64,000 nt of DNA from contig CAWELX010000001.1 of NCBI GenBank assembly GCA_963810065.1, positions 142,819-206,818 of the forward strand. Reading direction: 5' to 3'. Shown here piece after piece: positions 1 to 64,000 of this stretch. The notes under the pieces are model-generated. The model was not told the DNA's origin and ran no database searches. It saw only the letters and a list, made by a program, of their open reading frames with translations. Position 1 is the stretch's first letter. The number at the start of each line of letters is the position of its first letter. Source of the stretch: an uncultured Chloroflexia bacterium (GTDB lineage Bacteria; Chloroflexota; Limnocylindria; Limnocylindrales; CSP1-4). Position numbers and translations under genes: made by a program.

Positions 1-1950
1 GAGGGCCTGGTCGACGTCGGCCAGCTCGCTCGTCACCCGTCGGAGCTCCACGAAGTTCGCCGCGATCGACGGGTCGAGAAGGGCCAGCTCCAGGTGGCTC
101 TTGCGGAGACCCAGGCGGGTCAGGTCGTCCTCCGTGGCAGCCTTCTGGCGCCGGTACGCGTCCTTCGAGAGCTTCGGCTGGCGCGGCGCCTGGCGGCCCG
201 ATGGCTCCGATGCCGGCGCCGGCTTCGGACGATCATCGGGCCGGCCGGGCGAATCCGGCGGGCGCCCTCCACGTCCGGTGGGCGACGAAGCAGCGGGTGT
301 CGGCCGGCCGTGGAAGCGGGCCTCCTCGCGAGCCCACGCGTCCGCGATGCGCCACCCGTCGGCGGCGGCGGCGCGCCAGGCCCGGTAGCCGCCCTCGAAG
401 GGCACGACGCGACCCTCGTCGACCACCCACAGCCGGTCGCAGGTCGTCTGCAGCAGCCGCCGGTCGTGGCTCACGACGAGCAGCGTGGCGGTCGTCTCGC
501 GCATGAACGCCTCCAGCGCCTCGCGGGCCGGGATGTCGAGGTGGTTGGTGGGCTCATCGAGGAGGAGCAGGTTCGAGGGCATGATGCCCAGGATCGCGAG
601 CTCCAGCCGCGAGCGCTCGCCGCCCGAGAGGCTGCCGACCTCCTTGAAGACGTCGTCACCGCGAAAGAGGAAGCGGGCCAGGTAGCCGCGCGCCTCGCCG
701 GCCGTCATCGGGATCTCCGCCAGCAGCGCGTCGAGGACCGTCTCGCCCAGGAGCGGGTTCGTGCGGACCTGGGCGAGGTATCCCAGCTGGACGTTGGCCC
801 CGAACACGAGGCGGCCGTCGCGCGGCTGGAGCTCGCCGGCGATCGCGCGCAGGAGGGTGGTCTTGCCCGCGCCGTTGGGACCGACGATGCCGATCCGCTC
901 GCCGCGCGACGCCTCCAGGCGCACCGTGCGCGCGACGTCCGGACCACCTGGGTGGCCCACGACGACGTCGTCCAGGCGCAGCACGACGTCCCCCGAGCGC
1001 GGCGGTGGACCACCCAGGGCACGGTCCAGGCGCAAGGCGGGGCCCGAGCGCGGGACGTCGATCCGATCGAGGCGGGCCAGCCGGGCCTCGTGCTCGTGCA
1101 TCTTCCCGTGCTTGCGCTGGCTCCGGTACGTCTGCACCAGCGCCTGCTCCCTGGCGATCTCCCCCTCCCGCGCCTCGGCATCCTTGCGGAGGCGCGCGTC
1201 ACGCTCCTCGCGTTGGCGGGCGTACCCGGAGTAGTCGCCCCGGAAGGCCGCCAGGCGGCGGTCGCGCAGCTCCCAGATCCGGGTCACCGTGGCGTCCAGG
1301 AAGGCCCGGTCGTGGGATGCGACCAGGAGGGCGCCGCGGCGCGTCCGGACGGCCTGCTCCAGCCACTCGATGGCCGACAGGTCCAGGTGGTTCGTGGGCT
1401 CGTCGAGGAGGAGCAGGTCGGGGTCCGCCACCAGCAGGCGCGCCAGCGCGGCACGGGTCTGCTGGCCGCCGGACAGCTCCTCCGGCGAGCGGGCGACCTC
1501 CTCGGGGCTGAACCCGAGCCCGGAGAGCGCCTCGTCCACGCGCTGGTCCAGCGACCACCCGTCGACGGCCGCGAACCGGTGCGCGAGGTCCGCGTACGCC
1601 GGCGTGCCGGCGGCTCCCGCCTCCTCAAGGTCCCGCAGCTGCGACTCCATGGCCTCCACGGCCGCGGCGCCGCGGCGGACGGCGGTGCGCAGGTCCGGCG
1701 CCGAGGCGAATGCCTCGTCGAAGTGGGCCTCCTGGGCGAGGAGGCCCACGGTCAGGGCGCGCCGTCGGTGGACCTCGCCCCGGTCGGGCTCGTCCACGCC
1801 GGCCGCGATCCGCAGCAGCGTCGTCTTGCCGGCGCCGTTCGGCCCCACCATCCCAACCCGCTCGCCGATCGCGATGGCCGCGTTGACCGCGTCGAGGATC
1901 ACGAACGTGCCGATCTCGCGGGTGACGTTCGAGAGGCGGACGAGCGACAT
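1..1950 (-). CDS. ABC-F family ATP-binding protein (tandem ABC ATPase domains, no membrane domain); C-terminus runs off window start
   Basis: Minus-strand ATG at 1948-1950 gives [46 protein letters not shown] (Walker A). Downstream are LSGGERSRLELA (ABC signature) and a second Walker [15 protein letters not shown]. Plus-strand ORF 94..2307 is its antisense shadow. Confidence 0.8.
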   Translation of the reverse strand, partial: MSLVRLSNVTREIGTFVILDAVNAAIAIGERVGMVGPNGAGKTTLLRIAAGVDEPDRGEVHRRRALTVGLLAQEAHFDEAFASAPDLRTAVRRGAAAVEAMESQLRDLEEAGAAGTPAYADLAHRFAAVDGWSLDQRVDEALSGLGFSPEEVARSPEELSGGQQTRAALARLLVADPDLLLLDEPTNHLDLSAIEWLEQAVRTRRGALLVASHDRAFLDATVTRIWELRDRRLAAFRGDYSGYARQREERDARLRKDAEAREGEIAREQALVQTYRSQRKHGKMHEHEARLARLDRIDVPRSGPALRLDRALGGPPPRSGDVVLRLDDVVVGHPGGPDVARTVRLEASRGERIGIVGPNGAGKTTLLRAIAGELQPRDGRLVFGANVQLGYLAQVRTNPLLGETVLDALLAEIPMTAGEARGYLARFLFRGDDVFKEVGSLSGGERSRLELAILGIMPSNLLLLDEPTNHLDIPAREALEAFMRETTATLLVVSHDRRLLQTTCDRLWVVDEGRVVPFEGGYRAWRAAAADGWRIADAWAREEARFHGRPTPAASSPTGRGGRPPDSPGRPDDRPKPAPASEPSGRQAPRQPKLSKDAYRRQKAATEDDLTRLGLRKSHLELALLDPSIAANFVELRRVTSELADVDQAL

Positions 1951-1952
1951 CC

Positions 1953-3005
1953 TCAGCCGCCCCCCGCCCCGCGCCGCGCCTGGGCACGTCGCGTGGCTGC
2001 CGCGCGTCGGGTGCGCTCCGTCCGCGCCCGGCCAGCCTCGCCGGGCGTCAGGCCCAGAGTCCCCTCCCCTGGCAGCTCCACCCAGCGTCGCCCGTGGGCG
2101 CGCGGCGCCCGGCCGGCCGCAAGGATCCCGGCCGCGGCGGGCCGGTCGGCGGCCGGCAGGCGCTGGCACCACGAGCAGAAGTGCGTCGCCCGCCCGCCCA
2201 CCACGATGCGGCGGATGGGGCGCCCGCAGCGTGTGCACGGCTCGCCGGTGCGCTGGTACGCGTCCAGGCGCTCCTGCATGCTGCCGTCGCCGTCCGGCGC
2301 GGTGTAGTCGTCGATGGAGGCGCCCCGCCGCGCCACCGCCTCCGACAGCACCCCTCGGACCTCGCGATGGAGGCGCGCCTCGTCGGCCGGCCGCAGCGTC
2401 GCGGCGGTCCGGAGCGGGTGGAGGCGCGCCCGCCAGAGCGCCTCGTCGGCGTAGATGTTGCCGACCCCGGCGATGAAGCGCTGGTCGAGGAGCAGCGGCT
2501 TGAGCCGGCCCCGCCGGCCGCGAAGCCGCTCGCGGAATGCCCGGGCCGTGAAGGCGTCATCCAGCGGCTCCGGCCCGATGGCCGCGAACAGCCCGGCCCC
2601 GGCCTCCGCCTGCAGGACCGCGCCCGTGGCCGGGTCCACCGGCCAGCAGCCGATGCGGCCGAACTTCCGCACGTCCCGGAAGCGCAGCTCGCGGCCGTCG
2701 GCAAGCGCGAGGACGACGTGCACGTGGCGGTCCATCTGGGCACCGGCCGACACCACGAAGAGCTGGCCGGTCATCTTGAGGTGGATCGTGAGCGCGGCAT
2801 CCCCCGCCAGCCGCACGACCACCAGCTTGGCCCGCCGCCCCACGGCCTCGACCCGCCGGCCGGCGACCGCGGCGGCGAACGCCGCGACCGACGAGTGGGA
2901 CGCGATCGCCCGCGGCCAGTCACCGCGAGCGCCCGTGATCGTGGCGCCGACCAGGTGGCGCGCCAGGTCGCGCGCGACGGTCTCGACCTCGGGCAGCTCA
3001 GGCAT
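1953..3005 (-). CDS. mutM: Formamidopyrimidine-DNA glycosylase (Fpg/MutM) with low-complexity C-terminal tail
   Basis: N-terminus MPELPEVETV (catalytic Pro2/Glu3). C-terminal zinc finger CTRCGRPIRRIVVGGRATHFCSWCQ. TGA stop at 1953-1955, 3 bp from the ABC-F start. Confidence 0.85.
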   Translation of the reverse strand: MPELPEVETVARDLARHLVGATITGARGDWPRAIASHSSVAAFAAAVAGRRVEAVGRRAKLVVVRLAGDAALTIHLKMTGQLFVVSAGAQMDRHVHVVLALADGRELRFRDVRKFGRIGCWPVDPATGAVLQAEAGAGLFAAIGPEPLDDAFTARAFRERLRGRRGRLKPLLLDQRFIAGVGNIYADEALWRARLHPLRTAATLRPADEARLHREVRGVLSEAVARRGASIDDYTAPDGDGSMQERLDAYQRTGEPCTRCGRPIRRIVVGGRATHFCSWCQRLPAADRPAAAGILAAGRAPRAHGRRWVELPGEGTLGLTPGEAGRARTERTRRAAATRRAQARRGAGGG

Positions 3006-3041
3006 CGGCGCCCCCGCGGGCGCGGGACATGTCCACGCCCC

Positions 3042-5918
3042 TCAGCCCGCGGCGGCCGCGTCCCGCGGCACGGGGGTCATCGATTCCCAGTCGTTGCCGG
3101 TCTTGACGTCGACCGTCAGGGGCACGTCGAGCGCCAGCGCCCCCTCCATCGTGTCGCGCACGAGCGGCACCAGGCGGTCGGCCTCGCCGCGGGGAACTTC
3201 CAGCAGCAGCTCGTCGTGCACCTGGAGCAGGAGCCGGGCCCGGAAGCCTTCCGCGCGCAGGCGCGCGGCCACCCGGATCATGGCGATCTTCATGATGTCG
3301 GCTGCGGTCCCCTGGATCGGCATGTTGATGGCCATCCGCTCGCCCGCGGCCACGAGGCTCCGGTTCGAAGAGCGCAGCTCGGGGATCTCGCGGCGCCGGC
3401 CCAGGAGGGTGCTGACGTACCCCTGGGCCCGGGCCGTCTCCTTGATGTGGAGCATGTAGTAGCTGATCCCCGAGTACGTCGCGAAGTAGCGGTCGATGAA
3501 GGCGCGGGCTTCGTCGCGCGGGATGCCGGCCCGGCTCGCGAGCCCGAAGTCGCTCATCCCGTAGGCGATCCCGAAGTTGACCATCTTGGCCATCGACCGC
3601 TCCGCGGGCGTCACGTCGCCCGGGTCCTTGCGCAGGACCAGGGCGGCGCTGTCGCGGTGGATGTCCTGCCCGGCCGCGAAGGCGGCCTTCAGGCGCTCGT
3701 CGCCCGAGACGTGGGCCAGGATCCGCAGCTCGATCTGGCTGTAATCCGCGGAGACCAGGACCACCTCGGGACCGCCCGCCACGAACGCGCGCCGGATGCG
3801 ACGCCCCAGGTCCGTGCGGATCGGGATGTTCTGCAGGTTCGGGTCCGACGAGGAGAGGCGGCCCGTGGAGGCCACGGCCTGGTGGAACGTCGTGTGCAGC
3901 CGCCCGTCGTCAGCCAGCAGGCTCGGGAGCGCCTGGACGTAGGTGCTGCGGAGCTTGGCGTACAGCCGCCAGTCCAGGAGCTTGCCGACCATCGGGTGGG
4001 CCGCGCGCAGCTCCTCCAGGACCGTCGCGTCGGTGGAGTAGCCGGTCTTCGTCCGCTTCCCGGTGGGCAGGTTCAGCTCGTGGAACAGGACCTGCTCCAG
4101 CTGCTTCGGGCTCCCGAGGTTGAACTCGTGCCCGACGTCGGCGTAGATGCCGGCCTCCAGCCGCCCAAGCTCGGCCCCGAACTCGCGGTCGAGCGCCGCG
4201 AGCGCCTCCAGGTCCAGGTCGACGCCGATCGCCTCCATGCGCGCCAGGACCGGGATGAGCGGCAGCTCCAGCTCCCCGAAGAGCCGTCCCAGCGCCTGCT
4301 CCTCGAGGGCCGCGGCGAGGGGCGCCCGCACGGCCAGGGCGCCCAGGGCCTCCAGGGCGGCGCGCTCACCCGGCCCGAGGCCCGCGGCCGCCGGCGGCAG
4401 GTCGAGATCCAGTCGTTCGTGGACCACGTCCGCGATCCCCTGGCTGCGCAGCGACGCGTTGAGCAGGTAGGCCGCGATCTGGGTGTCGAAGGCGATCGGC
4501 GTCGGCCTCGCGTCCTGCTCGTCGCCGAAGCGGGCGACCAGCAGCGGCTTGGCCTCGTGGGCAACGAGCGGGGTCCCGGCCGCCTCCAGGGCGCGCCGGG
4601 CAGCGGTCGCCGCCTCGGCCCCCTCGAAGACGACGACACGGCCGTCCTCGCCCGCGAGCGCGAGCGCGAGCGGCGTGCCGGCCCGCGGCCGGGGATCGTC
4701 CAGGACGAGCGCGACGCCGACGACGGCCAGCGTGCCCAGCCAGGCGCCCAGGTCTGCGGCGGCGGCCGCATCGCCGCGCTCCACGCGGCCGGGATCGGCG
4801 ACCAGCGCGGCGAGGGCCGCAGGCAGGTCGCCCGCGGGCAGCGGCGCCGCGGGACCCGGGGCCGGCGCCGGGCCCACCGCGTCGAAGTCCAGCGACAGCT
4901 GGAGGCCACCTGACGTTGCCGCCCGGGCGCGGGCGTCCCCGCCCGGCGGCCGAACGCCCGGCGGCCGAACCCCGGGGGCCCGCGCCGCCCCGACCTCACC
5001 GGCGGCGTCCCGCACGCGCGACGTCGCCTCGGCGGCCGTTTCGCCCTGGAGCGCCGGCAGGCGATCGATCAGGGTGCGGAACTCGTACTCCCGGAACAGG
5101 CTGACGACCGCGTCGCGATCGTAGACGCCGATCCGGGCGGCCTCCACGTCGAGCTCGACCGGCACGTCGCGGATGAGCCGCTGCAGCTCGCGGCTCTCCA
5201 GGACGCGGTCCCTGGCCTCCACGAGCAGCGGGCGCAGCCGGTCCGGGGTCACCTCGTCGATCCGGTCGTAGAGCGCATCCAGGGTCCCGAACGTGGCGAC
5301 GAGCTTCGCGGCGGTCTTCTCTCCCACCCCGGGCACGCCGGGGATGTTGTCGGTGGCGTCGCCCTTGAGGGCCTTGTAGTCCAGCATCTGGTCGGGCCGC
5401 AGGCCCCAGCGCTCGTCGATCCGGGCGAGGTCGTAGGCGACCGTGTTGGCCACGCCACCCCGCAGCGAGACCACGAGGTGCGTCCGGTCGGTCACCAGCT
5501 GCAGCATGTCGAGGTCGCCGGTGACGATCGTCGTGTCGAGATCGCGGGCCTCGGCCTGCCCGACGAGCGTGGCGATGACGTCGTCGGCCTCGAACCCCTC
5601 GTGCTGGTAGACGGGGAAGCCGAGCGCCGCGACGACCTCGCGCACCTTCGGGAACTGGTCGCGCAGCTCGTCCGGCATCCGCTGCCGCGTCGCCTTGTAC
5701 TCCAGGTACCGCTCATGGCGGAACGTCGGCTTGCCCAGGTCGAAGGCGATCGCCACGGCGTCCGGCTTCACGTCCTGGATGGCTCGCAGGACGATGTTCG
5801 TGAAGCCGAAGACGGCGTTCACCAGCTCGCCCTTCGACGTCGTCAGCGGCGTCTGGATCAGCGCGTAGTAGCCGCGGTAGATGAGCCCGTTGCCGTCGAG
5901 CAGCATCAGACGGGTCAT
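3042..5918 (-). CDS. polA: DNA polymerase I
   Basis: 5'-nuclease N-terminus MTRLMLLDGNGLIYRGYYAL. Polymerase motifs DYSQIELRILAH, RRxAKxxNFGxxYG and QVHDELLLE. Start placed at the ATG of MTRLML (M56 of track ORF 3042..6083). Confidence 0.9.
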   Translation of the reverse strand: MTRLMLLDGNGLIYRGYYALIQTPLTTSKGELVNAVFGFTNIVLRAIQDVKPDAVAIAFDLGKPTFRHERYLEYKATRQRMPDELRDQFPKVREVVAALGFPVYQHEGFEADDVIATLVGQAEARDLDTTIVTGDLDMLQLVTDRTHLVVSLRGGVANTVAYDLARIDERWGLRPDQMLDYKALKGDATDNIPGVPGVGEKTAAKLVATFGTLDALYDRIDEVTPDRLRPLLVEARDRVLESRELQRLIRDVPVELDVEAARIGVYDRDAVVSLFREYEFRTLIDRLPALQGETAAEATSRVRDAAGEVGAARAPGVRPPGVRPPGGDARARAATSGGLQLSLDFDAVGPAPAPGPAAPLPAGDLPAALAALVADPGRVERGDAAAAADLGAWLGTLAVVGVALVLDDPRPRAGTPLALALAGEDGRVVVFEGAEAATAARRALEAAGTPLVAHEAKPLLVARFGDEQDARPTPIAFDTQIAAYLLNASLRSQGIADVVHERLDLDLPPAAAGLGPGERAALEALGALAVRAPLAAALEEQALGRLFGELELPLIPVLARMEAIGVDLDLEALAALDREFGAELGRLEAGIYADVGHEFNLGSPKQLEQVLFHELNLPTGKRTKTGYSTDATVLEELRAAHPMVGKLLDWRLYAKLRSTYVQALPSLLADDGRLHTTFHQAVASTGRLSSSDPNLQNIPIRTDLGRRIRRAFVAGGPEVVLVSADYSQIELRILAHVSGDERLKAAFAAGQDIHRDSAALVLRKDPGDVTPAERSMAKMVNFGIAYGMSDFGLASRAGIPRDEARAFIDRYFATYSGISYYMLHIKETARAQGYVSTLLGRRREIPELRSSNRSLVAAGERMAINMPIQGTAADIMKIAMIRVAARLRAEGFRARLLLQVHDELLLEVPRGEADRLVPLVRDTMEGALALDVPLTVDVKTGNDWESMTPVPRDAAAAG

Positions 5919-6199
5919 GGCGGGCGGGATCCTCCGGCGAGATCGGCGCGCGGCCGACGATGGATCCAGTGTACCGGCGGGGATCGTCCCGGGCCCATGC
6001 GCGCCGGCGGGGATCGTCGGGGGTCCGCCTGGGGCCCAGGCCGTCCCGCACCCGTGTCGGGGCCCAGGCCGTCCCGCACCCACGTCCAGGCATCGGGAAC
6101 CGCGGCCGTCCGCCGGGCGTCCGAAGGGCCGTGCTAGACTCGCGCCGCCTCGCCGCCTCGACGTTCCCGGGCGTCCGCGCCGGAAGGAGCCGAGTCCCG

Positions 6200-6844
6200 T
6201 TGGATGATCCGCGCTCGACCACGACCGGCGAGCGCACCCCGAGCTCCGCGTCCGTCCGCCCGGGCGACGACGCCATCGCGCGCCGGGACGAGATCCTCGT
6301 CGCGCGGGCCCTGGAGGGTGACCTCGGCGCGTTCAACCAGCTGGTCGAGGCCTACCAGGACCTGTGCCACTCGCTGGTCGCCCGGATGGTCCCCGACCCG
6401 GACCAGGCCTCGGACGCCGTGCAGGAGGCCTTCTTCTCGGCCTATCGCAATCTGCGCTCCTATCGCGGCCCATCGTTCCGCGGCTGGCTGACGCGGATCG
6501 CGGTGAACGCGGCGATGGACCTCCAGCGCGCCCGCAAGCGGCGGCCCGTATCGCCATACCCGGAGCTCGAGGACGAGTCGTGGCAGCCACCCGCCGGAGC
6601 CGACACCGATCCCGAGAACATCGCCACCGCGTCCGAGCGCGGCCGGGTGCTGGCCGCGGCCCTGACCGCGATCGCGGCCGACCAGCGCAATGCGATCGTG
6701 CTCTACGACGTCGAGGGCTACGACTACGCCGAGATCGCCGTGATGACCGGCGTCTCCCTGGGCACCGTCAAGTCCCGGATCCACCGCGGCCGGCTGGCGC
6801 TTCGCGCCATCCTGGAGGAGCGGATGGAACTCTTCCGCAGCTGA
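6200..6844 (+). CDS. ECF-type RNA polymerase sigma-70 factor
   Basis: Region 2 (LVEAYQDLCHSLVARMVPD...DAVQEAFFSAYRNL) and region 4 (YAEIAVMTGVSLGTVKSRIHRGRLAL). TTG start at 6200 is preceded by a strong SD, GGAAGGAG, 10 nt upstream. Confidence 0.8.
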   Translation: MDDPRSTTTGERTPSSASVRPGDDAIARRDEILVARALEGDLGAFNQLVEAYQDLCHSLVARMVPDPDQASDAVQEAFFSAYRNLRSYRGPSFRGWLTRIAVNAAMDLQRARKRRPVSPYPELEDESWQPPAGADTDPENIATASERGRVLAAALTAIAADQRNAIVLYDVEGYDYAEIAVMTGVSLGTVKSRIHRGRLALRAILEERMELFRS

Positions 6845-6859
6845 GGCCGTCAGAGGACC

Positions 6860-7693
6860 ATGCCGCTCGTCCCGCACGTTCCCGCCGCTGAAGCCGAAGA
6901 GCACGCCGCCCTCGTCGTCGCGCTCGACGCCGGCGACCTCGCGGGCGCCGACCTTGATCGCGCCCGGCACGTTGCCAGCTCGTGCGCCGGCTGCGCCTCG
7001 CTCGTCGCGGACCTCGCCGTCATCCGCGACGCGATGACCGCCCTGCCCGTGCCCGTCCGTCGCCGCGACTACCGCCTGACTGACGAGGACGCGGCCAGGC
7101 TCAGGCCGTCGGGGTGGCGTCGGGTGCGCGACTGGCTCGCCGCGCCGGGTTCCACCGTGCGACCGCTCGCCACGGGCCTGGCGACGCTGGGAGTCGTCGG
7201 GCTGCTCCTCACCGCGGGCATCCCCAGCCTCGGCTCGAGCGCGGCAGCACCGGAGATGAGCTCCGGGGCAGGGCCCGAGATGAGCTCGGGGGCATCGCCC
7301 CAGGAGAACTACGGCCCCGCCGCAGTCCGGCCCAGCGAGGCTGGTCGGCCCGCCGACGCCGGGGACTCGTTCGTGCCGTCGGCCGCTCAGACCGCCGCAC
7401 CGGCGCCGCTGCCCAGCGGTGCGCCCGGCGCCGTTCCCAGCGCGGCTCCCAGCGAGCCGGCTCCCGGTGCGCTGGCAGGCCCCGACGCCTCCCCCACTCC
7501 GCCGGGTGAGCGGAACAGTGCGGCCGGCGCGCCCCAGGGGTCGGCCGGCGAGAAGACCGCCCCGATCGGCGTGGCAGCGGACGAGAGTGCGCCGGCCGGC
7601 GTCCCGGTGGCCCTCGTGGCGTCGATGGCGCTGCTGATCCTCGGGCTCGGCCTCTTCCTGGCTCGCGCGCTGGCCCGGCGCCGCTCCGCCTGA
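6860..7693 (+). CDS. Anti-sigma factor (zf-HC2-like motif H-x4-C-x2-C, transmembrane, Pro/Ala/Ser-rich extracytoplasmic tail)
   Basis: ATG 16 bp after the sigma stop. HVASSCAGCAS motif near the N-terminus. Predicted TM helix TLGVVGLLLTAGI and C-terminal helix LVASMALLILGLGLFLA. Confidence 0.6.
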   Translation: MPLVPHVPAAEAEEHAALVVALDAGDLAGADLDRARHVASSCAGCASLVADLAVIRDAMTALPVPVRRRDYRLTDEDAARLRPSGWRRVRDWLAAPGSTVRPLATGLATLGVVGLLLTAGIPSLGSSAAAPEMSSGAGPEMSSGASPQENYGPAAVRPSEAGRPADAGDSFVPSAAQTAAPAPLPSGAPGAVPSAAPSEPAPGALAGPDASPTPPGERNSAAGAPQGSAGEKTAPIGVAADESAPAGVPVALVASMALLILGLGLFLARALARRRSA

Positions 7694-7740
7694 CGGATCG
7701 CGGGCCGGCCCGCAGCTTCGCCCGGGACCGCGCCAGGAGT

Positions 7741-7766
7741 GCCTCGTCGCCCCCGGGCGACGAGGC
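7741..7766. terminator. Perfect 10-bp stem hairpin GCCTCGTCGC-CCCCGG-GCGACGAGGC between convergent genes
   Basis: Lies between the anti-sigma factor (+, ends 7693) and the aminotransferase (-, ends 7808). No U-tract, as is common in high-GC genomes. Confidence 0.4.
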
Positions 7767-7807
7767 GCGGACCCGCCGGGAACCGGGCGTAGCCCGCCCG
7801 CGTCTGG

Positions 7808-9173
7808 CTACCGGAAGAGCGCCTCGATCGCCTCGCCGAACACGGCCGTGTGGCGATCGACGTCAGCCTCCGTGGTCGCCGGCGACATGAGGGCCATGTT
7901 GTGGAAGGGCGTCATGAGCACGCCCCGATTCATCGCCCACAGATGCAGGAACCGGGCCAGGTCGGCATCGTCGTGGGCGGCCTGGTCGGATCCGTTGCGC
8001 GGCAGGTCGGGCATGAAGTGGTACTCGCAGCGGGCACCCAGCCGCGTGACGTGCCACGGGACGTCGTGGCTGCGCAGGACCCCGGCCACGCCCGCCTCGA
8101 ATCGCTCCGCCAGCGGGATCATCCGCGCGAACGCCTCGTCGGTGAGAACCTCCGTGAGAGTGGTCCGGATCGCGGCCAGCGACAGCGCGTTCCCGGCGAG
8201 CGTCCCGCCGATCCCGCCCACGTCGCAGTCGTCCCATTCGATCGATGCCCTGATGCGCTCGCCCACCTCCTCGGTGAAGCCGTAGGCGCCGGCGGGGATG
8301 CCGCCGCCGATCGTCTTGCCGATCGTCAGGATGTCCGGCTCCAGGCCGTGCGCGCCCGTGTACCCGCCGGGGCCGGCGCAGATCGTGTGGGTCTCGTCGA
8401 TGATGAGCAGCGTCCCGAACCTGCGGGTGAGCTGCCGCACACCCTCGTGGTAGCCCGGCTCCGGCAGGACGATGCCCACGTTCGTCAGGGCGGGCTCCAT
8501 GAGCGCGACCGCGACGTCACCGTGCGCGAGCTCCCGCTCCAGGCCTTCGAGGTCATTGAACTCCACGACGCGCGTCGTCTCGGCCAGGGCCACCGGCTTG
8601 CCGATGTTCCCGCGCCGCGCCTCGACCGAGCCGTCCGGCCCCAGCGAGGCAAACGCCTCGTCGACGGAGCCGTGGTAGTTGAAGTTGTGGACGAGCACCT
8701 TCGGGCGGCCGGTGATGTGCCGGGCGAGCCGGATCGCGAAGCGGTTGGCGTCCGTGGCAGTGAGCGTGAACTGCCACCACCGGACGCCGAACCGGCGCTG
8801 GAGCTCGTCGGCGGCGACGATCGCGTCCTCGGTGGGCAGCATGTGGGTGATGCCCCGCCGCAGCTGGCGCTCGACCGCGCGGATCGTGGCGTCGGGGCCG
8901 TGCCCGGCCATCGCTCCCGTGTCGCCCAGGCAGAAGTCGACGTACTCGTGGCCGTCGACGTCGGTGAAGTGGGCGCCGCCGGGCCTCCTCGACGAAGAGC
9001 GGATAGGGCCCTGCCCACTTGACCATCCAGTTCATGGGAACGCCGTCCAGCAGGGAGCCCTTGGCCCGCTCGAACAGCGCCTTCGACCGAGGGTTCGCGC
9101 GCTCGAAGGCCGCCATCTCGGCTTCCATGAGCCGCTCCATCCGGGAGCGATCGAGGATCCTGGCGCCTGTCAT
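7808..9173 (-). CDS. Class III PLP-dependent aminotransferase (GSA-aminomutase-like), interrupted by a single-base frameshift near 8975
   Basis: N-terminal part MTGARILDRSRMERLMEAEMAAFERANPRSKALFERAKGSLLDGVPMNWMVKWAGPYPLFVEEA is in frame 8553..9188. The body AMAGHGPDATIRAVERQ...IIDETHTICAGPGGY...GKTIGGGIPAGAYG is in frame 7808..8911. One extra base in GCCCGGCGGCGCCCAC restores ...EEARGAHFTDVDGHEYVDFCLGDTGAMAGHGPD. SD GGAGGGAG precedes the ATG at 9173. Confidence 0.7.
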
Positions 9174-9377
9174 CGATGCTCCCTCCATGCGTCGTTGGGC
9201 CGTCTTCCGGCGTGATGTCGATCATCGCGCGTCCGGTGCCGCCGCACTGCCTGGTTGCGCGCGCAGCCGGGCGTCCGACCGGCCGATCGCTGGCGCCCGA
9301 TCACGATCGGCTCGACCGGCGCCGCGTCGCGTCGCGGCACCCGGGTCGCCATGACCCTCCGCTAGACTTCGAGTCGG

Positions 9378-9463
9378 CCCGGGATGGCGGAACGGCAGAC
9401 GCACCCGACTCAAAATCGGGCGACCGCAAGGTCATGGGAGTTCGAATCTCCCTCCCGGGACCA
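9378..9463 (+). tRNA. tRNA-Leu (anticodon CAA), type II with long variable arm
   Basis: Acceptor CCCGGGA/TCCCGGG. Anticodon stem CCCGA/TCGGG with loop CTCAAAA. Variable arm of about 15 nt. T-arm GGGAG-TTCGAAT-CTCCC. Discriminator A followed by encoded CCA. Length 86 nt. Confidence 0.8.
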
Positions 9464-9627
9464 TCGACGACAACTCCCGCGCGGATGGGCCCAGCCCCGT
9501 GCTCACAGCTCCGCCACACGGTCTCAGTGATCTTCCCCGGGGCAGATGAGACCGGCATCGTGGCCGCGTCTGGGCGAGGGTGGCTCCGCCACGGCGATCG
9601 GTCGGCCCAGGGCACGGCGCCGAGCGC

Positions 9628-9939
9628 GGTTCCAGGATGCCGGCCCTGGCGTTGGTACCGCCTCCCTGGGCCCGGCAACGGGCTCCGCGCCCGGCGCCGT
9701 TCCGGAATGCCGGCCCCAGTGGCGTTGTCGTCGCCGGGGCCGGGTGGTGGTCCGGAATGCCGGCCCCGGTGGCGCTACGCACGATCGGCCGGGCTCCGGG
9801 CGGGCCCGAGCCGGCCGGCGGCGGCCGTCGGCGGCCGTCGCCCGCTCGCTCCCGATCGCTCCTCGCACGAGCGGGTCTCTCAGACGGGCGCGCTGGGCGA
9901 TCCTTCGTCCGTAACGCCACCACCACCGGCATTCCGGAC
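9628..9939. repeat. Non-coding repeats of motif (G)TTCCGGAATGCCGGCCCCGGTGGCG: three direct copies plus one inverted copy
   Basis: Direct copies at about 9628-9651, 9698-9725 and 9749-9774. Inverted copy CCGGCATTCCGGAC at 9926-9939. Each contains the palindrome TTCCGGAA or a near variant. Confidence 0.5.
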
Positions 9940-10311
9940 GTCGGAGCGCCGGGGGCACTCCGTGGGCGCTGCACGGTTGCAGCGCCACACCCTGGCCGGC
10001 TCCCGGTCCCGCACGGGGCATCCGGGGAACCGTGCTTGCGCCCGGATCTCGCGCGACGGGCTCGAGTGGCACCCGATCGATCCCGTCATCCATGGCGTCG
10101 GGGACGACCCGTCACGCTCCGAGACCCTCACGCCGGCCGTTGCGACCTCCGACGGACGTCTGCTCGCAACCAGCGAAGACCTGGACGCAAACGGGAATGA
10201 GCAGCCGCGGGAGGCCCGCATCTACGACGACGGGTCATGCTCGAGTCCTGTCTCGGCGTTCGGCCCTGGGCCGCGGCCGGCGCCGGATTCGGACCGGTTC
10301 GTACCCGCTGG

Positions 10312-10371
10312 CCGCGACTCAACGTCGGGCGACCGCAAGGTCCGCGAGTTCGAGTCTCCCTCCCGGGACCA
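10312..10371 (+). repeat. Direct repeat of the 3' part of tRNA-Leu (anticodon region to CCA); att-like partial tRNA copy
   Basis: GACTCAACGTCGGGCGACCGCAAGGTCCGCGAGTTCGAGTCTCCCTCCCGGGACCA matches the 3' ~57 nt of the tRNA at 9378..9463 with a few substitutions. No 5' acceptor or D-arm is present upstream. Confidence 0.6.
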
Positions 10372-10414
10372 TTGAGCGATGCAACGCACGCGGAACTGGG
10401 GCTAGTCTCGGCGC

Positions 10415-10810
10415 ATGACCCCCGGATCTGCAGGTCGCAGGCTCTGGCATCCGCTGGTCCTGGGCCTCGTCGTCGTGGCCCTGGCCGTCTCGGCGTGCGG
10501 CGGAGACGTCGGCAATTCGCTTGGTGGTCTTCCCATCGGCAGTCCGGGCGAGAACTGCGTCATGTCGCTCATCACCGACTGCAGCCCGGCGGTCGACGCC
10601 GCGGTCGCCAAGTCCACGACGCTCCATCCTGCGCAGCCTCAGCCGATCCGGGGCGTCGCGTATGCGCGGCGATGGACGGGTGGAGTCCTTCCGCAGGGGG
10701 GGCCGAACCCCTGGGTCGTGGAGCTTCACTTCGCCGACGGAACCTCGCGCGTCTTCCGCGTCGTCTGCGGCGTGGGGATCAGCACGGACTGCTTCGCCGA
10801 CGAGCTGTAG
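10415..10810 (+). CDS. Small lipoprotein, function unknown
   Basis: Signal peptide with lipobox LAVSACGG. Conserved Cys pattern. Starts 44 bp after the partial tRNA copy. Confidence 0.5.
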   Translation: MTPGSAGRRLWHPLVLGLVVVALAVSACGGDVGNSLGGLPIGSPGENCVMSLITDCSPAVDAAVAKSTTLHPAQPQPIRGVAYARRWTGGVLPQGGPNPWVVELHFADGTSRVFRVVCGVGISTDCFADEL

Positions 10811-11053
10811 CTGCTCGCGGGATGGGACGCGGACCGGGCGCAACGGGGCCGCTCGCCGCTCGCCGCTCGCGCAACGGGCCTTGACTGCGCAGCGTCTCAT
10901 CGGAGCGGCGGGGCCGCGGGCGATCACCGAGCGCCGGAGGGCCGTTCGGCACTCCCCGTGACGCCGGCGCCGGGGAGAACGTCTCCATCGGCGAGCCACC
11001 GCCCAACGCAAGGTGCGATCGGCCAGCGAAGAGACGCCCCAGGGAGGAGGAAC

Positions 11054-12013
11054 ATGGGAGGGCACCGGGCACGCAGGTTCGTCGTCGCAGCGTCGATGCT
11101 CGTGCTGCTCGCGGGCTGCGCCTCCGCCGGTACCGGGACTTCGCTGCCCTCGCCGTCGCCCTCCACGCCCAGGCCGACGGCGCTTCCGAGCGCGCCCGCG
11201 GCGGTCGATACCGGCCCGTCGCCGACCACCCCGGCGGCCACCCCGACACCGACGCCGCTTGCACCGGTGCCGACGCCGGCACCGACCGGAACGGCGAAGG
11301 CCGCGCCGGGAAGGCTCGGACCAGACATGGTCGCCGTCGTGGTGACCGACGATCTGGTGATGCGGAGCGAGCCGCGGATCAGCGAGTCGTCGGTCGTCTA
11401 CGAGCGGTGGCTGCAGCGCCGGGAGCAGCTCTACGTGCTCGGCGGTCCGGTTCGTGGGAGCGGATACCAGTGGTACGAGGTCATGCCGCTCTCCGCGAAG
11501 TACGACGAAACCGGCTGGGTCGCTGCGGCGAGCCGCTCCGGTGAGCCGTGGATCAGGCCTGTGGGCGCCCCCACCTGCCCAGCCATCCCGAGGACGGTTG
11601 CGGGCCTTGCGCGGCTGCCGTCTGGCATCCGGCTCGCATGTTTCGGCGGCGTCCCGATCACGGTCAGGGCGGAACTCACCAGCTGCTCGGTGGAGATGTC
11701 CGACGCGTTCCACGACCCGGCGATGTTCAACGTCGTCTACGACCCACGGAAGGATGTTCCGGCCCCGGTCGAGCTCAGCGACCCGCAGGCGGACCCGTGC
11801 GCGGACGACAGCGGGAGGAGTCGACTCTCCCTCTACCTCGACCCGGCCGGGACGTCGCCCGATCCGCTGCCGATGGGCACGGCCGTGGAGGTGACTGGCA
11901 TCTTCGACCACCCGGCGGCCGCAGGCTGCCTGTTTGTCAGTCTGATCGAGGGTCCTCCAGAGCCCGATCCCGCCTGGTGTCGCCCGATGTTCGTGGTGAC
12001 CCGGCTGGAATAG
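11054..12013 (+). CDS. Lipoprotein with SH3b-like domain and C-terminal Cys-rich domain (paralog family member A)
   Basis: SD AGGGAGGAGG. Lipobox LLAGCAS and a Pro/Thr-rich linker. SH3-like segment VVVTDDLVMRSEPRISESSVVYERW...YQWYEV. C-terminal domain carries ACFGG, HPAAAGC and WCRPMFVV motifs shared with 12211..12924 and 15752..16474. Confidence 0.6.
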   Translation: MGGHRARRFVVAASMLVLLAGCASAGTGTSLPSPSPSTPRPTALPSAPAAVDTGPSPTTPAATPTPTPLAPVPTPAPTGTAKAAPGRLGPDMVAVVVTDDLVMRSEPRISESSVVYERWLQRREQLYVLGGPVRGSGYQWYEVMPLSAKYDETGWVAAASRSGEPWIRPVGAPTCPAIPRTVAGLARLPSGIRLACFGGVPITVRAELTSCSVEMSDAFHDPAMFNVVYDPRKDVPAPVELSDPQADPCADDSGRSRLSLYLDPAGTSPDPLPMGTAVEVTGIFDHPAAAGCLFVSLIEGPPEPDPAWCRPMFVVTRLE

Positions 12014-12210
12014 CGCTCGCCACGCCCTCGGCCCGCGCCGGGCGCACCGCTCTCCCCGGGGGATGGGACGCGCACCGGGCGTCCCGGGGGTCTGATATCC
12101 GGCTCTCGCGTAACGGGGACCAGCCGGGCAGCGTCACACCCACAGCGGGGGGCTCCGGCCCGGCCGGGCCGTTCACCAGGTTCGCTTCTCGGCGTCCCGG
12201 GAGGATGACG

Positions 12211-12924
12211 ATGGGCCGTGGATTCGGTGGCGCCGTCAGGCTGATGGCCGCGACGCTCATCGGGATCGGCATGCTGGTGGTGCCGGGGCCGGGCACGTCG
12301 GCGACCCTCGCTCGGTCCCCCGATTGTCCCTCGCCGCCGATCACCGCCGAGAAGCTCGCCCGGGTGATGTACGAGGGGAACCCGCTCGCCTGCTTCGGCG
12401 GCCGCCTTCTGACCTTCTCCACCTACGTCCCGCCGGCCCCGGAGGGGATCGGATGGGCGATGGCCTGGTCGATCTCACCGGGCTGGCTCGATGACAACAG
12501 CGGCAGCATGGTGTGGCTCACCACGGGGCCGACGCGTGACTTCGGGCCGGGCGAGGTGATCACCGCGTGGATTCCGCCGGCGCTCGGGCGATGCTCCGTC
12601 GGCGAGATGCTGGCGTCCTGCCCATTCCGCTGGTTCGTTGGTCGTTGGACGACCGTGAGCGCCCACTTCGACGGCCCCGTTGCCCGAACCTGCCGGTTCA
12701 CCGATCACCCGTCCGAGCCGGGCTTCACGAAGCGTGATGCGGTGGCGAACTGCAAGGCGAAGCTCATCGTCCTGTCCGTCGGCTCGGTCGCTCCCCCCGA
12801 CACGTCCATGGCAGCCCCGGGTCACGAGGATCCCGTCGGACTTCCGCTGGTGCCGCTTGCGGTGGCCACCCTTGCCCTCCTCTGGCCTTGGCTCGCCCAG
12901 CGTTCACCGTCGCGTCGCAGCTAG
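12211..12924 (+). CDS. Secreted Cys-rich protein with C-terminal hydrophobic anchor (paralog family member B)
   Basis: Signal peptide MGRGFGGAVRLMAATLIGIGMLVVPG. Motifs ACFGG, HFDGPVARTC and NCKAKLIV. C-terminal LPLVPLAVATLALLWPWLAQRSPSRRS is a TM helix plus basic tail, resembling a sorting signal. Confidence 0.6.
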   Translation: MGRGFGGAVRLMAATLIGIGMLVVPGPGTSATLARSPDCPSPPITAEKLARVMYEGNPLACFGGRLLTFSTYVPPAPEGIGWAMAWSISPGWLDDNSGSMVWLTTGPTRDFGPGEVITAWIPPALGRCSVGEMLASCPFRWFVGRWTTVSAHFDGPVARTCRFTDHPSEPGFTKRDAVANCKAKLIVLSVGSVAPPDTSMAAPGHEDPVGLPLVPLAVATLALLWPWLAQRSPSRRS

Positions 12925-13189
12925 ACCACCGCCGCCCCGACTCGGCACCGGCCACTCCGCTCTCCTCGGAGGACAGGACGCACACCGGGCGTCCGGGGAA
13001 AGGCTTCCGGAGCCCGCTCGCACCGCCTCGGCCGCAGGGGGCCGTTCGGCCCTCGCCAGACCCGCAACCCGCGCCCAGCGTGTCGGCCAGCGGGAGGCGA
13101 TGACCTGAGGTCCATACCCCGGCCGCCCGGACCGCGCCGAGCCACTGGCGAGCCCGACCCCGCTGCGAGCGTCCCAGGGGAGGTTCGGC

Positions 13190-13744
13190 ATGCGCCGTCT
13201 CGTGGCGCTCCTGTCCGCCGTCGCGCTCGTTGCCTCGCTCGCGGGGAGCGCAGCAGCGTCTCCCGCAGCGACGCGAAGCAGCAGCTTCGTCGGGAACTTC
13301 GAGATGATCAACATGAACGACGGGACGGCGGCTGGCTGGGCCAACGTCGAGATTCGCGTGGCGACCGAGCAGAGGCTCGTCCCGGGCCACTACGACTTCC
13401 GTGGTGCGAAGGGCTCGCCAATCCGAGAGGGCCACGCCGTCCTCGGGGTTACCGGCTTCTGGTTCGACTTCGGGCACGGGGCCGATTCGAACGTCGCCTA
13501 CACCGAGGGCGTGGAATGCCTTTACACCGAGCCCGGCGCGAAGGACTGCCATGCCTTCACCGGGATGTTCGTGGACGTGCTTGATCCGGCCGCCACCGAC
13601 TGGGTCGAATTCCAGACCCACGACCCCGCCAACATCAACCATGACCCCAACAACCCGACCACGTGGGACAAGTTCCAGTTCTTCGTTGGGAAGGGCTCCT
13701 TCGTCCTGCGCTGCGTCGGAGCCTCCTGCCCGACGAATCCGTAG
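13190..13744 (+). CDS. Secreted hypothetical protein
   Basis: SD GGGGAGG. Signal peptide MRRLVALLSAVALVASLAGSAAA. Several conserved Cys residues. Confidence 0.55.
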   Translation: MRRLVALLSAVALVASLAGSAAASPAATRSSSFVGNFEMINMNDGTAAGWANVEIRVATEQRLVPGHYDFRGAKGSPIREGHAVLGVTGFWFDFGHGADSNVAYTEGVECLYTEPGAKDCHAFTGMFVDVLDPAATDWVEFQTHDPANINHDPNNPTTWDKFQFFVGKGSFVLRCVGASCPTNP

Positions 13745-13905
13745 GTCCGACGAGGTGACGGCTCGATGGCGGCACCGACCCCCGGCGCGGCATCGAGCGC
13801 TTCGCTCTCCTCGGGGGAAGGGGCGCGCGCCGGGCTTCCGGGGGCCGCGCCATGCCGCCGTCAGGGTACCGGCGACCGGTCGTCAACCGTCCGAGGATGG
13901 GTCAT

Positions 13906-14416
13906 GACCCACGGGCCAACAGCTATCCGGGCGTCGCCCGGCACGACGACGGAGGTATCGGGCGCGTGGTCGTGGGTCAGTGTCAGCTATGCGCAGACGC
14001 CGCTCGACGACGGAAGCATCCTGGCCGCCGGCACCCGAGCCGGCACCTGGACCGGCACCCTTAGAGGAAGCTCGTACGACGTCTTCGAGATGACGTGGAC
14101 GCCACCCTTCGGGGACACCGTGCACGGCGCCGCCTGGGGCACGCTCACGGCCGTGTTCACCGGCAGGGTGAGTGGCAGGCACGGCACCCTGACATTGCTC
14201 TTCTCCATGCGGGAGCCCGCGGACGATGCGCTGCTCAGCGGGACCTGGGTCATCGTTTCCGGGACGAAGGGGCTCAGGCACGTCCGCGGGAGCGGCACGT
14301 GGGTCGGCTCCGGCGTCGACTCCAGTGCGACGTACGGCGGGACGATCCGCCGAACGGCGCTCCGGCGACATCGAACGCCCCGCCCGCCGGCGGATCGGGG
14401 CCAGCACGGGCAGTAG
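13906..14416 (+). CDS. Hypothetical protein (Gly/Thr/Trp-rich, probably beta-rich)
   Basis: In-frame ATG (MTHGPTAIRAS) with SD GAGGATGGG inside track ORF 13766..14416. Good coding periodicity. Confidence 0.4.
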
Positions 14417-14653
14417 CGCCCGCGCCTCGCCCACGGCAAGGGCAGTGCGGCCCGGCACGGACCGGCCCCACCGGTTCCGCACGTCCGGCCGGCTCGGCCT
14501 CCGGGGGGCGGTGGCGCGCGCTGAACCTCGGCGCGCCGTGCCATTCGACTCTGGTGGACCGCGTTCCCGGCAGCGAACGTGGCCGCGGGCGCGAACCGGA
14601 ATCGAGCCAGCCCGAGGGCGAAGACCGTCCCGCGCCGCGGAGGATCACCCGCC

Positions 14654-15631
14654 GTGTACGTGCAGAGGTGCCGCCGGCTTGCGGTCGCGACCCTGACGCT
14701 GGCGCTGGGAGTGGTGGTGGTGTCCTGCTCGAACCCGGCCCAGGCCGAGATCGACCGCGGCGCCGAGCTTGCCAACACCGGTCGGTACGACGAGGCAATC
14801 GCTGCCTACAAGGCCGCCCTCGAGCTCGATCCCGACAACGCCGAAGCGCTCGCGGGGAGAGGCTGCGCGCAGTCGCAAACCGACGTCGCTGCTGCGATCG
14901 CGGATCTCGACCGGGCGATCGAGCTCGACCCGACGAGCCTTGACGGCTATCGATGTCGAGCCGGGGCGCGGCGGATCAAGGGTGACCTGGACGCTGCACT
15001 GGCCGACGCCACGAAGGCCCTGGAGCTGGATCCGTCGGACGCGGCGGCCCACGTGGCGTTCGCCAACATCCTCGACGACATGGGCCGGACGAGCGAGGCG
15101 ATCCCCGAGTACGACAAGGCGATCGAGCTGGCCGCGAAGCTGGCCGACGGGGAGGGACAGCGATTGCTGCTGGCCAATGCGTACAACCAGCGGAGCATCG
15201 CTCGCGGGCGACTGGATGACGACGCCGGCGCCGCGGCCGATCTCGACAAGGCCATCGAGCTCGACCCGGAGTACGGGCCGGCATATGCCAACCGCGCCAT
15301 GAGCGAGCTCTATGCCGGCGACTGCAAGAAGGCGATCGAGGACGCCACGAAGGCGATCGAGCTGGAGCCCGACTTCCCGACCGCGTATGGCGCGCGAGCC
15401 CTCTGCCTGGCTGACGCCGGCGACCTGGATGGTGCGCTCGCGGACGCCAGTCGGGCCATCGACCTCGGCCGGACCGACATGTACGCCTACTACACGCGTG
15501 GTCTCGTCTACGCCGAACGGGGCGACAAGGCCCAGGCGACCGCCGACCTGCGCAAGGCGATCGAGCTGGCACCCACGGCCGACGCCGCCGACGAGATCCG
15601 CACGCTCATGGCCCAGTACGGCCTCGAGTAG
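14654..15631 (+). CDS. TPR-repeat lipoprotein
   Basis: GTG start with SD GGAGGAT 8 nt upstream. Lipobox VVVSCSN. Seven or more TPR units with A-x-x-D-x-x-K-A-I-E-L-D-P signatures. Confidence 0.7.
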   Translation: MYVQRCRRLAVATLTLALGVVVVSCSNPAQAEIDRGAELANTGRYDEAIAAYKAALELDPDNAEALAGRGCAQSQTDVAAAIADLDRAIELDPTSLDGYRCRAGARRIKGDLDAALADATKALELDPSDAAAHVAFANILDDMGRTSEAIPEYDKAIELAAKLADGEGQRLLLANAYNQRSIARGRLDDDAGAAADLDKAIELDPEYGPAYANRAMSELYAGDCKKAIEDATKAIELEPDFPTAYGARALCLADAGDLDGALADASRAIDLGRTDMYAYYTRGLVYAERGDKAQATADLRKAIELAPTADAADEIRTLMAQYGLE

Positions 15632-15751
15632 CTCCCGGTGAACAGGACCGCCGAGATGCCGGCCCCCGGACGCACACCCGAGCGTCCGAGACTCGCAACG
15701 CATGGGGATCGACCTGCGTCGTACCAGGTGCCACCCCCGAGGAGTCGAGAG

Positions 15752-16474
15752 ATGCGCTGGTTCGGACTGATGGTCGGTGCCGCACTCTTGGTCTCGGCGT
15801 GTGCCGCGACGGGAACGAGCCCTTCGCCCTCCCCGCCCACGGCCGCCGCAACCGCAACGCCCGGCGCATCGGCGGAGACTTCGTTCAGCCCGCCAGCGAC
15901 CATCGCTCCGCCGCCCGAGGCGACCCTGGCCCCGCCGGCGGCCACCCCGACACCGACCCCGACACCAACGGCGAAGGCCACCCCGGCGGCCACCCCGGCG
16001 CCAACACCCTCAATTGCGGCTGCCACGCCCCGCCCACCGTGCGACTCGACACCCGTGCTCAGCGTGAAGCGGGTCCTCGACGGCGGCCGCCCCTGTTTCG
16101 GCCGGAACAGCATCCGTGTTCGGGGGTGGCTGGCGGAGTCCTGGGGGATCGGCGGTTTGAAGTCCGGCATCATCCCGTCCTGGCTGGGCGAGATGCCCGC
16201 CGGCCCGGTGCTCTGGCAGAGGCCACGCAACCCGGACGGCTGCATCGACGACGATGACTGCGTGTTTGTCTTCATCCACGTTCGCCCGGGATCCGGGGTC
16301 GTGCTTGGCAAGAAGGCGCGGTGGGTGATCCTGGCCGGCCACTTCGACGACCAGGTGGCACGTACCTGTGCCTGGGATGGCCACACCAACAGCAGCATCA
16401 CGCGTGCCAAGGCTGTCCGAGTGTGCCGGGACGCGTTCGTCGTGACGTCCATCCGCAACGCGCCCACCCCCTGA
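15752..16474 (+). CDS. Lipoprotein with Pro/Thr/Ala linker and Cys-rich domain (paralog family member C)
   Basis: Lipobox LLVSACAA. Motifs RPCFG, AGHFDDQVARTC and VCRDAFVV align with members A and B. Confidence 0.6.
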   Translation: MRWFGLMVGAALLVSACAATGTSPSPSPPTAAATATPGASAETSFSPPATIAPPPEATLAPPAATPTPTPTPTAKATPAATPAPTPSIAAATPRPPCDSTPVLSVKRVLDGGRPCFGRNSIRVRGWLAESWGIGGLKSGIIPSWLGEMPAGPVLWQRPRNPDGCIDDDDCVFVFIHVRPGSGVVLGKKARWVILAGHFDDQVARTCAWDGHTNSSITRAKAVRVCRDAFVVTSIRNAPTP

Positions 16475-16485
16475 CCCCTCGCCGC

Positions 16486-16510
16486 ACGGCCGGGCGCGGC
16501 CCGGGCGTTT
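16486..16510 (+). terminator. Hairpin CCGGGC-GCG-GCCCGG followed by GCGTTTGGGG
   Basis: Lies directly after the stop of 15752..16474. Confidence 0.35.
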
Positions 16511-16736
16511 GGGGGGCCCTTTGCCTCTAGCCAGCCTCCCGCGATGGGAGCAATCTCCTTCGAGTTGGCGGGAGGCCCTGACGCGCGGCCCAGACTTCGG
16601 TCGCCGGGACCGCGCCGAGCCACTGGCGAGACCGACCCGCACGACCTGCATCGCAGGTGGGTGATGCAGGGCGTCATGGCATCCCAGCGTGCCGGTGAAC
16701 GCGCGAGGGCCGAGGCGTCGCCTGCAAGGGGGAGAC

Positions 16737-16985
16737 ATGAGGCCGAGTCGAGGACCCGGTGTCGTGCCCGTCGGTGGCATCTTCACCGGCGAGTCGGGCT
16801 CGACGCTGTCCGACGAGATCGACTTCCGGATGCGCCGCCTCGAGATGGAGGCGGCCAGTGAGCGCGCCGTGCGTCCGCCGGGCGGATCGGGCCGCCACGT
16901 CGCCGCCGTCGACAGCGCTCTCATGGCGCTGCGCCGGCTGCACGTGCGGGAGCACCTGCCGCTTCACCACGGGCATCGCCCGTAG
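16737..16985 (+). CDS. Small hypothetical protein (82 aa)
   Basis: ATG with strong SD AAGGGGGAG 3 nt upstream. Sequence MRPSRGPGVVPVGGIFTGESGSTLSDEIDFRMRRLEMEA.... Preceded by the shared upstream repeat at 16606-16640. Confidence 0.3.
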   Translation: MRPSRGPGVVPVGGIFTGESGSTLSDEIDFRMRRLEMEAASERAVRPPGGSGRHVAAVDSALMALRRLHVREHLPLHHGHRP

Positions 16986-17127
16986 GGTCCGGTCGGTCGG
17001 CGCGCCGTCCACGGCCGTCGCGACGACTTGCGGAGCGCGGCAGTATCGTCGTCACGATCGCGCCTCGACGGTCGTGCCCCGACCGGGGTGCGCCGCGTGT
17101 CGAGCACAGACCGGGGTGAGCGGAACC

Positions 17128-18063
17128 ATGAGCGCCGCGGTTCCGCCGGCCTCAGCGCGTCGACCCCGGCGCTGGATGCGCGCGCACTGGCGCGGTCTCG
17201 CGGTGCTGCTTCTCGCGATCGTCCTCCTCCTGCCGGTGGGGGTCATGTGGGTCCGGGTCCATCCCCCGCGCACGCCCATCGACGACGATCCGGGGCGCCA
17301 CGGCCTGCGCTACCAGGACGTCTCCTTCGCCAGCCCGCTCGACGGCACGATCCTGCGCGGGTGGTACCTGCCTGCCCCGCAGTCCACCGGCCGCACCGTC
17401 GTGATCGCGCCGGGGATCGACAGCAACCGCCTCGTCGGCGGGATCAGCCTGCCCCTGGCCGTCGACCTCGTCGCCGACGGGTTCGACGTCCTGGTTTTCG
17501 ACATGCGGGCCCAGGGCACCAGCGAAGGCGACACCCTGTCGTTCGGGGCGCGCGAGCAGGACGACGTCCTGGGGGCGGTGGCCGCCGCCCGGGCGCGCGG
17601 TGCCCGCCACGTGGCCGTCATCGGCTTCAGCATGGGAACCGCGGCGGCCATGCTCGCCGCGGCGCGCACGCCGGACATCGAGGCGCTCGTGCTGGATTCC
17701 GCGTTCGCGGACCTGCCCACGACGCTGGAGAACGAGTTCCGCGCGACCTGGCACATGCCCGCGCCGGGAGTGGCGTACGCCATGTTCCTGTACCAGGTGA
17801 TGTCCGGGACCGACCCGGCGACGGTGATGCCCGCCGATGCCATCGGCGCCCTTGGGGCGCGTCCGCTGCTCTTCATCGCGGGCGCCGACGACCGTACGGT
17901 CATGCCGGCCGACGGGGAGTCGATGGCAGCGACCGCCGGGACGCCGGCCGCCTACGTGCTCGTCGCCGGAGCCGGGCACGTCGGAGCCTACTTCGTCGAT
18001 CCCACCGCCTATTCAACGCGTATCCGCGCCTTCCTGGGCGCAGCCCTGCCGCCGGGATCCTGA
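17128..18063 (+). CDS. Alpha/beta hydrolase (membrane-anchored, BAAT/peptidase S9-like fold)
   Basis: N-terminal TM helix LAVLLLAIVLLLPVGV. Nucleophile elbow GFSMG. Paralog of 19037..20059. Confidence 0.7.
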   Translation: MSAAVPPASARRPRRWMRAHWRGLAVLLLAIVLLLPVGVMWVRVHPPRTPIDDDPGRHGLRYQDVSFASPLDGTILRGWYLPAPQSTGRTVVIAPGIDSNRLVGGISLPLAVDLVADGFDVLVFDMRAQGTSEGDTLSFGAREQDDVLGAVAAARARGARHVAVIGFSMGTAAAMLAAARTPDIEALVLDSAFADLPTTLENEFRATWHMPAPGVAYAMFLYQVMSGTDPATVMPADAIGALGARPLLFIAGADDRTVMPADGESMAATAGTPAAYVLVAGAGHVGAYFVDPTAYSTRIRAFLGAALPPGS

Positions 18064-18067
18064 GCAG

Positions 18068-18181
18068 CACCGGCACCCGGCGCGCCCGGGAACGCGCCCA
18101 CCACCCGGCGCGCCCGGGAACGCGCCCACCACCCGGCGCGCCCGGGAACGCGCCCACCACCCGGCGCGCCCGGGAACGCGC
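18068..18181. repeat. Perfect 28-bp tandem repeat x4 (CACCACCCGGCGCGCCCGGGAACGCGCC)
   Basis: Period 28 with unit starts at 18076, 18104, 18132 and 18160. Each unit contains the GGCGCGCC palindrome within CCCGG-CGCGC-CCGGG. Lies between the hydrolase stop (18063) and the GTG start at 18194. Confidence 0.85.
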
Positions 18182-18193
18182 TAGGCTCGCAGG

Positions 18194-18916
18194 GTGACTG
18201 CCTGGCCGCGCCGCGCCAAGATCGCCTTCGTCGGCTCCCACGGCATCCGCAAGACGACGGCCGCCTACGCCTTCGCCCACACGATCCAGCGCGCCGGCCG
18301 CTCCGTGGAGTTCGGGCGCGAGGTCGTTCGCGACAACCCGCTTGGCATCAACGAGACGGCCACCGGCGAGGCACAGCTGTGGGTCCTCGTCAGCCAGGTG
18401 CGCCAGGAGCTGGAGCTGGCGCCGAAGGCGGAGGTCCTGGTCACCGACCGCGGGGTCGTCGACAACTACGCCTACTATCTCCGTGCGTGTGGAGGCACCG
18501 ACCGCTTCGACATCGAACCGCTGGTGCGCAACTGGGGTGCCACCTACGACCTCGTGGTGCGCCTGACCCCCGACATCGAGCTGCGCCCCGACGGGATCCG
18601 CACCACCAGCATTGCGTTCCGCGAGCTCATCGAAGGGATCCTCGACACCGTCCTGCCGGGCTTCGTGCGTCCCGACCGACTGGTCACGATCCCCGCATCG
18701 GAGATCACCGACGACTTCGACTGGTGGCCGCTGGCCGAACGCCTGGCGAAGGCGGTGGGCGCACCGCTCCTCGCCGAGGGCGTGGAGGCTGCGAGACGGC
18801 CGCGAGCCCGTCGGGCCGCAGCCGTCGCTCCCCCGCCGGCGGGTGGGCTCCAGCTGGACCTGGAGCTGCCGCGCACGCCCGGGCGGACGAGCCAAGAGCC
18901 TCCGGCTGGCGCATGA
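18194..18916 (+). CDS. P-loop NTPase (AAA_28/NadR-C-like ATPase domain)
   Basis: Walker A AFVGSHGIRKTT. Walker B-like LVTDRGVVD. GTG start. Confidence 0.6.
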   Translation: MTAWPRRAKIAFVGSHGIRKTTAAYAFAHTIQRAGRSVEFGREVVRDNPLGINETATGEAQLWVLVSQVRQELELAPKAEVLVTDRGVVDNYAYYLRACGGTDRFDIEPLVRNWGATYDLVVRLTPDIELRPDGIRTTSIAFRELIEGILDTVLPGFVRPDRLVTIPASEITDDFDWWPLAERLAKAVGAPLLAEGVEAARRPRARRAAAVAPPPAGGLQLDLELPRTPGRTSQEPPAGA

Positions 18917-19036
18917 CGTCCGCCGGGCGCACGATCCGCCACCCCCCGTCGAGCGCGTGACCTCCGGCACTGTCACGAGGGGCTGCGCCCCACCACGATC
19001 GTGCCGCGTCCCTGGCGCGTCCGGGAGGTGCATCGG

Positions 19037-20059
19037 ATGAGCGGTCGGCGTGTCGCGTTGGCGGGGCTGGGGATCGTCCTCGTCGTCGGCGCGGTGGTGT
19101 ACGCGGGGATGAGCTGGCTGCTCTTCGAGGCGGTCTCGCGCGTCGACCCGCACTGCGGGTTCTTCAAGGACGGCACTGCCCGGTTCGGCGACTACACGCC
19201 CGCCTCGTTCGGGACCGCGGGCGTCTCCGATGCCTTCACGGCGGGTGAATTCGACACCGCGCCGTACGCGATGCCCGACTACGAGGACGTCAGGTTCCAG
19301 AGCCGGGACGGCGTGGACCTCGCGGCCTGGTGGATGCCCGCGGATCGGCCGGATGCCGCCGCCGTGATCCTGGTCCACGGGATGGGCAGCTGCCGCCGCG
19401 ACCCCGTCCTCCTGCTCCCGGCCGGCATGCTCCACCGCAACGGGTTCGCCGTGCTGATGGTCGACCTCCGCGACATGGGCGACTCCGAGGTGATCGACGG
19501 ACGCTACTCCGGTGGCACGCAGGAGTACATGGACGTGCTGGGGGCGTGGGACTGGCTGCGAGCGCGCGGCCTCCCGGCGGACCGGATCGGCGTCGTCGGC
19601 GAGTCCAACGGCGCCTCCACGGTCGTCATCGCCGCCGGCGAGGAGCAGGGCATCGTGGCCACGTGGGAGGACAGCGGCTACTCCGACACGTCCACGGTGA
19701 TCGGCGAGGAGGTTCGCCACGCGGGCTTTCCCGAGATCCTCACGGTGGGCGGCACGCTCTGGGCCCGGCTCTTCGGGATCAACCTGGACGAGCACCGGCC
19801 GATCGACGCGGTGGCCAAGATCGGCAGCCGGCGCCTGGCGGTGGTCCACGGGATCTCCGACGACCGGGTCCTGCCCCACCACGCGATCGACTTCGCCCGC
19901 GCCCGCGAGGCGGTCGTCGGCAAGACGGGCACCGACCTGCAGCCGTGGTTCGTGCCGGGCGCCGAGCACGTGCAGGCGGCCTTCACGGCACCCGAGGAGT
20001 ACGAGCGGCGCATCGTCGCGTTCTTCACCGAGGCGCTGGGCGACCCGGGCACGCCCTGA
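19037..20059 (+). CDS. Alpha/beta hydrolase (paralog of 17128..18063)
   Basis: SD GGGAGGTG. TM helix LAGLGIVLVVGAVVYAGMSWLLF. Motifs HGMGSC and GESNG (nucleophile elbow). Confidence 0.7.
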   Translation: MSGRRVALAGLGIVLVVGAVVYAGMSWLLFEAVSRVDPHCGFFKDGTARFGDYTPASFGTAGVSDAFTAGEFDTAPYAMPDYEDVRFQSRDGVDLAAWWMPADRPDAAAVILVHGMGSCRRDPVLLLPAGMLHRNGFAVLMVDLRDMGDSEVIDGRYSGGTQEYMDVLGAWDWLRARGLPADRIGVVGESNGASTVVIAAGEEQGIVATWEDSGYSDTSTVIGEEVRHAGFPEILTVGGTLWARLFGINLDEHRPIDAVAKIGSRRLAVVHGISDDRVLPHHAIDFARAREAVVGKTGTDLQPWFVPGAEHVQAAFTAPEEYERRIVAFFTEALGDPGTP

Positions 20060-20221
20060 CCCACCGGCCACCCCCCGGCGCGTCCTGCGCTACGCTCCGC
20101 GGGTTCCGGCCGCGCCGCAACGAGCCCCGCCACGACGAGCCCAGCCAAGCCAGCCGCGCAACCACCTGCCCCGCCACGACGAGCCCGGCCACCCCCAGCC
20201 CCGCCAGCACCACGGAGTCCA

Positions 20222-20803
20222 GCATGTCCTTCCTGAACCGCCTCTTCGGGGGCGACGATCCTGCTCCGGCCACCCCGACAGCCGCGGCCCCCACCGCCGG
20301 CAGCCCAGACCGCCGCGGCCGAGACTGCCACCGTCCGCAAGATCGTGGCCGAGCTGGAGGCGCTGCCCCCCGACCGCGCGCGCCTCCTGGCGGGCGCCGC
20401 GTACGTGGTGAGCCGTGCGGCGAATGCCGACATGTCGATCACCGACGAGGAGGTCGCCCTGATGGAGTCGACGCTCGTCGAGCGGACCGGCGTGTCCGAG
20501 GCGGAGGCCGTCATCGTCGTGGAGATCGCGCGGCAGCAGGCCCGCCTGTTCGGCTCCACCGAGGACTACCTCGTGACCCGCGAGTTCAAGCGCGTGGCGA
20601 CCATGGAGCAGCGCCTGGGCGTGCTCCGCGCCTGCTTCCAGGTGGCGGCCGCGGACGACGAGATCTCATCCCCCGAGAGCGCAGTCCTCAGCGAGATCGC
20701 CAGCGAGCTGGAGATCGAGCCGGCCGACTTCGATGCCGTCCGTTCCGCGCACCGGGACCAGCTCTCGGTCGTCCGCGCGATGAAGGCCGTGCAGGGCGGC
20801 TGA
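20222..20803 (+). CDS. TerB-family (tellurite-resistance-like) domain protein with Pro/Ala linker; frameshift in linker
   Basis: ATG with SD GGAG gives MSFLNRLFGGDDPAPATPTAAAP.... The TerB-like domain (...VRKIVAELEALPPDRARLLAGAAYVVSRAANADMSITDEEVALMES...LGVLRACFQVAAADDEIS) lies in the +1 frame from about 20290, which has a stop at about 20230. Confidence 0.5.
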
Positions 20804-20924
20804 CCCGGCGTCACGCGCCGCGCCCATCCCCCGCGGACGCGGCAATCCGATCCCCCGAGGGCTCGGCGCGGGCCAGGTGCGCGCTGCGCATGCCCATCGC
20901 GCGGGGCGCGGGTCCGGCGTCTGA

Positions 20925-23900
20925 TCAGGCGGACGCGGCCATCTCGTCGCCGTCGGCCGTCAGCGACAGGTCCACGAGCCCCGGCCGCAGGCGTCTGGTG
21001 ACCTCCGCCATCAGCTCGGCGTCGTAGGCCACGCCGACCCGCAGCTCCATCGGGAGGGCGGGCCGCCCCGTGCCCTGCGGCAGGTGGATCGTGACGCGCG
21101 TGGCGCCCGGGCGGCCGCGCAGGACGTCGCGGACCTCCGCCATGGCGGCCTGGAGGTCCTCCGTCGGGAGGCCGGCGGAGAAGCGCACGTGCAGGCATCC
21201 CCCGGGACCGGCTTCCCGCGGGACGGTGGGGGCGGCCTCCGTCCGAAGGGCCGCGGCGCGCGTCTCCTCCGGGAACGCGGGCTCGTCGCGGTCGGGGGCG
21301 ACGGCTGCGAGATCGGCCGGCCCGGCGGATCCGGGCACGGGCCCGGGAGCATGGACCGTGGGCTCGCCGGGCGCACCGGCGCCACCCGGGCCGTCCAGTT
21401 CGCCTGCGCCGGGCGGCTCGATGGGCGCGCTGGCGCGGATCGGCGACGTGCGCGGCGGCCCCTCCGTGGGAGCTGCGCGACGCGGCGCGCCACCCGGGCC
21501 CACGCCACCACCCGCGCCGAGGCCAGCGCTGCCGCCGCCCGCACCCGGGCCCGGCGCGCGCACGGGAGGGCGGCCTGCGTCGGGCGCGCCTCCCCGCCCG
21601 TTGCCGTTGCCGCCCGGCCGACCGCGGGGCCGGCCCCGGTCGGCGGCCGCGACCTCCGCGGCGAACGACTCCTCGCCCGCGACCGACGCGGCGTCGAAGT
21701 CCCGGACCATGTCGGCCAGCAGCGACACCTCCTCGCCCCGGTGGTCGATGCGCCCGCCAACCAGGAGGATGGCGCCGTCCTGCCAGGTGGGGCCGGTCTG
21801 CTCGTAGAGCCTCGGGAAGACCACCACCTCGATGGAGCCCTGCAGGTCCTCGAGCGTCACGATGGCCATCGTGGAGCGCGACTTCGTCACCACGGAACGG
21901 ATGCCCGTCACCACGCCGCCGACGACGATGTGCTCGCCGTCGAGCGACTCGTCCTTGAGGTCGCCCGAATACGCCGTGACGAACTTCCCGATCCGCTCCG
22001 CCACCTCGCCGAGCGGGTGGTCCGAGAGGTAGAGGCCCAGGAGCTCCTTCTCCCAGCGCAGCCGCTCGCGGACCGGGACCTCCGTGGCCGCCGGCAGCGG
22101 CGCTTCGAGGGCGGCCGGCTCGGCCGCCAGGTCGAAGAAGCTGATCTGGCCCGAGGCCCGTTCGCGCTGGTCGGACTGGGCGGCGGCGAGGACGTCGTCG
22201 AGGGCCAGGAGCAGCTGGGCCGGGTGCCCGAACGCGTTGAGCGCCCCGACCTTGACCAGCGACTCCAGGACCCGCTTGTTCACCAGCCGCAGGTCGATCC
22301 GGTTGCAGAAGTCGGCGAACGAGCGGAACGGGCCGTCCGCCTCGCGGGCGGCGATGATCGATTCGATCGCGCCGTGCCCGACGTTCTTGACCGCCAGCAG
22401 CCCGAAGCGGATCGCGGCGCCCTCGACGGTGAACTCCAGGTGGCTGGCGTGGACGTCCGGCGGCAGGACGGCGATCCCCAGGCGGCGGCACTCGGCGACG
22501 GCGGCGGCCACCTTCTCGGCGTTGTCCCGGAACGCTGTGAGCACGCTGGCCATGTACTCGACGGTGTAGTTGGCCTTGAGGTAGGCCGTCTGGTAGGCCA
22601 CCAGGCCATAGGTGGTCGCGTGGGCCTTGTTGAACCCGTAGCGCTCGAAGGGCTCGAAGGCCTTGAAGACGGCGTCGATCGTCTCGGGCCGCACGCCGCG
22701 CTCGCCCGCCTGGGTCACGAACTGGTCCTTCATGGAGCGCAGGACGCTCGACTTCTTCTTGCGGATGGCGTAGCCCAGGGTGTCCGCCTCGGGGCCGCTG
22801 AAGCCGCCGAGGGCGACCGCCGCGGCCATGATGTCCTCCTGGTACACGAAGATGCCGTACGTCCGCTCCAGGAACGGCTCCAGCAGCGGGTGCAGGTAGG
22901 TCACCTTCTCCTGGCCGTGCTTGCGCCGGATGTAGGCGGGGATGTTGTCCATGGGCCCCGGCCGGTACAGGGCCACCATGGCGGCCAGGTCGTAGACCGA
23001 GGTCGGGCGGAGCTCGCGGATGTAGCGCCGCATGCCCGCGGATTCCAGCTGGAAGACGCCCGTCGTCTCGCCGGAGGCCAGGAGCTCGAATGTCCGGGTG
23101 TCATCGAGGGGGATCCGGTCCAGGTCGATCTCCACGCCGCGCTGCTCCCGGACGAGGTCCACCGCCGCGCGCAGGATCGTGAGGTTCGAGAGCCCCAGGA
23201 AGTCGAACTTGAGGAGCCCCAGCGCCTCGATCCCGTGCATCTCGTACTGGGTCATCGCGGCGTCGGAGTTCGTGGCCCGCTGGAGCGGCATCAGCTCGGT
23301 GAGCGGCTCGCGGCTGATCACGACGCCCGCGGCATGCGTGGAGGCGTTGCGGGCGACGCCCTCCAGCTGCTTCGCGAAGTCGATGATGCGGCGCACGGAC
23401 GGGTCGCCGGTGTACATCTCCTTCAGCTGCGGGCTGGTCTCCAGGGCCTCGTCCAGCTTGATCCCCAGCTGGTTCGGAACCGCCTTGGCGATCCGGTCGA
23501 CGTCGCCGTAGGAGCTCCCCAGGACCCGCCCCACGTCACGGATGGCGGCTCGGGCGAGCATCGTGCCGAAGGTGATGATCTGGGCCACGTGGTCGGCGCC
23601 GTACTTGCGGGTGACGTAGTTGATGACCTCGTCGCGCCGGCCGTCCTCGAAGTCCACGTCGATGTCGGGCATCGTCACGCGGTCGGGGTTGAGGAACCGC
23701 TCGAACGGCAGCTGGTAGTGGATCGGGTCCACCGGTGTGATGCCCAGGGTGTACGTCACGATCGATCCCGGGGCGCTGCCGCGGCAGGAGGTCTGGATCC
23801 CCTGCTCGCGGGCGAAACGGACGAAGTCGGCCACGATCAGGAAGTAGCCGGCGTAGTCCATCCGGGTGATGACCCCGAGCTCGTAGTCCAGGCGCCCCTG

Positions 23901-24866
23901 GAGCTCCGGGGTCACGGTCCCGTAGCGGCGGGCCAGGCCTCGCTCACACTCGGCCCGCAGCCAGCTGTCGACGGTCTCGCCCTCGGGCACCGGGAAGTGC
24001 GGGATGCGCAGCTGCCCCAGCGGCAGCTCCAGGTCCACCATCTCGGCGATCCGGCGCGTGTTGAGGTAGGCCTCGCGCTGCTCCGGGAAGAGCGCGAACA
24101 TCTCCGCGGCCGACTTCAGGTAGAACTCGGCGCCCTCGAACTTCATCCGGTTGGGCGTGTCCAGGTTGCTGCCCGTGCCGACGCAGAGCAGGACATCGTG
24201 GGCCTCCGCCTGCGCCCGGTGGACGTAGTGGAGGTCGTTGGTCACGACCAGCGGCAGGCCGGCCTCCGGCGCCAGGCGCAGGAGCTGCTCGTTGAGGCGG
24301 GCCTGCTCCGGGATGCCGTGGTCCTGCAACTCCAGGTAGAAGTTGCCCGTGCCGAAGATGTCGCCATACTCGCCGGCCAGCCGGCGGGCCTGCTCCCAGT
24401 CGTCCACCTCCAGGGCCTTCGGGATCTCGCCGCCCAGGCAGGCCGAGAGGCCCACGAGCCCCTCCGCGTGGCGGGCGAGGAGCTCCCGGTCGATCCGCGG
24501 CTTGTAGTAGTAGCCGTCGAGGTGGGCGTCCGTCAGGAGCCGGGTCAGGTTCCGGTACCCGACGAGGTCCTTGGCCAGCAGGACGAGGTGGAAGGGCTGG
24601 GAATCTGCCTTCCCCTCCTTGTCGCGCATGGAGCGGCGGGCGATGTAGGTCTCCACGCCGATGATCGGCTTGATGCCCTTGGACTTCGCCGCCTGGTAGA
24701 AGGCGACAGCCCCGTACAGTGCGCCGTGGTCGGTCAGGGCGAGGGAGTCGAAGCCCAGCCGCTCGGCCTCGTCGACGAGATCGGTGATCCGGCCGAGACC
24801 GTCGAGGAGCGAGAACTCGGAATGGACATGGAGATGCGAAAAATCTTGAGGCCGGAGGGTCGTCAC
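20925..24866 (-). CDS. dnaE: DNA polymerase III alpha subunit with ~140-aa Gly/Pro-rich C-terminal extension
   Basis: PHP N-terminus (V/M)TTLRPQDFSHLHVHSEFSLLDG. GTG start at 24864-24866 with an in-frame TGA two codons upstream. Core polymerase and OB-fold regions are intact. Confidence 0.9.
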   Translation of the reverse strand: MTTLRPQDFSHLHVHSEFSLLDGLGRITDLVDEAERLGFDSLALTDHGALYGAVAFYQAAKSKGIKPIIGVETYIARRSMRDKEGKADSQPFHLVLLAKDLVGYRNLTRLLTDAHLDGYYYKPRIDRELLARHAEGLVGLSACLGGEIPKALEVDDWEQARRLAGEYGDIFGTGNFYLELQDHGIPEQARLNEQLLRLAPEAGLPLVVTNDLHYVHRAQAEAHDVLLCVGTGSNLDTPNRMKFEGAEFYLKSAAEMFALFPEQREAYLNTRRIAEMVDLELPLGQLRIPHFPVPEGETVDSWLRAECERGLARRYGTVTPELQGRLDYELGVITRMDYAGYFLIVADFVRFAREQGIQTSCRGSAPGSIVTYTLGITPVDPIHYQLPFERFLNPDRVTMPDIDVDFEDGRRDEVINYVTRKYGADHVAQIITFGTMLARAAIRDVGRVLGSSYGDVDRIAKAVPNQLGIKLDEALETSPQLKEMYTGDPSVRRIIDFAKQLEGVARNASTHAAGVVISREPLTELMPLQRATNSDAAMTQYEMHGIEALGLLKFDFLGLSNLTILRAAVDLVREQRGVEIDLDRIPLDDTRTFELLASGETTGVFQLESAGMRRYIRELRPTSVYDLAAMVALYRPGPMDNIPAYIRRKHGQEKVTYLHPLLEPFLERTYGIFVYQEDIMAAAVALGGFSGPEADTLGYAIRKKKSSVLRSMKDQFVTQAGERGVRPETIDAVFKAFEPFERYGFNKAHATTYGLVAYQTAYLKANYTVEYMASVLTAFRDNAEKVAAAVAECRRLGIAVLPPDVHASHLEFTVEGAAIRFGLLAVKNVGHGAIESIIAAREADGPFRSFADFCNRIDLRLVNKRVLESLVKVGALNAFGHPAQLLLALDDVLAAAQSDQRERASGQISFFDLAAEPAALEAPLPAATEVPVRERLRWEKELLGLYLSDHPLGEVAERIGKFVTAYSGDLKDESLDGEHIVVGGVVTGIRSVVTKSRSTMAIVTLEDLQGSIEVVVFPRLYEQTGPTWQDGAILLVGGRIDHRGEEVSLLADMVRDFDAASVAGEESFAAEVAAADRGRPRGRPGGNGNGRGGAPDAGRPPVRAPGPGAGGGSAGLGAGGGVGPGGAPRRAAPTEGPPRTSPIRASAPIEPPGAGELDGPGGAGAPGEPTVHAPGPVPGSAGPADLAAVAPDRDEPAFPEETRAAALRTEAAPTVPREAGPGGCLHVRFSAGLPTEDLQAAMAEVRDVLRGRPGATRVTIHLPQGTGRPALPMELRVGVAYDAELMAEVTRRLRPGLVDLSLTADGDEMAASA

Positions 24867-24890
24867 GGGAGGTCAATGGTAGCCGGGCGA
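24847..24890. repeat. dnaE-start repeat copy A (functional copy: 7 dnaE codons plus 24 bp of 5'UTR)
   Basis: TGAGGCCGGAGGGTCGTCACGGGAGGTCAATGGTAGCCGGGCGA. Confidence 0.85.
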
Positions 24891-24933
24891 GCGCAGGGGC
24901 TGGTGGGTGCGCGGCGCGGAGGAGTGGGTCGTG

Positions 24934-26403
24934 CTAGCCGTGGAAGTTGAACGCCGGATACCGTCCTGCTGGGAGAGGTTCGGCCGGATCGCCCTTTCGC
25001 CACTGCGACTCGTATTCGATGAACGCGCCGTCGTCGTCGTTGGTGATTCCGAGATTGACCCACCAGCCCCCGAGTCCTGCCCAGTAGTCGAGCCACTCAA
25101 CACCGTCACCCCACGGGCCCGTTCGGTCGCCGTATGTGTCGGGTTCGATCGCGGTGCCGGGATAGGTGGCTGGCATCACCCGCAGGCCCTCGATTCCACC
25201 AGGCAGCGTGTAGCGCCTGGCCAGGATCCGCAGACAGCCATTGACATAGGCGAGATGGTCCGCCAGCGGCGCGTCGCTGCCGTCGGGTCCGCGAGGCCAC
25301 TCCTCGTCGGTCAAGGTTCCGGTCGCGGTGCTTCGCGCCGGAGGCATGCGGTCCCGGAAGAACACGAACGCGTCGCCGACGCCCTCCTCGCGGGTCCGCC
25401 CCCTCCAGTCTCGGGGTGCCGCCGGTACAGCGCCGGGCGCGTCGGAGGGCAGCGTGACCGACGGCACGCTGCGGTCCGGCTGGGTCCAGCCATCGGTCGC
25501 TGCCGCTCTCATCGCCTGGTCGGCGACCTCGTAGAGATGGCCAAGGTCATCATCGGGACCCGTCGGCCGGGCTACGCCGATGCTCAGCTCCACCGGCTCA
25601 TCGTCGATCGGCTGCCCGACGGCAGCCCTCAAGTTGTCGACATAGGCGCGAACAGCGGTGGCATCCGGCAAACGGATGGCGATCAGGAACTCGTCGCCGC
25701 CGATCCGAAAGACAACCCCGGGATCGGCGACCTTCGAGAGGCGCTCGGCGACCCTGAGGAGATGGGCATTACCCACCCGGTAGCCGTGCCGGTAGTTGAT
25801 CTCCTGGAGGCCCCGATAGTCGACCATGACGAACGCGAGGTCATCCGGCACGGGGTCGAGCCATCGTGCCACGCTCTCCGGCGTGAATGAGAGACCGGAT
25901 CCAGGAGACGACGGGCCACTCCAGACGGGTGGCAGCCGCGTCGTGTCGTCCAGCTGCTCGACCAGGTAGCCCTCGACGACCTCCGGCCATCCGGCGATCG
26001 CCTCGAGGAAGGCGTTGGTCGTGAGCTGGTCGCGGACGACCAGCGCCTGCGCGATCGATGGAGCCAGGCGTGCGAGGTGGGGCAGGCTCACCGTGCTGGC
26101 CTGGCCAGGAACCTCCATCCGGACGCTGCCGTCGTCACGCGGCGCGACGGCGAGAAGCGCGTAGTGGCCGGCCTCGTACCAGGCGAGCAGCCTCCCCGAG
26201 GCCTCCGCGGCGGGACGCGTGCTGGGCCAGGATCGCCCGTCTGGTCCGGGCGTCGACCAAGGCGAGCCATGCGAACCAATGGTCAGGTTCTCGCCGATCG
26301 CCTCTTCGAGCTCCCACAGGGCCTGGTCGTCACGAGCGGCCAGATCCGCGATGAAGGCCGCCACCTGGGCGCCTCGCGGCCCGTAGTCCGGCATCGAGGT
26401 CAT
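24934..26403 (-). CDS. GGDEF-domain protein (putative diguanylate cyclase) with uncharacterised N- and C-terminal (~170 aa) regions
   Basis: VMVDYRGLQEINYRHGYRVGNAHLLRVAERLSKVADPGVVFRIGGDEFLIAIRL contains the GGDEF active-site motif. Confidence 0.75.
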   Translation of the reverse strand: MTSMPDYGPRGAQVAAFIADLAARDDQALWELEEAIGENLTIGSHGSPWSTPGPDGRSWPSTRPAAEASGRLLAWYEAGHYALLAVAPRDDGSVRMEVPGQASTVSLPHLARLAPSIAQALVVRDQLTTNAFLEAIAGWPEVVEGYLVEQLDDTTRLPPVWSGPSSPGSGLSFTPESVARWLDPVPDDLAFVMVDYRGLQEINYRHGYRVGNAHLLRVAERLSKVADPGVVFRIGGDEFLIAIRLPDATAVRAYVDNLRAAVGQPIDDEPVELSIGVARPTGPDDDLGHLYEVADQAMRAAATDGWTQPDRSVPSVTLPSDAPGAVPAAPRDWRGRTREEGVGDAFVFFRDRMPPARSTATGTLTDEEWPRGPDGSDAPLADHLAYVNGCLRILARRYTLPGGIEGLRVMPATYPGTAIEPDTYGDRTGPWGDGVEWLDYWAGLGGWWVNLGITNDDDGAFIEYESQWRKGDPAEPLPAGRYPAFNFHG

Positions 26404-26681
26404 GCGCCGATCGTCGACCCCACGGCTCGGGCGCGCAATGGGCCGATTGTCAGTGCTTCCCTGGTTGGCTCAGCCGTGGTTCGGTGCGATGAACCTCGAT
26501 TCGGGCGGCCGCATCTCCAGGACCGCGCCTGGCTCGAGCGGCCCGAACCCGTCGACCACCCAAATGCCAGCCAGCTGTCGCCGCACATGAACATCCTCGT
26601 GCGTCAAGGACGGTTGGTAAGTCCCGACGCCACAGGCAGCCACCCCTTGACCAGGCGACGAAGGTCATCGACAGTGGAGCC

Positions 26682-27053
26682 GTGGCAGACGACGGCAACC
26701 CACCCGATCCAGACCAACTGCTGCGCGTCAGGGCGGCGTTCGTGATCGCGTCGACCGGCGTCGTCCTCGGTGCCATCCTGCTCGCCAGCGGCGACACCGA
26801 TGGTGCGCGGTTGGCGTTCTTCCTGCTGCTGTGGGCGGTCTCACTCCTGCCGCGGACGCGGACGCAGCGGCTTGTCGTCGGGTCAGGGTTCCTGGCCCTG
26901 ATCGGGCTGTTGCTCTGGCAGGCGAGCCGAACGCGGGATGAGTTCGGGCTGCCGGAGACGCCATCAACCGTCCTCATGGCTGGGCTGGCGATCGCGTCGT
27001 TCATGGGCGCGGTCGCGTGTCTCGTCCTCGCCCGGCACTGGAGGCAGCTGTGA
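26682..27053 (+). CDS. Small hypothetical membrane protein
   Basis: Three predicted TM helices (VIASTGVVLGAILLASG, AFFLLLWAVSLL, LMAGLAIASFMGAVACLVLA). Confidence 0.35.
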   Translation: MADDGNPPDPDQLLRVRAAFVIASTGVVLGAILLASGDTDGARLAFFLLLWAVSLLPRTRTQRLVVGSGFLALIGLLLWQASRTRDEFGLPETPSTVLMAGLAIASFMGAVACLVLARHWRQL

Positions 27054-27209
27054 CGCTCGCTGCGCCGGCCACGGGCGCATCTGCCGGGCGGCGTGGTTGT
27101 CCTCTTGGGTGGCAGCCATCTACTGCCGCTGGTCGCAGGGTCCGCTCTTGACCCGTGACGAGCTGGGTCATCTCGCCGAGGTGCTGGCCCCGGACGCGTA
27201 GGCCCCGGA

Positions 27210-29147
27210 TCAGGCCGCGCGCCGCCCCTGCGCCTTCGCCTTGCGGCGGCAAAGCGGGCACCCGACGGGCAGCTTCGCGCGGGTGAAGGGCGACATCTTG
27301 TAGGCCGGGTGCTCGGGGTCGTCGGGGCAGATCCAGCGCACGGTCTTGTCGTAGGTCGCCTTGATCTTGTCCGGGCGGAGCGGCGCGTTTGCGTGCGCGT
27401 CCCATTCGCGCTCGAGGTCCGGCCGGACCGCAGCGAGCGCGTTGAGGCCGTCCGCGCGCTCGGTGGAGCACCGCTGGCAGCGGGTCTGGCGCACCGTCCG
27501 CTGGGCAACCTCTGCCTCCCACGTATGGCCGCAGCGGTGGCACTTCCAGTGCGCCTTGTAGCCGGATCCGGCCTTGACCGATGAGGCGAGCCGGTTGTTC
27601 GCCACGCTGTCCCAGTCGCGCAGGACGAGCGGGAAGTCGGTGAGCATCCTGCCCGCGACCTTGACCGAGGCGGTCGTGCGGCCCGGCGTGACGGTCGCCT
27701 CCATCGGCGGCAGCCCGATCTCCGCGAGCGAGGCGTTGAGCGCGGCGACGTTGGCGATCACCGAGCGCGCCTTCGCCGCCGCGTCGTAGGTCGCCTTGCC
27801 CTTCGCCGCCCGGTCGTGGGCATCGACGATGAGCTGGCCGATCGAGCACAGCGTGCCACGCGGGTCGTGGCGGGCGGTCCAGGCGAAGTGCTGGTCGGGG
27901 CGCAGGTCGCGCATCGTGGCCTTGACGATGCCGCCGAACGTGGCGAGGTCGGCCTGGCCCGCGTGGTAGGCGCGCACGAGCGCGAGCACGAGTTGGAGCC
28001 GGCCCGCGTTGCGGAGCGAGTAGCGCCGGCGCTTCCCGAACCGGCGGTCGATCCAGTCGAGGATCCGCTCGGCGGCGGCGTTGCTCCGGGGGAAGCCGAA
28101 GAACTGGCGGTGGAGGCCGACCTGCTGGCGGATGAGGGCGTCGTTCGTGCGGCACCAGCCGTCGAGCGCGACGGCCTGCCGAGCGACGGCGAAGGCGCGG
28201 AGCGCGTCCCAGTCGTGGTTCGACCACTGGGCCTTGCGGAATAGCTCGACGTTGGCCGGGTCGTCGGGGTTGTTTCCGTCGTTGCGGGCGTGCTCGCGGA
28301 TGAGCCGCCCGAGGTGGAACTCGCACGAGTAGAAGTTGGCGTTGGGCCATCGCCGCTGCGCCGCGTTGGCGATCGCGCCCGCACCGTCCGCGACCACCCA
28401 CTCGGGGCCGTCGCCGCCGGGGTCGATCTCGTCGAGGAAGTCGATCCAGGAGCGCCCGGTCTCGTCGGGGGCGAGGCCGATCCGCCAGGGCATCATCGCC
28501 TGCTTGGGGTCGTCGCCGCCGACCGCGATGAGCACCGCGCCGCCGCGCTCGTCGGCATTCCAGGTCGGGTCGAAGCCCTCCGCGCCGTATGCGCGCAGGT
28601 TGAGCGGCTTGGAGTCGAGGATGAGGATGCGCGGGCACCTCGACGGCGCGAGCGACTTGTCGATCGCCGTGCCGAAGAGGTCGAGGTAGCGGGCGGCGAG
28701 GGTGTGCTGGCGGCTCGCGTGCCGCATCTTGTGGCCGTCCTCGACGTAGCGGTGGGCTTCGAGCCGGATCGTGCGGCTCGCCCGCCGGAGCGACATCCCC
28801 TGCGCGACGAGCTGGAGCAGGTGCGCGATCTCGATGGCCGTGTGGAGGTAGTCGGGCGGCGAGATCGGCCCCTGGGCGACGCCGGGCTTCACGTCGCAGG
28901 TGAGGCACTCCGAGCCCGGGCCGTGCGCGTCGCTCGGGCGGCGTCGTCCGAGCGAGAAGGTGTGCGGATCCGAGCCGTCATCGGGCGCGCAGCGGAACCG
29001 CTGACGGCGGTAGGGCGCGCTCGTCCAGTCCCGCCGGCCCCACAGGGTGATGCTGCCCTGGTGTCCCTTCGAGCACGTCGTCGGGCGGTTGGCGATCACG
29101 AGCCTCGGTCGCCCCGTCCTGCCCGTGCCCGTCGCTGTCCCGTCCAT
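27210..29147 (-). CDS. MULE/IS256-family (Mutator-like) DDE transposase homolog with N-terminal Cys cluster and two C-terminal zinc-ribbon motifs
   Basis: MULE core ILILDSKPL...DETGRSWIDFLDEI...WVVADGAGAIANAAQRRWPNANFYSCEFHLGRLIRE (D...E-x-SW...DG-x-G...P-x-A...C-x-x-H). C-terminal WKCHRCGHTWEAEV...CQRCS and WICPDD...VGCPLCRR are DUF4379-like zinc ribbons. Confidence 0.6.
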   Translation of the reverse strand: MDGTATGTGRTGRPRLVIANRPTTCSKGHQGSITLWGRRDWTSAPYRRQRFRCAPDDGSDPHTFSLGRRRPSDAHGPGSECLTCDVKPGVAQGPISPPDYLHTAIEIAHLLQLVAQGMSLRRASRTIRLEAHRYVEDGHKMRHASRQHTLAARYLDLFGTAIDKSLAPSRCPRILILDSKPLNLRAYGAEGFDPTWNADERGGAVLIAVGGDDPKQAMMPWRIGLAPDETGRSWIDFLDEIDPGGDGPEWVVADGAGAIANAAQRRWPNANFYSCEFHLGRLIREHARNDGNNPDDPANVELFRKAQWSNHDWDALRAFAVARQAVALDGWCRTNDALIRQQVGLHRQFFGFPRSNAAAERILDWIDRRFGKRRRYSLRNAGRLQLVLALVRAYHAGQADLATFGGIVKATMRDLRPDQHFAWTARHDPRGTLCSIGQLIVDAHDRAAKGKATYDAAAKARSVIANVAALNASLAEIGLPPMEATVTPGRTTASVKVAGRMLTDFPLVLRDWDSVANNRLASSVKAGSGYKAHWKCHRCGHTWEAEVAQRTVRQTRCQRCSTERADGLNALAAVRPDLEREWDAHANAPLRPDKIKATYDKTVRWICPDDPEHPAYKMSPFTRAKLPVGCPLCRRKAKAQGRRAA

Positions 29148-29248
29148 CGTTGCGAGCGTGCCGCAGGCCTGCGACAGGTTCTATGGCACAGATGGGGTGG
29201 GACTTAGCAACCGTCCTTGACGCACAAGTGAACACCCGGCTATTGACA

Positions 29249-29312
29249 GGTGGAGCTGCGAAGAGTACTGAGGCCGGAGGGTCGTCATGGGATGTCAATG
29301 GTAGCCGGGCGA
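29249..29312. repeat. dnaE-start repeat copy B
   Basis: GGTGGAGCTGCGAAGAGTAC-TGAGGCCGGAGGGTCGTCATGGGATGTCAATGGTAGCCGGGCGA. Minus-strand reading gives MTTLRPQYSSQLHLS. Confidence 0.85.
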
Positions 29313-31077
29313 TCAGGGGGCGCGGTGAGATGGACGGTTGAGCGTGACACTCCCACCACCAACGGCGATGACCAGCCGCTCCCCCACCCCGCCAGCCGCG
29401 GCACGCCGCCCCTCGCTCATGGTAGCTGCCCGTAGCACGGGGCCACGGTTCGACAATGCTGACGGGCCATCAGCATTCGGCCGTCCGACGGATCCGCCTC
29501 GCACCGGCGTCGCCGATCATGGATGCTTTGTGCGAGTTCCTCACCATGGAGACCTGGATGCCATGCGCGTGCGTGATGCCGACACTGCCCGTGGAGAGCT
29601 CGAACGGCATTATCTGGCTCGTCTACCGTCGCCCCGCAACCGGCGGGAGGCCACGCCGCTGGCCCTGTTGGCCCGCCGGGGGCCGGCGGCGACCGCGAAC
29701 GATGCGCACCACGGGGAGGCGACCTTCGAAAGCGGCCGGAGCGAGGGCTAGCGATGCCGAACGGGGGCCGCGACTGCTGCGGCGAGTGTGTCTTCAACCC
29801 GGCGAGCGTCGTGAGGACCGGCGGGGCCGCCTCCGAAGCGCTCACGCACGAAGCGGCGTTCTGCGAGATCCGGTCCGAGCTGCCCGTCGCCGACCCGTTC
29901 TACACCTACTGTGCGAACTTCCACACCGTCTCGCCCGCGCCCGACGGTCCCGTCTTCGCCGGCTTCCATGAATTCGGGCGTCTTCCCTGGCACGGCTCGG
30001 AGCCGGTCCGCCTGGCCCAGCGGCCTGGAAATCTCCGGTCTCGTTGTCTCTGACGGTGGAGCCGACCGCGAGTTCGCGGACCCCGCCGCGTACCTGGCCT
30101 GGTGGCGCAGCGCGCACTCGGGCGAGGACCCCGAGTACCCGTGGACGCTCCACGAGCGGATGCTGCCGCCGTCGATGCGCGCCGAGGGCCGCGACGCCCC
30201 CTCCGCGATGGAGCGCCTCCGGGCGCTGGTCGGGCGTGGCGGGGGGACCGCGCGCCGGCGCCCGCCGCCGCCCCTCGACGAGTCGATCCCGGACGCCTGG
30301 CAGCGACGCTGGGAGTGGTGGAGGGCGCTCGGCCACGAGGGGCGAGCGGACTGGTTCCTGGGCCGCGCTCTCGCCATCCTCGGCCTGGACGACGTGGAGG
30401 AACGCCTGGCCGACAAGAGGGTGGAGCATCGCCCAAGTGCCCACGTCGTGGAGGCGTGGCACGCCTGGCTGCTGCGAACAACGGAGGGGGTTGTGGAGCT
30501 GGCCGCGCACGTCGAGAGTCCGACCGCAACGGCGTTCCGGGCATTTCGGTCCTTGAACGTGGATCCCGATCTTGTCGCAGCGTATCGCGACATCTGGCTC
30601 CGGCCGCCGGACGACCCGCTGCGGAACGGCGACGAGGCGAAGGTCATCGCGGGCGCGCTGGCCGAGCAGGTCCGCGATCTCGACGCGGGAACGTATCGCT
30701 ACTGGCCCACGCTTCCCGCGGCTTCTGAGGACGACATCCGGGCGCGCGGCTTCGATCCGCGGCGCGTGGTCGTCCTTGGCTTCGCGGCCGAGGAGCGTGA
30801 TGGCTCGCCGGCCACCTCCGTCCCGGTTCCGTGGATCGGGCGGGTCACCCTGTGGCGGCGGGGTTCGGAGTCCGTCTTCGTCGAGGGGGCCATCGTCGAG
30901 ACCTGTGACCCGGCACTTGACCCCGAGGCGCACGCGAAGTCACGTCATGTTCACGAGGAGAACGTTCGCCGGCTTCGGGAGCGGCTCGACGCCTACGCGT
31001 CGACTGACGGACGTGGAGGTGCCTGAGCGGCGCACCTGACGGTTCAGCGAGTCGTGCGTGAACTCCTGCCCATTGGC
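29313..31077 (+). mobile_element. Putative older, degraded inserted segment E1 between repeat copies B and C
   Basis: Bounded by copies B and C. Its only sizeable gene is frameshifted. Confidence 0.3.
29754..31026 (+). CDS. Hypothetical protein with N-terminal CCGEC motif; frameshift near 30040
   Basis: MPNGGRDCCGECVFNP... (frame 29754..30053) continues as ...GLEISGLVVSDGGADREFADPAAYLAWW... in frame 29911..31026. Confidence 0.35.
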
Positions 31078-31138
31078 GGGTGGAGCTGGCAGAATCCTGA
31101 GGCCGGAGGGTCGTCACGGGAGGTCAATGGTAGCCGGG
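31078..31138. repeat. dnaE-start repeat copy C
   Basis: GGTGGAGCTGGCAGAATCC-TGAGGCCGGAGGGTCGTCACGGGAGGTCAATGGTAGCCGGG. Minus-strand reading gives VTTLRPQDSASSTR. Confidence 0.85.
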
Positions 31139-31186
31139 GTGGCGGGGTCCGGCCGACAACCGCGGCGGACCGCGGCCGGCCGAACC

Positions 31187-31207
31187 TCCCCCCCTCGGCG
31201 GGGGGAT
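31187..31207 (-). terminator. Hairpin CCCCCCC-TCGGC-GGGGGG, 35 bp downstream of the SDR stop
   Basis: Perfect 6-7 bp G/C stem. Confidence 0.4.
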
Positions 31208-31238
31208 GCTCGACGGCCCGCCCCTGGACCGGCGCGGC

Positions 31239-32027
31239 CTATTGCGCGGTCCAGCCCCCGTCGACCGGCAGGACGGCGCCCGTCACCAGGCCCGACGCCC
31301 GGGAGGCCAGGAAGACGACCACGGCCGCGACGTCGGCGGTCGTGCCGACCCGGCCGATGGGGATCCGTGCGAGGACTTCGGCGAGAAACGCCGGGTCGTC
31401 GAGGCGCTCGGCAGTCCCGGGCGTGTAGATCCAGGTGGGCGCGATCGCGTTGACCGTCACCCCGTGCGGCGCCCACTCGAGCGCGAGGACCTTGGTCAGC
31501 AGGTTCACGCCGCCCTTGCTCGCGGAGTAGACCGCGTGGCGCCGGATGCCGACGAGCCCGGCCTGCGAGCTCACGTTGACGATGCGCCCATAGCCTCGCT
31601 CGACCATGTGGCGACCGACGGCCTGGCTGACGAAGAAGACGCCCTTGAGGTTGACGGCCATCATCTCGTCCCAGTCGGCCTCGGTGACATCGAGCGCGTC
31701 GTGATTCGCTCCGAGGCCCGCGTTGTTGACGAGAATGTCGATCCGGCCGTACGAGGCGACCGCCACGTCGACCGCGGCCCTGGTGGCGCCGACATCCGTC
31801 ACATCGATGCGGAACGGCTCCACCTGCCCGCCGTCCGGGGCGCTCCAGGCGACCTCGCTCGGGCTGGCGTCGCGGACGCCGGCGAGGACGTGGGCGCCGC
31901 AGGCCGCCAGCGCCCGCGCGAGGTCGCGGCCGATCCCACGGCCGGCACCGGTCACGAGGGCAACCTGCCCGGTCAGGTCGAAGTCCGGTCGCTGGATGGG
32001 AGCTCCTCCGCTTCGTCCGCGGCGCAA
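31239..32027 (-). CDS. Short-chain dehydrogenase/reductase (SDR)
   Basis: Cofactor-binding motif TGAGRGIG. NNAG motif. Catalytic YSASK. Confidence 0.8.
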   Translation of the reverse strand: MRRGRSGGAPIQRPDFDLTGQVALVTGAGRGIGRDLARALAACGAHVLAGVRDASPSEVAWSAPDGGQVEPFRIDVTDVGATRAAVDVAVASYGRIDILVNNAGLGANHDALDVTEADWDEMMAVNLKGVFFVSQAVGRHMVERGYGRIVNVSSQAGLVGIRRHAVYSASKGGVNLLTKVLALEWAPHGVTVNAIAPTWIYTPGTAERLDDPAFLAEVLARIPIGRVGTTADVAAVVVFLASRASGLVTGAVLPVDGGWTAQ

Positions 32028-32060
32028 GGGCGGGCGCGGGTCGTCGGGCGCGGCCCGGCG

Positions 32061-32273
32061 TCAGTCCTCGACGGCCAGCATGACCTCGGTCGACTTGATG
32101 ACCGCCACCACGCGCTTGCCCGGCTCGAGCCCGAGCCGTCGGGCGGATTCGGCCGTGATCGCCGACACGAGCTCATGCCCGCCGTCCACGTCGATCACGA
32201 CCTCGGCCATGACCTGGTCCCCGGTCACCGTGCGGACCGTGCCGGGCAGCTGGTTTCGCGCGCTGATCCTCAT
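32061..32273 (-). CDS. Molybdopterin-binding TOBE-domain protein (Mop-like)
   Basis: MRISARNQLPGTVRTVTGDQVMAEVVIDVDGG...VIKSTEVMLAVED is typical of single-TOBE Mop proteins. Confidence 0.7.
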   Translation of the reverse strand: MRISARNQLPGTVRTVTGDQVMAEVVIDVDGGHELVSAITAESARRLGLEPGKRVVAVIKSTEVMLAVED

Positions 32274-32509
32274 CGACTCACTCCCTGCTGTGTTGCGCCG
32301 TCGGGGGCCTGCGCCCCGTCCGGCAATTCCCTTGTCGCGGCTGACCCGGCGGCGGATGGAGAGCCGGCCGTCATCGCCGCCGCCATGCCGGCGCCGCGCG
32401 GCCAGTCGTGCGGCTCCCCACGGTCAGTCGTGCGACGCCGCGCCATGGTCGCACACCGCCGGCGCCACGTCCCGAATCGCGCGGATCCGTCCAGCCGTGC
32501 GCGCGGCGC

Positions 32510-33364
32510 TCAGGCGACGGCCCGCGCGTCGAGCACGCGGCTCCAGTGGAAGACGCGGACGGCCAGCAGGACGCCGAACGCCGCGAGCACCAGGATCGCC
32601 GCCGCCGCGATCGACGCGTCGAGGTTGCCGCCCTGGAACTCGCCGTAGACCACGAGCGGCAGGGTCTGGGTCCGACCCTCCACGTTCCCGGCGAACATGA
32701 TCGTGGCGCCGAACTCCCCGAGCGAGCGCGCCCAGCTCATCGTCAGGCCCGCCGCGAGCGCAGACCCGGCCAGGGGAACCGTGACCGCGCTGAAGAGCCG
32801 GCGCTCGGATGCCCCGTCCACGCGTGCCGCGTCCTCCAGGTCGCGGTCGACGCCGGCGATCCCGGTCCGCGCCGAGCGGATGAAGAACGGGGCGGAGACG
32901 AACACCTGGGCCAGGATCACGGCGACCGTCGTGAACGGCACGGAGATGCCGAGGAACGTGAAAGGCGCCGCGAGCAGCCCGTGCCGGCCGAAGACCAGGA
33001 GCAGGGCCAACCCGGCAACCGCCGGCGGCAGGACGATGGGGAGGTCCACGGTCGCCTCCACCAGGCCCTTGCCGCGAAACCGCCGGCGGGCGAGGACGAA
33101 GGCGAGCGGCAGCCCGAGCGTCACGGTGATGACGAGGCTGATGGCGGTCGTGACGAGGCTCAGCCAGAGGGCGTCGAGGACGACGGGCGAGGCGATCGCG
33201 ACCCGCAGCGACCCGTCGAGGATCGCCCGGGCCACCAGGGTGAGCACGGGTAGCCCGAGGAAGAGGGCGAAGAGGGCCGCGAGGGCCACGAGCGAGCGCT
33301 CCCCCCAGCGCCCCGGGACGTGATGATCCACCGCGGGACGGGCGACCTCCACCGGCGGTCCCAT
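32510..33364 (-). CDS. modB: Molybdate ABC transporter permease
   Basis: Permease EAA-like region. Adjacent to modA and mop. Confidence 0.7.
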   Translation of the reverse strand: MGPPVEVARPAVDHHVPGRWGERSLVALAALFALFLGLPVLTLVARAILDGSLRVAIASPVVLDALWLSLVTTAISLVITVTLGLPLAFVLARRRFRGKGLVEATVDLPIVLPPAVAGLALLLVFGRHGLLAAPFTFLGISVPFTTVAVILAQVFVSAPFFIRSARTGIAGVDRDLEDAARVDGASERRLFSAVTVPLAGSALAAGLTMSWARSLGEFGATIMFAGNVEGRTQTLPLVVYGEFQGGNLDASIAAAAILVLAAFGVLLAVRVFHWSRVLDARAVA

Positions 33365-33387
33365 GGCGCGTGCGCCAGCCTCCTCGA

Positions 33388-34245
33388 TCACGGCGGGGCC
33401 AGGAAGCCGAAGCTGCCCAGGATCGCCTGGCCGTCCGGTCCCGCGAGCCATGCGAGGAAGGCCCGGGCGGCGGCGGCGTTCTCGGACGCCTTGACGACGA
33501 CGCCGGCATAGGTCGCAAGGACGTTCGCCGCGTCGGGAACGTCGACGGTCGCGACCTTCGTCGACGCCGCGGCGTCGGTGACGTACACGATGCCGGCGTC
33601 GCCCTCGCCGAGCTCCAGCTTGGCGACCACGGCCCTCGCGTTGTCCTCCTTCGTCACGATGTTGGCGGCGTAGGCCGCGGCGAAGTCCGCCGGGTAGCCG
33701 GGCTCCTTCGCGAGGTTGTCGACCAGCTGCGTGGCGTACTTCGTGATGGGCACTTCGTCACCGGCGGCGATGATCTTCACGCCGGCCGTCGCGAGGTCGG
33801 CCGGCGTGGTGATCCCGGCCGGGTTGTCGATCGGGACGATCACGGTCAGCTTGTTGCCGGCGAAGCTGACGGCCGGCCCGTCCGTCAGCCCCTCGTCGAC
33901 GAGCGCCCGCGGATTCTTCGTGTCGGCAGAGAGGAAGACGTCGGCCGGGGCGCCCTGCTCGATCTTCGTCGCGAGCGCCGAGGAAGCATCGGTCGAAATG
34001 GTCAGCGTGGTGCCCGGGACCGCGGCCTCGTAGGCGGCTTTCGCCTTCTCCAGCGCTCCCTTGAGCGACGCCGCGCCGTAGATGGTCAGGTCGACCGCGG
34101 CCGGCGGCGTCGCCGACGCAGGCGCGCTCGAGGGAGCGGCCGCCGGCGTCGCGGACGGGCTGCTCGGCGACGACGATGTACCGCCCGAGCAGGCCGCTAC
34201 GATGCAGGCCACGATGGCGACGAGGGCGGCGCGTCGGGATCTCAT
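33388..34245 (-). CDS. modA: Molybdate ABC transporter substrate-binding lipoprotein
   Basis: Lipobox VAACSGG with Pro/Ser linker. ModA-like body (IYGAASLKGALE...FLSADTKNP...). Start placed at the ATG of MRSRRAALVA (34245). Confidence 0.75.
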   Translation of the reverse strand: MRSRRAALVAIVACIVAACSGGTSSSPSSPSATPAAAPSSAPASATPPAAVDLTIYGAASLKGALEKAKAAYEAAVPGTTLTISTDASSALATKIEQGAPADVFLSADTKNPRALVDEGLTDGPAVSFAGNKLTVIVPIDNPAGITTPADLATAGVKIIAAGDEVPITKYATQLVDNLAKEPGYPADFAAAYAANIVTKEDNARAVVAKLELGEGDAGIVYVTDAAASTKVATVDVPDAANVLATYAGVVVKASENAAAARAFLAWLAGPDGQAILGSFGFLAPP

Positions 34246-34351
34246 GGTCGAGATCTCATCGTCGGCTTCTCCGGTGGCGGGATCGCATGGCGCGTTTCCA
34301 GATAGTAGCCGATGATTGACTACTCCAAGGCAAGGGATCGTCAGGAGCAAG

Positions 34352-34906
34352 ATGCGCCCACCCAGGACGGAGCTGAACCTCACCGAGTGGGTGGTGCTCG
34401 CGCTCGCGAGCGAGGCCCCGATCCACGGCTGGACGATCGTCCGGGCCGTCCGCCGGGGCGGCCCCATCGGCGAGGCCTGGTCCAGCTCCGGGCCGCTCGT
34501 CTACCGGGCGATCTCCCGGCTCCAGGAGGTCGGCCTCCTGCGACCCGTGGGCCTGGCCGAGGGGCAGGGCCCCAACCGGGTCATCCTCGAGGCCACGCCG
34601 GCGGGCGCGGAGATGGTCGCGGCGTGGCTCCAGCAGCCCGTGGACCACGTCCGCGAGGTGCGCACCGCGTTCCTGGTGAAGCTGCTCCTCCTGGAGCGTC
34701 GCGGCGAGGACCGGCGCGCGCTCGTCCGGCGCCAGCGAGAGCGGCTCGCGCCGGTGATCGCGGGGCTCGCCGAGCGCGCCGCCGCCGCGACGGGCCCCGA
34801 ACGGCCGGTGGCAATCTGGCGCGCCATGAACGCGGAGGCCGTGATGCGGTTCCTCGACGCGATCGACCACGACCGTCCCACAGGGTTCGCTGACCCGGCG
34901 CCCTGA
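34352..34906 (+). CDS. PadR-family transcriptional regulator
   Basis: Winged HTH LTEWVVLALASEAPIHGWTIVRAV. SD AGGAG. Divergent from modA. Confidence 0.65.
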   Translation: MRPPRTELNLTEWVVLALASEAPIHGWTIVRAVRRGGPIGEAWSSSGPLVYRAISRLQEVGLLRPVGLAEGQGPNRVILEATPAGAEMVAAWLQQPVDHVREVRTAFLVKLLLLERRGEDRRALVRRQRERLAPVIAGLAERAAAATGPERPVAIWRAMNAEAVMRFLDAIDHDRPTGFADPAP

Positions 34907-35007
34907 CCGCCGGGGCGACCGCGACGTCCTGGGCGGCGCCGCAGGCGCCCGCTCGTCTCCAGGGGTTGTCGCGAGAAGTCGAGGGTTCAGGTGTGCGAAG
35001 GCTGGCC

Positions 35008-35892
35008 TCAGCCCGCTGCCGCGACCTCGTGGACGATGGCGTCCAGCGCCTCCTTCGCCTCGGGCAGGAAGTCGAAGAACGTCCACACGTGCACCATCCC
35101 CGATGCCTCCCGGATCGAGAGCTCCCAGGCCGGCAGGCTCGCCGCCACCGTCGCCAGCCGGCGCGCGTCCGCGACAAGCTGGTCGTCGCCACCGCAGTAG
35201 ACCGTCGTTGGCGGGAGCCCTGAGAGGTCGGCGAACAGCGGACTGGCCCGCGGGTCGTTCACACCCTCGGCGCCCGCGTACAGTCGACCGGCGTGCAGGA
35301 GGCTCGCGCGCGACAGGATGTGGTCCCGGCGATCCAGGTCGACGCCGGCCGCGGATGTCATCCCCACGTCGAGCCACGGAGACAGGAGGACCAGGCGCGC
35401 GGGCGGGGCCAGGCGCTGGTCGCGCGCGGCCACGGCAACGCTCAGCGCCAGGCCGGCCCCGGCTGAGTCCCCCATCACGACGAGCGGTCGTCCTGCGGCG
35501 ACGAGGTCCGCGTGAAGGTCGACCGTCCAGGCCAGCGTCGTGGGCACGGTGCTCCCGGGAGCCAGCGGGTACTCGGGTGCGGACACCGACGCGCCGGTGC
35601 GCCGGACGAGCTGCGCGATGAAGTGCCAGTGCACGCTCTCGAACCCACCGACGTACGCGCCGCCGTGCAGGTACAGCACGTGCGGCGCACCGACACGCCC
35701 GTCGCGAGGCTCCAGGTGCCACACGGCGTGACCGGCGCGCGACGTGCGCGTCACGACCGCGACGTCGGCCACTTCTGACCCGGGCTCGGCCGACACGAAC
35801 GGGCGGCGGCCGGCGATGCGCTCCTCGAAGCCGTGGCGCTGCCGGGTGACGCGCAGGATGATGTCGAGCAGTCGTGCCTGCGCGCTCTTCAT
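35008..35892 (-). CDS. Alpha/beta hydrolase fold-3 esterase/lipase
   Basis: Oxyanion HGGAY. Nucleophile GDSAG. Confidence 0.7.
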   Translation of the reverse strand: MKSAQARLLDIILRVTRQRHGFEERIAGRRPFVSAEPGSEVADVAVVTRTSRAGHAVWHLEPRDGRVGAPHVLYLHGGAYVGGFESVHWHFIAQLVRRTGASVSAPEYPLAPGSTVPTTLAWTVDLHADLVAAGRPLVVMGDSAGAGLALSVAVAARDQRLAPPARLVLLSPWLDVGMTSAAGVDLDRRDHILSRASLLHAGRLYAGAEGVNDPRASPLFADLSGLPPTTVYCGGDDQLVADARRLATVAASLPAWELSIREASGMVHVWTFFDFLPEAKEALDAIVHEVAAAG

Positions 35893-36037
35893 GCAGCCAT
35901 CCTGACAGGTCCGAGCGGCGGTCCCGGCGGCGAGGCACGCTCCGTTGAGGGGTTTGGGCCCGGCGGCTGCGCGTTGCGGCGGCTACTCGGTGAGGTCGAT
36001 GCGCCGGCCCTCGCCGCGTCGGCGGTACGCTGCGCGC

Positions 36038-36476
36038 ATGGAAGACCGCGACGGAACGCTGCCGACGGCCTCGGCGGGGTTCGTGGATGGGGACGACGCC
36101 TTCGAGGCGACTGCCGAGCCCGACGAGTTCGACACTGCGCTGACCGCCGCCATCGAGCGGCTGCCGGACGACTACCGGGCCCAGCTGGCGACCGTGGCGA
36201 TCGTGATTGCCGACGAAGCGACCGCCGAGGAGCTGGCGTCGACGGGCGCCCACGGGCTCCTGGGGCTCTACCGCGGCGTTCCCCGCACGGTCCTCGGGGC
36301 CGGGCACGCGACCGTCGCCAGCGTCATCACGCTGTACCGCGGGCCCCCTGGAACGCACCTACCGGACCCCGGCGGCGCTCACCGACGGCGTCGAGGAGAC
36401 GCTCCGCCACGAGGTCGCCCACCACCTGGGCATCTCCGACGCCCGGCTCGGCGAGCTGAAGCGCGGGGCTCGCTGA
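36038..36476 (+). CDS. Zincin-like metallopeptidase family protein (DUF1025-like, HExxH), single-base frameshift at 36354-36358
   Basis: MEDRDGTLPT...LLGLYRGVPRTVLGAGHATVASVITLYRGP then, after one extra C in the CCCCC run, LERTYRTPAALTDGVEETLRHEVAHHLGISDARLGEL. Confidence 0.55.
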
Positions 36477-36617
36477 CGGCGGCCGGCCGAGCGTGGGCGC
36501 CCGCGACACGGGCCGCCCGCCGAGTCGCCACCGCCGGCGACGCCGGTCCCGGGCTGCCGAGCCGTCGCGCCACGGTCCCGGGCCTCCACCCGCCCAGCGA
36601 CGCCGGGCCCGGGCGGC

Positions 36618-36868
36618 CTACCCGCCCGAGATCGCGGGGAGGACGTGGACGACCGCCTCCGGTCCCACCGGCGTCGCCAGGGTGGCCCGCTCGCCGTCCA
36701 CGAAGACGTTGATGTGCTCGCGGATGGCGGGGCCGGCGCCCAGGATCCGATCGGCCAGCCCCGGGATGCGCCGGTCCAGCGCGGCGATGACCTGGCCGAC
36801 GGTGGCGCCCGGCACCGACGTGCGCCGCTCGGCGCCCGGGAAGAGCGCGACGAGCGAGCGGGGCAGGA
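36618..36868 (-). CDS. MoaD/ThiS-family sulfur-carrier-like protein ending in Gly-Gly
   Basis: ...INVFVDGERATLATPVGPEAVVHVLPAISGG*. GTG start about 20 bp after the BNR gene stop. Confidence 0.55.
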
Positions 36869-36889
36869 CGACGGTCGCCACCTGGTCCG

Positions 36890-37966
36890 TCAGTCCTCGA
36901 CGACGAGGGCCTCGACCGACCAGATGCCCGGCAGGTGCGCCGCCACCTGGCCCCAGGTGGCGCCCTCGTCCGGGCTCGCCCACAGCTCGCCGTTGCTGGT
37001 GCCGAAGAAGACCCCGACGGGATCAAGCCGGTCGACGGCCATCGCTTCGCGCAGCACGCCCACGTACGCGTGCTCCTGGGGCAGGCCACCGGCAAGGCGT
37101 GTCCAGGTTGCCCCGCGGTCGCGGGTCCGCCAGACCGCTGCGGCGGCGTCGGGCATGAAGCGGCCGCGGTCGTCGCCGTTGAGCGGGATCACCCACGCGG
37201 TGGCCGGGTCGCGCGGATGGGCGACCATCGGGAAGCCGAATTGCGACGGCAGGCCCGCGGTGATCTCGATCCAGCTCGTCCCGCCGTCGTCGGAGCGGTA
37301 GACGCCACAATGGTTCTGCTGGTAGAGCGTCTCCGGCTCACCGGCCGCGGCGACCAGCTTGTGGACGCAATGGCCGAACTCCGGCGGCGGGCCCGGGACG
37401 AAGTCCGCCCGGACGCCCTTGTTGCGCGTCGCCCACGTGGCCCCGCCGTCGCGCGTCTCGAAGGTCCCGGCGGCGGAGATGCCGACCCACATCCGCCGCG
37501 GATCGTCCACGTGGGGCACGATCGTGTGGAGGATCAGCCCGCCGTTGCCAGGCTCCCACGCGGGCCGCGTCGGATGCTCCGTCAGGCCGGCCACGTGCAA
37601 CCAGGTGGCGCCGTCGTCGTCGCTCCGGAAGAGGCCGGCCGGCTCCACCCCGGCGAAGACGGCCCCGTGGGCCGCGGTCACGTTCCAGACCGACGGGATG
37701 GCCGGACCGTCGTCACCGTACGTCAGGCCCGCCGAGGAGTGGGTCCACGTCGCGCCCAGGTCGTCGGAGCGCCAGACGGCCGGGCCGTACCACGGGCTGC
37801 CGGCCGCGGCGTAGATCGCGCCGGTCGCCGGGTCCACGCTCAGGTCGTGGACGGGCCAACCCTCGCACAGCGGGCCGCGCAGGGTCCAGGTCCGCCGTTC
37901 GGCATCGGACTCGGCGATGAAGGCGCCCTTCCGCGTCCCCACCAGGAGCAGCACCCGCGTCGCCAT
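36890..37966 (-). CDS. BNR/Asp-box repeat protein (sialidase-like beta-propeller; Ycf48-like)
   Basis: Six S/T-x-D-x-G-x-T-W motifs (SDDLGATW, SDDDGATW, TRDGGATW, SDDGGTSW, TRDRGATW, SPDEGATW). SD GGAGGGG before ATG 37966. The 786-aa track ORF 36890..39250 is an artificial fusion. Confidence 0.7.
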   Translation of the reverse strand: MATRVLLLVGTRKGAFIAESDAERRTWTLRGPLCEGWPVHDLSVDPATGAIYAAAGSPWYGPAVWRSDDLGATWTHSSAGLTYGDDGPAIPSVWNVTAAHGAVFAGVEPAGLFRSDDDGATWLHVAGLTEHPTRPAWEPGNGGLILHTIVPHVDDPRRMWVGISAAGTFETRDGGATWATRNKGVRADFVPGPPPEFGHCVHKLVAAAGEPETLYQQNHCGVYRSDDGGTSWIEITAGLPSQFGFPMVAHPRDPATAWVIPLNGDDRGRFMPDAAAAVWRTRDRGATWTRLAGGLPQEHAYVGVLREAMAVDRLDPVGVFFGTSNGELWASPDEGATWGQVAAHLPGIWSVEALVVED

Positions 37967-38112
37967 GGTCCATCCCCTCCCCCGCCGGCTCGGCATCATC
38001 CCGTGCCGGCGCCATGGTGCCACGCCCCGCGCGGTGCGGCGACCGCGACCGGACGCCGGCGGTGGCGGCGTGGACCCCGGCGACCGCCGCGGACCCCCCG
38101 GGTGGTCGTGCG

Positions 38113-39048
38113 TCAGCCGTACGAAGCGATCGCGTCGACGAGAAGGTCGACGAAGCGCGCCCGGTCGATGTCCACGCCGGCCTCGACGTTGGGCGGGAGC
38201 CCCCGCAGGCCCTCCGGGTCGGCCACCGTGCGCCCCCGGGTCAGCTCGCCCCGGGTCTCGACGTCGACGCGCAGCAGGCGCGTGGTCACGAGCCCCGGCA
38301 CGGCCAGGTGGGCCACGGCCACGGCGTCGTGGATCGGCGAGCCGTCCCAGCCGTAGCGCCCGCGGTGGTAGATGGCGAAGAAGCGCAGGAGGTCCACCCA
38401 GACGCGGGCGACCCGCGTCCCCAGCGCCTCGAGGCGGGCCACGTCGGACTCCAGGAACAGAGCCCGATGCGTGACGTCGAGGCCCATCATGGAGATCGGG
38501 ATCCCGCTGCCGAAGACGATCGCCGCGGCCTCCGGGTCCTGCCAGATGTTGAACTCGGCGGACGCCGTGGTGTTCCCCTCCCCCAGCGAGCCGCCCATCA
38601 GGCAGATCCGTGCGATCCCCTCGCGGATGCGCGGGCGCGCGCGCACGAGCAGCGCGACGTTGGTCAGCGGCCCGGTGGCGACGAGGGTCACCGGGCGCCC
38701 GGCGGCCGCGACCAGCGCCTCGGTGAGGGCCATGGCCCCCTCGGGCCGCGGCGCCGCCTCGGGCTCCGGCAGGTCGGCGCCGTCGAGGCCGCTTTCCCCG
38801 TGGAACTCCACCGGGGTCCAGCTCTCGCGCAGGAGCGCCCGCTCGGCGCCCGCGGCGACCGGCACGTCGTTGCGACCCAGCAACGCCAGGACACGCAGCG
38901 CGTTGCGGGTGGTGTTCGCCAGGGGGGAGTTGCCCCCGACCGTCGTGATCCCCAGGACCTCCAGCTCGGGGCGCGCCAGGGCGAGCGTGATCGCCAGGGC
39001 GTCGTCGTGGCCGGGGTCGCAATCGAGGACGATCTGACGCCGCTGCAT
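38113..39048 (-). CDS. Inosine-uridine-preferring nucleoside hydrolase
   Basis: N-terminal DCDPGHDDALAI aspartate cluster. Confidence 0.8.
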   Translation of the reverse strand: MQRRQIVLDCDPGHDDALAITLALARPELEVLGITTVGGNSPLANTTRNALRVLALLGRNDVPVAAGAERALLRESWTPVEFHGESGLDGADLPEPEAAPRPEGAMALTEALVAAAGRPVTLVATGPLTNVALLVRARPRIREGIARICLMGGSLGEGNTTASAEFNIWQDPEAAAIVFGSGIPISMMGLDVTHRALFLESDVARLEALGTRVARVWVDLLRFFAIYHRGRYGWDGSPIHDAVAVAHLAVPGLVTTRLLRVDVETRGELTRGRTVADPEGLRGLPPNVEAGVDIDRARFVDLLVDAIASYG

Positions 39049-39171
39049 GCGCCGGAGTATGCGTCAGGCGTATCGCGTTGGGGTAGCATGACGGGAGTGC
39101 CCGCCGGCACTCGGAGGAGACCATGATCGGCGGGCGTGGACGTGAGCCTCGCGGGTTCACCAGGAGGAAAC

Positions 39172-40364
39172 ATGCAGAAACGAGCCGGGCTGGGCCTGAT
39201 CGCGGGCCTGGCCATCGTCGTCGCCGCCTGCGGCGGCGCCGCCACCGCAAGCCCCGCCGCGTCGGTTGCTCCGTCGGTCGCTCCGTCGGTTGCTCCGTCG
39301 GTCGCTCCGTCGGTCGAGCCCACGGCCGCTCCGCCGCAGTCCGATCTGAAGATCGGCGTCGTCACGGACATCGGCACCCTGAACGACAAGAACTACAACG
39401 AGTACAGCTTCAAGGGCGCGAGCGAGGGCGCCGCAGCGATCGGTGCTGCCACCCCGTCGTCGATCGTCCCGAAGGACCAGTCGGAGTACGCCGCCGACAT
39501 CCAGAGCTTCATCGACCAGAAGTACGACATCATCGTGACGGTCGGGTTCAACCTGACGAACGACACGGTGAACGCGGCAAAGGCGAACCCGGCGACCAAG
39601 TTCATCGGCGTCGACCAGTCGCCGATCTGCGTGACCCCGGAAGGCGCGCCCGACACCAAGTTCGAGTGCAAGGGTGACGCCAAGACCCTGCTCCCGAACT
39701 ACCAGTCGATCTACTACGCCGAGGACCAGGCGGGCTACCTGGCCGGCATCGTGGCGGCCTACGCCTCGAAGAACAACGTGATCGGCGCCATCGGCGGCAC
39801 GACCCTCTGCGCCCCGTGCGTCCGCTACATCCAGGGCTACGAGCTCGGGGCCAAGTCGGTCAAGCCGGACATCCAGGTCAAGACGGCCTACGTCACCGAA
39901 CGACTTCTCCGCGGCCGCGTTCAACGACCCGGCGGGCGGCAAGGCGTTCGGCGAGACCTTCATCAAGACCAACAAGCCGGACGTCCTCTTCCAGGTCGCC
40001 GGCAAGACCGGCAACGGCGTCCTCGAGGCCGCCTGCGCCGCTGACCTGTACGGCGTCGGCGTCGACGTCGACCAGTGGATCTCCCTCGGCGCGCCAGCGA
40101 ACAAGTGCGTCATCACGAGCGCCGAGAAGAAGCTCGTCAACTCGGTCTCCGCGGCGGTCAAGTCGGTCGCCGACGGGACCTTCGCACCCGGCGACTCGCT
40201 GTACGACGCCAACAACGACGGCATCGGCGTCGCGCCGTTCCACGACTTCGAAGGCACCTTCGGCCCCGAGGTCCAGCAGGCGCTCGACACCGCGTTTGCC
40301 GCGATGAAGGCCGGCACGCTCGACCACGTGTCCCGCGGATTCCTGCGGCAAGCACACGCCCTAA
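39172..40364 (+). pseudogene. BMP-family (PnrA-like, nucleoside-binding) ABC substrate-binding lipoprotein with two frameshifts (~39899, ~40325)
   Basis: SD CAGGAGGAAA. Lipobox VVAACGG. Frame switches after ...KTAYVT (one extra base) to DFSAAAFNDPAGGKAFGETFIKTNKPDVLFQVAGKTGNG..., and again before [12 protein letters not shown]. Confidence 0.65.
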
Positions 40365-40454
40365 CGCCCAGCGTCATCCAGAACGGCGAACGAGCGGGCC
40401 GGCACGGCCGGCCCGTTCGCTACCCGTTCGGCCGCCCACGCCGGAGAACGCCGC

Positions 40455-42020
40455 GATGACTGACCAGCCAGCCACCGTGCACGCCCCTGCGCTCGAGATG
40501 CGAGGGATCACCAAGCGCTACCCGGGAGTCGTGGCCAACGACAGCGATCGACCTCGAGGTCCGGCCCGGCGAGATCCACGCCCTGCTCGGCGAGAACGGC
40601 GCCGGCAAGACGACGCTCATGAACATCCTCTACGGCCTCGCCCGTCCGGACGAGGGCCAGATCCTGCTCGACGGCCAGCCCGTCGACGATCAGTCGGCCC
40701 GTCGGACGCGATCGCCCGCGGCATCAACATGGTCCACCAGCACTTCATGCTGGTCCCGGTGCTCACCGTCGCCGAGAACATCCTGCTCGGCGAGGAGACG
40801 ATGGCCGAACCCGGTCTTCCTCGACCGACGCGAGGCCCACCAGCGGATCGCCGAGCTGGGCCGGCGGTTCGGCTTCGAGATCGACCCCGACGCGAAGGTC
40901 GGGTCGCTGTCGGTCGGCTGGCAGCAGCGCGTGGAGATCCTGAAGGCGCTCTACCGCAACGCCCGGATCCTCGTCCTCGACGAGCCGACGGCCGTGCTGA
41001 CGCCCCAGGAGACCGAGGAGATCTTCGCCGTCCTGCGGCGCCTTGCCAGCGAAGGGCCACTCCATCGTCTTCATCAGCCACAAGCTCTACGAGGTGCTGG
41101 AGATCGCCGACCGGATCACGGTCATCCGCCGCGGCCGGGTGGTGGGCCAGCGGCTCCCGGCCGAGACGAACGAGGAGGACCTCGCCGAGCTGATGGTCGG
41201 GCGCGAGGTCCAGCTGACCGTGGATCGTGGCGAGTCGCATCCGGCCGGGCCGTCCTCCGGGTCTCGGGCCTCGAGGCGAGCGACGATCGCGGCAACCCGA
41301 TGCGTCCGGGGCGTCGAGCTCGAGGTCCGGGCCGGCGAGATCCTCGGCATCGCCGGCGTCGCCGGGAACGGCCAGGACGAGCTCGTCGAGGCGATCATCG
41401 GGCTGCGCAAGCCGACGGCGGGGACGGTCACGCTCGATCGGGAAGGACGTCACCGGGCTCTCGCCCACGGGCGATCGAACGAGGCCCAGGTGGCATACGT
41501 GCCGGCCGACCGCCACCGGTTTGGGCTGATCCTCTCCTTCCCCCTGTCCGACAACCTCGTCCTGACGAGCTATCACCGCCCGCCGTTCTCGCGCGGCATC
41601 CTGCGCAACGACGCGGCGATCGAGCGCGATGCCGCCGCCGCCGATCGAGAAGTTCGACATCCGGACGCCGTCGCCGACCGTCAAGGCGAGCACGCTGTCG
41701 GGCGGCAACCAACAGAAGGCGGTCGTGGCGCGGGAGTTCGACCGGGACCTCAAGCTCCTCGTCCTGGACCAGCCGACCCGGGGCCTCGACGTCGGCAGCA
41801 TCGAGTTCATCCACCGCCAGATCATCGCGAAACGCGATGCCGGGGCGGCGAGTGCTGCTCGTCTCCGCGGAGCTCGACGAGGTGCTGGAGCTGTCCGATC
41901 GGATCGCCGTGATGTTCCGGGGCGGATCGTCGCCGTGCTCGACGGACGACCGCCGACAAGAACGAGGTCGGCCTCCTGATGGCGACGGGCGGCCTCGACC
42001 GTGGCGGAAGTCCAGCCGCA
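40455..42020 (+). pseudogene. Nucleoside/sugar ABC transporter ATP-binding protein (tandem ATPase domains) with 10 or more frameshifts
   Basis: Conserved peptides [123 protein letters not shown] and [34 protein letters not shown] alternate among all three frames. ATGA overlap with the BMP stop. End coordinate is approximate. Confidence 0.7.
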
Positions 42021-42149
42021 GATCGTGGAGGCCGCCGATCGGCGCGACGCCGACCCCGGCACGACTCCCGCGACGACCGGCGGCCGACCAGCGCCGGATG
42101 ATCGGTCACCGGTGCCGCGGCCACGTCGTCGGGCGACCGCCGCCCCGGA

Positions 42150-43272
42150 GCCGGAGCCACCCGCCGCCTCACGTGGCGTGCGGTCTGGGCCACCGTCGCG
42201 GTGCCGCTCGTCGTGATCGTCGGCTCCCTGCTGCTCGGCGATCGTGATCCTCGTCTCCCAGCTGCTCGTCCCCGACGAGGCGTTCGACCCTGGCTCTGGG
42301 GACGGCCTACTCGGCCCTGCTCCAGGGTGCCATCGGGAACCCGGATGCCATCGTCCTCACCCTCGTCAACGCCACGCCGCTGATCCTGGGTGGCCTGGCC
42401 GTCGGGTTCGGCTTCAAGGCCGGCCTCTTCAACATCGGCGCCCAGGGGCAGTTCCTCGTCGGCGCGATCGGCTCCGTGGTCGTCGGTGTCTCGGTGGCCG
42501 AGTCGTCGCCGATCCTCGGCGATCCCCTTGCCACGCTCGCCGGCGTCGCCGCCGGCGCGGCCTGGGCTTCGTCCCCGGCTTCCTGAAGGCCACTGCAGGC
42601 GCCCACGAGGTCGTCAGCACCATCATGATGAACTACATCGCCGTCCAGACGCTGGCGATGCTGGTGAGCGGGCCGCTCAAGGTCCCCGGCTCGCCCCAGC
42701 CGATCACGTACGACGTCGGCAACGCTGCCTTCCCGATCATCATCGGACGCAACGGACACATCGGGATCGTGATCGCGCTCCTCGCGGCGGTCTTTGTCTG
42801 GTGGATCCTCTATCGGACGACGTGGGGCTTCGAGGTCCGAGCGGTCGGCGCGAACCCCGATGCCTCCCGGTACGCCGGCATCCGGCCACGACTCGTCATC
42901 GTCGCCACGATGTCCTTCAGCGGGGCGCTCGCCGGCCTGGCCGGCGCCTGCGTCCTCCTCGGCGTCAACCACACGATGACCTCGAGCTTCGGGACGACGG
43001 TCGGGTTCGACTCGATCGCGGTCGCCCTCCTCGCCCGCTCGAACCCGATCGGCATCATCTTCACGGCGCTCCTCTTCGGGGCGATGCGGGCCGGGGCCGG
43101 CCTCATGCAGATCCAGGCTCAGATCCCCGTGGAGCTCGTCGACGTCCTCCAGGCGACGATCCTGCTCCTCCTGGTGGCGAGCCCGGTCATCCGCCGGGCT
43201 ACGGGCGTCGACGACCCGGGCGCCGGGAGCCCGGCCGGCCGCGCGGCCGTTCACCGCGGGAGCGGGCGTCTG
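42150..43272 (+). pseudogene. ABC transporter permease 1 (BMP-associated), 3 or more frameshifts in the N-terminal third; boundaries approximate
   Basis: LVVIVGSLLLG / ALLQGAIGNPDAIVLTLVNATPLILGGLAVGFGFKAGLFNIGAQGQFLVGAIG / FVPGFLKATAGAHEVVSTIMMNYIAVQTL lie in different frames. Confidence 0.55.
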
Positions 43273-44358
43273 ATGGACGTCACGCCGGTAGTCGACGCGC
43301 TGTACGCCATCCCGATCGTCGGGGTGCTCTTCCAGCTGGCCGGGTACCTCGTCGCCGTGATCCCGCCCAACGCGCCGAACATCCTGACGCAGGCGACGCC
43401 GCTGGCGCTCGCTGCCCTGACCGGGGTCGTCTGCGAACGGTCGGGCGTGGTGAACATCGGGATCGAGGGCACGATGCTCATGGCGGCCTTCGCCGCGTGG
43501 GTCGTCGGTGTCGCGGTCAACCCGATGTTCGGGAGCCCGGCGCCGGGCGACATCTTCGGGATCACGATCCCGCTGCTCATCGCCCTCCTGGCCGGGGTCC
43601 TGACCGCAATCCTGGTCTCGGGGCTCCACGCCTGGCTGTCGATCTCGCTCCGAGCGGACCAGATCATCAGCGGCACCATCATCAACATCCTGGCGTTCGG
43701 GATCACCGGGTACCTCACCCAGCTCATCTCGAAATCGTCGCCAGCCGGGGCGGGCTCGTTCGCGCGCTTCGATCCACCGCAGTTCCTCGTGGACCTGCCT
43801 GTCGTCGGCTGGATCTTCGACATGTTCCTCAACCAGGGACCGATCACGCTCGCGGCGCTGATCCTCATCGTCGGGACCCAGATCTGGCTCTTCCGCTCGC
43901 GCTGGGGCCTGCGGACGCGGGCCGTCGGCGAGCACCCGCGGGCGGCGGAGACGGTGGGCATCGACGTGATCCGGCTGCGCTACAAGAACGTGCTGCTCGG
44001 CGGTGTGTTCGCCGGCCTGGCCGGAGCGTTCCTCTCGATCGAGGCGACGAACTCATTCCAGATCGGAATGACCAACGGGCGGGGCTTCATCGCCCTTGCC
44101 GCGATGATCATGGGACGGTGGACCCCGATCGGGGCCTTTGCCTCGACGCTCCTGTTCGCCTTCTTCCTGCAGCTGAGCCAGGTGATCAAGATCGCGCCGC
44201 CGAGCGGCGACCTTGGGTCGGCAATGAGCCAGCTCCCGGCCCAGGTGTTCGACGCCCTCCCCTACATCCTGACGATCGTCGTCCTGGCCGGTGTCGTCGG
44301 ACGGAGCATCCCGCCGGCGGCAGACGGGCAGCCCTACGAGCGAGAGTCCGCGACCTAG
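43273..44358 (+). CDS. ABC transporter permease 2 (BMP-associated)
   Basis: ATG at 43273. Ten hydrophobic segments. Appears intact. Confidence 0.7.
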   Translation: MDVTPVVDALYAIPIVGVLFQLAGYLVAVIPPNAPNILTQATPLALAALTGVVCERSGVVNIGIEGTMLMAAFAAWVVGVAVNPMFGSPAPGDIFGITIPLLIALLAGVLTAILVSGLHAWLSISLRADQIISGTIINILAFGITGYLTQLISKSSPAGAGSFARFDPPQFLVDLPVVGWIFDMFLNQGPITLAALILIVGTQIWLFRSRWGLRTRAVGEHPRAAETVGIDVIRLRYKNVLLGGVFAGLAGAFLSIEATNSFQIGMTNGRGFIALAAMIMGRWTPIGAFASTLLFAFFLQLSQVIKIAPPSGDLGSAMSQLPAQVFDALPYILTIVVLAGVVGRSIPPAADGQPYERESAT

Positions 44359-45623
44359 TGCCGACGCCGGTCCCGCGGGCGGCGATCACTGCCGGGCTCG
44401 ATCCCGGCCTGCCGGCGGCGCTCGGCTACCTGCCGTCGGAACTGGCGTTCATCGGCGACCCGTACCCGGCGTTCGCGCGCCTCCGCGAGGCGGCGCCGGT
44501 CGCGTTCGACGCGGCGACGAACCAGTGGCTCGTGGCGCGCCACGCAGACGTCAGCGCGCTGCTGCGGGATCGGCGCCTGGGCCGCTCCTACGGCCACGTG
44601 GCCACCGACAAGGAGTTCGGTCGGACGCCGCCGCCGGCGTGGCAGGCTCCCTTCACGGAGTCGCAGCTGGCCCAGCTCATCGACATGGAACCGCCCGATC
44701 ACACCCGCCTGCGGCGCCTGGTCAGCACCGCGTTCACCCCGCGCACCGTCGAGGGGATGCGGCCGTTGATCGGCGAGATCGTGGACGAGCTGGTGGGCGC
44801 GGCGGCGGGCCGCGGCACGTTCGACCTCCTGGCCGACGTCATCGAGCCGCTGCCCGTCACGGTGATCGCCGCCATGCTGGGCATCCCCGCGTCGGATCGC
44901 CACCTGCTGCGCCCGTGGTCGGCGGACATGACGATGATGTTCGAGCTCGACGCGACGGAGGCCGACCAGCGCCGGGCCGTGCAGGCGACGGTGGAGTTCA
45001 CGGCCTACGTGCGGGACCTGGTCCGGGCGCGCCGCGCGGCGCCCGCGAGCGACCTGCTCAGCGAGCTGGTGGGCGTGGCGGAGGGCTCGGACCGGCTCAC
45101 CGAGGACGAGCTGATCGGGACGGCGATCCTGCTCCTCAACGCCGGCCACGAGGCGTCGGTGAACGGGGCCGGCAATGCCTGGCGAACGCTCTTCCTCCAT
45201 CCCGAGGCCCTCGCACGGCTGCGGGCGGACGCGACGCTCGTGGCAAGCGCCGTCGAGGAGCTGCTCCGCTTCGACACGCCGGCGCCCATGTTCGAGCGCT
45301 GGGTTCTCGACGAGATCGAGGTCCAGGGGGTGCGCATCCCTCGCGGGCAGGAGGTGGCGCTCCTCTTCGCGTCGGCGAACCGCGACGAGGCGGCATTCCC
45401 CAATGCCGACGCCGTGCACCTCGATCGCAGTCCCAACCCGCACCTGACGTTCGGCGCCGGCATCCACTTCTGCCTTGGGGCGCCCCTCGCCCGCCTGGAG
45501 CTGCAGGTCCTGTTCCGGGCGATCGTCGAGCGGATGCCGACGCTGGAGCTGACGGCCGAGCCGGTGTTCAAGCCACGCTTCATCCTGCGCGGCGTGGAGG
45601 CGCTGCCGGTCCGGCTGCGCTGA
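44358..45623 (+). CDS. Cytochrome P450
   Basis: Heme-binding FGAGIHFCLGAPLAR. ExxR motif (EELLRFD). GTG start overlaps the permease stop (TAGTG). Confidence 0.85.
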   Translation: MPTPVPRAAITAGLDPGLPAALGYLPSELAFIGDPYPAFARLREAAPVAFDAATNQWLVARHADVSALLRDRRLGRSYGHVATDKEFGRTPPPAWQAPFTESQLAQLIDMEPPDHTRLRRLVSTAFTPRTVEGMRPLIGEIVDELVGAAAGRGTFDLLADVIEPLPVTVIAAMLGIPASDRHLLRPWSADMTMMFELDATEADQRRAVQATVEFTAYVRDLVRARRAAPASDLLSELVGVAEGSDRLTEDELIGTAILLLNAGHEASVNGAGNAWRTLFLHPEALARLRADATLVASAVEELLRFDTPAPMFERWVLDEIEVQGVRIPRGQEVALLFASANRDEAAFPNADAVHLDRSPNPHLTFGAGIHFCLGAPLARLELQVLFRAIVERMPTLELTAEPVFKPRFILRGVEALPVRLR

Positions 45624-45678
45624 GGCGGCCCCGAGACCGCGCTGAGGCGGCGCCGGGGCGGGCGGGGTCGCCCGGGGG

Positions 45679-46836
45679 TCAGGCTCGGATCGGGTAGCGA
45701 CCCACCTTCATCGCCTCGTCCACCATCGCCAGCACGTTCTCGGGCGGAACCTCGTTCATGATCGTGTGGACGGCGGCCAGCAGGTAGCCGCCGCCCGGCG
45801 CCAGCGCACCGATCACCCGGCGCACCTCGGCCCGGACCTCGTCGGGCGTGCCGTCGGGCAGGACCCGCTTCGTGTCGATCGCTCCGCAGAACGTCAGTCG
45901 CTCGCCGTAGCGGCGCTTGAGGGCCCCGAGATCGGCCAGGCCGCCCGTCGACGTCTGGACCGGGTTGAGGATGTCGACGCCGATGTCGACGAAGTCGTCG
46001 AGCAGGGCCGACACGTCGCCGCAGGAGTGGAAGAAGACCTTGGCCCGGGTGCGCTCCCGGATGAAGGCGATGTACTCGGCGTGGATCGGCTTGAGGATGC
46101 GCCGGTACATGGCGGGCGACATGAGCAGGCTCTGCTCGGTCCCCAGGTCGTCGCCGATCTTGACGATGTCGACGTTCGGCCCGAGGGCGTCCAGGAAGTG
46201 CCCCATCAGGCGCATGCACAGGGCGGCGATGCGGCGCAGGAGCGCCTCCGCGAACTCCGGCTCCAGGGCCAGGTTCGTCAGGAAGCTGTCCAGGCCCTGC
46301 ATGGCGTAGGCGCGCTCGAGGGGGAACAGGAGCCAGGGCGTGGCCATGACCGCGAAGTCGCTCTCGGCCCGGATGCGGGCCGCCGCCTCGCGGACGTGGG
46401 CCACCCGGGACGGGTCGTCCATGTCCGGCCACGGGTACGCCTCGATCGCGTCGAGCGTCGCCGCGTCCGCCATCGGGTGGATCTCGGGGAACCAGGCGCC
46501 GTCATCGAGCTCCACCTGGCCGGTGCCCCAGTCGTCGATGAACGGGGCGTGGGGCGGTCGGCTGCCATGGCGCTCCCGCAGCCACGCCGGGAACGCGTCG
46601 AAGACCGGCCGAACGTCCGTCCCGAGGCGCTCGAGGATCGCCTCCGTGGGGAGCGCGGTGCCCAGCTCCGGCCAGTCGTAGATGTACCGGTCGCCGGGCT
46701 CCAGGCCCAGGCTGGCGGCCAGCCGGCGGTACGGGAGGGCCTTGATCCCGGTGGCGTTGCTGACGCCGACGATGATCGGCACGCGATCCGGCTCGCGGTG
46801 CTCGAGGGTCGTCAGGACGCGCTCCCTCGGAGTCAT
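45679..46836 (-). CDS. Uroporphyrinogen decarboxylase (URO-D)-like / methyltransferase MtaA-CmuA family protein
   Basis: MTPRERVLTTLEHREPDRVPI... has URO-D-like fold signatures. SD GGGAGGTGG. Confidence 0.7.
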   Translation of the reverse strand: MTPRERVLTTLEHREPDRVPIIVGVSNATGIKALPYRRLAASLGLEPGDRYIYDWPELGTALPTEAILERLGTDVRPVFDAFPAWLRERHGSRPPHAPFIDDWGTGQVELDDGAWFPEIHPMADAATLDAIEAYPWPDMDDPSRVAHVREAAARIRAESDFAVMATPWLLFPLERAYAMQGLDSFLTNLALEPEFAEALLRRIAALCMRLMGHFLDALGPNVDIVKIGDDLGTEQSLLMSPAMYRRILKPIHAEYIAFIRERTRAKVFFHSCGDVSALLDDFVDIGVDILNPVQTSTGGLADLGALKRRYGERLTFCGAIDTKRVLPDGTPDEVRAEVRRVIGALAPGGGYLLAAVHTIMNEVPPENVLAMVDEAMKVGRYPIRA

Positions 46837-46964
46837 TGCCACGAGACCACCTCCCTGCGCTCGCGATCCTGCGTGCTCGCCGGTAGTATGGGTGATCGAA
46901 CCGTGGCTCGGCGACCGGCCGACCGGGGCCGGAGCGGGCACGGCACGGGAGTCACGCCGGTCGC

Positions 46965-47443
46965 ATGGACGCCGCCGATCGCGCCCGCCTCGCCGAGATG
47001 CTGGACCTCCAGGAGGGCCGCGGCCGGTCCCGATCCTGGACGACGCGGCGATCACCGGCCTCCTCCGAAGCCGTCCGCGCGTCGCCGTCATCGGCGCCTC
47101 CGACCGGCCCGACCGGGCGTCGCGAGACGTCTTCCTGGCGCTCCAGCGGGCCGGACTCGACGCGGTCCCGGTCACGCCGGGGTTCGCGTCGGTGGGCGGG
47201 GTGACCGCCTACCCCGACCTCGCCGCGGCGGTGGCGGCGACCGGCCCGTTCGACCTCGTCGACGTCTTCCGCCGCCCCGCGGAGTGTCCGGTCCACGCTC
47301 GCGAGGCCGTCGCTGCCGGGGCGCGGGTCCTGTGGCTCCAGCTCGGGATCGTCAGCTGGGAGGCCGCACGGATCGCCCACGCCGGCGGCCTGGGGGTCGT
47401 GATGGACCGCTGCCTCTCCGTGGAGCTCTGGCGCCTGGGCTGA
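46965..47443 (+). CDS. CoA-binding domain protein (YccU-like), frameshift near 47020
   Basis: MDAADRARLAEMLDLQEG then, after a -1 shift, RPVPILDDAAITGLLRSRPRVAVIGASDRPDRASRDVFLAL...VDVFRRPAECP...VLWLQLGI...VVMDRC. Confidence 0.55.
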
Positions 47444-47572
47444 CAGGAGAAGCGGGACCAGCGGGTTCGCGGGTGGACGTCGCGGGCGCCGAAGAACCGG
47501 GCGCACGGCGCCGAGGAAGCGGGCGCCCGCCCGGCGCGGGCGGCATCCCTGCCCGGGGCGCGCGAGGCCGGC

Positions 47573-47857
47573 TCAGGTCGCGGCGAGGATGAAGCCCACC
47601 ACCACGAGCACGACGCCGCCGATCCCGACCGCGCCCCAGGTGCGCACCTCGCGGCGGAGCATCTCCATCGCCACCGACGCTCCCGTCTTCTCCTCGGAGG
47701 CAGAGGCCGGGCCGCCGCGCCAGGCCCGGTAGCGGGCGGCATTCGCGTCCTGCGCCTTGAGCGCCTGGTAGCGGCGCCACGGCTCACGGGCCCGCGCGTA
47801 GCCAATGGCGAAGAGGACGACGCCGATGGCGATCAGGCCGTAGCCCAGCATGTTCAT
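47573..47857 (-). CDS. Small membrane protein
   Basis: Two TM helices. Start overlaps the gatB stop. Confidence 0.4.
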
Positions 47858-49343
47858 GCGCCGTCTCCCTGTCCCAGCCGCGCGCGCAGCGCCTCCCCGA
47901 CCAGGGCGGCGTTGGCCTGTCCCCGGGACGCCTTCATGACCTGGCCGACGAGGAACCCGACGGCCTGTGGCTTGCCGGCCCGGAAGTCCGCCACGGCGGC
48001 CGGGTTCGCGCCATCACCTCGTCCACGAGCCGGTCCACGGCGTCCACGTCGGAGATCTGGGCGAAGCCGCGCTCCGCGATGACCGCGGCGGCCGGGCGGC
48101 CGGTCGCCACGTGGTCGGCGACGACCTCCCTCGCGTTGGAGCGGCTGAGGCGGCCAGCCAGCACCTCGCGCAGCACGTGGGCCAGCGATGCCGCGTCGGC
48201 GCGGCCCGCCAGCCCGGCGGGGTTGCGGTCCGGGGACTCCTTGAGGGCGTGCCCGTAGTCGCCCGTGACGAGGTTGGCGACCTCCTTGGCCGGGAGGTCC
48301 GGGCCCGCGGCTCGGATCGCCTCGAAGGCCAGCGTCATGCTCTCGTCGTTGGCCAGGACCGCGGCATCGTACCCCGACAGGCCGAGCGCTCCGTACCGCG
48401 CCCGACGCGCCGAGGGCAGCTCAGGGAGCGCGGCCCGGAGCGCGGCGAGCCAGGCCGGATCGACGTGGAGCGGCGGCAGGTCGGGCTCGGGGAAGTAGCG
48501 GTAGTCGTCGGACGACTCCTTGACCCGCATGACGTACGTTGCCCCTGCGGCGTCGTCCCAGCCGCGCGTCTCCTGGCGCAGGGCGTCGCCGGCATCGAGG
48601 GCGGTGGCCTGGCGCTGGATCTCGAAGTCGATCGCCCGCTCCACGGCCCGCAGCGAGTTCATGTTCTTGACCTCGGTCCGCGTCCCGAACGGCTCCGTCC
48701 CCCGCCGCCGCAGGGAGACGTTCGCCTCCACCCGCATCTGGCCGTTCTCCATCTCGGCATCGGAGACGTCGATCGTCCGCAGCAGGAGCCGGAGCTCCTC
48801 GGCATAGCGGCGGGCCTGCTCGGCGGTCCGGATGTCGGGGTCGGTGACGATCTCCATGAGGGGCACGCCGGCCCGGTTGAAGTCGACCAGGCTGACCCGC
48901 CGGCCGTCCGAGCTCGTCGCGTGGACCAGCTTCGCGGTGTCCTCCTCGAGGTGGGCCCGCGTGATGCCGATCCTGATCGGACCCTCCGAAGTGTCCACGG
49001 TCAGCGATCCGTTCGAGGCCAGCGGGAGGTCGTACTGGCTGATCTGGTAGCCCTTGGGGAGGTCCGGGTAGAAGTAGTTCTTGCGATCCCAGCGCGTGGC
49101 CGGCGGCACCCTCGCCCCGATCGCCAGGCCGGTGGTCAGGACGTGCTCGACGGCCGCGCGGTTGATCGTCGGCAGGACGCCGGGCAGGGCCAGGCAGACG
49201 GGGCACGTGTGGGTGTTGGGGGCGGCGTCCCGGGACGGGACCGCGCAGGCGCAGAACATCTTGCTGACGGTCCGGACCTGGCAGTGAACCTCGATCCCGA
49301 TGACCGCCTCGTAGCGCTCCAGCGCCGCGGAGGTCGCGCTCAC
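47854..49343 (-). CDS. gatB: Asp/Glu-tRNA amidotransferase subunit B, single-base frameshift near 48000 in C-terminal region
   Basis: N-terminus [33 protein letters not shown]. After ...LVDEVMA the correct frame reads [44 protein letters not shown]. Confidence 0.85.
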
Positions 49344-49606
49344 CAGGGGGTCCCGACGACGGAGCCGGTCGACGCCAGGAACAGGCCGTACAGCGCCAGC
49401 ACCAGCCAGCCGACGGCCACCGTCGCGGAGCGGGCGAACCGGCGCACGCCCGGGCGGGCGTACACGGGACGGGCGGCGTCGATCGCCGATCGCGTCGGAT
49501 CTCCCTCGTGCGCAGCCGGGGCGACTGCATCGCGGGCGTTCCGATAGCCGGACCAGGTGCCGATCCCGGCGAGGACGAGGCCGCAGGTCGTGAGCAGGAG
49601 ACCCAT
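49340..49606 (-). CDS. Small membrane protein upstream of gatB (ATGA overlap)
   Basis: MGLLLTTCGLVLAGIGTW...WLVLALYGLFLAS. Confidence 0.3.
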   Translation of the reverse strand: MGLLLTTCGLVLAGIGTWSGYRNARDAVAPAAHEGDPTRSAIDAARPVYARPGVRRFARSATVAVGWLVLALYGLFLASTGSVVGTPW

Positions 49607-49870
49607 GGCCGAGAGTGTCTCACACGCTCCGGCGCGCGTGCCGGGAACGGCGGGTGCCCGCGTAGAGAGGCGGCCGCCGCCGGAGAGAAGGCCGGCCGGC
49701 CGCCCGCGGAGGAGTCCGGGCGGCCGGCCGGGATGGGTCAGCAGGGGCCGGCGTCGTCGTCGCGACGGCAGCCGACGAAGTGGCGGCGCACGGCTACCAT
49801 CCGTGAGCCGCCCCGAACACGGCATCAGTCGCCGAGCGAACGCGACGAGCGAAGGTCTGAGAGGTCTCCG

Positions 49871-51535
49871 ATGGCGATCCCAGGGTCAGCATCCGCCGCC
49901 GACTTGGACGCAGCCAGTCGATGGTGGCTGGACGGCGTCGTCTACCAGGTGTACCCACGGAGCTTCGCCGACTCGAACGGCGATGGGGTCGGCGACCTCC
50001 CGGGGCTCATCGACCACCTGGACCATCTCGCCGGCGGAGCAGATTCGCTCGGCGTCGACGCCATCTGGCTCTCCCCGATCTACCCGTCGCCCATGCTCGA
50101 CGGCGGCTACGACGTCATGGATCACACGGCGGTCGATCCCGTCTTCGGAACGCTGGCCGATCTCGATCGGTTGATCGAGGAATGCCATCGACGACGCATC
50201 CGCGTCATCCTCGACCTCGTGATGAACCACACCAGCAACCTGCATCCGTGGTTCGTGCAATCGCGCCAGTCGAGGACCGGATCATTCGCCGACTTCTTTC
50301 TCTGGCGGGATCCGTCCGGGTGGGATCGCGATGGTCGACCGGAGCCGCCCAATAACTGGCTCTCGTGGTTCGGCGGGCCGGCTTGGGAGTGGGAGCCTCG
50401 GCGAAAGCAGTTCTACCTCCACACGTTCCTGCCCGAGCAGCCCGACGTGAACTGGCGCTGCATCGCTCTTCGCGCGGAGATGTGGTCGATGGTCACGGGC
50501 TGGCTCGACCGCGGCGTCGATGGGTTCCGGCTCGACGTCTTCAATGCATTCCTCAAGGCAGCGGAGATGCCATCGAACCCGGAGACCGCAACAGGCGGTT
50601 CGATCCCCTGGGACAGCCAGCAGCACCGCCACGACAAGGACCAGCCCGAGCTGCACGATCTCCTCGCCGAGTTCCGACGCATCGTCGACTCCCGGCCGGG
50701 GACCGCCACGGTCGGCGAACTGTTCACGAGCGGTATCGAGGAGGCTGTAGCGCACTGGGCGCCGCGCCACCTCGTGTTCGACTGGGTCCTCCTCGAGACC
50801 CCGTGGACGGCGGCGGCCTTCCGCGCGGCGATCGCTGCCCGGGAGGCCGCGTGGTCCGGTCGCTGGCCGACGATCGTGCTGTCCAACCACGATCACTCGC
50901 GACATGTCTCGCGGTACCTGCACACGCTCGGTCGTCACGATCGGGCGACGGTCGATGCCGTGGCGAAGGCGGCCGCGACGATCCAACTGACGCTGCGAGG
51001 GACGCCCTTCCTCTACTACGGGGAGGAGGTCGGCGAACAGGACATCGCGGTCCCCCGCGGCCGCGCCCGGGATCGAGCGGCCGTGCAGCTGGCGGGATGG
51101 TGGAATCGTGATGGGTGCCGGGCGCCGATGGCGTGGTCCGGCGACGGGAAGGCGGGCTTCACGAGTGGCAGCCCGTGGTTGCCCATTCCGCCGGACGCCG
51201 CGTCGCGGAACGTCGAGCGCCAGCGGGCGTCGGAGAGCTCGGTCCTGGCCCACTACCGGCGGCTCCTCGCGCTTCGGCGAGGGTCTGCGGCGCTTCGGAC
51301 CGGCGAGCTCGCCCTCGTCGACGTGGGCGACCCCGACGTCCTCGCCTATCTCCGGCGGGCGGGCGACGAGGCCGTGCTGGTCGTGGTGCGGTTTGGCTTC
51401 CGTGGTGGCGAGGTCGAGCTACCCCCAGCCGCCGGTCCCTGGAGGGTCGTGCTCTCGAGCCACGACCTGACCACGCCCACGGTCGGGTCGCGCGTCGCGT
51501 TGCGACCACTCGAAGCGATCGTCCTTCAGCCCTGA
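49871..51535 (+). CDS. GH13 alpha-glucosidase / oligo-1,6-glucosidase family
   Basis: VVYQVYPRSFADSNGDGVGDLPG, DLVMNHTS, GFRLDV and EVGE are GH13 conserved regions I-IV. Confidence 0.85.
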   Translation: MAIPGSASAADLDAASRWWLDGVVYQVYPRSFADSNGDGVGDLPGLIDHLDHLAGGADSLGVDAIWLSPIYPSPMLDGGYDVMDHTAVDPVFGTLADLDRLIEECHRRRIRVILDLVMNHTSNLHPWFVQSRQSRTGSFADFFLWRDPSGWDRDGRPEPPNNWLSWFGGPAWEWEPRRKQFYLHTFLPEQPDVNWRCIALRAEMWSMVTGWLDRGVDGFRLDVFNAFLKAAEMPSNPETATGGSIPWDSQQHRHDKDQPELHDLLAEFRRIVDSRPGTATVGELFTSGIEEAVAHWAPRHLVFDWVLLETPWTAAAFRAAIAAREAAWSGRWPTIVLSNHDHSRHVSRYLHTLGRHDRATVDAVAKAAATIQLTLRGTPFLYYGEEVGEQDIAVPRGRARDRAAVQLAGWWNRDGCRAPMAWSGDGKAGFTSGSPWLPIPPDAASRNVERQRASESSVLAHYRRLLALRRGSAALRTGELALVDVGDPDVLAYLRRAGDEAVLVVVRFGFRGGEVELPPAAGPWRVVLSSHDLTTPTVGSRVALRPLEAIVLQP

Positions 51536-51585
51536 GCCCGACCCCGCCTCACGCCTTGCCGGTCGGGCGGTCCTGCTCGACCGTC

Positions 51586-53166
51586 TCAGGCGCATGCCAT
51601 GAGCCCGTGACCGCGCGGATACAGACCGGCGATGTCAACGGGCAACCGGCCGACGAACGGCGCCTCACCCAGTAGCGCGGCCGCCAGCGCCTCCATCGAC
51701 GGCGGCAGGATGCCGTAGGTGCAGATGTGGGTACTGGCGGTCGGGTATGCGAGCAGGTCCCACGGCGTCCGCAGGGCGAGGGTGACGGTCGGCTTGCCGG
51801 ACGCCAGGGCCGCTGCGGCCAGTGCCGCCTGCGCCGGCTGGAGGTGCGCGGAGAACGTCCCGACGACGACGAGGTCGAAGGTTGCCAGCCGCTCAGCGAC
51901 ACCTGCGATGTCACCGTCGCCTGGCGCCGCTGGCAGGAGGATCTGCTCCACGCCCGCAAGCCGGCGGCGGAGCGCCGATGCCAGCGTCGGCGGTACGGTC
52001 GACGACGTGTCCGCCGGGGTCAGGTCGGCGGGCATCGACTGGACGACCGCGATCCGCGCGTCGGCGGCCAGCTTCAACGGCACTAGCCGGGCGTCGTTGC
52101 GGACGAGGGTCATCGAACGTCGGGCCAGCTCGGCGGCGACTGCCTGATGTTCGCCGCACCCGACGATGTCGAGCGGCGGCTGGTCGTAGCGCCCCACCCA
52201 GCGGCGCAGGTCGCCCAGCCGGCGCTTCGCCGCAGCGTCGTCGGCGGCGTCGATCAGGCCTCGTCGCCGGGCCTGCGCGAGACCTTCGTGCAGCCGTTCG
52301 AGCGCTGCCTCGTCGGCTGTTCCGAGCAGCACGTCCTCGCCGGCACGGAGGGCAGCGATGGCCTCGACAATCTGCGCCGATCCCTGGCCCAGGGCGCGCA
52401 TGTCCAGGGCATCGGTGACGGTCACGCCGCCGAACTGCAGCTCTCCGCGCAGCAGGTCTCGCAGAACCGCGGCGGACAGGCTGGTCGGCAAGTCGTCGCT
52501 CTGGCCGGGTAGCGCGAAGTGGCCCGTCATCACCATCCGCACGCCCGCTGCCAATGCCGCTCGGAACGGGACCAGCTCTCGTGCGGCAAGCTCGGCGTTC
52601 GTCCGGGGCACTAGCGGCAGCTCGTGGTGCGGATCCGCTGCAGTGTCGCCGACGCCCGGAAAGTGCTTGGCCGTCGCGGCCACGCCCTCGTCCTGCAGGC
52701 CACGGACGGTCGCCGCCGCGAGCTTGCCGACGGCCTCAGGATCGTCGCCAAAGCTGCGGATTCCGAGCGCCGGATTGGCCGGGTTGGTGGCCACATCGCA
52801 CACCGGCGCGTAGTTCACGTTGACGCCGAGGGCGCGCAGCTCGCGCGCCGTCGCGCCGGCGACGCGCTCGGCCAGCTCTTCGTCGCCGGTCGCGCCGAGA
52901 GCCATCGCGCCCGCGAACTGCGTCGTCCCGTCGCCCAGACCGACCAGCTGGCCGCCCTCCTGGTCGGCCGCGATCAGCAACGGTGGCACGCCAGCCGGCC
53001 GTGCGTTCTGGATGGCGGCGGTCAGCCTGCGGAGTCGGGGTAGATCGACGATGTTGTGGACCCGGAACAGCGTCACACCGGCGACGCCATGTTCGTTGAT
53101 CCGCCTCGCCGCCGATCGCGGCAGCTCGGTGCCGACGAAGGCGATGAGGAGCCGGGCCGACGTCAC
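51586..53166 (-). CDS. GH3 glycoside hydrolase (NagZ/beta-glucosidase-like)
   Basis: LLIAADQEGGQL, KHFPGVGDT and GVRMVMTGH motifs. GTG start overlaps the permease TGA (GTGA). Confidence 0.8.
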   Translation of the reverse strand: MTSARLLIAFVGTELPRSAARRINEHGVAGVTLFRVHNIVDLPRLRRLTAAIQNARPAGVPPLLIAADQEGGQLVGLGDGTTQFAGAMALGATGDEELAERVAGATARELRALGVNVNYAPVCDVATNPANPALGIRSFGDDPEAVGKLAAATVRGLQDEGVAATAKHFPGVGDTAADPHHELPLVPRTNAELAARELVPFRAALAAGVRMVMTGHFALPGQSDDLPTSLSAAVLRDLLRGELQFGGVTVTDALDMRALGQGSAQIVEAIAALRAGEDVLLGTADEAALERLHEGLAQARRRGLIDAADDAAAKRRLGDLRRWVGRYDQPPLDIVGCGEHQAVAAELARRSMTLVRNDARLVPLKLAADARIAVVQSMPADLTPADTSSTVPPTLASALRRRLAGVEQILLPAAPGDGDIAGVAERLATFDLVVVGTFSAHLQPAQAALAAAALASGKPTVTLALRTPWDLLAYPTASTHICTYGILPPSMEALAAALLGEAPFVGRLPVDIAGLYPRGHGLMACA

Positions 53167-54065
53167 GCCTTTACCGAGCCAGCCAGGATCCCCCTCACGA
53201 ATGCCCGCTGGAGAAGCAGGAAGACGAGCAGCGGCACGACCATGGTGATGAAGGCGCCGGCGGTGAGGAGATGCCATGAGCCGCCGCGGCTGCCGATCAG
53301 CTGGTAGAGGGCGGTCGGCAGGACCCGAACTTCGGCACCCGGCCCCAGGAAGACGAGTGCTACCAACAGGTCATTCCAGACCCACAGGAACTGGAAGATG
53401 GCGATCGCACCGATGGCCGGGATCGAGAGCGGCAGGACGAGCTTGATGAACGTCTGGAGATGCGACGCGCCATCGATGGCGGCAGACTCGAACAGGTCGC
53501 GCGGCAGCTGCGAGATGAAGTTGTAGAGCAGGAAGATCGCGAGCGGCAGCCCGAAGCCCGTGTGCGCCAGCCAGATGCCGAGGAACGAGCCGTACAGGTT
53601 ACCGGCGGCGTAGATCTTCAGGATCGGGATGAGGGACATCTGGATTGGCACGACCAGCAGTGCCACCACGATCGTGAACAGGATGCCGCGGCCGCGGAAC
53701 GGGATCCACGCGAACGCATAGGCGGCAAATGCGGCGATGGTGATCGGGATGGCCACCGACGGGATGGTCACGATCAGGCTGTTGATGAACGCGTTGCCCA
53801 TGCCGTCGCTCGCGATGACCGTGGCGTAGTTGGACAGCGTCCACTGGTTGGCTTCGAATGGGTGGAGCAGTGCCGTCCACCAACCAGATGTCGTGATGAA
53901 CTTCGGATCGCGCACCGAGGTGACGAGCAGGCCGAGCGTCGGCAGCGTCCACAGGAAGCAGATGGCGAGGACCGACAGGCGGAGCGGCAGGCTCCGGATG
54001 AAGGCTGGCCGCCACGCGGCGCCGCGTGCCGTTCGCCGTGCGATGGGCCGGGCTGGCGTCGTCAT
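53163..54065 (-). CDS. Carbohydrate ABC transporter permease (MalG-like)
   Basis: Six TM helices and an EAA loop. Confidence 0.85.
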   Translation of the reverse strand: MTTPARPIARRTARGAAWRPAFIRSLPLRLSVLAICFLWTLPTLGLLVTSVRDPKFITTSGWWTALLHPFEANQWTLSNYATVIASDGMGNAFINSLIVTIPSVAIPITIAAFAAYAFAWIPFRGRGILFTIVVALLVVPIQMSLIPILKIYAAGNLYGSFLGIWLAHTGFGLPLAIFLLYNFISQLPRDLFESAAIDGASHLQTFIKLVLPLSIPAIGAIAIFQFLWVWNDLLVALVFLGPGAEVRVLPTALYQLIGSRGGSWHLLTAGAFITMVVPLLVFLLLQRAFVRGILAGSVKA

Positions 54066-55225
54066 CCTTCCACCTGCTGTCGTCTGAAGTTGCGCAGGTT
54101 GATGTACATCACGGGTAGAACGGCGATGAAGAGCAGCGTCGCGAGCGCGGCGCCGCGACCATCCTCGAAGAACTGGAAGATCTCGTGGAACATGCGGTTG
54201 GCCACGACGTCGTCATTGAACCGTCCGCCAGTCGTCACATAGACGATGTCGAAGATCTTGAGGGTGATGATGGCGATCGTCGTCGCGACCGTGACGATCG
54301 AGCCGCGGATCATCGGCACGATCACCCGGAGGAAGAGCTGGCGCTCGGATGCGCCATCGAGCCGGGCCGCCTCGATGATCTCGCCCGACACTCCCTTGAT
54401 CGCTGCCGAGAAGACGACCATGGCGAAACCGGTCTGGAGCCAGATCATGATCACGATCTCGCAGAAGACGTTGATCGGGCTGGTCGTCAGCCACGGGATC
54501 GGCTGACCACCGAGGCCGACAACGACCGCATTCAAGAGTCCGATCTGCGGCTGGCCGGCGGGCTGCCAGGCGTAGACGAAGCCCCAGATGACCGATGCGC
54601 CGACGAGCGAGATCGCGAGCGGCAGGAAGACGATGGTCTTGGCCAGCGCCTCGCGTCGGACGCGATCGAAGAGCCCGGCGAAAATGAGCCCGAGCACCAC
54701 GCTGCCGCCGGTACCTACGATCAGCCAGATGGCGTTGTTGCGCAGGATCTGGGTGAATTCGGGCTCGATCATCACCGCGAAGTTCGCGAGCGTGAACTGG
54801 CCGTGGTCGTCCTGGAAGCTGCGCAGGATCGTCCCCGCCGCTGGGTAGACCAGGAAGACCGCCAGCAGCGCCAGGGCGGGGCCGACGAAGACCCACGGCA
54901 GGATCCGGTCGCGCCACTTCGCCTTGAGCAGGCCAACCAGCCCGCCCACGCCGATGAACAGCAGCCAGATGCCGCCGACGCCGACCGCCAGGGCGATCGC
55001 CGCCAGCAGGAGCTTGGCTAGTACTTGATCGCCCGAGCCGTTCCGCAGCTCGGTCGCGCCCGACGTGTTGCCCAGCGCCTCGTAGATCGAGGCCAGAAGG
55101 TTCGGCCCGCCCTGCGGGTCGTACAGGACGAGGATGCCGGCGACGCACAGACCCAGGCCGATCAGCCCTGCAATCGGCAGGACGAAGCTCGATAGTCCGG
55201 GCCTCTCAGTTCGAGTGACGGCCAT
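54062..55225 (-). CDS. Carbohydrate ABC transporter permease (MalF-like)
   Basis: TM topology. ATGA overlap with the downstream permease. Confidence 0.85.
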   Translation of the reverse strand: MAVTRTERPGLSSFVLPIAGLIGLGLCVAGILVLYDPQGGPNLLASIYEALGNTSGATELRNGSGDQVLAKLLLAAIALAVGVGGIWLLFIGVGGLVGLLKAKWRDRILPWVFVGPALALLAVFLVYPAAGTILRSFQDDHGQFTLANFAVMIEPEFTQILRNNAIWLIVGTGGSVVLGLIFAGLFDRVRREALAKTIVFLPLAISLVGASVIWGFVYAWQPAGQPQIGLLNAVVVGLGGQPIPWLTTSPINVFCEIVIMIWLQTGFAMVVFSAAIKGVSGEIIEAARLDGASERQLFLRVIVPMIRGSIVTVATTIAIITLKIFDIVYVTTGGRFNDDVVANRMFHEIFQFFEDGRGAALATLLFIAVLPVMYINLRNFRRQQVEG

Positions 55226-55295
55226 CCACCCACCTCGCGGAAAGAGTAGCGGGGCGCACCACCGTGAGGTGGCGCGCCCCGCAAGCCATCAGACG

Positions 55296-56780
55296 TTACT
55301 GGGTGGGCCAGCTGTCGTCGATCGCCTTCAGAACGGCATCAGTGTTGGTGCCACCCTCGTTGGCCCATTTGTCCATCTCTGTCCAGAAGGTTCCGGCACC
55401 GACCTTGCCAGGCATGAGGTCGGAAGCGTCGAAGCCGATACCTGCGGCGCTGTTCGCGATATCCGCAGCGACCTTGAGCTTGTAGGCGCCGGCATACCAG
55501 TCGGCAGGGGTGGCCGAGTTGGCCGAGATGGCGCTGCCGGCACGGATCCAGTTCTGGATGCCTTCCGGCGTGGCAAGGAACTCGGCAACGGCGCGCACTT
55601 CGGGCCTGTCGACGAGCACCATGAGCGTGTCGGCCGAGCCCTCGGCGTTGTTCTGGGCCGGGTCGATCGTCGGGAACGCAAACATCCCGACGTCAGTACC
55701 AAGGACGTACTTCGACGGCTGTCCGCTGACCCGCTGGTCCGGGAAGAAGTCCGGGCCGTACCAGGTCGGGATCTTCTGCATCCAGCACTTCGGATTCGCC
55801 AGATCGTCGGTGAACATCGGATCCATCACCGTCTTCATGTCGGAGGCGACGATCGCGGTGTTGCCGCCGAAGACGTAGTTGGGCGTGAAGAGGATCTTGC
55901 CGACTTTGTCAAAGGCGTCCTTGATGCCCTGGTCCTGGAACGTGACCTTGTGGCTGATCCAATCGTTGTAGTAGGCGAGGCCCTTGGTCTTGAGGACCAC
56001 TTCCTCGACCCAGTCGGTGAGCTGCCAGCCGGTCGCGTCACCGGGGCCGCCCGCGCTGACGCACCACGGGTTGGAGCCGTCGGCAACGATCTTGTCGGAC
56101 AGCGCGATCAGCTCGTCCCACGTCGTGGGGACCGCGTACCCCTTGGCCTCGAAGGCCTTGATCGGGTACCAGACGGTCGACTTCACATCGGCCTTGTAGG
56201 GGATGCCCCAGATGTTCGCGCCCTGAGTGACCAGGCCGATCGTGGCTGGATGCTCATCACTGAGCTTCTTGGCATCCATGAACGTCGCGACGTCGATGAC
56301 CTTGCCTGCGGCGGCGTAGGCCAGGACGGGAGTCGGCTGGGCGAGCATCGCCAGGTCCGGCGGCTTCCCGCCCTCGATGCGCGTCTTCAGCACGGTCTCG
56401 TGGCTCGAGCCGATGCTGTCGATCTGGATCTTGATGCCGGTCGCTGCCGCAAAGTCGGCGACCGAGGCAGCGAAGTTGGTGCCTTCTCCGCCGATCCACT
56501 GGGTCTGGACCGAAACCGTCTTGCCAGCAAACGGCTTGTCGGCACCAAGTGCCTTGTCCAGCTCGGTGTAGCCGGTCGGCACCGTCGGCACGGCTGCCGC
56601 TGGCGGCGCAGACGCAGGCGGCGCGCTCGGCTCGGCAGACGCGCTCGGGGCAGCCGATGGCACTGCACTCGGCGCGGCAGACACGCCCGGTGTCGGCGTC
56701 GTGGTGCCGCTCCCGCATGCGCCGACCAGCATCATGACGACGACCGCCAGGGCTGCCGTCATTCGTAGTCTCTTGGCCAT
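55296..56780 (-). CDS. Carbohydrate ABC transporter substrate-binding lipoprotein
   Basis: SD GGAGGAGGAA before MAKRLRM. Lipobox LVGACGSG with Pro/Ala/Ser linker. Confidence 0.85.
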   Translation of the reverse strand: MAKRLRMTAALAVVVMMLVGACGSGTTTPTPGVSAAPSAVPSAAPSASAEPSAPPASAPPAAAVPTVPTGYTELDKALGADKPFAGKTVSVQTQWIGGEGTNFAASVADFAAATGIKIQIDSIGSSHETVLKTRIEGGKPPDLAMLAQPTPVLAYAAAGKVIDVATFMDAKKLSDEHPATIGLVTQGANIWGIPYKADVKSTVWYPIKAFEAKGYAVPTTWDELIALSDKIVADGSNPWCVSAGGPGDATGWQLTDWVEEVVLKTKGLAYYNDWISHKVTFQDQGIKDAFDKVGKILFTPNYVFGGNTAIVASDMKTVMDPMFTDDLANPKCWMQKIPTWYGPDFFPDQRVSGQPSKYVLGTDVGMFAFPTIDPAQNNAEGSADTLMVLVDRPEVRAVAEFLATPEGIQNWIRAGSAISANSATPADWYAGAYKLKVAADIANSAAGIGFDASDLMPGKVGAGTFWTEMDKWANEGGTNTDAVLKAIDDSWPTQ

Positions 56781-56938
56781 GAATTCCTCCTCCGGCACAT
56801 TGCCATGACTGTGGGTGACGAGCAGCTCCGCTGGACCAAGCGTCCCACTCCAGCAAGAGCCATCGTGTGGGTCATCGCGCGTGACAACTCCTACCCTTGT
56901 GCCACGATTCCCACTTGGATGGACGCGATGAGGGCCGA

Positions 56939-57988
56939 TCAGGGGCGCAGCACACCTCCCACCGTCGACTGTCGGATGACGAGCTCCGTGGGCAGGATCA
57001 CGCGGCGGGGAGTCCCGTCGCGGTCTGCGATGAGCTCGAACAGCGTGCGCGCCGCCTCGGCGCCCTGCTCCCGCACGCCCTGCCGGACGGTCGTGAGCGG
57101 AGGGTCGAGGTGGGCGGCGAACTCGAGGTCGTCGAAGCCGGCGAGGGCGACGTCGTCCGGGACGGCGAGGCCGCGGGCCCGGATCGTCTCGAGCGCCCCG
57201 GCGGCCATGGAATCGTTGGCGCAGAAGATGGCGTCGCAGCGACGGTCGAGCAGCACCTCGGCGCCCGTCACACCGGACGGCTCGTTGAAGTCGCCGTCGA
57301 CGATGAGGTCATCCGCCGCCAGGCCCGCCCGCTCCATCGCCCGGCGATAGCCGACGATGCGGTCCTCCGCGGCGACCGTCCCCCGGATCCCCGTGATGTG
57401 CCCCACCCGGATGCGGCCCAGCCGGACCAGGTGCGACGTCAGCAGGTCGGCGGCGTGCACGTGATCGACGTCGACGTAGCTCGCGGAGCGATCCCCGCGA
57501 CGATGGCCCACCAGCACCGTGGGCAGGTCCGACGCCAGCAGCCCGTCGACGAGCGGGTCGTCCAGGGTGTTGGCCGTGGCGATGATGCCGTCCACCAGGC
57601 CCGCCGAGAGGATCCCTTCGAGGGTCTCCTCCTTCGTCCGATTGCCCAGCCAGAGCATCATGCCCGTCGCAAGGTCCGCCAGCTCGTCGCTGATGCCCTG
57701 CAGCAGCTGCGCGAAGTAGGCGTCGCGGAAGAGCCGGTGGGAGTCCACGTGCATCACCAGCCCGACGATCCCGGAGCGACCCGTCGCGAGCGTGCGGGCC
57801 GCCCTGTTGGGCCGGTAGCCAGTCTCGCCCATGACGTGCTCGACGCGCCGCCGGGTCCTCGCCGACACCGAGCCGCCATTGATGACGCGCGAGACGGTCG
57901 CCCGGGATACGCCGCTCAGCTGCGCCAGCTCATCGATCGTGGGTGCCACGCCGCAGGAGACCCTCCACAGGATTGGAAGCGCTTCCAA
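56939..57988 (-). CDS. LacI-family transcriptional regulator
   Basis: HTH TIDELAQLSGVSRATVSRVING plus periplasmic-binding-like effector domain. A possible GTG start lies 13 codons inside. Confidence 0.8.
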   Translation of the reverse strand: MEALPILWRVSCGVAPTIDELAQLSGVSRATVSRVINGGSVSARTRRRVEHVMGETGYRPNRAARTLATGRSGIVGLVMHVDSHRLFRDAYFAQLLQGISDELADLATGMMLWLGNRTKEETLEGILSAGLVDGIIATANTLDDPLVDGLLASDLPTVLVGHRRGDRSASYVDVDHVHAADLLTSHLVRLGRIRVGHITGIRGTVAAEDRIVGYRRAMERAGLAADDLIVDGDFNEPSGVTGAEVLLDRRCDAIFCANDSMAAGALETIRARGLAVPDDVALAGFDDLEFAAHLDPPLTTVRQGVREQGAEAARTLFELIADRDGTPRRVILPTELVIRQSTVGGVLRP

Positions 57989-58099
57989 ACGTACGCCATC
58001 GCAACCCCGCCGTCAAGGTGGTGCTGTACAATTCCGCCCAACTGGTTGCGATCTGAGCTCGACAATGGTGTGAGCGCGCTTCCATTCGAGGGACTGCCA

Positions 58100-59457
58100 A
58101 TGGACGGTCGATCCTTTCCAGCCTCGTTCGTCTGGGGCGCCGCGACGGCCTCCTACCAGATCGAGGGCGCCGCGGGTGAGGACGGCCGCGGCGAGTCCAT
58201 CTGGGACCGCTTCTCGCACACGCCCGGGAAGGTCCGCAACGGCGACACCGGCGACGTCGCCTGCGATCACTACCACCGGTACCGCGAGGACGTCGCCCTG
58301 CTGGCGGGCCTCGGGCTGAAGGCCTACCGGTTCTCGGTGGCCTGGCCGCGCATCCAGCCGACGGGAACGGGCCGGGTCAACCCGGCCGGGCTCGACTTCT
58401 ACGATCGCCTGGTCGACGAGCTCCTGGCGCACGGGATCGCGCCCTACGCGACGCTCTACCACTGGGACCTCCCGCAGGCCCTGGAGGATGCCGGCGGGTG
58501 GCCGGTCCGGAGCACGGCAGAGGTATTCGCCGACTACGCCGCGATCGTCGCGGGACGGCTCGGCGACCGGGTCCGCAGCATCGCGACGATCAATGAGCCG
58601 TGGGTCGTGGTCGACCACGGCTACCGCGAAGGTGCGCACGCGCCCGGACGCCGCGATCCGGCGGCGGCCGTGCGGGCGTCGCACCACGTGCTGCTGGCGC
58701 ACGGGCTCGCGATGCAGGCCATCCGCGCCCAGGCGCCCGCGGTGGAGGCCGGGATCGTGCTGAACCTGGGGCCGCAGGTGCCGGCCTCAGCGCATCCGTT
58801 CGACCTCGAGGCGGCCGCCGAGTCGCACGACTGGCTGAACCGCTGGTACCTCGACCCGATCGCGGGGCGCGACTACCCGGAGCTGCCACGCTGGGCAGCC
58901 GGCGTCGGGCGGGACGAGATCCTCGCGGGCGACATGGCGCTCATCGCCCAGCCGATCGACTTCATCGGCGTCAACTACTACAGCCGCAACTGGATCCGCT
59001 CGCCGCTCCTTCCGCCGCTCCAGCCCGCCGGCGCCGGACCGGAGGTGACGGCGATGGGCTGGGAGGTGTACCCCGCGGGCTTGCCGAGGTGCTGGAGTTC
59101 GTGGCATCACGGACCGGCGATCTCCCGCTCTTCGTCACCGAGAACGGGGCCGCGTACCCGGTCGATGAGAGCGCTCCCGAGCGTGATCCCGCCCGCGTGA
59201 GCTACCTGCGCCGCCACCTCGCGGTCGCCCTCGACGCCGTCGAGCGCGGCGTGCCCCTGGCCGGGTACTTCGTGTGGTCCCTGCTCGACAACTTCGAGTG
59301 GGCCCAGGGCTACGCCTATCGCTTCGGCATCGTCCACGTCGACTATGCGACGCTGGAGCGGCGCGTCCGCGACAGCGCCCGCTTCATGGGTGAGGTCGCC
59401 CGAACCGGCCGCATCCCGGGCGACCAGCCAGCGCCCGCCGGCGATCGGCCGGGCTGA
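58100..59457 (+). CDS. GH1 beta-glucosidase, single-base frameshift near 59085
   Basis: FVWGAATASYQIEGA, TINEPW (acid/base), then after the shift LFVTENGAAY (nucleophile) and FVWSLLDNFEW. Confidence 0.8.
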
Positions 59458-59505
59458 GCGGGCCCCGGACTGCGCGATGGCTGGCCCCCCTCGAAGGGAG
59501 ATCCG

Positions 59506-60519
59506 ATGACAGAGCCCAGGTCACTGCCCGATCCGGCGCTCCCCTCCCCCGCCTCGGCGCCCATCCCGTGGGAGGACCGCCCGGCGGGCTCCACGGCGGT
59601 GATCTGGCGCTCGTCGCACAACCCGATCATCGGGCGCGACCATCTGCCGCGCTCCAACAGCATCTTCAACTCCGCCGTGGTCCCCTTCCGCGACGGCTTC
59701 GCGGGCGTCTTCCGGGTCGATGACACCACGCGGACGATGAACGTCCACGCCGGCCGCAGCCCCGACGGCGTGACGTGGCAGATCGACCCGGAGCCGATCG
59801 CGTTCGTGCCCGCCGACGACCGGGTCCGGGACATCCAGGAGCAGTTCGTCCACGCGTACGACCCGCGCGTGACCTGGCTGGAGGACCGCTACTACGTCAC
59901 GTGGTGCAACGGCTACCACGGTCCCACCATCGGGGTGGCCTACACCCACGACTTCGAGACGTTCCACCAGCTGGACAACGCGTTCCTGCCGTTCAACCGC
60001 AACGGCGTCCTCTTCCCGCGCCGGATCGGCGGCGCCTACGCGATGCTGAGCCGGCCCAGCGACAGCGGGCACACGCCCTTCGGGGACATCTACTACTCGG
60101 AGAGCCCCGACATGGTCCACTGGGGCCGCCATCGCCACGTGATGGCGCCCGTCCCGTGGACCTGGCAGTCCACCAAGGTCGGGGCCGGGCCGACCCCGAT
60201 CGAGACCCCCGAGGGCTGGCTCCTGATCTACCACGGCGTCCTGACGTCGTGCAACGGCTTCGTCTACTCCATGGGCGCCGCCCTCCTGGACCTCGACGAG
60301 CCATGGAAGGTGATCGCGCGGGGCACCGGCTACCTGATGTCGCCGCAGGTCCCGTACGAGCAGGTGGGCGACGTCCCGAACGTCTTCTTCCCGTGTGCCG
60401 CCCTGGTGGACGGCGCGCTGGACCGCGTGACGATCTACTACGGCGGAGCGGACACGGTGGTGTGCATGGCCCACGGCCACCTGTCCGGGATCATCGACTT
60501 CGTTCGCTCGGGAGCCTGA
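59506..60519 (+). CDS. GH130 family glycoside phosphorylase (beta-mannoside phosphorylase-like)
   Basis: [21 protein letters not shown]...YYVTW and LIYHGV five-bladed-propeller signatures. Confidence 0.75.
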
Positions 60520-60544
60520 CCAGCAGGCCGCGGAGGAGAGCAGG

Positions 60545-63018
60545 ATGCGCTACGGACACTTCGACGACGCCCGGCGGGAGTACGTCGTCACGCGTCCTGA
60601 CACCCCCCTCCCGTGGATCAACTACCTCGGCAGCGAGGAGTTCTTCGGGCTCATCTCGAACACCGGCGGCGGATACGCCTTCTACCGGGATGCGCGCCTG
60701 CGCCGGCTCACCCGCTACCGCTACAACGACGCGCCCCTCGACTCCGGCGGCCGGTACCTCTACCTCCGCGACGACGCCTCCGGCGACTACTGGAACCCGG
60801 GCTGGCAACCGACCCAGCGCGAGCTGGAGGACTACACCTGCCGCCACGGCCTGGGCTACTCGATCATCTCGTCGCGCTACCGGGGCATCCGTGCGGAGAC
60901 GCTGTTCTTCGTGCCCGGCGGGGAGAACCTCGAGGTCTGGCGGGTCCGGATCACCAATGAGCGGCCGGAGCCGGCGAAGCTCTCGCTCTTCAGCTCGATC
61001 GAGTTCTGCCTGTGGGACGCCCAGGACGACGCCACGAACTTCCAGCGCAACTACTCGATCGGCGAGGTGGAGGTCGAGGACGGCATCATCTTCCACAAGA
61101 CCGAGTACCGCGAGCGGCGCGACCACTTCGCGTACTTCGCCTGCTCCGAGCCGCTGGCCGGCTTCGACACGCAGCGCGACGCATTCCTCGGGCCGTATCG
61201 CGGGTGGGACCGGCCGATCGCCGTGGAGCAGGGGGCGTCCACCAATTCGATCGCCCATGGCTGGCAGCCGTCGGGCTCGCACCACGTCCGCCTCGAGATC
61301 GGCCCCAGCGAGACGAAGGAGGTCATCTTCCTGCTCGGCTACGCCGAGAACCCCCGGGACGCCAAGTTCGACCCGCCCGGCTCGCAGACGATCGACAAGC
61401 GGCTCGTCCGCCCGACGCTGGCGAGGTATCTGCGCAGCGACGTGGTGAACGAGGCGTTCGGGGCGCTGCGGGCGCGCTGGAGCGAGCTCCTGGATACCCT
61501 CCACGTCACGACCGGGAACGAGCACGTCGACCGGATGGTCAACATCTGGAACGCCTACCAGTGCATGGTCACGTTCAACCTGTCGCGGTCGGCCTCCCTC
61601 TACGAATCCGGGATGGGCCGCGGCATCGGCTTCCGGGACTCCAACCAGGACCTGCTCGGCTTCGTCCACATGGTCCCGGAGCGGGCCCGCGAGCGGCTCC
61701 TCGACACGGCCGGCACGCAGCTGCCGACGGGCGGCGCCTACCACCAGTACCAGCCCCTGACGAAGCGGGGCAACGACGCGGTCGGCTCCGGCTTCAACGA
61801 TGACCCCCTGTGGCTCGTGCTCGCCGTGGCGGCCTACCTGAAGGAAACGGGCGATGCGACGATCCTCGACGAGGAGGTGCCGTACGACAGCAGCCCGGGC
61901 TCCGAGACCGCGCTCTACGAGCATCTCCAGCGGGCCCTCGCGTACACCCTGGACCGGCTCGGCCCGCACGGCCTCCCGCTCATCGGCCACGCGGACTGGA
62001 ACGACTGCCTGAACCTGAACGCCTTCTCCGAGAGCCCCGGCGAGTCCTTCCAGGCGGCCGCCCACAGCGAGGGTGGGGTCGCGGAATCGGTGGTCATCGC
62101 GGCCCTCTTCGTGAGCGCTGCCGGGGAGCTGGCGGAGATCGCCGAACGGCGCGGGGACGCCGCCGAGGCGGAGCGCTGGCGATCGGCCGCCGGCCGGATG
62201 GCCGAGACGGTGGACCGCCACGGCTGGGACGGGGCGTGGTTCCGCCGCGCCTACGACCACTACGGGGCCGTCCTCGGTTCGTCCGCGAACGAAGAGGGCC
62301 AGGTCTTCCTCGAGCCGCAGGGCCTCTGCGTCATGGCCGGCCTCGGCCTCGCCGATGGGCGGGCTCGACAGGCGCTGGCGACCGTCCGCGACCGGCTGGC
62401 CACGCCGCACGGGATCGTGCTCCTCCAGCCCGCCTTCGGCCGCTACCACGTCCACCTTGGGGAAGTCTCGTCCTACCCGCCGGGCTACAAGGAGAACGCC
62501 GGCATCTTCTGCCACGCGAACCCGTGGGCCATGATCGCGGAGGCGATCGTCGGCAACGGCGACGGCGCGCTCGACTACTACCTCCGGATCAACCCGTCGG
62601 CGCGCGAGGCGATCTCCGAGGTCCACCGCTGCGAGCCCTACGTCTACGCCCAGATGATCGCCGGGCTCGACGCGCCGAACCACGGCGAGGCCAAGAACTC
62701 CTGGCTGACCGGGACCGCCGCCTGGAACTTCGTGGCCGTGTCGCAGTGGATCCTCGGGATCCGGCCCGAGCACGCCGGCCTGCGGATCGACCCCTGCATG
62801 CCCGCCGCGTGGGACGGCTTCAGGGCGACGCGCCGCTTCCGCGGCGCCACGTACCGGATCGTCGTCCACAAGGCGCCGGGGACGACGGGCCGGGTGACGC
62901 AGGCTCCGCGTGGACGGCCGGGACGTTGCCGGCAACCTCGTCGCGCTGCCGGCGGCCCCGGGGATCGAGATCGAGGTCGAGGCCTTCGTGGAGGCGTTCG
63001 TCGAGGCCGCTCCGTGAC
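60545..63018 (+). CDS. GH94 cellobiose/cellodextrin (or chitobiose) phosphorylase, frameshift near 62908
   Basis: WINYLGSEEFFGLISNTGGGY N-terminus. Catalytic region IGHADWNDCLN. The C-terminal 35 aa are recovered in the +1 frame (VDGRDVAGNLVALPAAPGIEIEVEAFVEAFVEAAP*). Confidence 0.8.
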
Positions 63019-63063
63019 CTCACCCCGGGAGCACCCGGCCGCCACGGCATCAGCGGCGCGACG

Positions 63064-64000
63064 TCAGCCGGCGCGCGCGGCCCGCGTGCGAGCGACGAAG
63101 CGGCCGATCCTCTCCAGGGCCTCCTCGAGCTTCTCGTAGCTCGTGGCGTAGCACATCCGCACGTGGCCGGCGCCGGACGGGCCGAACGCGCTCCCGGGGA
63201 CGGCCGCGACGTGCTCCTCGTCGAGCAGCCGCTCCACGAAGGCGTTGTCGTCGAGGCCCGTGGAGGTGATCCGCGGGAAGGCGTAGAAAGCGCCCCGCGG
63301 CACGAACGTGTCGAGGCCCATGAGGTTCAGGCCATCGACGACCAGGCGTCGCCGGCGGTCGTACTCCGCGCGCATCGCCTCGACGTCGGCCTCGGCCATC
63401 GTGATCGCGGCCAGCGCGGCATCCTGGGCGGTCGTCGGCGCCGACATGATCCCGTACTGGTGGACCTTGACGAGCCCCTCCAGGATCCCGGCCGGGGCGC
63501 AGACGTAGCCGACCCGCCAGCCGGTCATGGCGTACGCCTTGCTGAAGCCGCCCATCAGGATGGTCCGCTCGCGCATGCCCGGCAGCGCGCTCATGGCCCG
63601 GTGGTGGTAGTCGTCGTAGGCGAGCCGGTCGTAGATCTCGTCGGAGTAGACGAGGAGGTCGTGGCGGACGGCGATCGCGGCGAGCTCGTCCTGGGTCCCG
63701 GGGGGCAGGACGGCGCCGGTCGGGTTGCACGGATAGCCGAGGAAGAGCGCCTTCGTCCGGGACGTGATCGCCGCCTCCACCGCGGTCGAATCGAGCGCGA
63801 AGTCGTCCTCGTACCGCGTGGCCACGTGGCGCACGGTTCCGCCGGCGAAGACGATCGCCGGGACGTAGGCCACGTACGACGGCTCGTGGAGGATCACTTC
63901 GTCGCCGGGGTCGACGGTGGCCCGCAGGGCGAGGTCGACCGCCTCCGAGGCGCCGACGGTGACGAGGATCTCGGTCGCCGGGTCGTAGCGCACGCCGTAG
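63064..64000 (-). CDS. Class I/II PLP-dependent aminotransferase (aspartate aminotransferase-like); N-terminus beyond window
   Basis: SFSKAYAMTGWRVGY (PLP-lysine region) and NPTGAV. Confidence 0.8.
   Translation of the reverse strand, partial: YGVRYDPATEILVTVGASEAVDLALRATVDPGDEVILHEPSYVAYVPAIVFAGGTVRHVATRYEDDFALDSTAVEAAITSRTKALFLGYPCNPTGAVLPPGTQDELAAIAVRHDLLVYSDEIYDRLAYDDYHHRAMSALPGMRERTILMGGFSKAYAMTGWRVGYVCAPAGILEGLVKVHQYGIMSAPTTAQDAALAAITMAEADVEAMRAEYDRRRRLVVDGLNLMGLDTFVPRGAFYAFPRITSTGLDDNAFVERLLDEEHVAAVPGSAFGPSGAGHVRMCYATSYEKLEEALERIGRFVARTRAARAG

Follow-up and report, generated by a model that had tools for sequence, protein, structure and literature searches.

SXT/R391 elements in prfC and islands in dusA carry a look-alike of the promoter and first codons of their target gene, and their integration generates direct repeats together with a functional gene that has a new 5' end; these elements are 20–100 kb long and encode their own tyrosine integrase beside the att site. 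Tandem accretion and cis-mobilisable elements are exemplified by the CIMEs of Streptococcus thermophilus and the ssrA islands of Dehalococcoides. XerCD-dependent modules include the IMEX elements at dif and the pdif modules of Acinetobacter plasmids, and certain insertion sequences insert specifically into integron recombination sites (IS1111 at attC). Downstream of rhs and cdiA, orphan toxin/immunity cassettes are displaced modules, each starting with a small piece of the main gene, that are produced by recombination of incoming DNA with a conserved region of that gene. The dusA-specific islands enter a protein-coding gene at its 5' end, which they replace (PMC8409611), and tandem SGI1 copies accrete at one att site (PMC2297512).

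The locus described here is the 5' end of dnaE in a 64-kb stretch of DNA from an uncultured Chloroflexia bacterium (the window), where an initial annotation had recognized three direct copies of the dnaE start region with two inserted segments between them. The phenomenon is larger than was then described, since related uncultured Chloroflexota have arrays of up to nine repeats. Literature searches found no published description of dnaE cassette arrays and no report of dnaE as an integration target.

Results

The dnaE gene encodes the alpha subunit of DNA polymerase III (1313 aa; 20925–24866, minus strand; ORF starting MTTLRPQDFSHLHVHSEFS) and is 80–88% identical at the nucleotide level to dnaE of relatives; DnaE homologs have PHP and DNA_pol3_alpha domains. 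A 41-bp core, TGAGGCCGGAGGGTCGTCACGGGAGGTCAATGGTAGCCGGG, is present in the window at three sites on one strand in direct orientation: 24847–24887 with no mismatches (copy A), 29269–29309 with 2 mismatches (copy B), and 31098–31138, again with no mismatches and so identical to A (copy C). No match was found in any of 100 shuffles (chance expectation 0), which bears out the reported trio of direct copies. A repeat search of the window detected a 77-nt family at the same three places. Each core is part of a repeat of ~100 bp, denoted R, that extends from dnaE position −32 to about codon 21, where homology to dnaE ends (GAGTTC.CGC); the full repeat is longer than the 41–45-bp core reported before. 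A profile search with R matched 24792–24900, 29219–29328 and 31050–31159, and no fourth copy was found in the window even at E<100.

Copy A (24792–24900, minus strand) is the functional dnaE 5' end. The GTG start codon (complement of 24864–24866) lies inside it, as previously noted, and the first ~21 codons of dnaE form its right half. Its Block 1, GGCTACCATTGACCTCCCGTGACGACCCTC, contains a −10-like TACCAT (24876–24881) located 9 nt upstream of the GTG. Most of 36 single-copy relatives keep the TACCAT-N9-start arrangement in front of dnaE, and no conserved sequence was found among them farther upstream. Block 1 probably represents the promoter and leaderless mRNA start of dnaE.

Copies B and C are displaced and, from their reading frames, are decayed mimics of the DnaE N-terminus; the staggered sharing of flanks described in the initial annotation was likewise confirmed. 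Copy B (29229–29328, minus strand) has an ATG start codon and a decayed arm, CAGCTCCACCTGTCAATAGCCGGGTGTTCA, that is interrupted by an insertion sequence (IS). The outer end of this arm, read from the sequence, lies at 26570–26595 (minus strand), cut off from the rest of B by the IS, and B with the IS taken out aligns with the other arms. Copy C, the most distal (31050–31159, minus strand), has a decayed arm, CAGCTCCACCCGCCAATGGGCAGGAGTTCACGCACGA, and a 1-nt deletion at codon ~10. The arm common to B and C reads CTCCACC.G.CAAT.G....GAGTTC where true dnaE has CTCCATGTCCATTCCGAGTTC, and is 5 nt longer.

Between copies A and B, the dnaE-proximal cassette gene encodes a 137-aa protein of unknown function (24934–25347, minus strand); the automatic ORF list fuses it into a 489-aa read-through ORF. 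Window positions 24826–25348 are 91.4% identical to positions 5923–6446 of the related locus L082, the cassette between L082 copies E and D, confirming that the DNA directly upstream of the window dnaE is cassette DNA. Homologs of the 137-aa protein are mostly stand-alone (124–137 aa) and are located within the dnaE arrays of L089 and L090. In the window the gene is fused in frame to a diguanylate-cyclase-like GGDEF-domain gene (25348–26403, minus strand; Pfam GGDEF, E=3e-14). No repeat copy is present between the two; the L082 homology ends about 2 nt or less from the ATG at 25347, and a terminator-like hairpin is located at 25366–25384 in the GGDEF gene. The A–B segment, previously taken as a single element, is a composite: it holds the IS and the GGDEF gene as well as the 137-aa gene, a cassette gene in its own right. 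The B–C cargo (29754–31026, plus strand, opposite to dnaE) matches no Pfam family and is broken into 99-aa and 371-aa ORFs by a frameshift, either genuine or an error of assembly. An intact 421-aa homolog in L091 (75% aa, 82% nt identity) has a repeat copy on one side and the beginning of an arm on the other. The order in the window is thus dnaE, A, the 137-aa and GGDEF genes with the IS, B, the frameshifted 421-aa-type gene, and C.

Beyond copy C, positions 31160–36036 contain no detected repeat copies. Pfam matches identify SDR (31239–32027), ModB-like (32510–33451), ModA-like (33388–34467) and alpha/beta-hydrolase (35008–35892) genes on the minus strand and a PadR-like gene (34316–34906) on the plus strand. 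This DNA is missing from L003, where dnaE is ~0.5 kb from a Zincin_1 gene. The window homolog of that gene (36037–36476, plus strand; assigned from ORFs and Pfam on the L003 homolog) is apparently frameshifted, with an 81% match between window 36146–36476 and L003 3766–4095. The distance from Zincin_1 to dnaE is 73 bp in L083 and at most 1–1.4 kb in L086 and L088; the gene is the conserved upstream neighbor of dnaE in relatives and delimits the variable region on its far side. Because it sits 5 kb further on (~36.0–36.5 kb), the SDR, modAB, PadR and hydrolase genes (31.2–36.0 kb) also belong to the variable DNA, and the proposal that copy C is the original chromosomal junction is not demonstrable. 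Variation upstream of dnaE is not all repeat-bounded: L003 has a remnant of an L002 cassette beside dnaE without a distal repeat, and L086 and L088 have additional genes without repeats.

In the clade of the window, Candidatus Limnocylindria (Chloroflexota), 47 dnaE loci were compared. In 7 of them, the window included, between 2 and 9 R copies, all in one orientation, immediately precede dnaE; the six related genomes besides the window carry 2 to 9 copies with differing cargo. All 35 R copies in arrays are dnaE-oriented and contiguous with dnaE, and none is inverted. Copies are spaced 0.2–3.6 kb apart (median ~1 kb), with 1–2 genes per cassette and about 25 different cargos across the 7 arrays. 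The empty, single-copy site that the initial annotation had proposed to seek was present in about 29 related loci, each covering 2 kb or more upstream of dnaE. That annotation had regarded copies in relatives with unrelated DNA between them, and no empty site, as evidence against integration; unrelated DNA is indeed found between the copies, but empty sites exist. Unrelated intervening DNA together with empty sites and shared cassettes argues for a hotspot, not against one. The array pattern in relatives supports the earlier view of the copies as junctions of tandemly inserted DNA, and the three window copies very probably mark the junctions of a gene-cassette array whose anchor is the dnaE 5' end.

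Duplication of a regulatory module (the dnaE promoter/operator) would be compatible with the resemblance of Block 1 to a conserved promoter and leaderless start and with the orientation of cargo genes, about two thirds of which are co-oriented with Block 1. The copies, however, contain about 60 nt of dnaE coding sequence, are found upstream of dnaE only (about 0.6 Mb of related loci plus the rest of the window), and many cargo genes, including the window B–C cargo, are on the opposite strand. Assembly artefacts are countered by the occurrence of arrays in assemblies of independent origin (JGI metagenome, ENA, Logan). Both explanations are disfavored and extremely improbable.

The same cassettes occupy different array positions in different genomes. 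The 137-aa gene cassette is common to the window, L082, L089 and L090; a Phd/PIN cassette to L082 and L090; an ECF sigma cassette to L089 (distal) and L090; a VapBC cassette to L004 and L090 (94%); and a beta-lactamase-family cassette to L004 and L082. The dnaE-proximal 137-aa gene of the window corresponds at 91% identity to the fourth cassette of L082, which is 3.6 kb from dnaE there. Since cassette identity between the window and L082 (91–92%) barely exceeds that of conserved dnaE segments (88–91%), recent horizontal transfer is plausible, not proven. The N-terminal type of the window DnaE, RPQD, occurs in 1 of 47 functional copies (the window's own) and in 7 of 29 displaced copies (Fisher p=0.004, the copies not being independent), which fits the earlier suggestion that an element donated the present dnaE promoter and first codons.

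Neither the cassettes nor the 64-kb window yielded an integrase or recombinase gene, and none turned up in the 10 kb that flank, on each side, dnaE in L082 and the 134-aa cassette gene in L089. The inserted segments had been described as two related integrative elements; they are instead made of one-gene cassettes without an integrase. They might be remnants of two classical integrase-bearing elements (prophage, ICE or island) whose integrases, directed at the dnaE 5' end, were later deleted along with most of each element: direct repeats and 5'-end restoration are typical of integrase-borne islands, and the window cargo looks degraded by frameshift, IS and decayed arms. This reading is disfavored and very improbable, given that no integrase, excisionase, phage or conjugation gene is present in about 25 cassettes from 7 arrays, that the units are uniformly small (median ~1 kb) and recur intact across several genomes, and that R is unmatched in viral contigs, phage records and plasmid records.

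The IS in copy B (2.6 kb, 26596–29228) has 30-bp terminal inverted repeats (26596–26625 and 29199–29228; 93% complementary) and is flanked by an 8-bp target duplication, TGAACATC at 26588–26595 and TGAACACC at 29229–29236. It contains a 645-aa transposase gene (27210–29147, minus strand) and a second ORF of 123 aa (26682–27053, plus strand). By Pfam, the transposase matches DUF4379 zinc fingers (2.3e-23), MULE (5.2e-06; 27.2 bits, just short of the 27.6-bit cutoff) and Transposase_mut (0.0039; 16.6 bits, below the 21-bit cutoff). We propose that the IS was a later insertion into the 137-aa/GGDEF unit. If this MULE/IS256-like transposase instead moved the cassettes via their arms, with the IS as the autonomous partner, one could explain why elements with the same terminal inverted repeat are at an identical arm position in two independent repeats, window copy B and the C-equivalent copy of L091, and why the outer end of the arm (TT.ACGCACGA in several copies; consensus GCACGA) resembles the IS terminus TTGACGCACGAG. 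The likeness, however, is short (6–10 nt) and was found post hoc, and IS ends are present in only 2 of 8 array-bearing contigs. Moreover, cassette junctions are ~100-bp repeats, not 8-bp target duplications with inverted ends, and all repeats are direct whereas a DDE transposase requires inverted ends. We consider cassette movement by the IS very unlikely. With an IS in copy B and decayed arms in B and C, the window array looks partly fossilized and, given these arms, may no longer be active.

The 5-nt-longer arm (CAGCTCCACCTGTCAATAGGTGGGAGTTC) is present in every alignable full-length displaced copy (about 26) and missing from all 6 functional copies in the same alignment. A cassette therefore appears to consist of an arm, cargo, and the dnaE promoter with its first ~8 codons, and each cassette appears to re-supply the dnaE 5' end. 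CAG replaces the dnaE His codon CAY in 20 of 25 listed arms. Many arms form a palindrome, CTCCACCT-GTCAAT-AGGTGGGAG, which is missing in about 6 of 25 scorable arms (type AGCTCCGAG). Synteny between arrays breaks inside R, from dnaE codon ~8 to ~12; the exchange points, mappable in a few cases only, lie at the dnaE-coding edge of the core or just past it rather than within it, where the initial annotation had placed them. Both ends of a 1.65-kb block common to L082 and L090 (92%) fall within R, between variable codons 5–8 and CGCAG. An exception is the right end of the 137-aa cassette: comparison of the window with L082 places this break upstream of Block 1. In three genomes this cassette is accompanied, on its upstream side, by the arm variant GAGT(T/C)TGAGC, while the 5' halves of the repeats bearing the variant differ.

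Host homologous recombination could give the same architecture with no dedicated enzyme. The first arm-bearing repeat would have arisen when the dnaE 5' end was partially duplicated in an ancestor, and repeat-bounded segments would then have been moved, duplicated or deleted within and between related genomes by single crossover of an excised circle, double crossover in a donor repeat and the dnaE body, unequal crossing-over or gene conversion. No recombinase is close to any array, and R has two near-identical tracts of ~28–30 bp (Block 1 and the arm) at which RecA-type exchange is possible, with the segment between them shuffling as an independent module. At least one breakpoint is outside the codon 8–12 zone, no compensatory changes or structural covariation were found in the arm palindrome, and array-bearing loci are restricted to one clade (77–92% DnaE identity over the first 350 residues). 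The regular one-gene-per-repeat periodicity, over up to 9 units and with ~25 cargos, however, requires that every gene came with a repeat of its own, which is not accounted for by homologous recombination alone. The aligned full-length displaced copies also retain the same derived arm and one outer boundary, GAGTTC.CGCACGA, though these copies do not code for DnaE, and the ends of the L082/L090 block agree within about 10 nt, outside the longest identity tract (Block 1). We regard this alternative as a serious but lesser possibility.

Discussion

The best explanation as a whole, to which we give a probability of roughly 0.5, is a cassette array served by a dedicated trans-acting recombinase. 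A cassette would be a non-autonomous unit composed of an arm (a look-alike of dnaE codons 9–21, 5 nt longer), a cargo of 1–2 genes, and a stretch that mimics the start of dnaE (the mimic, with the −10 box TACCAT, a start codon and the first ~8 codons). It would enter, presumably as a circular intermediate, in a reciprocal (Campbell-type) exchange of its mimic with the 5' end of the resident dnaE, the crossover falling between about codon 8 and codon 12. dnaE would be rebuilt on the promoter and first codons of the cassette, the former 5' end would be pushed upstream and joined to the cassette arm, and the cargo would be placed downstream of the displaced dnaE promoter; repeated entry would yield stacked cassettes. 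That the cassettes are moved by a dedicated site-specific recombinase encoded elsewhere in the genome is a tentative proposal, at slightly under even odds. Such an enzyme would act in trans as for integron cassettes or cis-mobilisable elements, and the exchange would be site-specific.

Like sedentary chromosomal integron arrays and integrase-less CALIN arrays, the dnaE arrays are long and co-oriented, with mostly one-gene ~1-kb cassettes, ~60–140-bp recombination sites between them, and cargo rich in toxin-antitoxin pairs, hydrolases and unknowns. In both, recombinase-free cassettes are shuffled between genomes beside a fixed promoter-supplying platform, and the IS in an R arm is comparable to IS1111 in attC. 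The dnaE arrays differ in having neither intI nor attI, and R is conserved in sequence (87% mean arm identity) whereas attC is conserved in structure; no attC-like fold, R''/R' GTTRRRY boxes or covariation was found in R. Here, moreover, an essential gene provides the platform with its 5' end, which would be rebuilt at each insertion.

The SXT/R391 and dusA islands share with the dnaE locus a look-alike 5' end, direct repeats and a restored gene, but the dnaE units are ~1 kb, integrase-free and stacked as many as 8 deep. In accretion systems, as proposed here, successive integration at one att site creates att-separated arrays in which non-autonomous members use an integrase supplied in trans; those systems have a known autonomous integrase-bearing partner at the same site, whereas none was found for the dnaE arrays. 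XerCD modules similarly have small recombinase-free cargo and short palindromic sites whose 6-bp spacer is asymmetric, and are moved by a host enzyme. The arm palindrome (8-6-9), however, has no evident resemblance to dif, about a quarter of arms are non-palindromic, and the array is at dnaE, not the terminus. The rhs/cdiA orphans likewise form arrays of displaced modules carrying a fragment of the anchor gene. The dnaE arrays are their mirror image, with 5' ends displaced upstream, cargo unrelated to the anchor gene, and displaced fragments that have a common derived arm.

Copies of the dnaE start within the window

The window dnaE (20925..24866, minus strand) is intact and encodes 1313 aa. 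Its GTG start and first codons lie within copy A of a 41-bp core that occurs on a single strand at 24847-24887 (copy A), 29269-29309 (copy B, 2 mismatches) and 31098-31138 (copy C); shuffled sequence gave matches in 0 of 100 shuffles. A repeat search of the window reported a 77-nt family at the same three places, and a profile made from the copies extends each to about 100 bp (24792-24900, 29219-29328 and 31050-31159), with homology to dnaE running from about -32 to about codon 21. The initial annotation had described three direct copies of the dnaE start region; that description is borne out and was somewhat understated. In relatives the conserved gene upstream of dnaE encodes Zincin_1; in the window, the DNA from copy C to this gene contained no fourth, degenerate repeat, even at E<100.

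Near its C-terminus, DnaE contains a long Gly/Pro/Ala/Arg-rich low-complexity stretch, over which identity to relatives collapses, followed by a final conserved segment (20925-21900, minus strand; GC up to 0.82). Downstream of dnaE, between a peptidase-like gene and a TerB gene, a 42-nt C-rich unit (CCGGCCGCGCC...GAGCCCAGCCA) is present in three overlapping direct copies at 20106-20206.

Copies A and B enclose a 137-aa ORF (24934..25347, minus strand), a GGDEF-domain ORF in frame with it (25348..26403, minus strand), a 2.6-kb insertion sequence (26596-29228) and the remainder of copy B, within whose outer arm the insertion sequence is located. The apparent 489-aa "GGDEF protein" ORF (24934-26403, minus strand) is two genes read through in frame; in other genomes the last 137 aa occur as a protein family in their own right, and just ahead of the ATG of the 137-aa gene (25347) lies a terminator-like hairpin with an unusual T-rich run after it (25366-25384). 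The B-C interval holds one cargo gene without a Pfam family, opposite in direction to dnaE (29754..31026, plus strand) and split by a frameshift; an intact 421-aa homolog is present elsewhere. GC3 is lower in the cargo genes (0.81-0.85) than in core genes (0.93-0.97), and the rest of the 64-kb window is core chromosome (polA, fpg, gatB, transporters). Only chance-level matches to known RNA families (Rfam) were obtained in 24000-32500, no sigma-70 consensus promoter was found in 24700-31400, and exact-sequence look-ups of the window SDR protein and of P0135 returned no record, and a cluster look-up yielded no names.

Arrays at dnaE in related genomes

DnaE homologs at 81-83% identity carry names placing the window in Candidatus Limnocylindrales/Limnocylindria, Chloroflexota. 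A profile search of 47 dnaE loci of the clade found extra repeat copies in seven: the window and the related loci L001 and L002 (three copies each), L004 (two), L082 (six), L089 (nine) and L090 (at least nine). All 35 copies are oriented as dnaE, each array is contiguous and ends at dnaE, and no copies were found away from the dnaE arrays in the 47 loci. In about 29 loci, each with 2 kb or more of upstream sequence, the functional copy stands alone, so that an empty site is the usual state in the clade; the initial annotation had proposed a search for just such single-copy upstream regions. Copies are spaced 0.2-3.6 kb apart (median about 1 kb), with one or two genes per interval, only about two-thirds of them co-directional. 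The cargo includes Phd/PIN and VapBC toxin-antitoxin pairs, ECF sigma factors with partners, alpha/beta-hydrolases, beta-lactamase-family proteins, a methyltransferase and many unknowns.

One cassette was found in several states. A DUF5674 gene with a 110-aa partner gene is the dnaE-proximal cassette of L002 (3687-4432); in L003 (4235-4543) it is an internally deleted fusion adjoining dnaE with no distal repeat, and in L004 (80-145) it is a 66-bp remnant upstream of the array, a series that shows cassette decay in place. The window array is itself worn: the arms of B and C have decayed, the insertion sequence interrupts B, and the B-C cargo gene is frameshifted. The window Zincin_1 gene (36037-36476, plus strand) likewise has a single frameshift relative to intact homologs. 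Since dnaE is split in the same manner in the related long-read assemblies L084, L085 and L089, the window frameshifts may be assembly indel errors rather than pseudogenes. The array itself is real and clade-wide; an artefact is unlikely.

The Zincin_1 gene adjoins dnaE in L083 and lies 0.5-1.4 kb from it in L003, L086 and L088. In the window the two are separated, beyond copy C, by a further stretch of about 5 kb (31160-36036) that encodes the SDR protein, a ModA/ModB-like transporter, a PadR-like regulator and an alpha/beta-hydrolase; these genes are absent from L003 and L083, and the stretch has no detectable repeats. Extra genes without repeats are also found in this interval in L086 and L088. 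The entire Zincin_1-dnaE interval is therefore a variable hotspot that reaches beyond its repeat-bounded part, and copy C, previously taken as the original chromosomal junction, need not be so.

Organization of the repeat

Alignment of the 35 copies distinguishes four segments. The first, Block 1, is GGCTACCATTGACCTCCCGTGACGACCCTC. The sole upstream sequence conserved in single-copy relatives is TACCAT, about 9 nt ahead of the start codon; on this conservation it fits a -10 box for a leaderless or near-leaderless mRNA, which would explain the missing Shine-Dalgarno remarked on in the initial annotation. The second segment consists of hypervariable codons 5-8 (types APND, RPQD and S.RD) and the third is TTC.CGCA. 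The last segment splits the copies into two classes. Functional copies read CAY CTC CAC GTC CAC TCN GAG TTC (the PHP-domain HxH motif), whereas displaced copies carry an arm, a look-alike of dnaE codons 9-21, that reads CAG CTCCAC CTGTCAATAG GTGG GAGTTC ACGCACGA and is 5 nt longer in all full-length alignable copies. The arm has the signature CAGCTCCACCKGTCAATAGGTGGGAGTT and a uniform outer limit (...GCACGA), with no conservation past that point. This shared derived arm shows that displaced copies of different genomes descend from one another rather than from each host's own dnaE.

About two thirds of displaced-copy arms contain the palindrome CTCCACCT-GTCAAT-AGGTGGGAG, and about a quarter have AGCTCCGAG in its place. 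Selection for an arm hairpin was rejected, since about 6 of 25 arms are non-palindromic and no covariation was detected (1 compensatory cell vs 0.8 expected). A conserved terminator-like hairpin at the left repeat edge was likewise rejected (mean z -0.23 vs -0.24 for random 45-mers). Several displaced copies retain the start codon and an open frame that ends at the same TGA just past the arm, giving V/M-TTLAPNDFTQLHLSIGGSSRT[ND]* of about 24 aa (L004 1030-1105; L089 1190-1270; L001 4580-4660, minus strand; L090 8760-8835). The frame may represent a conserved, leaderless mini-ORF that precedes the cargo, or a mere by-product of DNA-level conservation. Regulatory duplication is an unlikely explanation of the copies.

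The insertion sequence within copy B has 30-bp terminal inverted repeats (93% complementary) and an 8-bp target duplication (TGAACATC/TGAACACC; 7 of 8 positions match). Its transposase is MULE/Mutator-like with DUF4379 zinc fingers, although the matches are weak (MULE, E=5.2e-06, 27.2 bits vs a 27.6-bit cutoff; Transposase_mut, E=0.0039, 16.6 bits vs a 21-bit cutoff). Apart from that weak match, 26596-29228 has the attributes of IS256/Mutator-like elements, namely terminal inverted repeats, a target duplication of 8-9 bp and a Mutator/MULE-type DDE transposase. In two independent repeats, those of window copy B (26588-29236) and of the copy-C equivalent in the related locus L091 (1795-1835), the identical arm position (after ..AAC.[TC]C) is occupied by elements that share a terminal inverted repeat (CT[CT]GTGCGTCAAGGACGG...), and the outer end of the arm (TT.ACGCACGA / GCACGA) resembles the IS terminus TTGACGCACGAG. 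These features suggest that the IS family may target repeats of the array, as IS1111-attC elements target integron attC sites. They could also be taken to mean that such elements build the arrays, though an IS-driven mechanism is unlikely.

Exchange of cassettes between arrays

Window 24826-25348 takes in the 137-aa gene with its 3' flank, together with the beginning of copy A. Its identity to L082 5923-6446, which in that genome is the fourth cassette from dnaE, is 91.4%. Homologs of the 137-aa protein are mostly stand-alone (124-137 aa); one adjoins dnaE in L089, and another lies within the L090 array, where a Phd/PIN cassette comes next, an order also seen in L082. L082 and L090 have in common a 1.65-kb two-cassette block (92% identical) with different flanking cassettes on both sides, and at each end the block breaks off within a repeat, at a point between CGCAG and the variable codons. 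An ECF-sigma cassette is distal in L089 and follows the Phd/PIN cassette in L090, and the VapBC cassettes of L004 and L090 are 94% identical. The arm variant GAGT(T/C)TGAGC goes with the downstream 137-aa cassette in three genomes, and the 5' halves of those repeats differ. The shared cassettes, the block ends inside repeats and the travelling arm variant point to a mobile unit of the form [arm - cargo - Block 1 and codons 1-8], such that each array repeat would be a hybrid of two adjacent units. That layout matches the initial annotation's scheme, in which two elements integrated serially and each copy joins the left and right junctions of different elements; the exchange point, however, is at the coding-side edge and not inside the core. 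At the right end of the window-L082 comparison one breakpoint lies upstream of Block 1, so gene conversion between copies is likely.

The DNA immediately upstream of the window dnaE is cassette DNA. The N-terminal variant RPQD is found among functional copies in the window only (1 of 47) and among displaced copies in 7 of 29, five of them in other genomes. The most distal L002 copy has an S.R-type variant, and the functional dnaE of L003, a close relative, has one like it. Both patterns fit a history in which incoming cassettes would have replaced the promoter and first codons of dnaE.

Mechanism of cassette insertion

There is good support for reciprocal recombination at the repeat. No recombinase domain was found in the 47 window proteins scanned, and no recombinase in the arrays and fetched flanks of L001, L002, L004, L082, L089 and L090, some distal array ends lying beyond that DNA. 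As with integrase-borne islands or prophages at a gene end, the direct repeats at dnaE take in part of the target gene, and the gene is restored; about 25 cassettes contained no element-encoded integrase, and decayed integrase-bearing islands are unlikely. Searches of viral contigs and of phage and plasmid records gave no match to repeat or arm.

Host homologous recombination over two identity tracts of about 28-30 bp is a serious rival. We nevertheless favour insertion by a putative trans-acting, site-preferring recombinase on three grounds: the periodicity of one gene per repeat, a derived arm that is conserved and ends at a fixed outer boundary, and breakpoints that coincide. A large serine integrase, considered because arm and dnaE differ in length by 5 bp, was rejected; the other half-site has no matching difference and, being coding, cannot have one. 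Crossover inside the palindrome spacer was also rejected, as dnaE lacks a corresponding spacer and its reading frame would be shifted.

The most far-reaching reading, to which we assign roughly one chance in three, is a hitherto undescribed kind of gene-capture platform that would be integron-like in function and different in build. Its attachment site would be the dnaE promoter and first codons, each cassette bringing a replacement 5' end and the conserved arm, and a putative recombinase other than an integron integrase would act in trans from elsewhere in the genome. Each insertion would rewrite the DnaE N-terminus and place cargo under a displaced dnaE promoter. The locus also shows that horizontal exchange is possible for the promoter and the first ~8 residues of DnaE.

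If active, the arrays would be a second, independently evolved answer to the integron problem of how to store single-gene cassettes in one place on the chromosome and express them there. The location is unexpected, because the start of an essential gene must be rebuilt with every insertion. Active arrays would also offer a tractable case for how cassettes gain recombination sites, an open question for integrons, a recombinase awaiting discovery with a defined ~100-bp substrate, and a marker for the flux of accessory genes in Limnocylindria, which are abundant in soil and fresh water but uncultured. Were homologous recombination alone at work, they would still be a clear case in nature of a self-perpetuating insertion hotspot seeded by the duplication of a short gene end.

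Comparison with known systems

A literature search on dnaE as an integration site and on cassette arrays in Limnocylindria found nothing relevant, in agreement with the initial annotation, which knew of no description of the dnaE 5' end as an integration hotspot; the dnaE-anchored array is apparently undescribed so far. Like integrons, the dnaE loci carry arrays of co-oriented, mostly single-ORF cassettes (2 to 9 repeats, 1-2 genes per unit), but integrons have intI, a tyrosine recombinase gene, beside the array together with attI, and neither was found in the DNA covered at the dnaE arrays. Integron attC sites are imperfect inverted repeats conserved in structure but not in sequence, folding as single strands (R''-L''...L'-R') with a GTTRRRY core, whereas the dnaE repeat is conserved in sequence, lacks GTTRRRY boxes and forms no more than a local 8-bp hairpin. 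That the whole repeat folds like attC as a single strand was rejected, as five of six displaced copies folded no better than shuffled sequence; in the sixth (L002:430-540, z=-4.2) the score comes from a GC hairpin that lies upstream, outside the arm. XerCD/dif modules (IMEX, pdif) use a 28-bp dif-like site (11-6-11), whereas the arm palindrome is 8-6-9 with an asymmetric spacer and has no evident similarity to the dif consensus, which may not be that of this clade. Integrase-borne islands and prophages carry their own integrase next to the att site; the dnaE cassettes do not and, being flanked by att-like repeats without recombination genes, resemble cis-mobilisable, non-autonomous (CIME-like) elements; the fetched loci contained no autonomous integrase-bearing element that would use the same site. 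In its behaviour the array is closest to integron arrays and to non-autonomous elements integrated in tandem, although in the loci covered neither the integrase and attC structure that define the former nor the autonomous partner of the latter was found, and there is a substantial chance that it represents a new kind of gene-capture platform.

Follow-up and report, generated by a model that had tools for sequence, protein, structure and literature searches.

Introduction

Transposases of the p-MULT superfamily carry a C/D-x2-H motif 11-19 aa after the second Asp and, between that Asp and the Glu, a helical insert of 99-138 aa; their elements have terminal inverted repeats (TIRs) of 18-39 bp whose last base is C, and are accompanied by direct repeats of 8-9 bp (Guérillot 2014, PMC3942029). 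Inserting at a set distance from a -35 box has been published for TnGBS/ISLre2 and for the ISKra4 group, and IS256 insertion was reported to be random (Guérillot 2014, PMC3942029). For the promoter-targeting families, a tether to the initiation complex of RNA polymerase was proposed, not direct reading of the DNA (PMC3942029).

We analysed a 64-kb stretch of DNA (hereafter the window) from an uncultured bacterium of the Chloroflexota, and compare here a transposase family represented in it with these systems. The ISKra4 group (ISKra2/4/5/6, ISCasp2/3 and others) belongs to p-MULT 4, a family found in Chloroflexi among other phyla (PMC3942029). It is like the window family in its Mutator-like DDE, its near-perfect repeats with a terminal C and its 8-9 bp duplications, and in that it inserts 13-17 bp away from a predicted sigma-A -35 box, which may lie at either side of the element; passenger genes occur in some of its members, as they may in the window element. 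It differs in that the weak matches of the window family go to IS256 and IS1249, that zinc ribbons are unmentioned in PMC3942029, and that most targets of the window family appear to consist of the hexamer alone, with no full promoter. The NCBIfam library, which may not hold ISKra4 or ISLre2 models, gave no match to such models in 63 members of the window family at E<=1. The TnGBS ICEs and ISLre2 (p-MULT 3) also combine a Mutator-like DDE with insertion at a fixed distance, 15-17 bp upstream of -35 boxes, and use a circular intermediate (PMC3942029). Unlike the window family, they insert in a single orientation because their repeats are asymmetric, and they occur in Firmicutes, where some take the form of large conjugative elements; no sequence match between them and the window family was detectable.

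The best relatives of the window family, both in sequence and in fold, are IS256 elements (p-MULT 1; ISCth4, PDB 6xg8/6xgw/6xgx; IS1249 group). The IS256 model was matched weakly by 63/63 members (best E 1e-9) and the IS1249 model by 62/63, and IS256 shares with the family the DDE and C-x2-H residues, a long helical insert and an 8-bp duplication. The window protein however exceeds them in length by about 250 aa and has a zinc finger at its N terminus and two DUF4379 ribbons at its C terminus, its scores against the IS256 and IS1249 models fall far short of the cutoffs, and insertion is directed by a hexamer in the window family, whereas it is reported as random for IS256. Eukaryotic MULE/Mutator elements, which belong to another kingdom, likewise have a DDE with C/D-x2-H, fused zinc-finger DNA-binding modules and a preference for the 5' region of genes. 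Their zinc modules are of the WRKY and SWIM types, whereas those of the window protein are DUF4379 treble clefs, and the Pfam MULE model stays just under threshold.

Results

The transposase

The transposase gene of the window (27210..29147, minus strand, ATG start) is an intact ORF of 645 aa. A preliminary description of this DNA had read it as a Mutator/IS256-superfamily DDE homolog fused to zinc-binding modules. The motifs on which this was based are all present (ILILDSKPL, DETGRSWIDFL, VVADGAGAIANAAQRRWPNANFYSCEFH, CSKGH...RFRCAPDDG, HWKCHRCGHTW and CPLCRR), and the assignment is borne out by conserved residues and a match of the predicted fold to the IS256-family transposase ISCth4 (Foldseek, E 2e-8, TM 0.5). 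Among the family models that it named, DUF4379 (PF14311, Pfam) matched in two stretches, well above cutoff (E 2e-23, 82.6 bits versus 24.5), but the two models for the core did not reach theirs: MULE PF10551 gave 27.2 bits, just below 27.6, with precomputed annotation assigning PF10551 to many close homologs, and Transposase_mut PF00872 gave 16.6 bits for a cutoff of 21. The NCBIfam models were also below threshold, at 19.6 bits versus 150 for the IS256 family (NF033543) and 27.4 versus 300 for the IS1249 group (NF033544).

From the N terminus, the protein begins with a zinc-finger region (aa ~23-88, 28884..29081, minus strand; C26, H30, C53, H62, C81-x2-C84), whose Cys/His columns are conserved and whose model confidence is low to moderate. 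It is followed by a two-helix segment resembling a helix-turn-helix DNA-binding unit (aa ~100-131, 28755..28850, minus strand; G117-x-S-L-R...R128), with predicted helices at 104-115 and 120-130 and invariant G117, R121 and R128. By its position, this segment would be the counterpart of the p-MULT N2 domain, which binds the IRs (PMC3942029). The catalytic core with its alpha-helical insert spans aa ~172-400 (27948..28634, minus strand). In an alignment of 63 sequences D254, C275, H278 and E360 never vary and D178 hardly does, and in the predicted structure D178 lies on strand 174-185, D254 after strand 250-253 and E360 in helix 357-369. The C275-x2-H278 motif begins 21 aa past D254, slightly outside the published range of 11-19 aa, and the 106 aa from D254 to E360, with predicted helices at 258-348, fit the 99-138 aa of the p-MULT helical insert. 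Two zinc ribbons end the protein: a DUF4379 treble clef at aa 509-562 (27462..27623, minus strand; W534, C536-x2-C539, C557-x2-C560) and a DUF4379-like ribbon at aa ~575-635 (27243..27425, minus strand; W605, C607, H613, C630-x2-C633). Of their ligands, C536, C557, C560, C607, H613 and C630 show no variation, and at least 90% of the sequences keep C539.

Truncation or inactivation had been raised in the preliminary description as a possible objection. The protein is full length, and retains 44/44 invariant columns of the 63-sequence alignment.

The element and its ends

The gene is enclosed in an element of 2,633 bp (26596..29228, minus strand), which consists of a left repeat (IRL), the transposase gene, a variable passenger segment and a right repeat (IRR). 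IRL (29199..29228), which has a terminal C, reads CTTGTGCGTCAAGGACGGTTGCTAAGTCCC on the minus strand, and IRR (26596..26625) reads CTCGTGCGTCAAGGACGGTTGGTAAGTCCC on the plus strand; the two are 30 nt long and complementary at 28/30 positions, with 0 such matches expected by chance. The repeat carries CGTCAA 6 nt from its tip. Outside the repeats stands an 8-bp target-site duplication (TSD), TGAACACC next to IRL (29229..29236) and TGAACATC next to IRR (26588..26595), both given on the plus strand, whose copies agree at 7/8 positions. The uninterrupted paralogous stubs, copy C of the window and those of the related genome L064, align across the insertion point, in support of an empty site. Several p-MULT traits are found in the window family: a DDE on an RNase H-like fold, C-x2-H, a helical insert, 30-bp TIRs that end in C, and duplications of 8-9 bp.

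Between the transposase stop and IRR lies a putative passenger ORF of 123 aa (26682..27053, plus strand), with the look of a membrane protein with 4 TM segments. No family match was found for it, nor any homolog in the other copies of the element. Considered as a conserved second gene, it was rejected: the segment past the transposase stop is non-homologous among copies.

We conclude that 26596-29228 is very probably a small DNA transposon, autonomous and belonging to the Mutator-like (IS256-related) superfamily of prokaryotes, and a secondary insertion that targets YTGACA. With two mismatches in its TIRs and a TSD of 7/8, it may be an old insertion. These same mismatches, together with its presence as a single copy in the 64-kb window and the fact that the exact protein is on record nowhere else (the assembly index contained neither the exact transposase nor the exact GGDEF protein of the insert described below), could be taken to mean that the gene is dead or domesticated, with no present mobility. 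We consider this improbable, as against it stand the full-length ORF with every invariant residue, the retention of both ends, and relatives at 85-92% identity that occupy different sites with perfect TSDs. The autonomous transposon is the reading followed below.

Relatives and their insertion sites

Relatives were found at more than 60 public loci, mostly in Chloroflexota MAGs, with the identical type of ends and unrelated flanks. The same ends bound elements of 2.6-4.0 kb at seven loci (L001-L005, L013 and L048), and IRL is kept with 1-3 mismatches at 7 genome loci and 37 metagenome loci. Perfect duplications of 8-9 bp were seen in 11 related elements, among them GCGTCGGC, CCGCTGGC, AGGATGTC, ACAAGCCT, TGTGCGGC, CTCGCCAC, ACGCGCTG and TGACCCAG; no TSD was present in 3 of the 15 elements with both ends known (L011, L048 and L013, the last being chimeric). 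A non-autonomous copy of 506 bp (L037), which has no transposase, possesses both a TSD, GCGTAGCG, and the hexamer described below. Most homologs are on contigs of 2.2-3.6 kb, and one contig (L003) is exactly one element, which is the assembly signature of a repeat. At one locus (L057), an IRR-8 nt-IRL junction was found. As its two repeats differ, this junction more likely represents two adjacent copies than a circle.

Catalytic residues and domain architecture are kept down to about 28% identity. Over this same range no full-length relative devoid of zinc modules was found, so that there is no natural comparison from which to assign these modules a role. In a profile search over 1.84 billion representatives, multi-DUF4379 repeat proteins crowded out other matches, and its one outcome was this shared architecture of the full-length relatives. 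A search of 72,556 plasmids for a full-length relative with an annotation gave matches to nothing but the DUF4379 part, labelled 'zinc-ribbon domain-containing protein'. A literature search combining DUF4379 and transposase gave no papers, and neither the papers nor the annotated collections that were searched contained the lineage.

The dnaE-start repeats

The element is nested in a 6.2-kb insert upstream of dnaE. A 38-nt core of the dnaE start, GGCTACCATTGACCTCCCGTGACGACCCTCCGGCCTCA, is present in three copies (24847-24884, 29269-29306 and 31098-31135; 0 expected by chance). Four main ORFs are found in the insert, encoding the transposase, a GGDEF protein and two proteins without family matches. 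The preliminary description had noted the transposase as the sole recombinase-like gene of the insert, which holds among these four ORFs, and had suggested a site-specific integration of the insert by this protein at the start of dnaE, giving rise to long direct repeats in place of TIRs and a TSD, perhaps with zinc ribbons recognising dnaE. The closeness of the element to repeat copy B, 22 nt away, also speaks for such a role. However, the gene belongs to a canonical element, whose own TIRs and TSD are wholly within the insert: of the two places where TIRs had been sought, that near 29248 was about right, but none exists near 24891, the partner repeat being at 26596-26625. The element accounts for only 2.6 kb of the 6.2 kb, and the second cassette (29328-31079) has no transposase. 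In a related genome (L064), three dnaE-start cores are separated by PIN/DUF5674 cassettes, again with no transposase. Finally, neither dnaE nor its core was found at any of the 63 related transposase loci. Integration by this transposase at the dnaE start is therefore extremely unlikely.

Since a related genome has a transposase-free array of dnaE starts, we conclude from these comparisons that the element is a secondary insertion, nested in DNA already lodged upstream of dnaE, and that its transposase did not make the dnaE-start repeats. The annotation of the locus is corrected accordingly: the transposase is a passenger of the insert, not its cause.

The target hexamer

In 29 independent insertions, one end of the element, which can be either end and in either orientation, lies exactly 14 bp from YTGACA. 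In the window this is TTGACA (29243..29248, plus strand), situated in the decayed 5' stub of dnaE that belongs to repeat copy B; the 14 nt that separate it from the tip of IRL are made up of the 8-bp duplication and 6 nt more. Among 45 distinct ends, 19 have GTCA at offset -19, about one end per element; two ends have it at -18, and no other offset holds more than 2. The position matrix of the 19 ends gives T at 18/19, then G, T, C and A each at 19/19, then A (13) or G (6). Read as the hexamer, the GACA positions are invariant and the first T is variable, with 6 CTGACA. The binomial probability of the hexamer offset is ~1e-55, given that one site is expected every 5.4 kb in the background. The rule is common to subfamilies of 38-58% identity with different TIRs, the hexamer staying constant as the TIRs change.

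Intergenic survival bias is common among insertion sequences, and the association might reflect survivorship, with random insertions persisting where they are harmless, upstream of promoters. Selection cannot, however, produce an offset exact to the nucleotide (19 ends at -19, 2 at -18, at most 2 elsewhere), and would leave unexplained the hexamers without a -10 box or, as in the window, within a pseudogene stub. This explanation is hardly credible. We conclude that the transposase family is one that selects its target, as the preliminary description had proposed, but that this target is YTGACA, not the dnaE start; the window hexamer is a chance occurrence inside the decayed dnaE 5' stub. An ordinary IS256 transposase, the other outcome considered there, would agree with the canonical TIRs and TSD, but not with the target specificity or the sub-threshold IS256 scores.

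TTGACA being the -35 consensus, many copies would be placed just upstream of promoters, outside genes. A zinc-ribbon-fused, IS256-like lineage of uncultured Chloroflexota joins the short list of bacterial elements whose insertions keep a constant distance from the -35 hexamer. The rule also offers a means of recognising such elements in metagenomes: YTGACA, 6 nt, an 8-bp duplication, then the inverted repeat.

How the hexamer may be found

By analogy with IS256/ISCth4 and TnGBS, transposition would be copy-out/paste-in through a circular intermediate. Its least certain step is the recognition of the target, where the transposase might read the hexamer directly. The candidate readers are the strongly conserved zinc modules, either the two DUF4379 ribbons in tandem at the C terminus or the finger at the N terminus; contact with the hexamer would place a staggered 8-bp cut 6 bp away, and the end-recognition helices would co-vary with the subfamily-specific repeats.

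Two readings of the target step were weighed. A strict -10 box (TANNNT, spacer 15-19) was present in 5/27 targets compared to 0/22 controls, this box being E. coli-like and the rules in Chloroflexota possibly different. These five are textbook promoters, in which TTGACA-N18-TATTGT/TATCAT/TAACAT precedes a leaderless start (L004, L005, L014, L030 and L049), and three other targets have TTGACAG-N17/18-GACACTT in common. Such sites, and the identity of the hexamer with the -35 consensus, are what would be expected if the same transposon followed the same rule by docking its transposase or transpososome on sigma-A/RNA polymerase bound to the -35 box, a mechanism proposed for TnGBS, ISLre2 and the ISKra4 group that would hold the insertion at one distance upstream of promoters. 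The spacing of 14 bp in the window family also falls inside the 13-17 bp from the -35 box reported for promoter-targeting p-MULTs (PMC3942029). On the other hand, 22/27 targets have no TANNNT at spacer 15-19, and no full promoter was called at the window target hexamer. Nor is the pattern of invariant GACA and variable first T the one expected of -35 boxes, in which TTG is the best-conserved part. Docking on RNA polymerase is a possible account, which we would not call probable. Calling ORFs for a gene downstream of the hexamer did not help, as control ends scored alike at 70% G+C.

Direct readout is favoured by the scarcity of -10 boxes (just 5/27) and the lack of a promoter call at the window target, as well as by the invariance of GACA with a variable first T and the constancy of the hexamer as TIRs change. 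We tentatively propose that the family is a third Mutator-like lineage, independent of the two published ones, which would find the -35 hexamer by protein-only reading through its zinc modules and cut 6 bp off, with no need for a full promoter or RNA polymerase. The target sequences suggest that the hexamer alone is sufficient, so that direct reading and tethering to RNA polymerase can be told apart with one protein and short DNA. If direct reading by the zinc modules were true, this family would offer the simplest setting for working out how p-MULTs target promoters, and would provide a compact DDE integrase of the 'hexamer plus fixed offset' type with a swappable passenger module.

We also considered whether a single surface might read both the target and the element's own repeat. 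This was rejected as the main explanation: subfamilies whose repeats have no GTCAA still target TGTCAA.

Boundaries of the element

The preliminary description had taken the long direct repeats of the dnaE start to stand in place of terminal inverted repeats and a target-site duplication, which was not borne out. The check for terminal inverted repeats, suggested there, yielded a previously overlooked 30-nt pair at 26596-26625 and 29199-29228 (28/30 complementary, 0 expected by chance), enclosing the transposase gene and a 123-aa ORF (26682-27053). Directly outside lies a target-site duplication matching at 7 of 8 positions, TGAACATC (26588-26595) and TGAACACC (29229-29236). We concluded that the gene is part of a canonical 2,633-bp element (26596-29228, minus strand), nested in the dnaE-upstream insert of about 6.2 kb. 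Among the other ORFs of this insert, a large one encodes a GGDEF protein (24934-26403); the 371-aa ORF (29911-31026), like the 123-aa ORF, has no family match in Pfam or NCBIfam.

The transposase

All motifs quoted earlier for the 645-aa protein are present in the ORF at 27210-29147 (minus strand). The HMM searches proposed at that time gave a mixed answer: Pfam recognised the DUF4379 zinc-ribbon in two stretches (E 2e-23), but MULE (27.2 bits versus 27.6) and Transposase_mut (16.6 versus 21) both fell below cutoff. NCBIfam matches were weak, with 27 bits for IS1249 (cutoff 300) and 19.6 for IS256 (cutoff 150). The IS256 model was likewise matched weakly by 63/63 family members and IS1249 by 62/63; ISKra4 or ISLre2 models were matched by 0/63.

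An alignment of 63 sequences contains 44 invariant columns, among them D254, C275, H278 and E360 in the catalytic core and W534, C536, C557, C560, C607, H613 and C630 in the zinc ribbons; D178, C53, H62, C81 and C84 are conserved in at least 90%. The catalytic residues of the window's transposase are intact. In its AlphaFold model (pLDDT 80.7, pTM 0.67), an N-terminal beta region of poor definition precedes two helices (aa 104-130); then come an RNase H-like core into which a long helical segment is inserted, a long helix (aa 435-476) and two small zinc-ribbon modules. Among solved structures, Foldseek ranked those of the ISCth4 (IS256-family) transposase first (E 2e-8, target TM about 0.5) and mitoribosomal proteins that contain DUF4379 next. 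The whole domain architecture is kept in relatives down to 28% identity.

A mobile family

A protein search returned 81 relatives (35-91% identity), carried mostly by contigs of 2.2-3.6 kb, as is usual when a repeated element is assembled. Genome scanning gave 26 loci, all but a few in MAGs of Chloroflexota that bear the label Chloroflexia or Limnocylindria, and a metagenome scan with the repeat sequence gave 37 more; no full-length relative was found among 72,556 plasmids. In five of these public loci (L001-L005), the window's repeats, with 1-3 mismatches, bound both ends of elements of 2.6-4.0 kb, contig L003 being exactly one element. Subfamilies further removed (38-58% identity) differ in their repeats, whose consensus is CCnGTGCGCCA...GGTTGGTAAAT; TGCG(C/T)CA at repeat positions 5-11 is common to all, including the window's 29199-29228. 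Around 11 related elements the 8-9 bp duplications are perfect, and their sequences are unrelated. We conclude that the family is mobile, with the boundaries and duplication described.

Both ends are known for 15 elements, three of which have no duplication (L011, 520-2711; L048, 251-2976; L013, 5919-8536). L013 is chimeric, with a left repeat of the window's subfamily and a diverged right repeat (6 mismatches to the window's) of another subfamily, and has a TTGACAG hexamer 14 nt from each of its two ends, which suggests recombination between two inserted copies. Two transposase-less derivatives are bounded by the same repeats, L037 (498-1003, 506 bp) and L063 (56-1826). L037, one of the 11, was mobilised in trans, as shown by its perfect 8-bp duplication, GCGTAGCG, and by the CTGACA hexamer lying at the canonical distance. 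In locus L057, around 661-664 (minus orientation), the right repeat is joined to the left one through 8 nt, as in two adjacent copies or in a circle or tandem-dimer junction; adjacent copies are favoured because the two repeats differ slightly.

The segment between the transposase stop and the right repeat (26626-27209) is entirely different among copies whose transposases are about 90% identical (window, L001-L005, L007, L013-L015, L020 and L048 compared). These passenger segments vary from 160 to 1,960 nt, each with a different ORF on the strand opposite the transposase: HEAT_2, DUF4279, Amidase_6, HTH_26 with a membrane protein, and in several cases a secreted or membrane ORF.

Target rule

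When all loci were pooled, 45 distinct element ends had a flank of 40 nt or more. In 19 of these, GTCA was found at offset -19, in 2 at -18, and at any other offset there were at most 2. The position matrix reads T(18/19)-G-T-C-A-(A13/G6), no other position being conserved, so that the target is 5'-TGTCAR-N6-[8-bp duplication]-repeat or, on the opposite strand, YTGACA 14 bp from the element tip. TGTCAR occurs once per 5.4 kb of background, which gives a chance probability of about 1e-55. The hexamer stands beside roughly one end per element, transposase-proximal or distal. The rule holds in either orientation; it is kept across subfamilies with different repeats, and two further cases brought the insertions obeying it to 29. 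In the window the hexamer is TTGACA (29243-29248).

The repeats of the window's subfamily themselves read CGTCAA in the TGCG(C/T)CA region, 6 nt from the tip, the same spacing as between target hexamer and duplication. An integrated copy thus shows direct hexamers, TGTCAA...(20 nt)...CGTCAA.

Promoter or bare hexamer

TTGACA is the -35 consensus. Five targets have the form of textbook promoters, with a leaderless start after TTGACA-N18-TATTGT/TATCAT/TAACAT; 4 of them also have an operator-like palindrome, GTGA(C/T)-N6-(G/A)TCAC. But TANNNT at a spacer of 15-19 is absent in 22 of 27 targets, and a promoter scan called none at the window's target. ORF calling for genes downstream of the hexamer gave similar scores for targets and control ends at 70% G+C. 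Moreover, the GACA positions are invariant and the first T varies (6 CTGACA), whereas in promoter -35 boxes TTG would be expected to be the best-conserved part. On these observations it seems somewhat more likely that the hexamer is read directly than that a working promoter is recognised.

One promoter class was struck repeatedly and independently (flanks of L004, L014, L030/L043 and L049): TTGACA-(T/G)-GTGA(C/T)-N6-(G/A)TCAC-N-TAACAT/TATTGT, with a leaderless start codon within about 6 nt; its palindrome looks like an operator. Three unrelated targets (flanks of L001, L002 and L009) share TTGACAG-N17/18-GACACTT, which could reflect a -10-like element particular to the lineage or a regulatory site under conservation.

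By homology, transposition would proceed by copy-out/paste-in through a circle. The zinc modules might recognise YTGACA and set the position of the cut, 6 bp from it, and the helix pair might read the subfamily-specific repeats. Given the element, we regard direct readout of the hexamer as a tentative proposal, somewhat short of probable.

Comparison with known transposases

Five families of prokaryotic Mutator-like transposases (p-MULTs) were defined by Guérillot et al. 2014 (PMC3942029). They have in common repeats of 18-39 bp whose terminal base is C, duplications of 8-9 bp and a circular intermediate, and their transposases share a C/D-x2-H motif and a long helical insert. The repeats, duplication, motif and helical insert are all seen in the window's element, and by homology it would also form a circular intermediate. 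For TnGBS/ISLre2 (p-MULT 3) and the ISKra4 group (p-MULT 4), insertions were shown to lie 13-17 bp upstream of sigma-A -35 boxes, in either orientation where the element's repeats are near-perfect; IS256 (p-MULT 1) showed no preference; tethering to the RNA polymerase initiation complex was proposed there without test (PMC3942029). The targeting geometry of the window's element is that of TnGBS/ISLre2 and the ISKra4 group, whereas its closest sequence relationship is, weakly, to IS256/IS1249. It also carries zinc modules, of which PMC3942029 makes no mention; no paper pairing DUF4379 with a transposase was found in the literature searched, nor was the lineage found described in the papers and annotated collections searched. 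Target selection is present, of a kind already documented and other than dnaE-specific.

The dnaE-start repeats are independent of the transposase

The repeated dnaE start noted previously is real: a 38-nt core, none expected by chance, lies at the true start (24847-24884), at 29269-29306 (copy B, 2 mismatches) and at 31098-31135 (copy C, 0 mismatches). Across the 63 related loci, neither dnaE nor its core occurs, nor does the GGDEF or the 371-aa protein. Through the neighbouring 70-aa TOBE protein, a close relative was reached on two contigs, L064 and L065 (dnaE 95% identical). L064 likewise carries three dnaE-start cores (12658, 13654 and, at the real start, 14541); small cassettes on the opposite strand (PIN, DUF5674) lie between them, and there is no transposase. 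In L065 the SDR gene appears to be followed directly by the core and dnaE-like sequence; it is probably the empty site for the whole 6.2-kb insert, although the contig ends at this point. Together with the element's own repeats and duplication, the transposase-less L064 array and the 0/63 loci with dnaE refute dnaE-specific integration by the transposase.

The stubs of about 100 nt after the extra cores are 55-68% identical among themselves. The three uninterrupted ones (window copy C, two in L064) share 62-68% mutual identity versus 51-59% to dnaE; that of copy B is 61% identical to dnaE and 55-59% to the other stubs. Uninterrupted stubs align across the transposon insertion point, GGTGTTCA with GGAGTTCA, which provides paralogous empty-site evidence. 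The window's TTGACA arose within a stub, and the transposon landed beside it afterwards.

The dnaE start is itself an accretion hotspot (window 24847-31135; L064 12658-14578; L065 13413-13466). Its unit, made up of the core GGCTACCATTGACCTCCCGTGACGACCCTCCGGCCTCA and the conserved stub, recurs in front of every one of several unrelated cassettes: the GGDEF gene and 371-aa ORF in the window and the PIN and DUF5674 pairs in L064. No integrase was seen among the checked insert ORFs or the called genes around the L064 and L065 arrays. The arrangement is reminiscent of arrays formed by cis-mobilizable elements that lack an integrase. Of the SDR gene (window 31239-32027), L064 retains only fragments (11626-11839), and the same small-gene cassettes lie between the TOBE and SDR genes in L065 (10302-12339); the flexible region thus reaches beyond the dnaE start.
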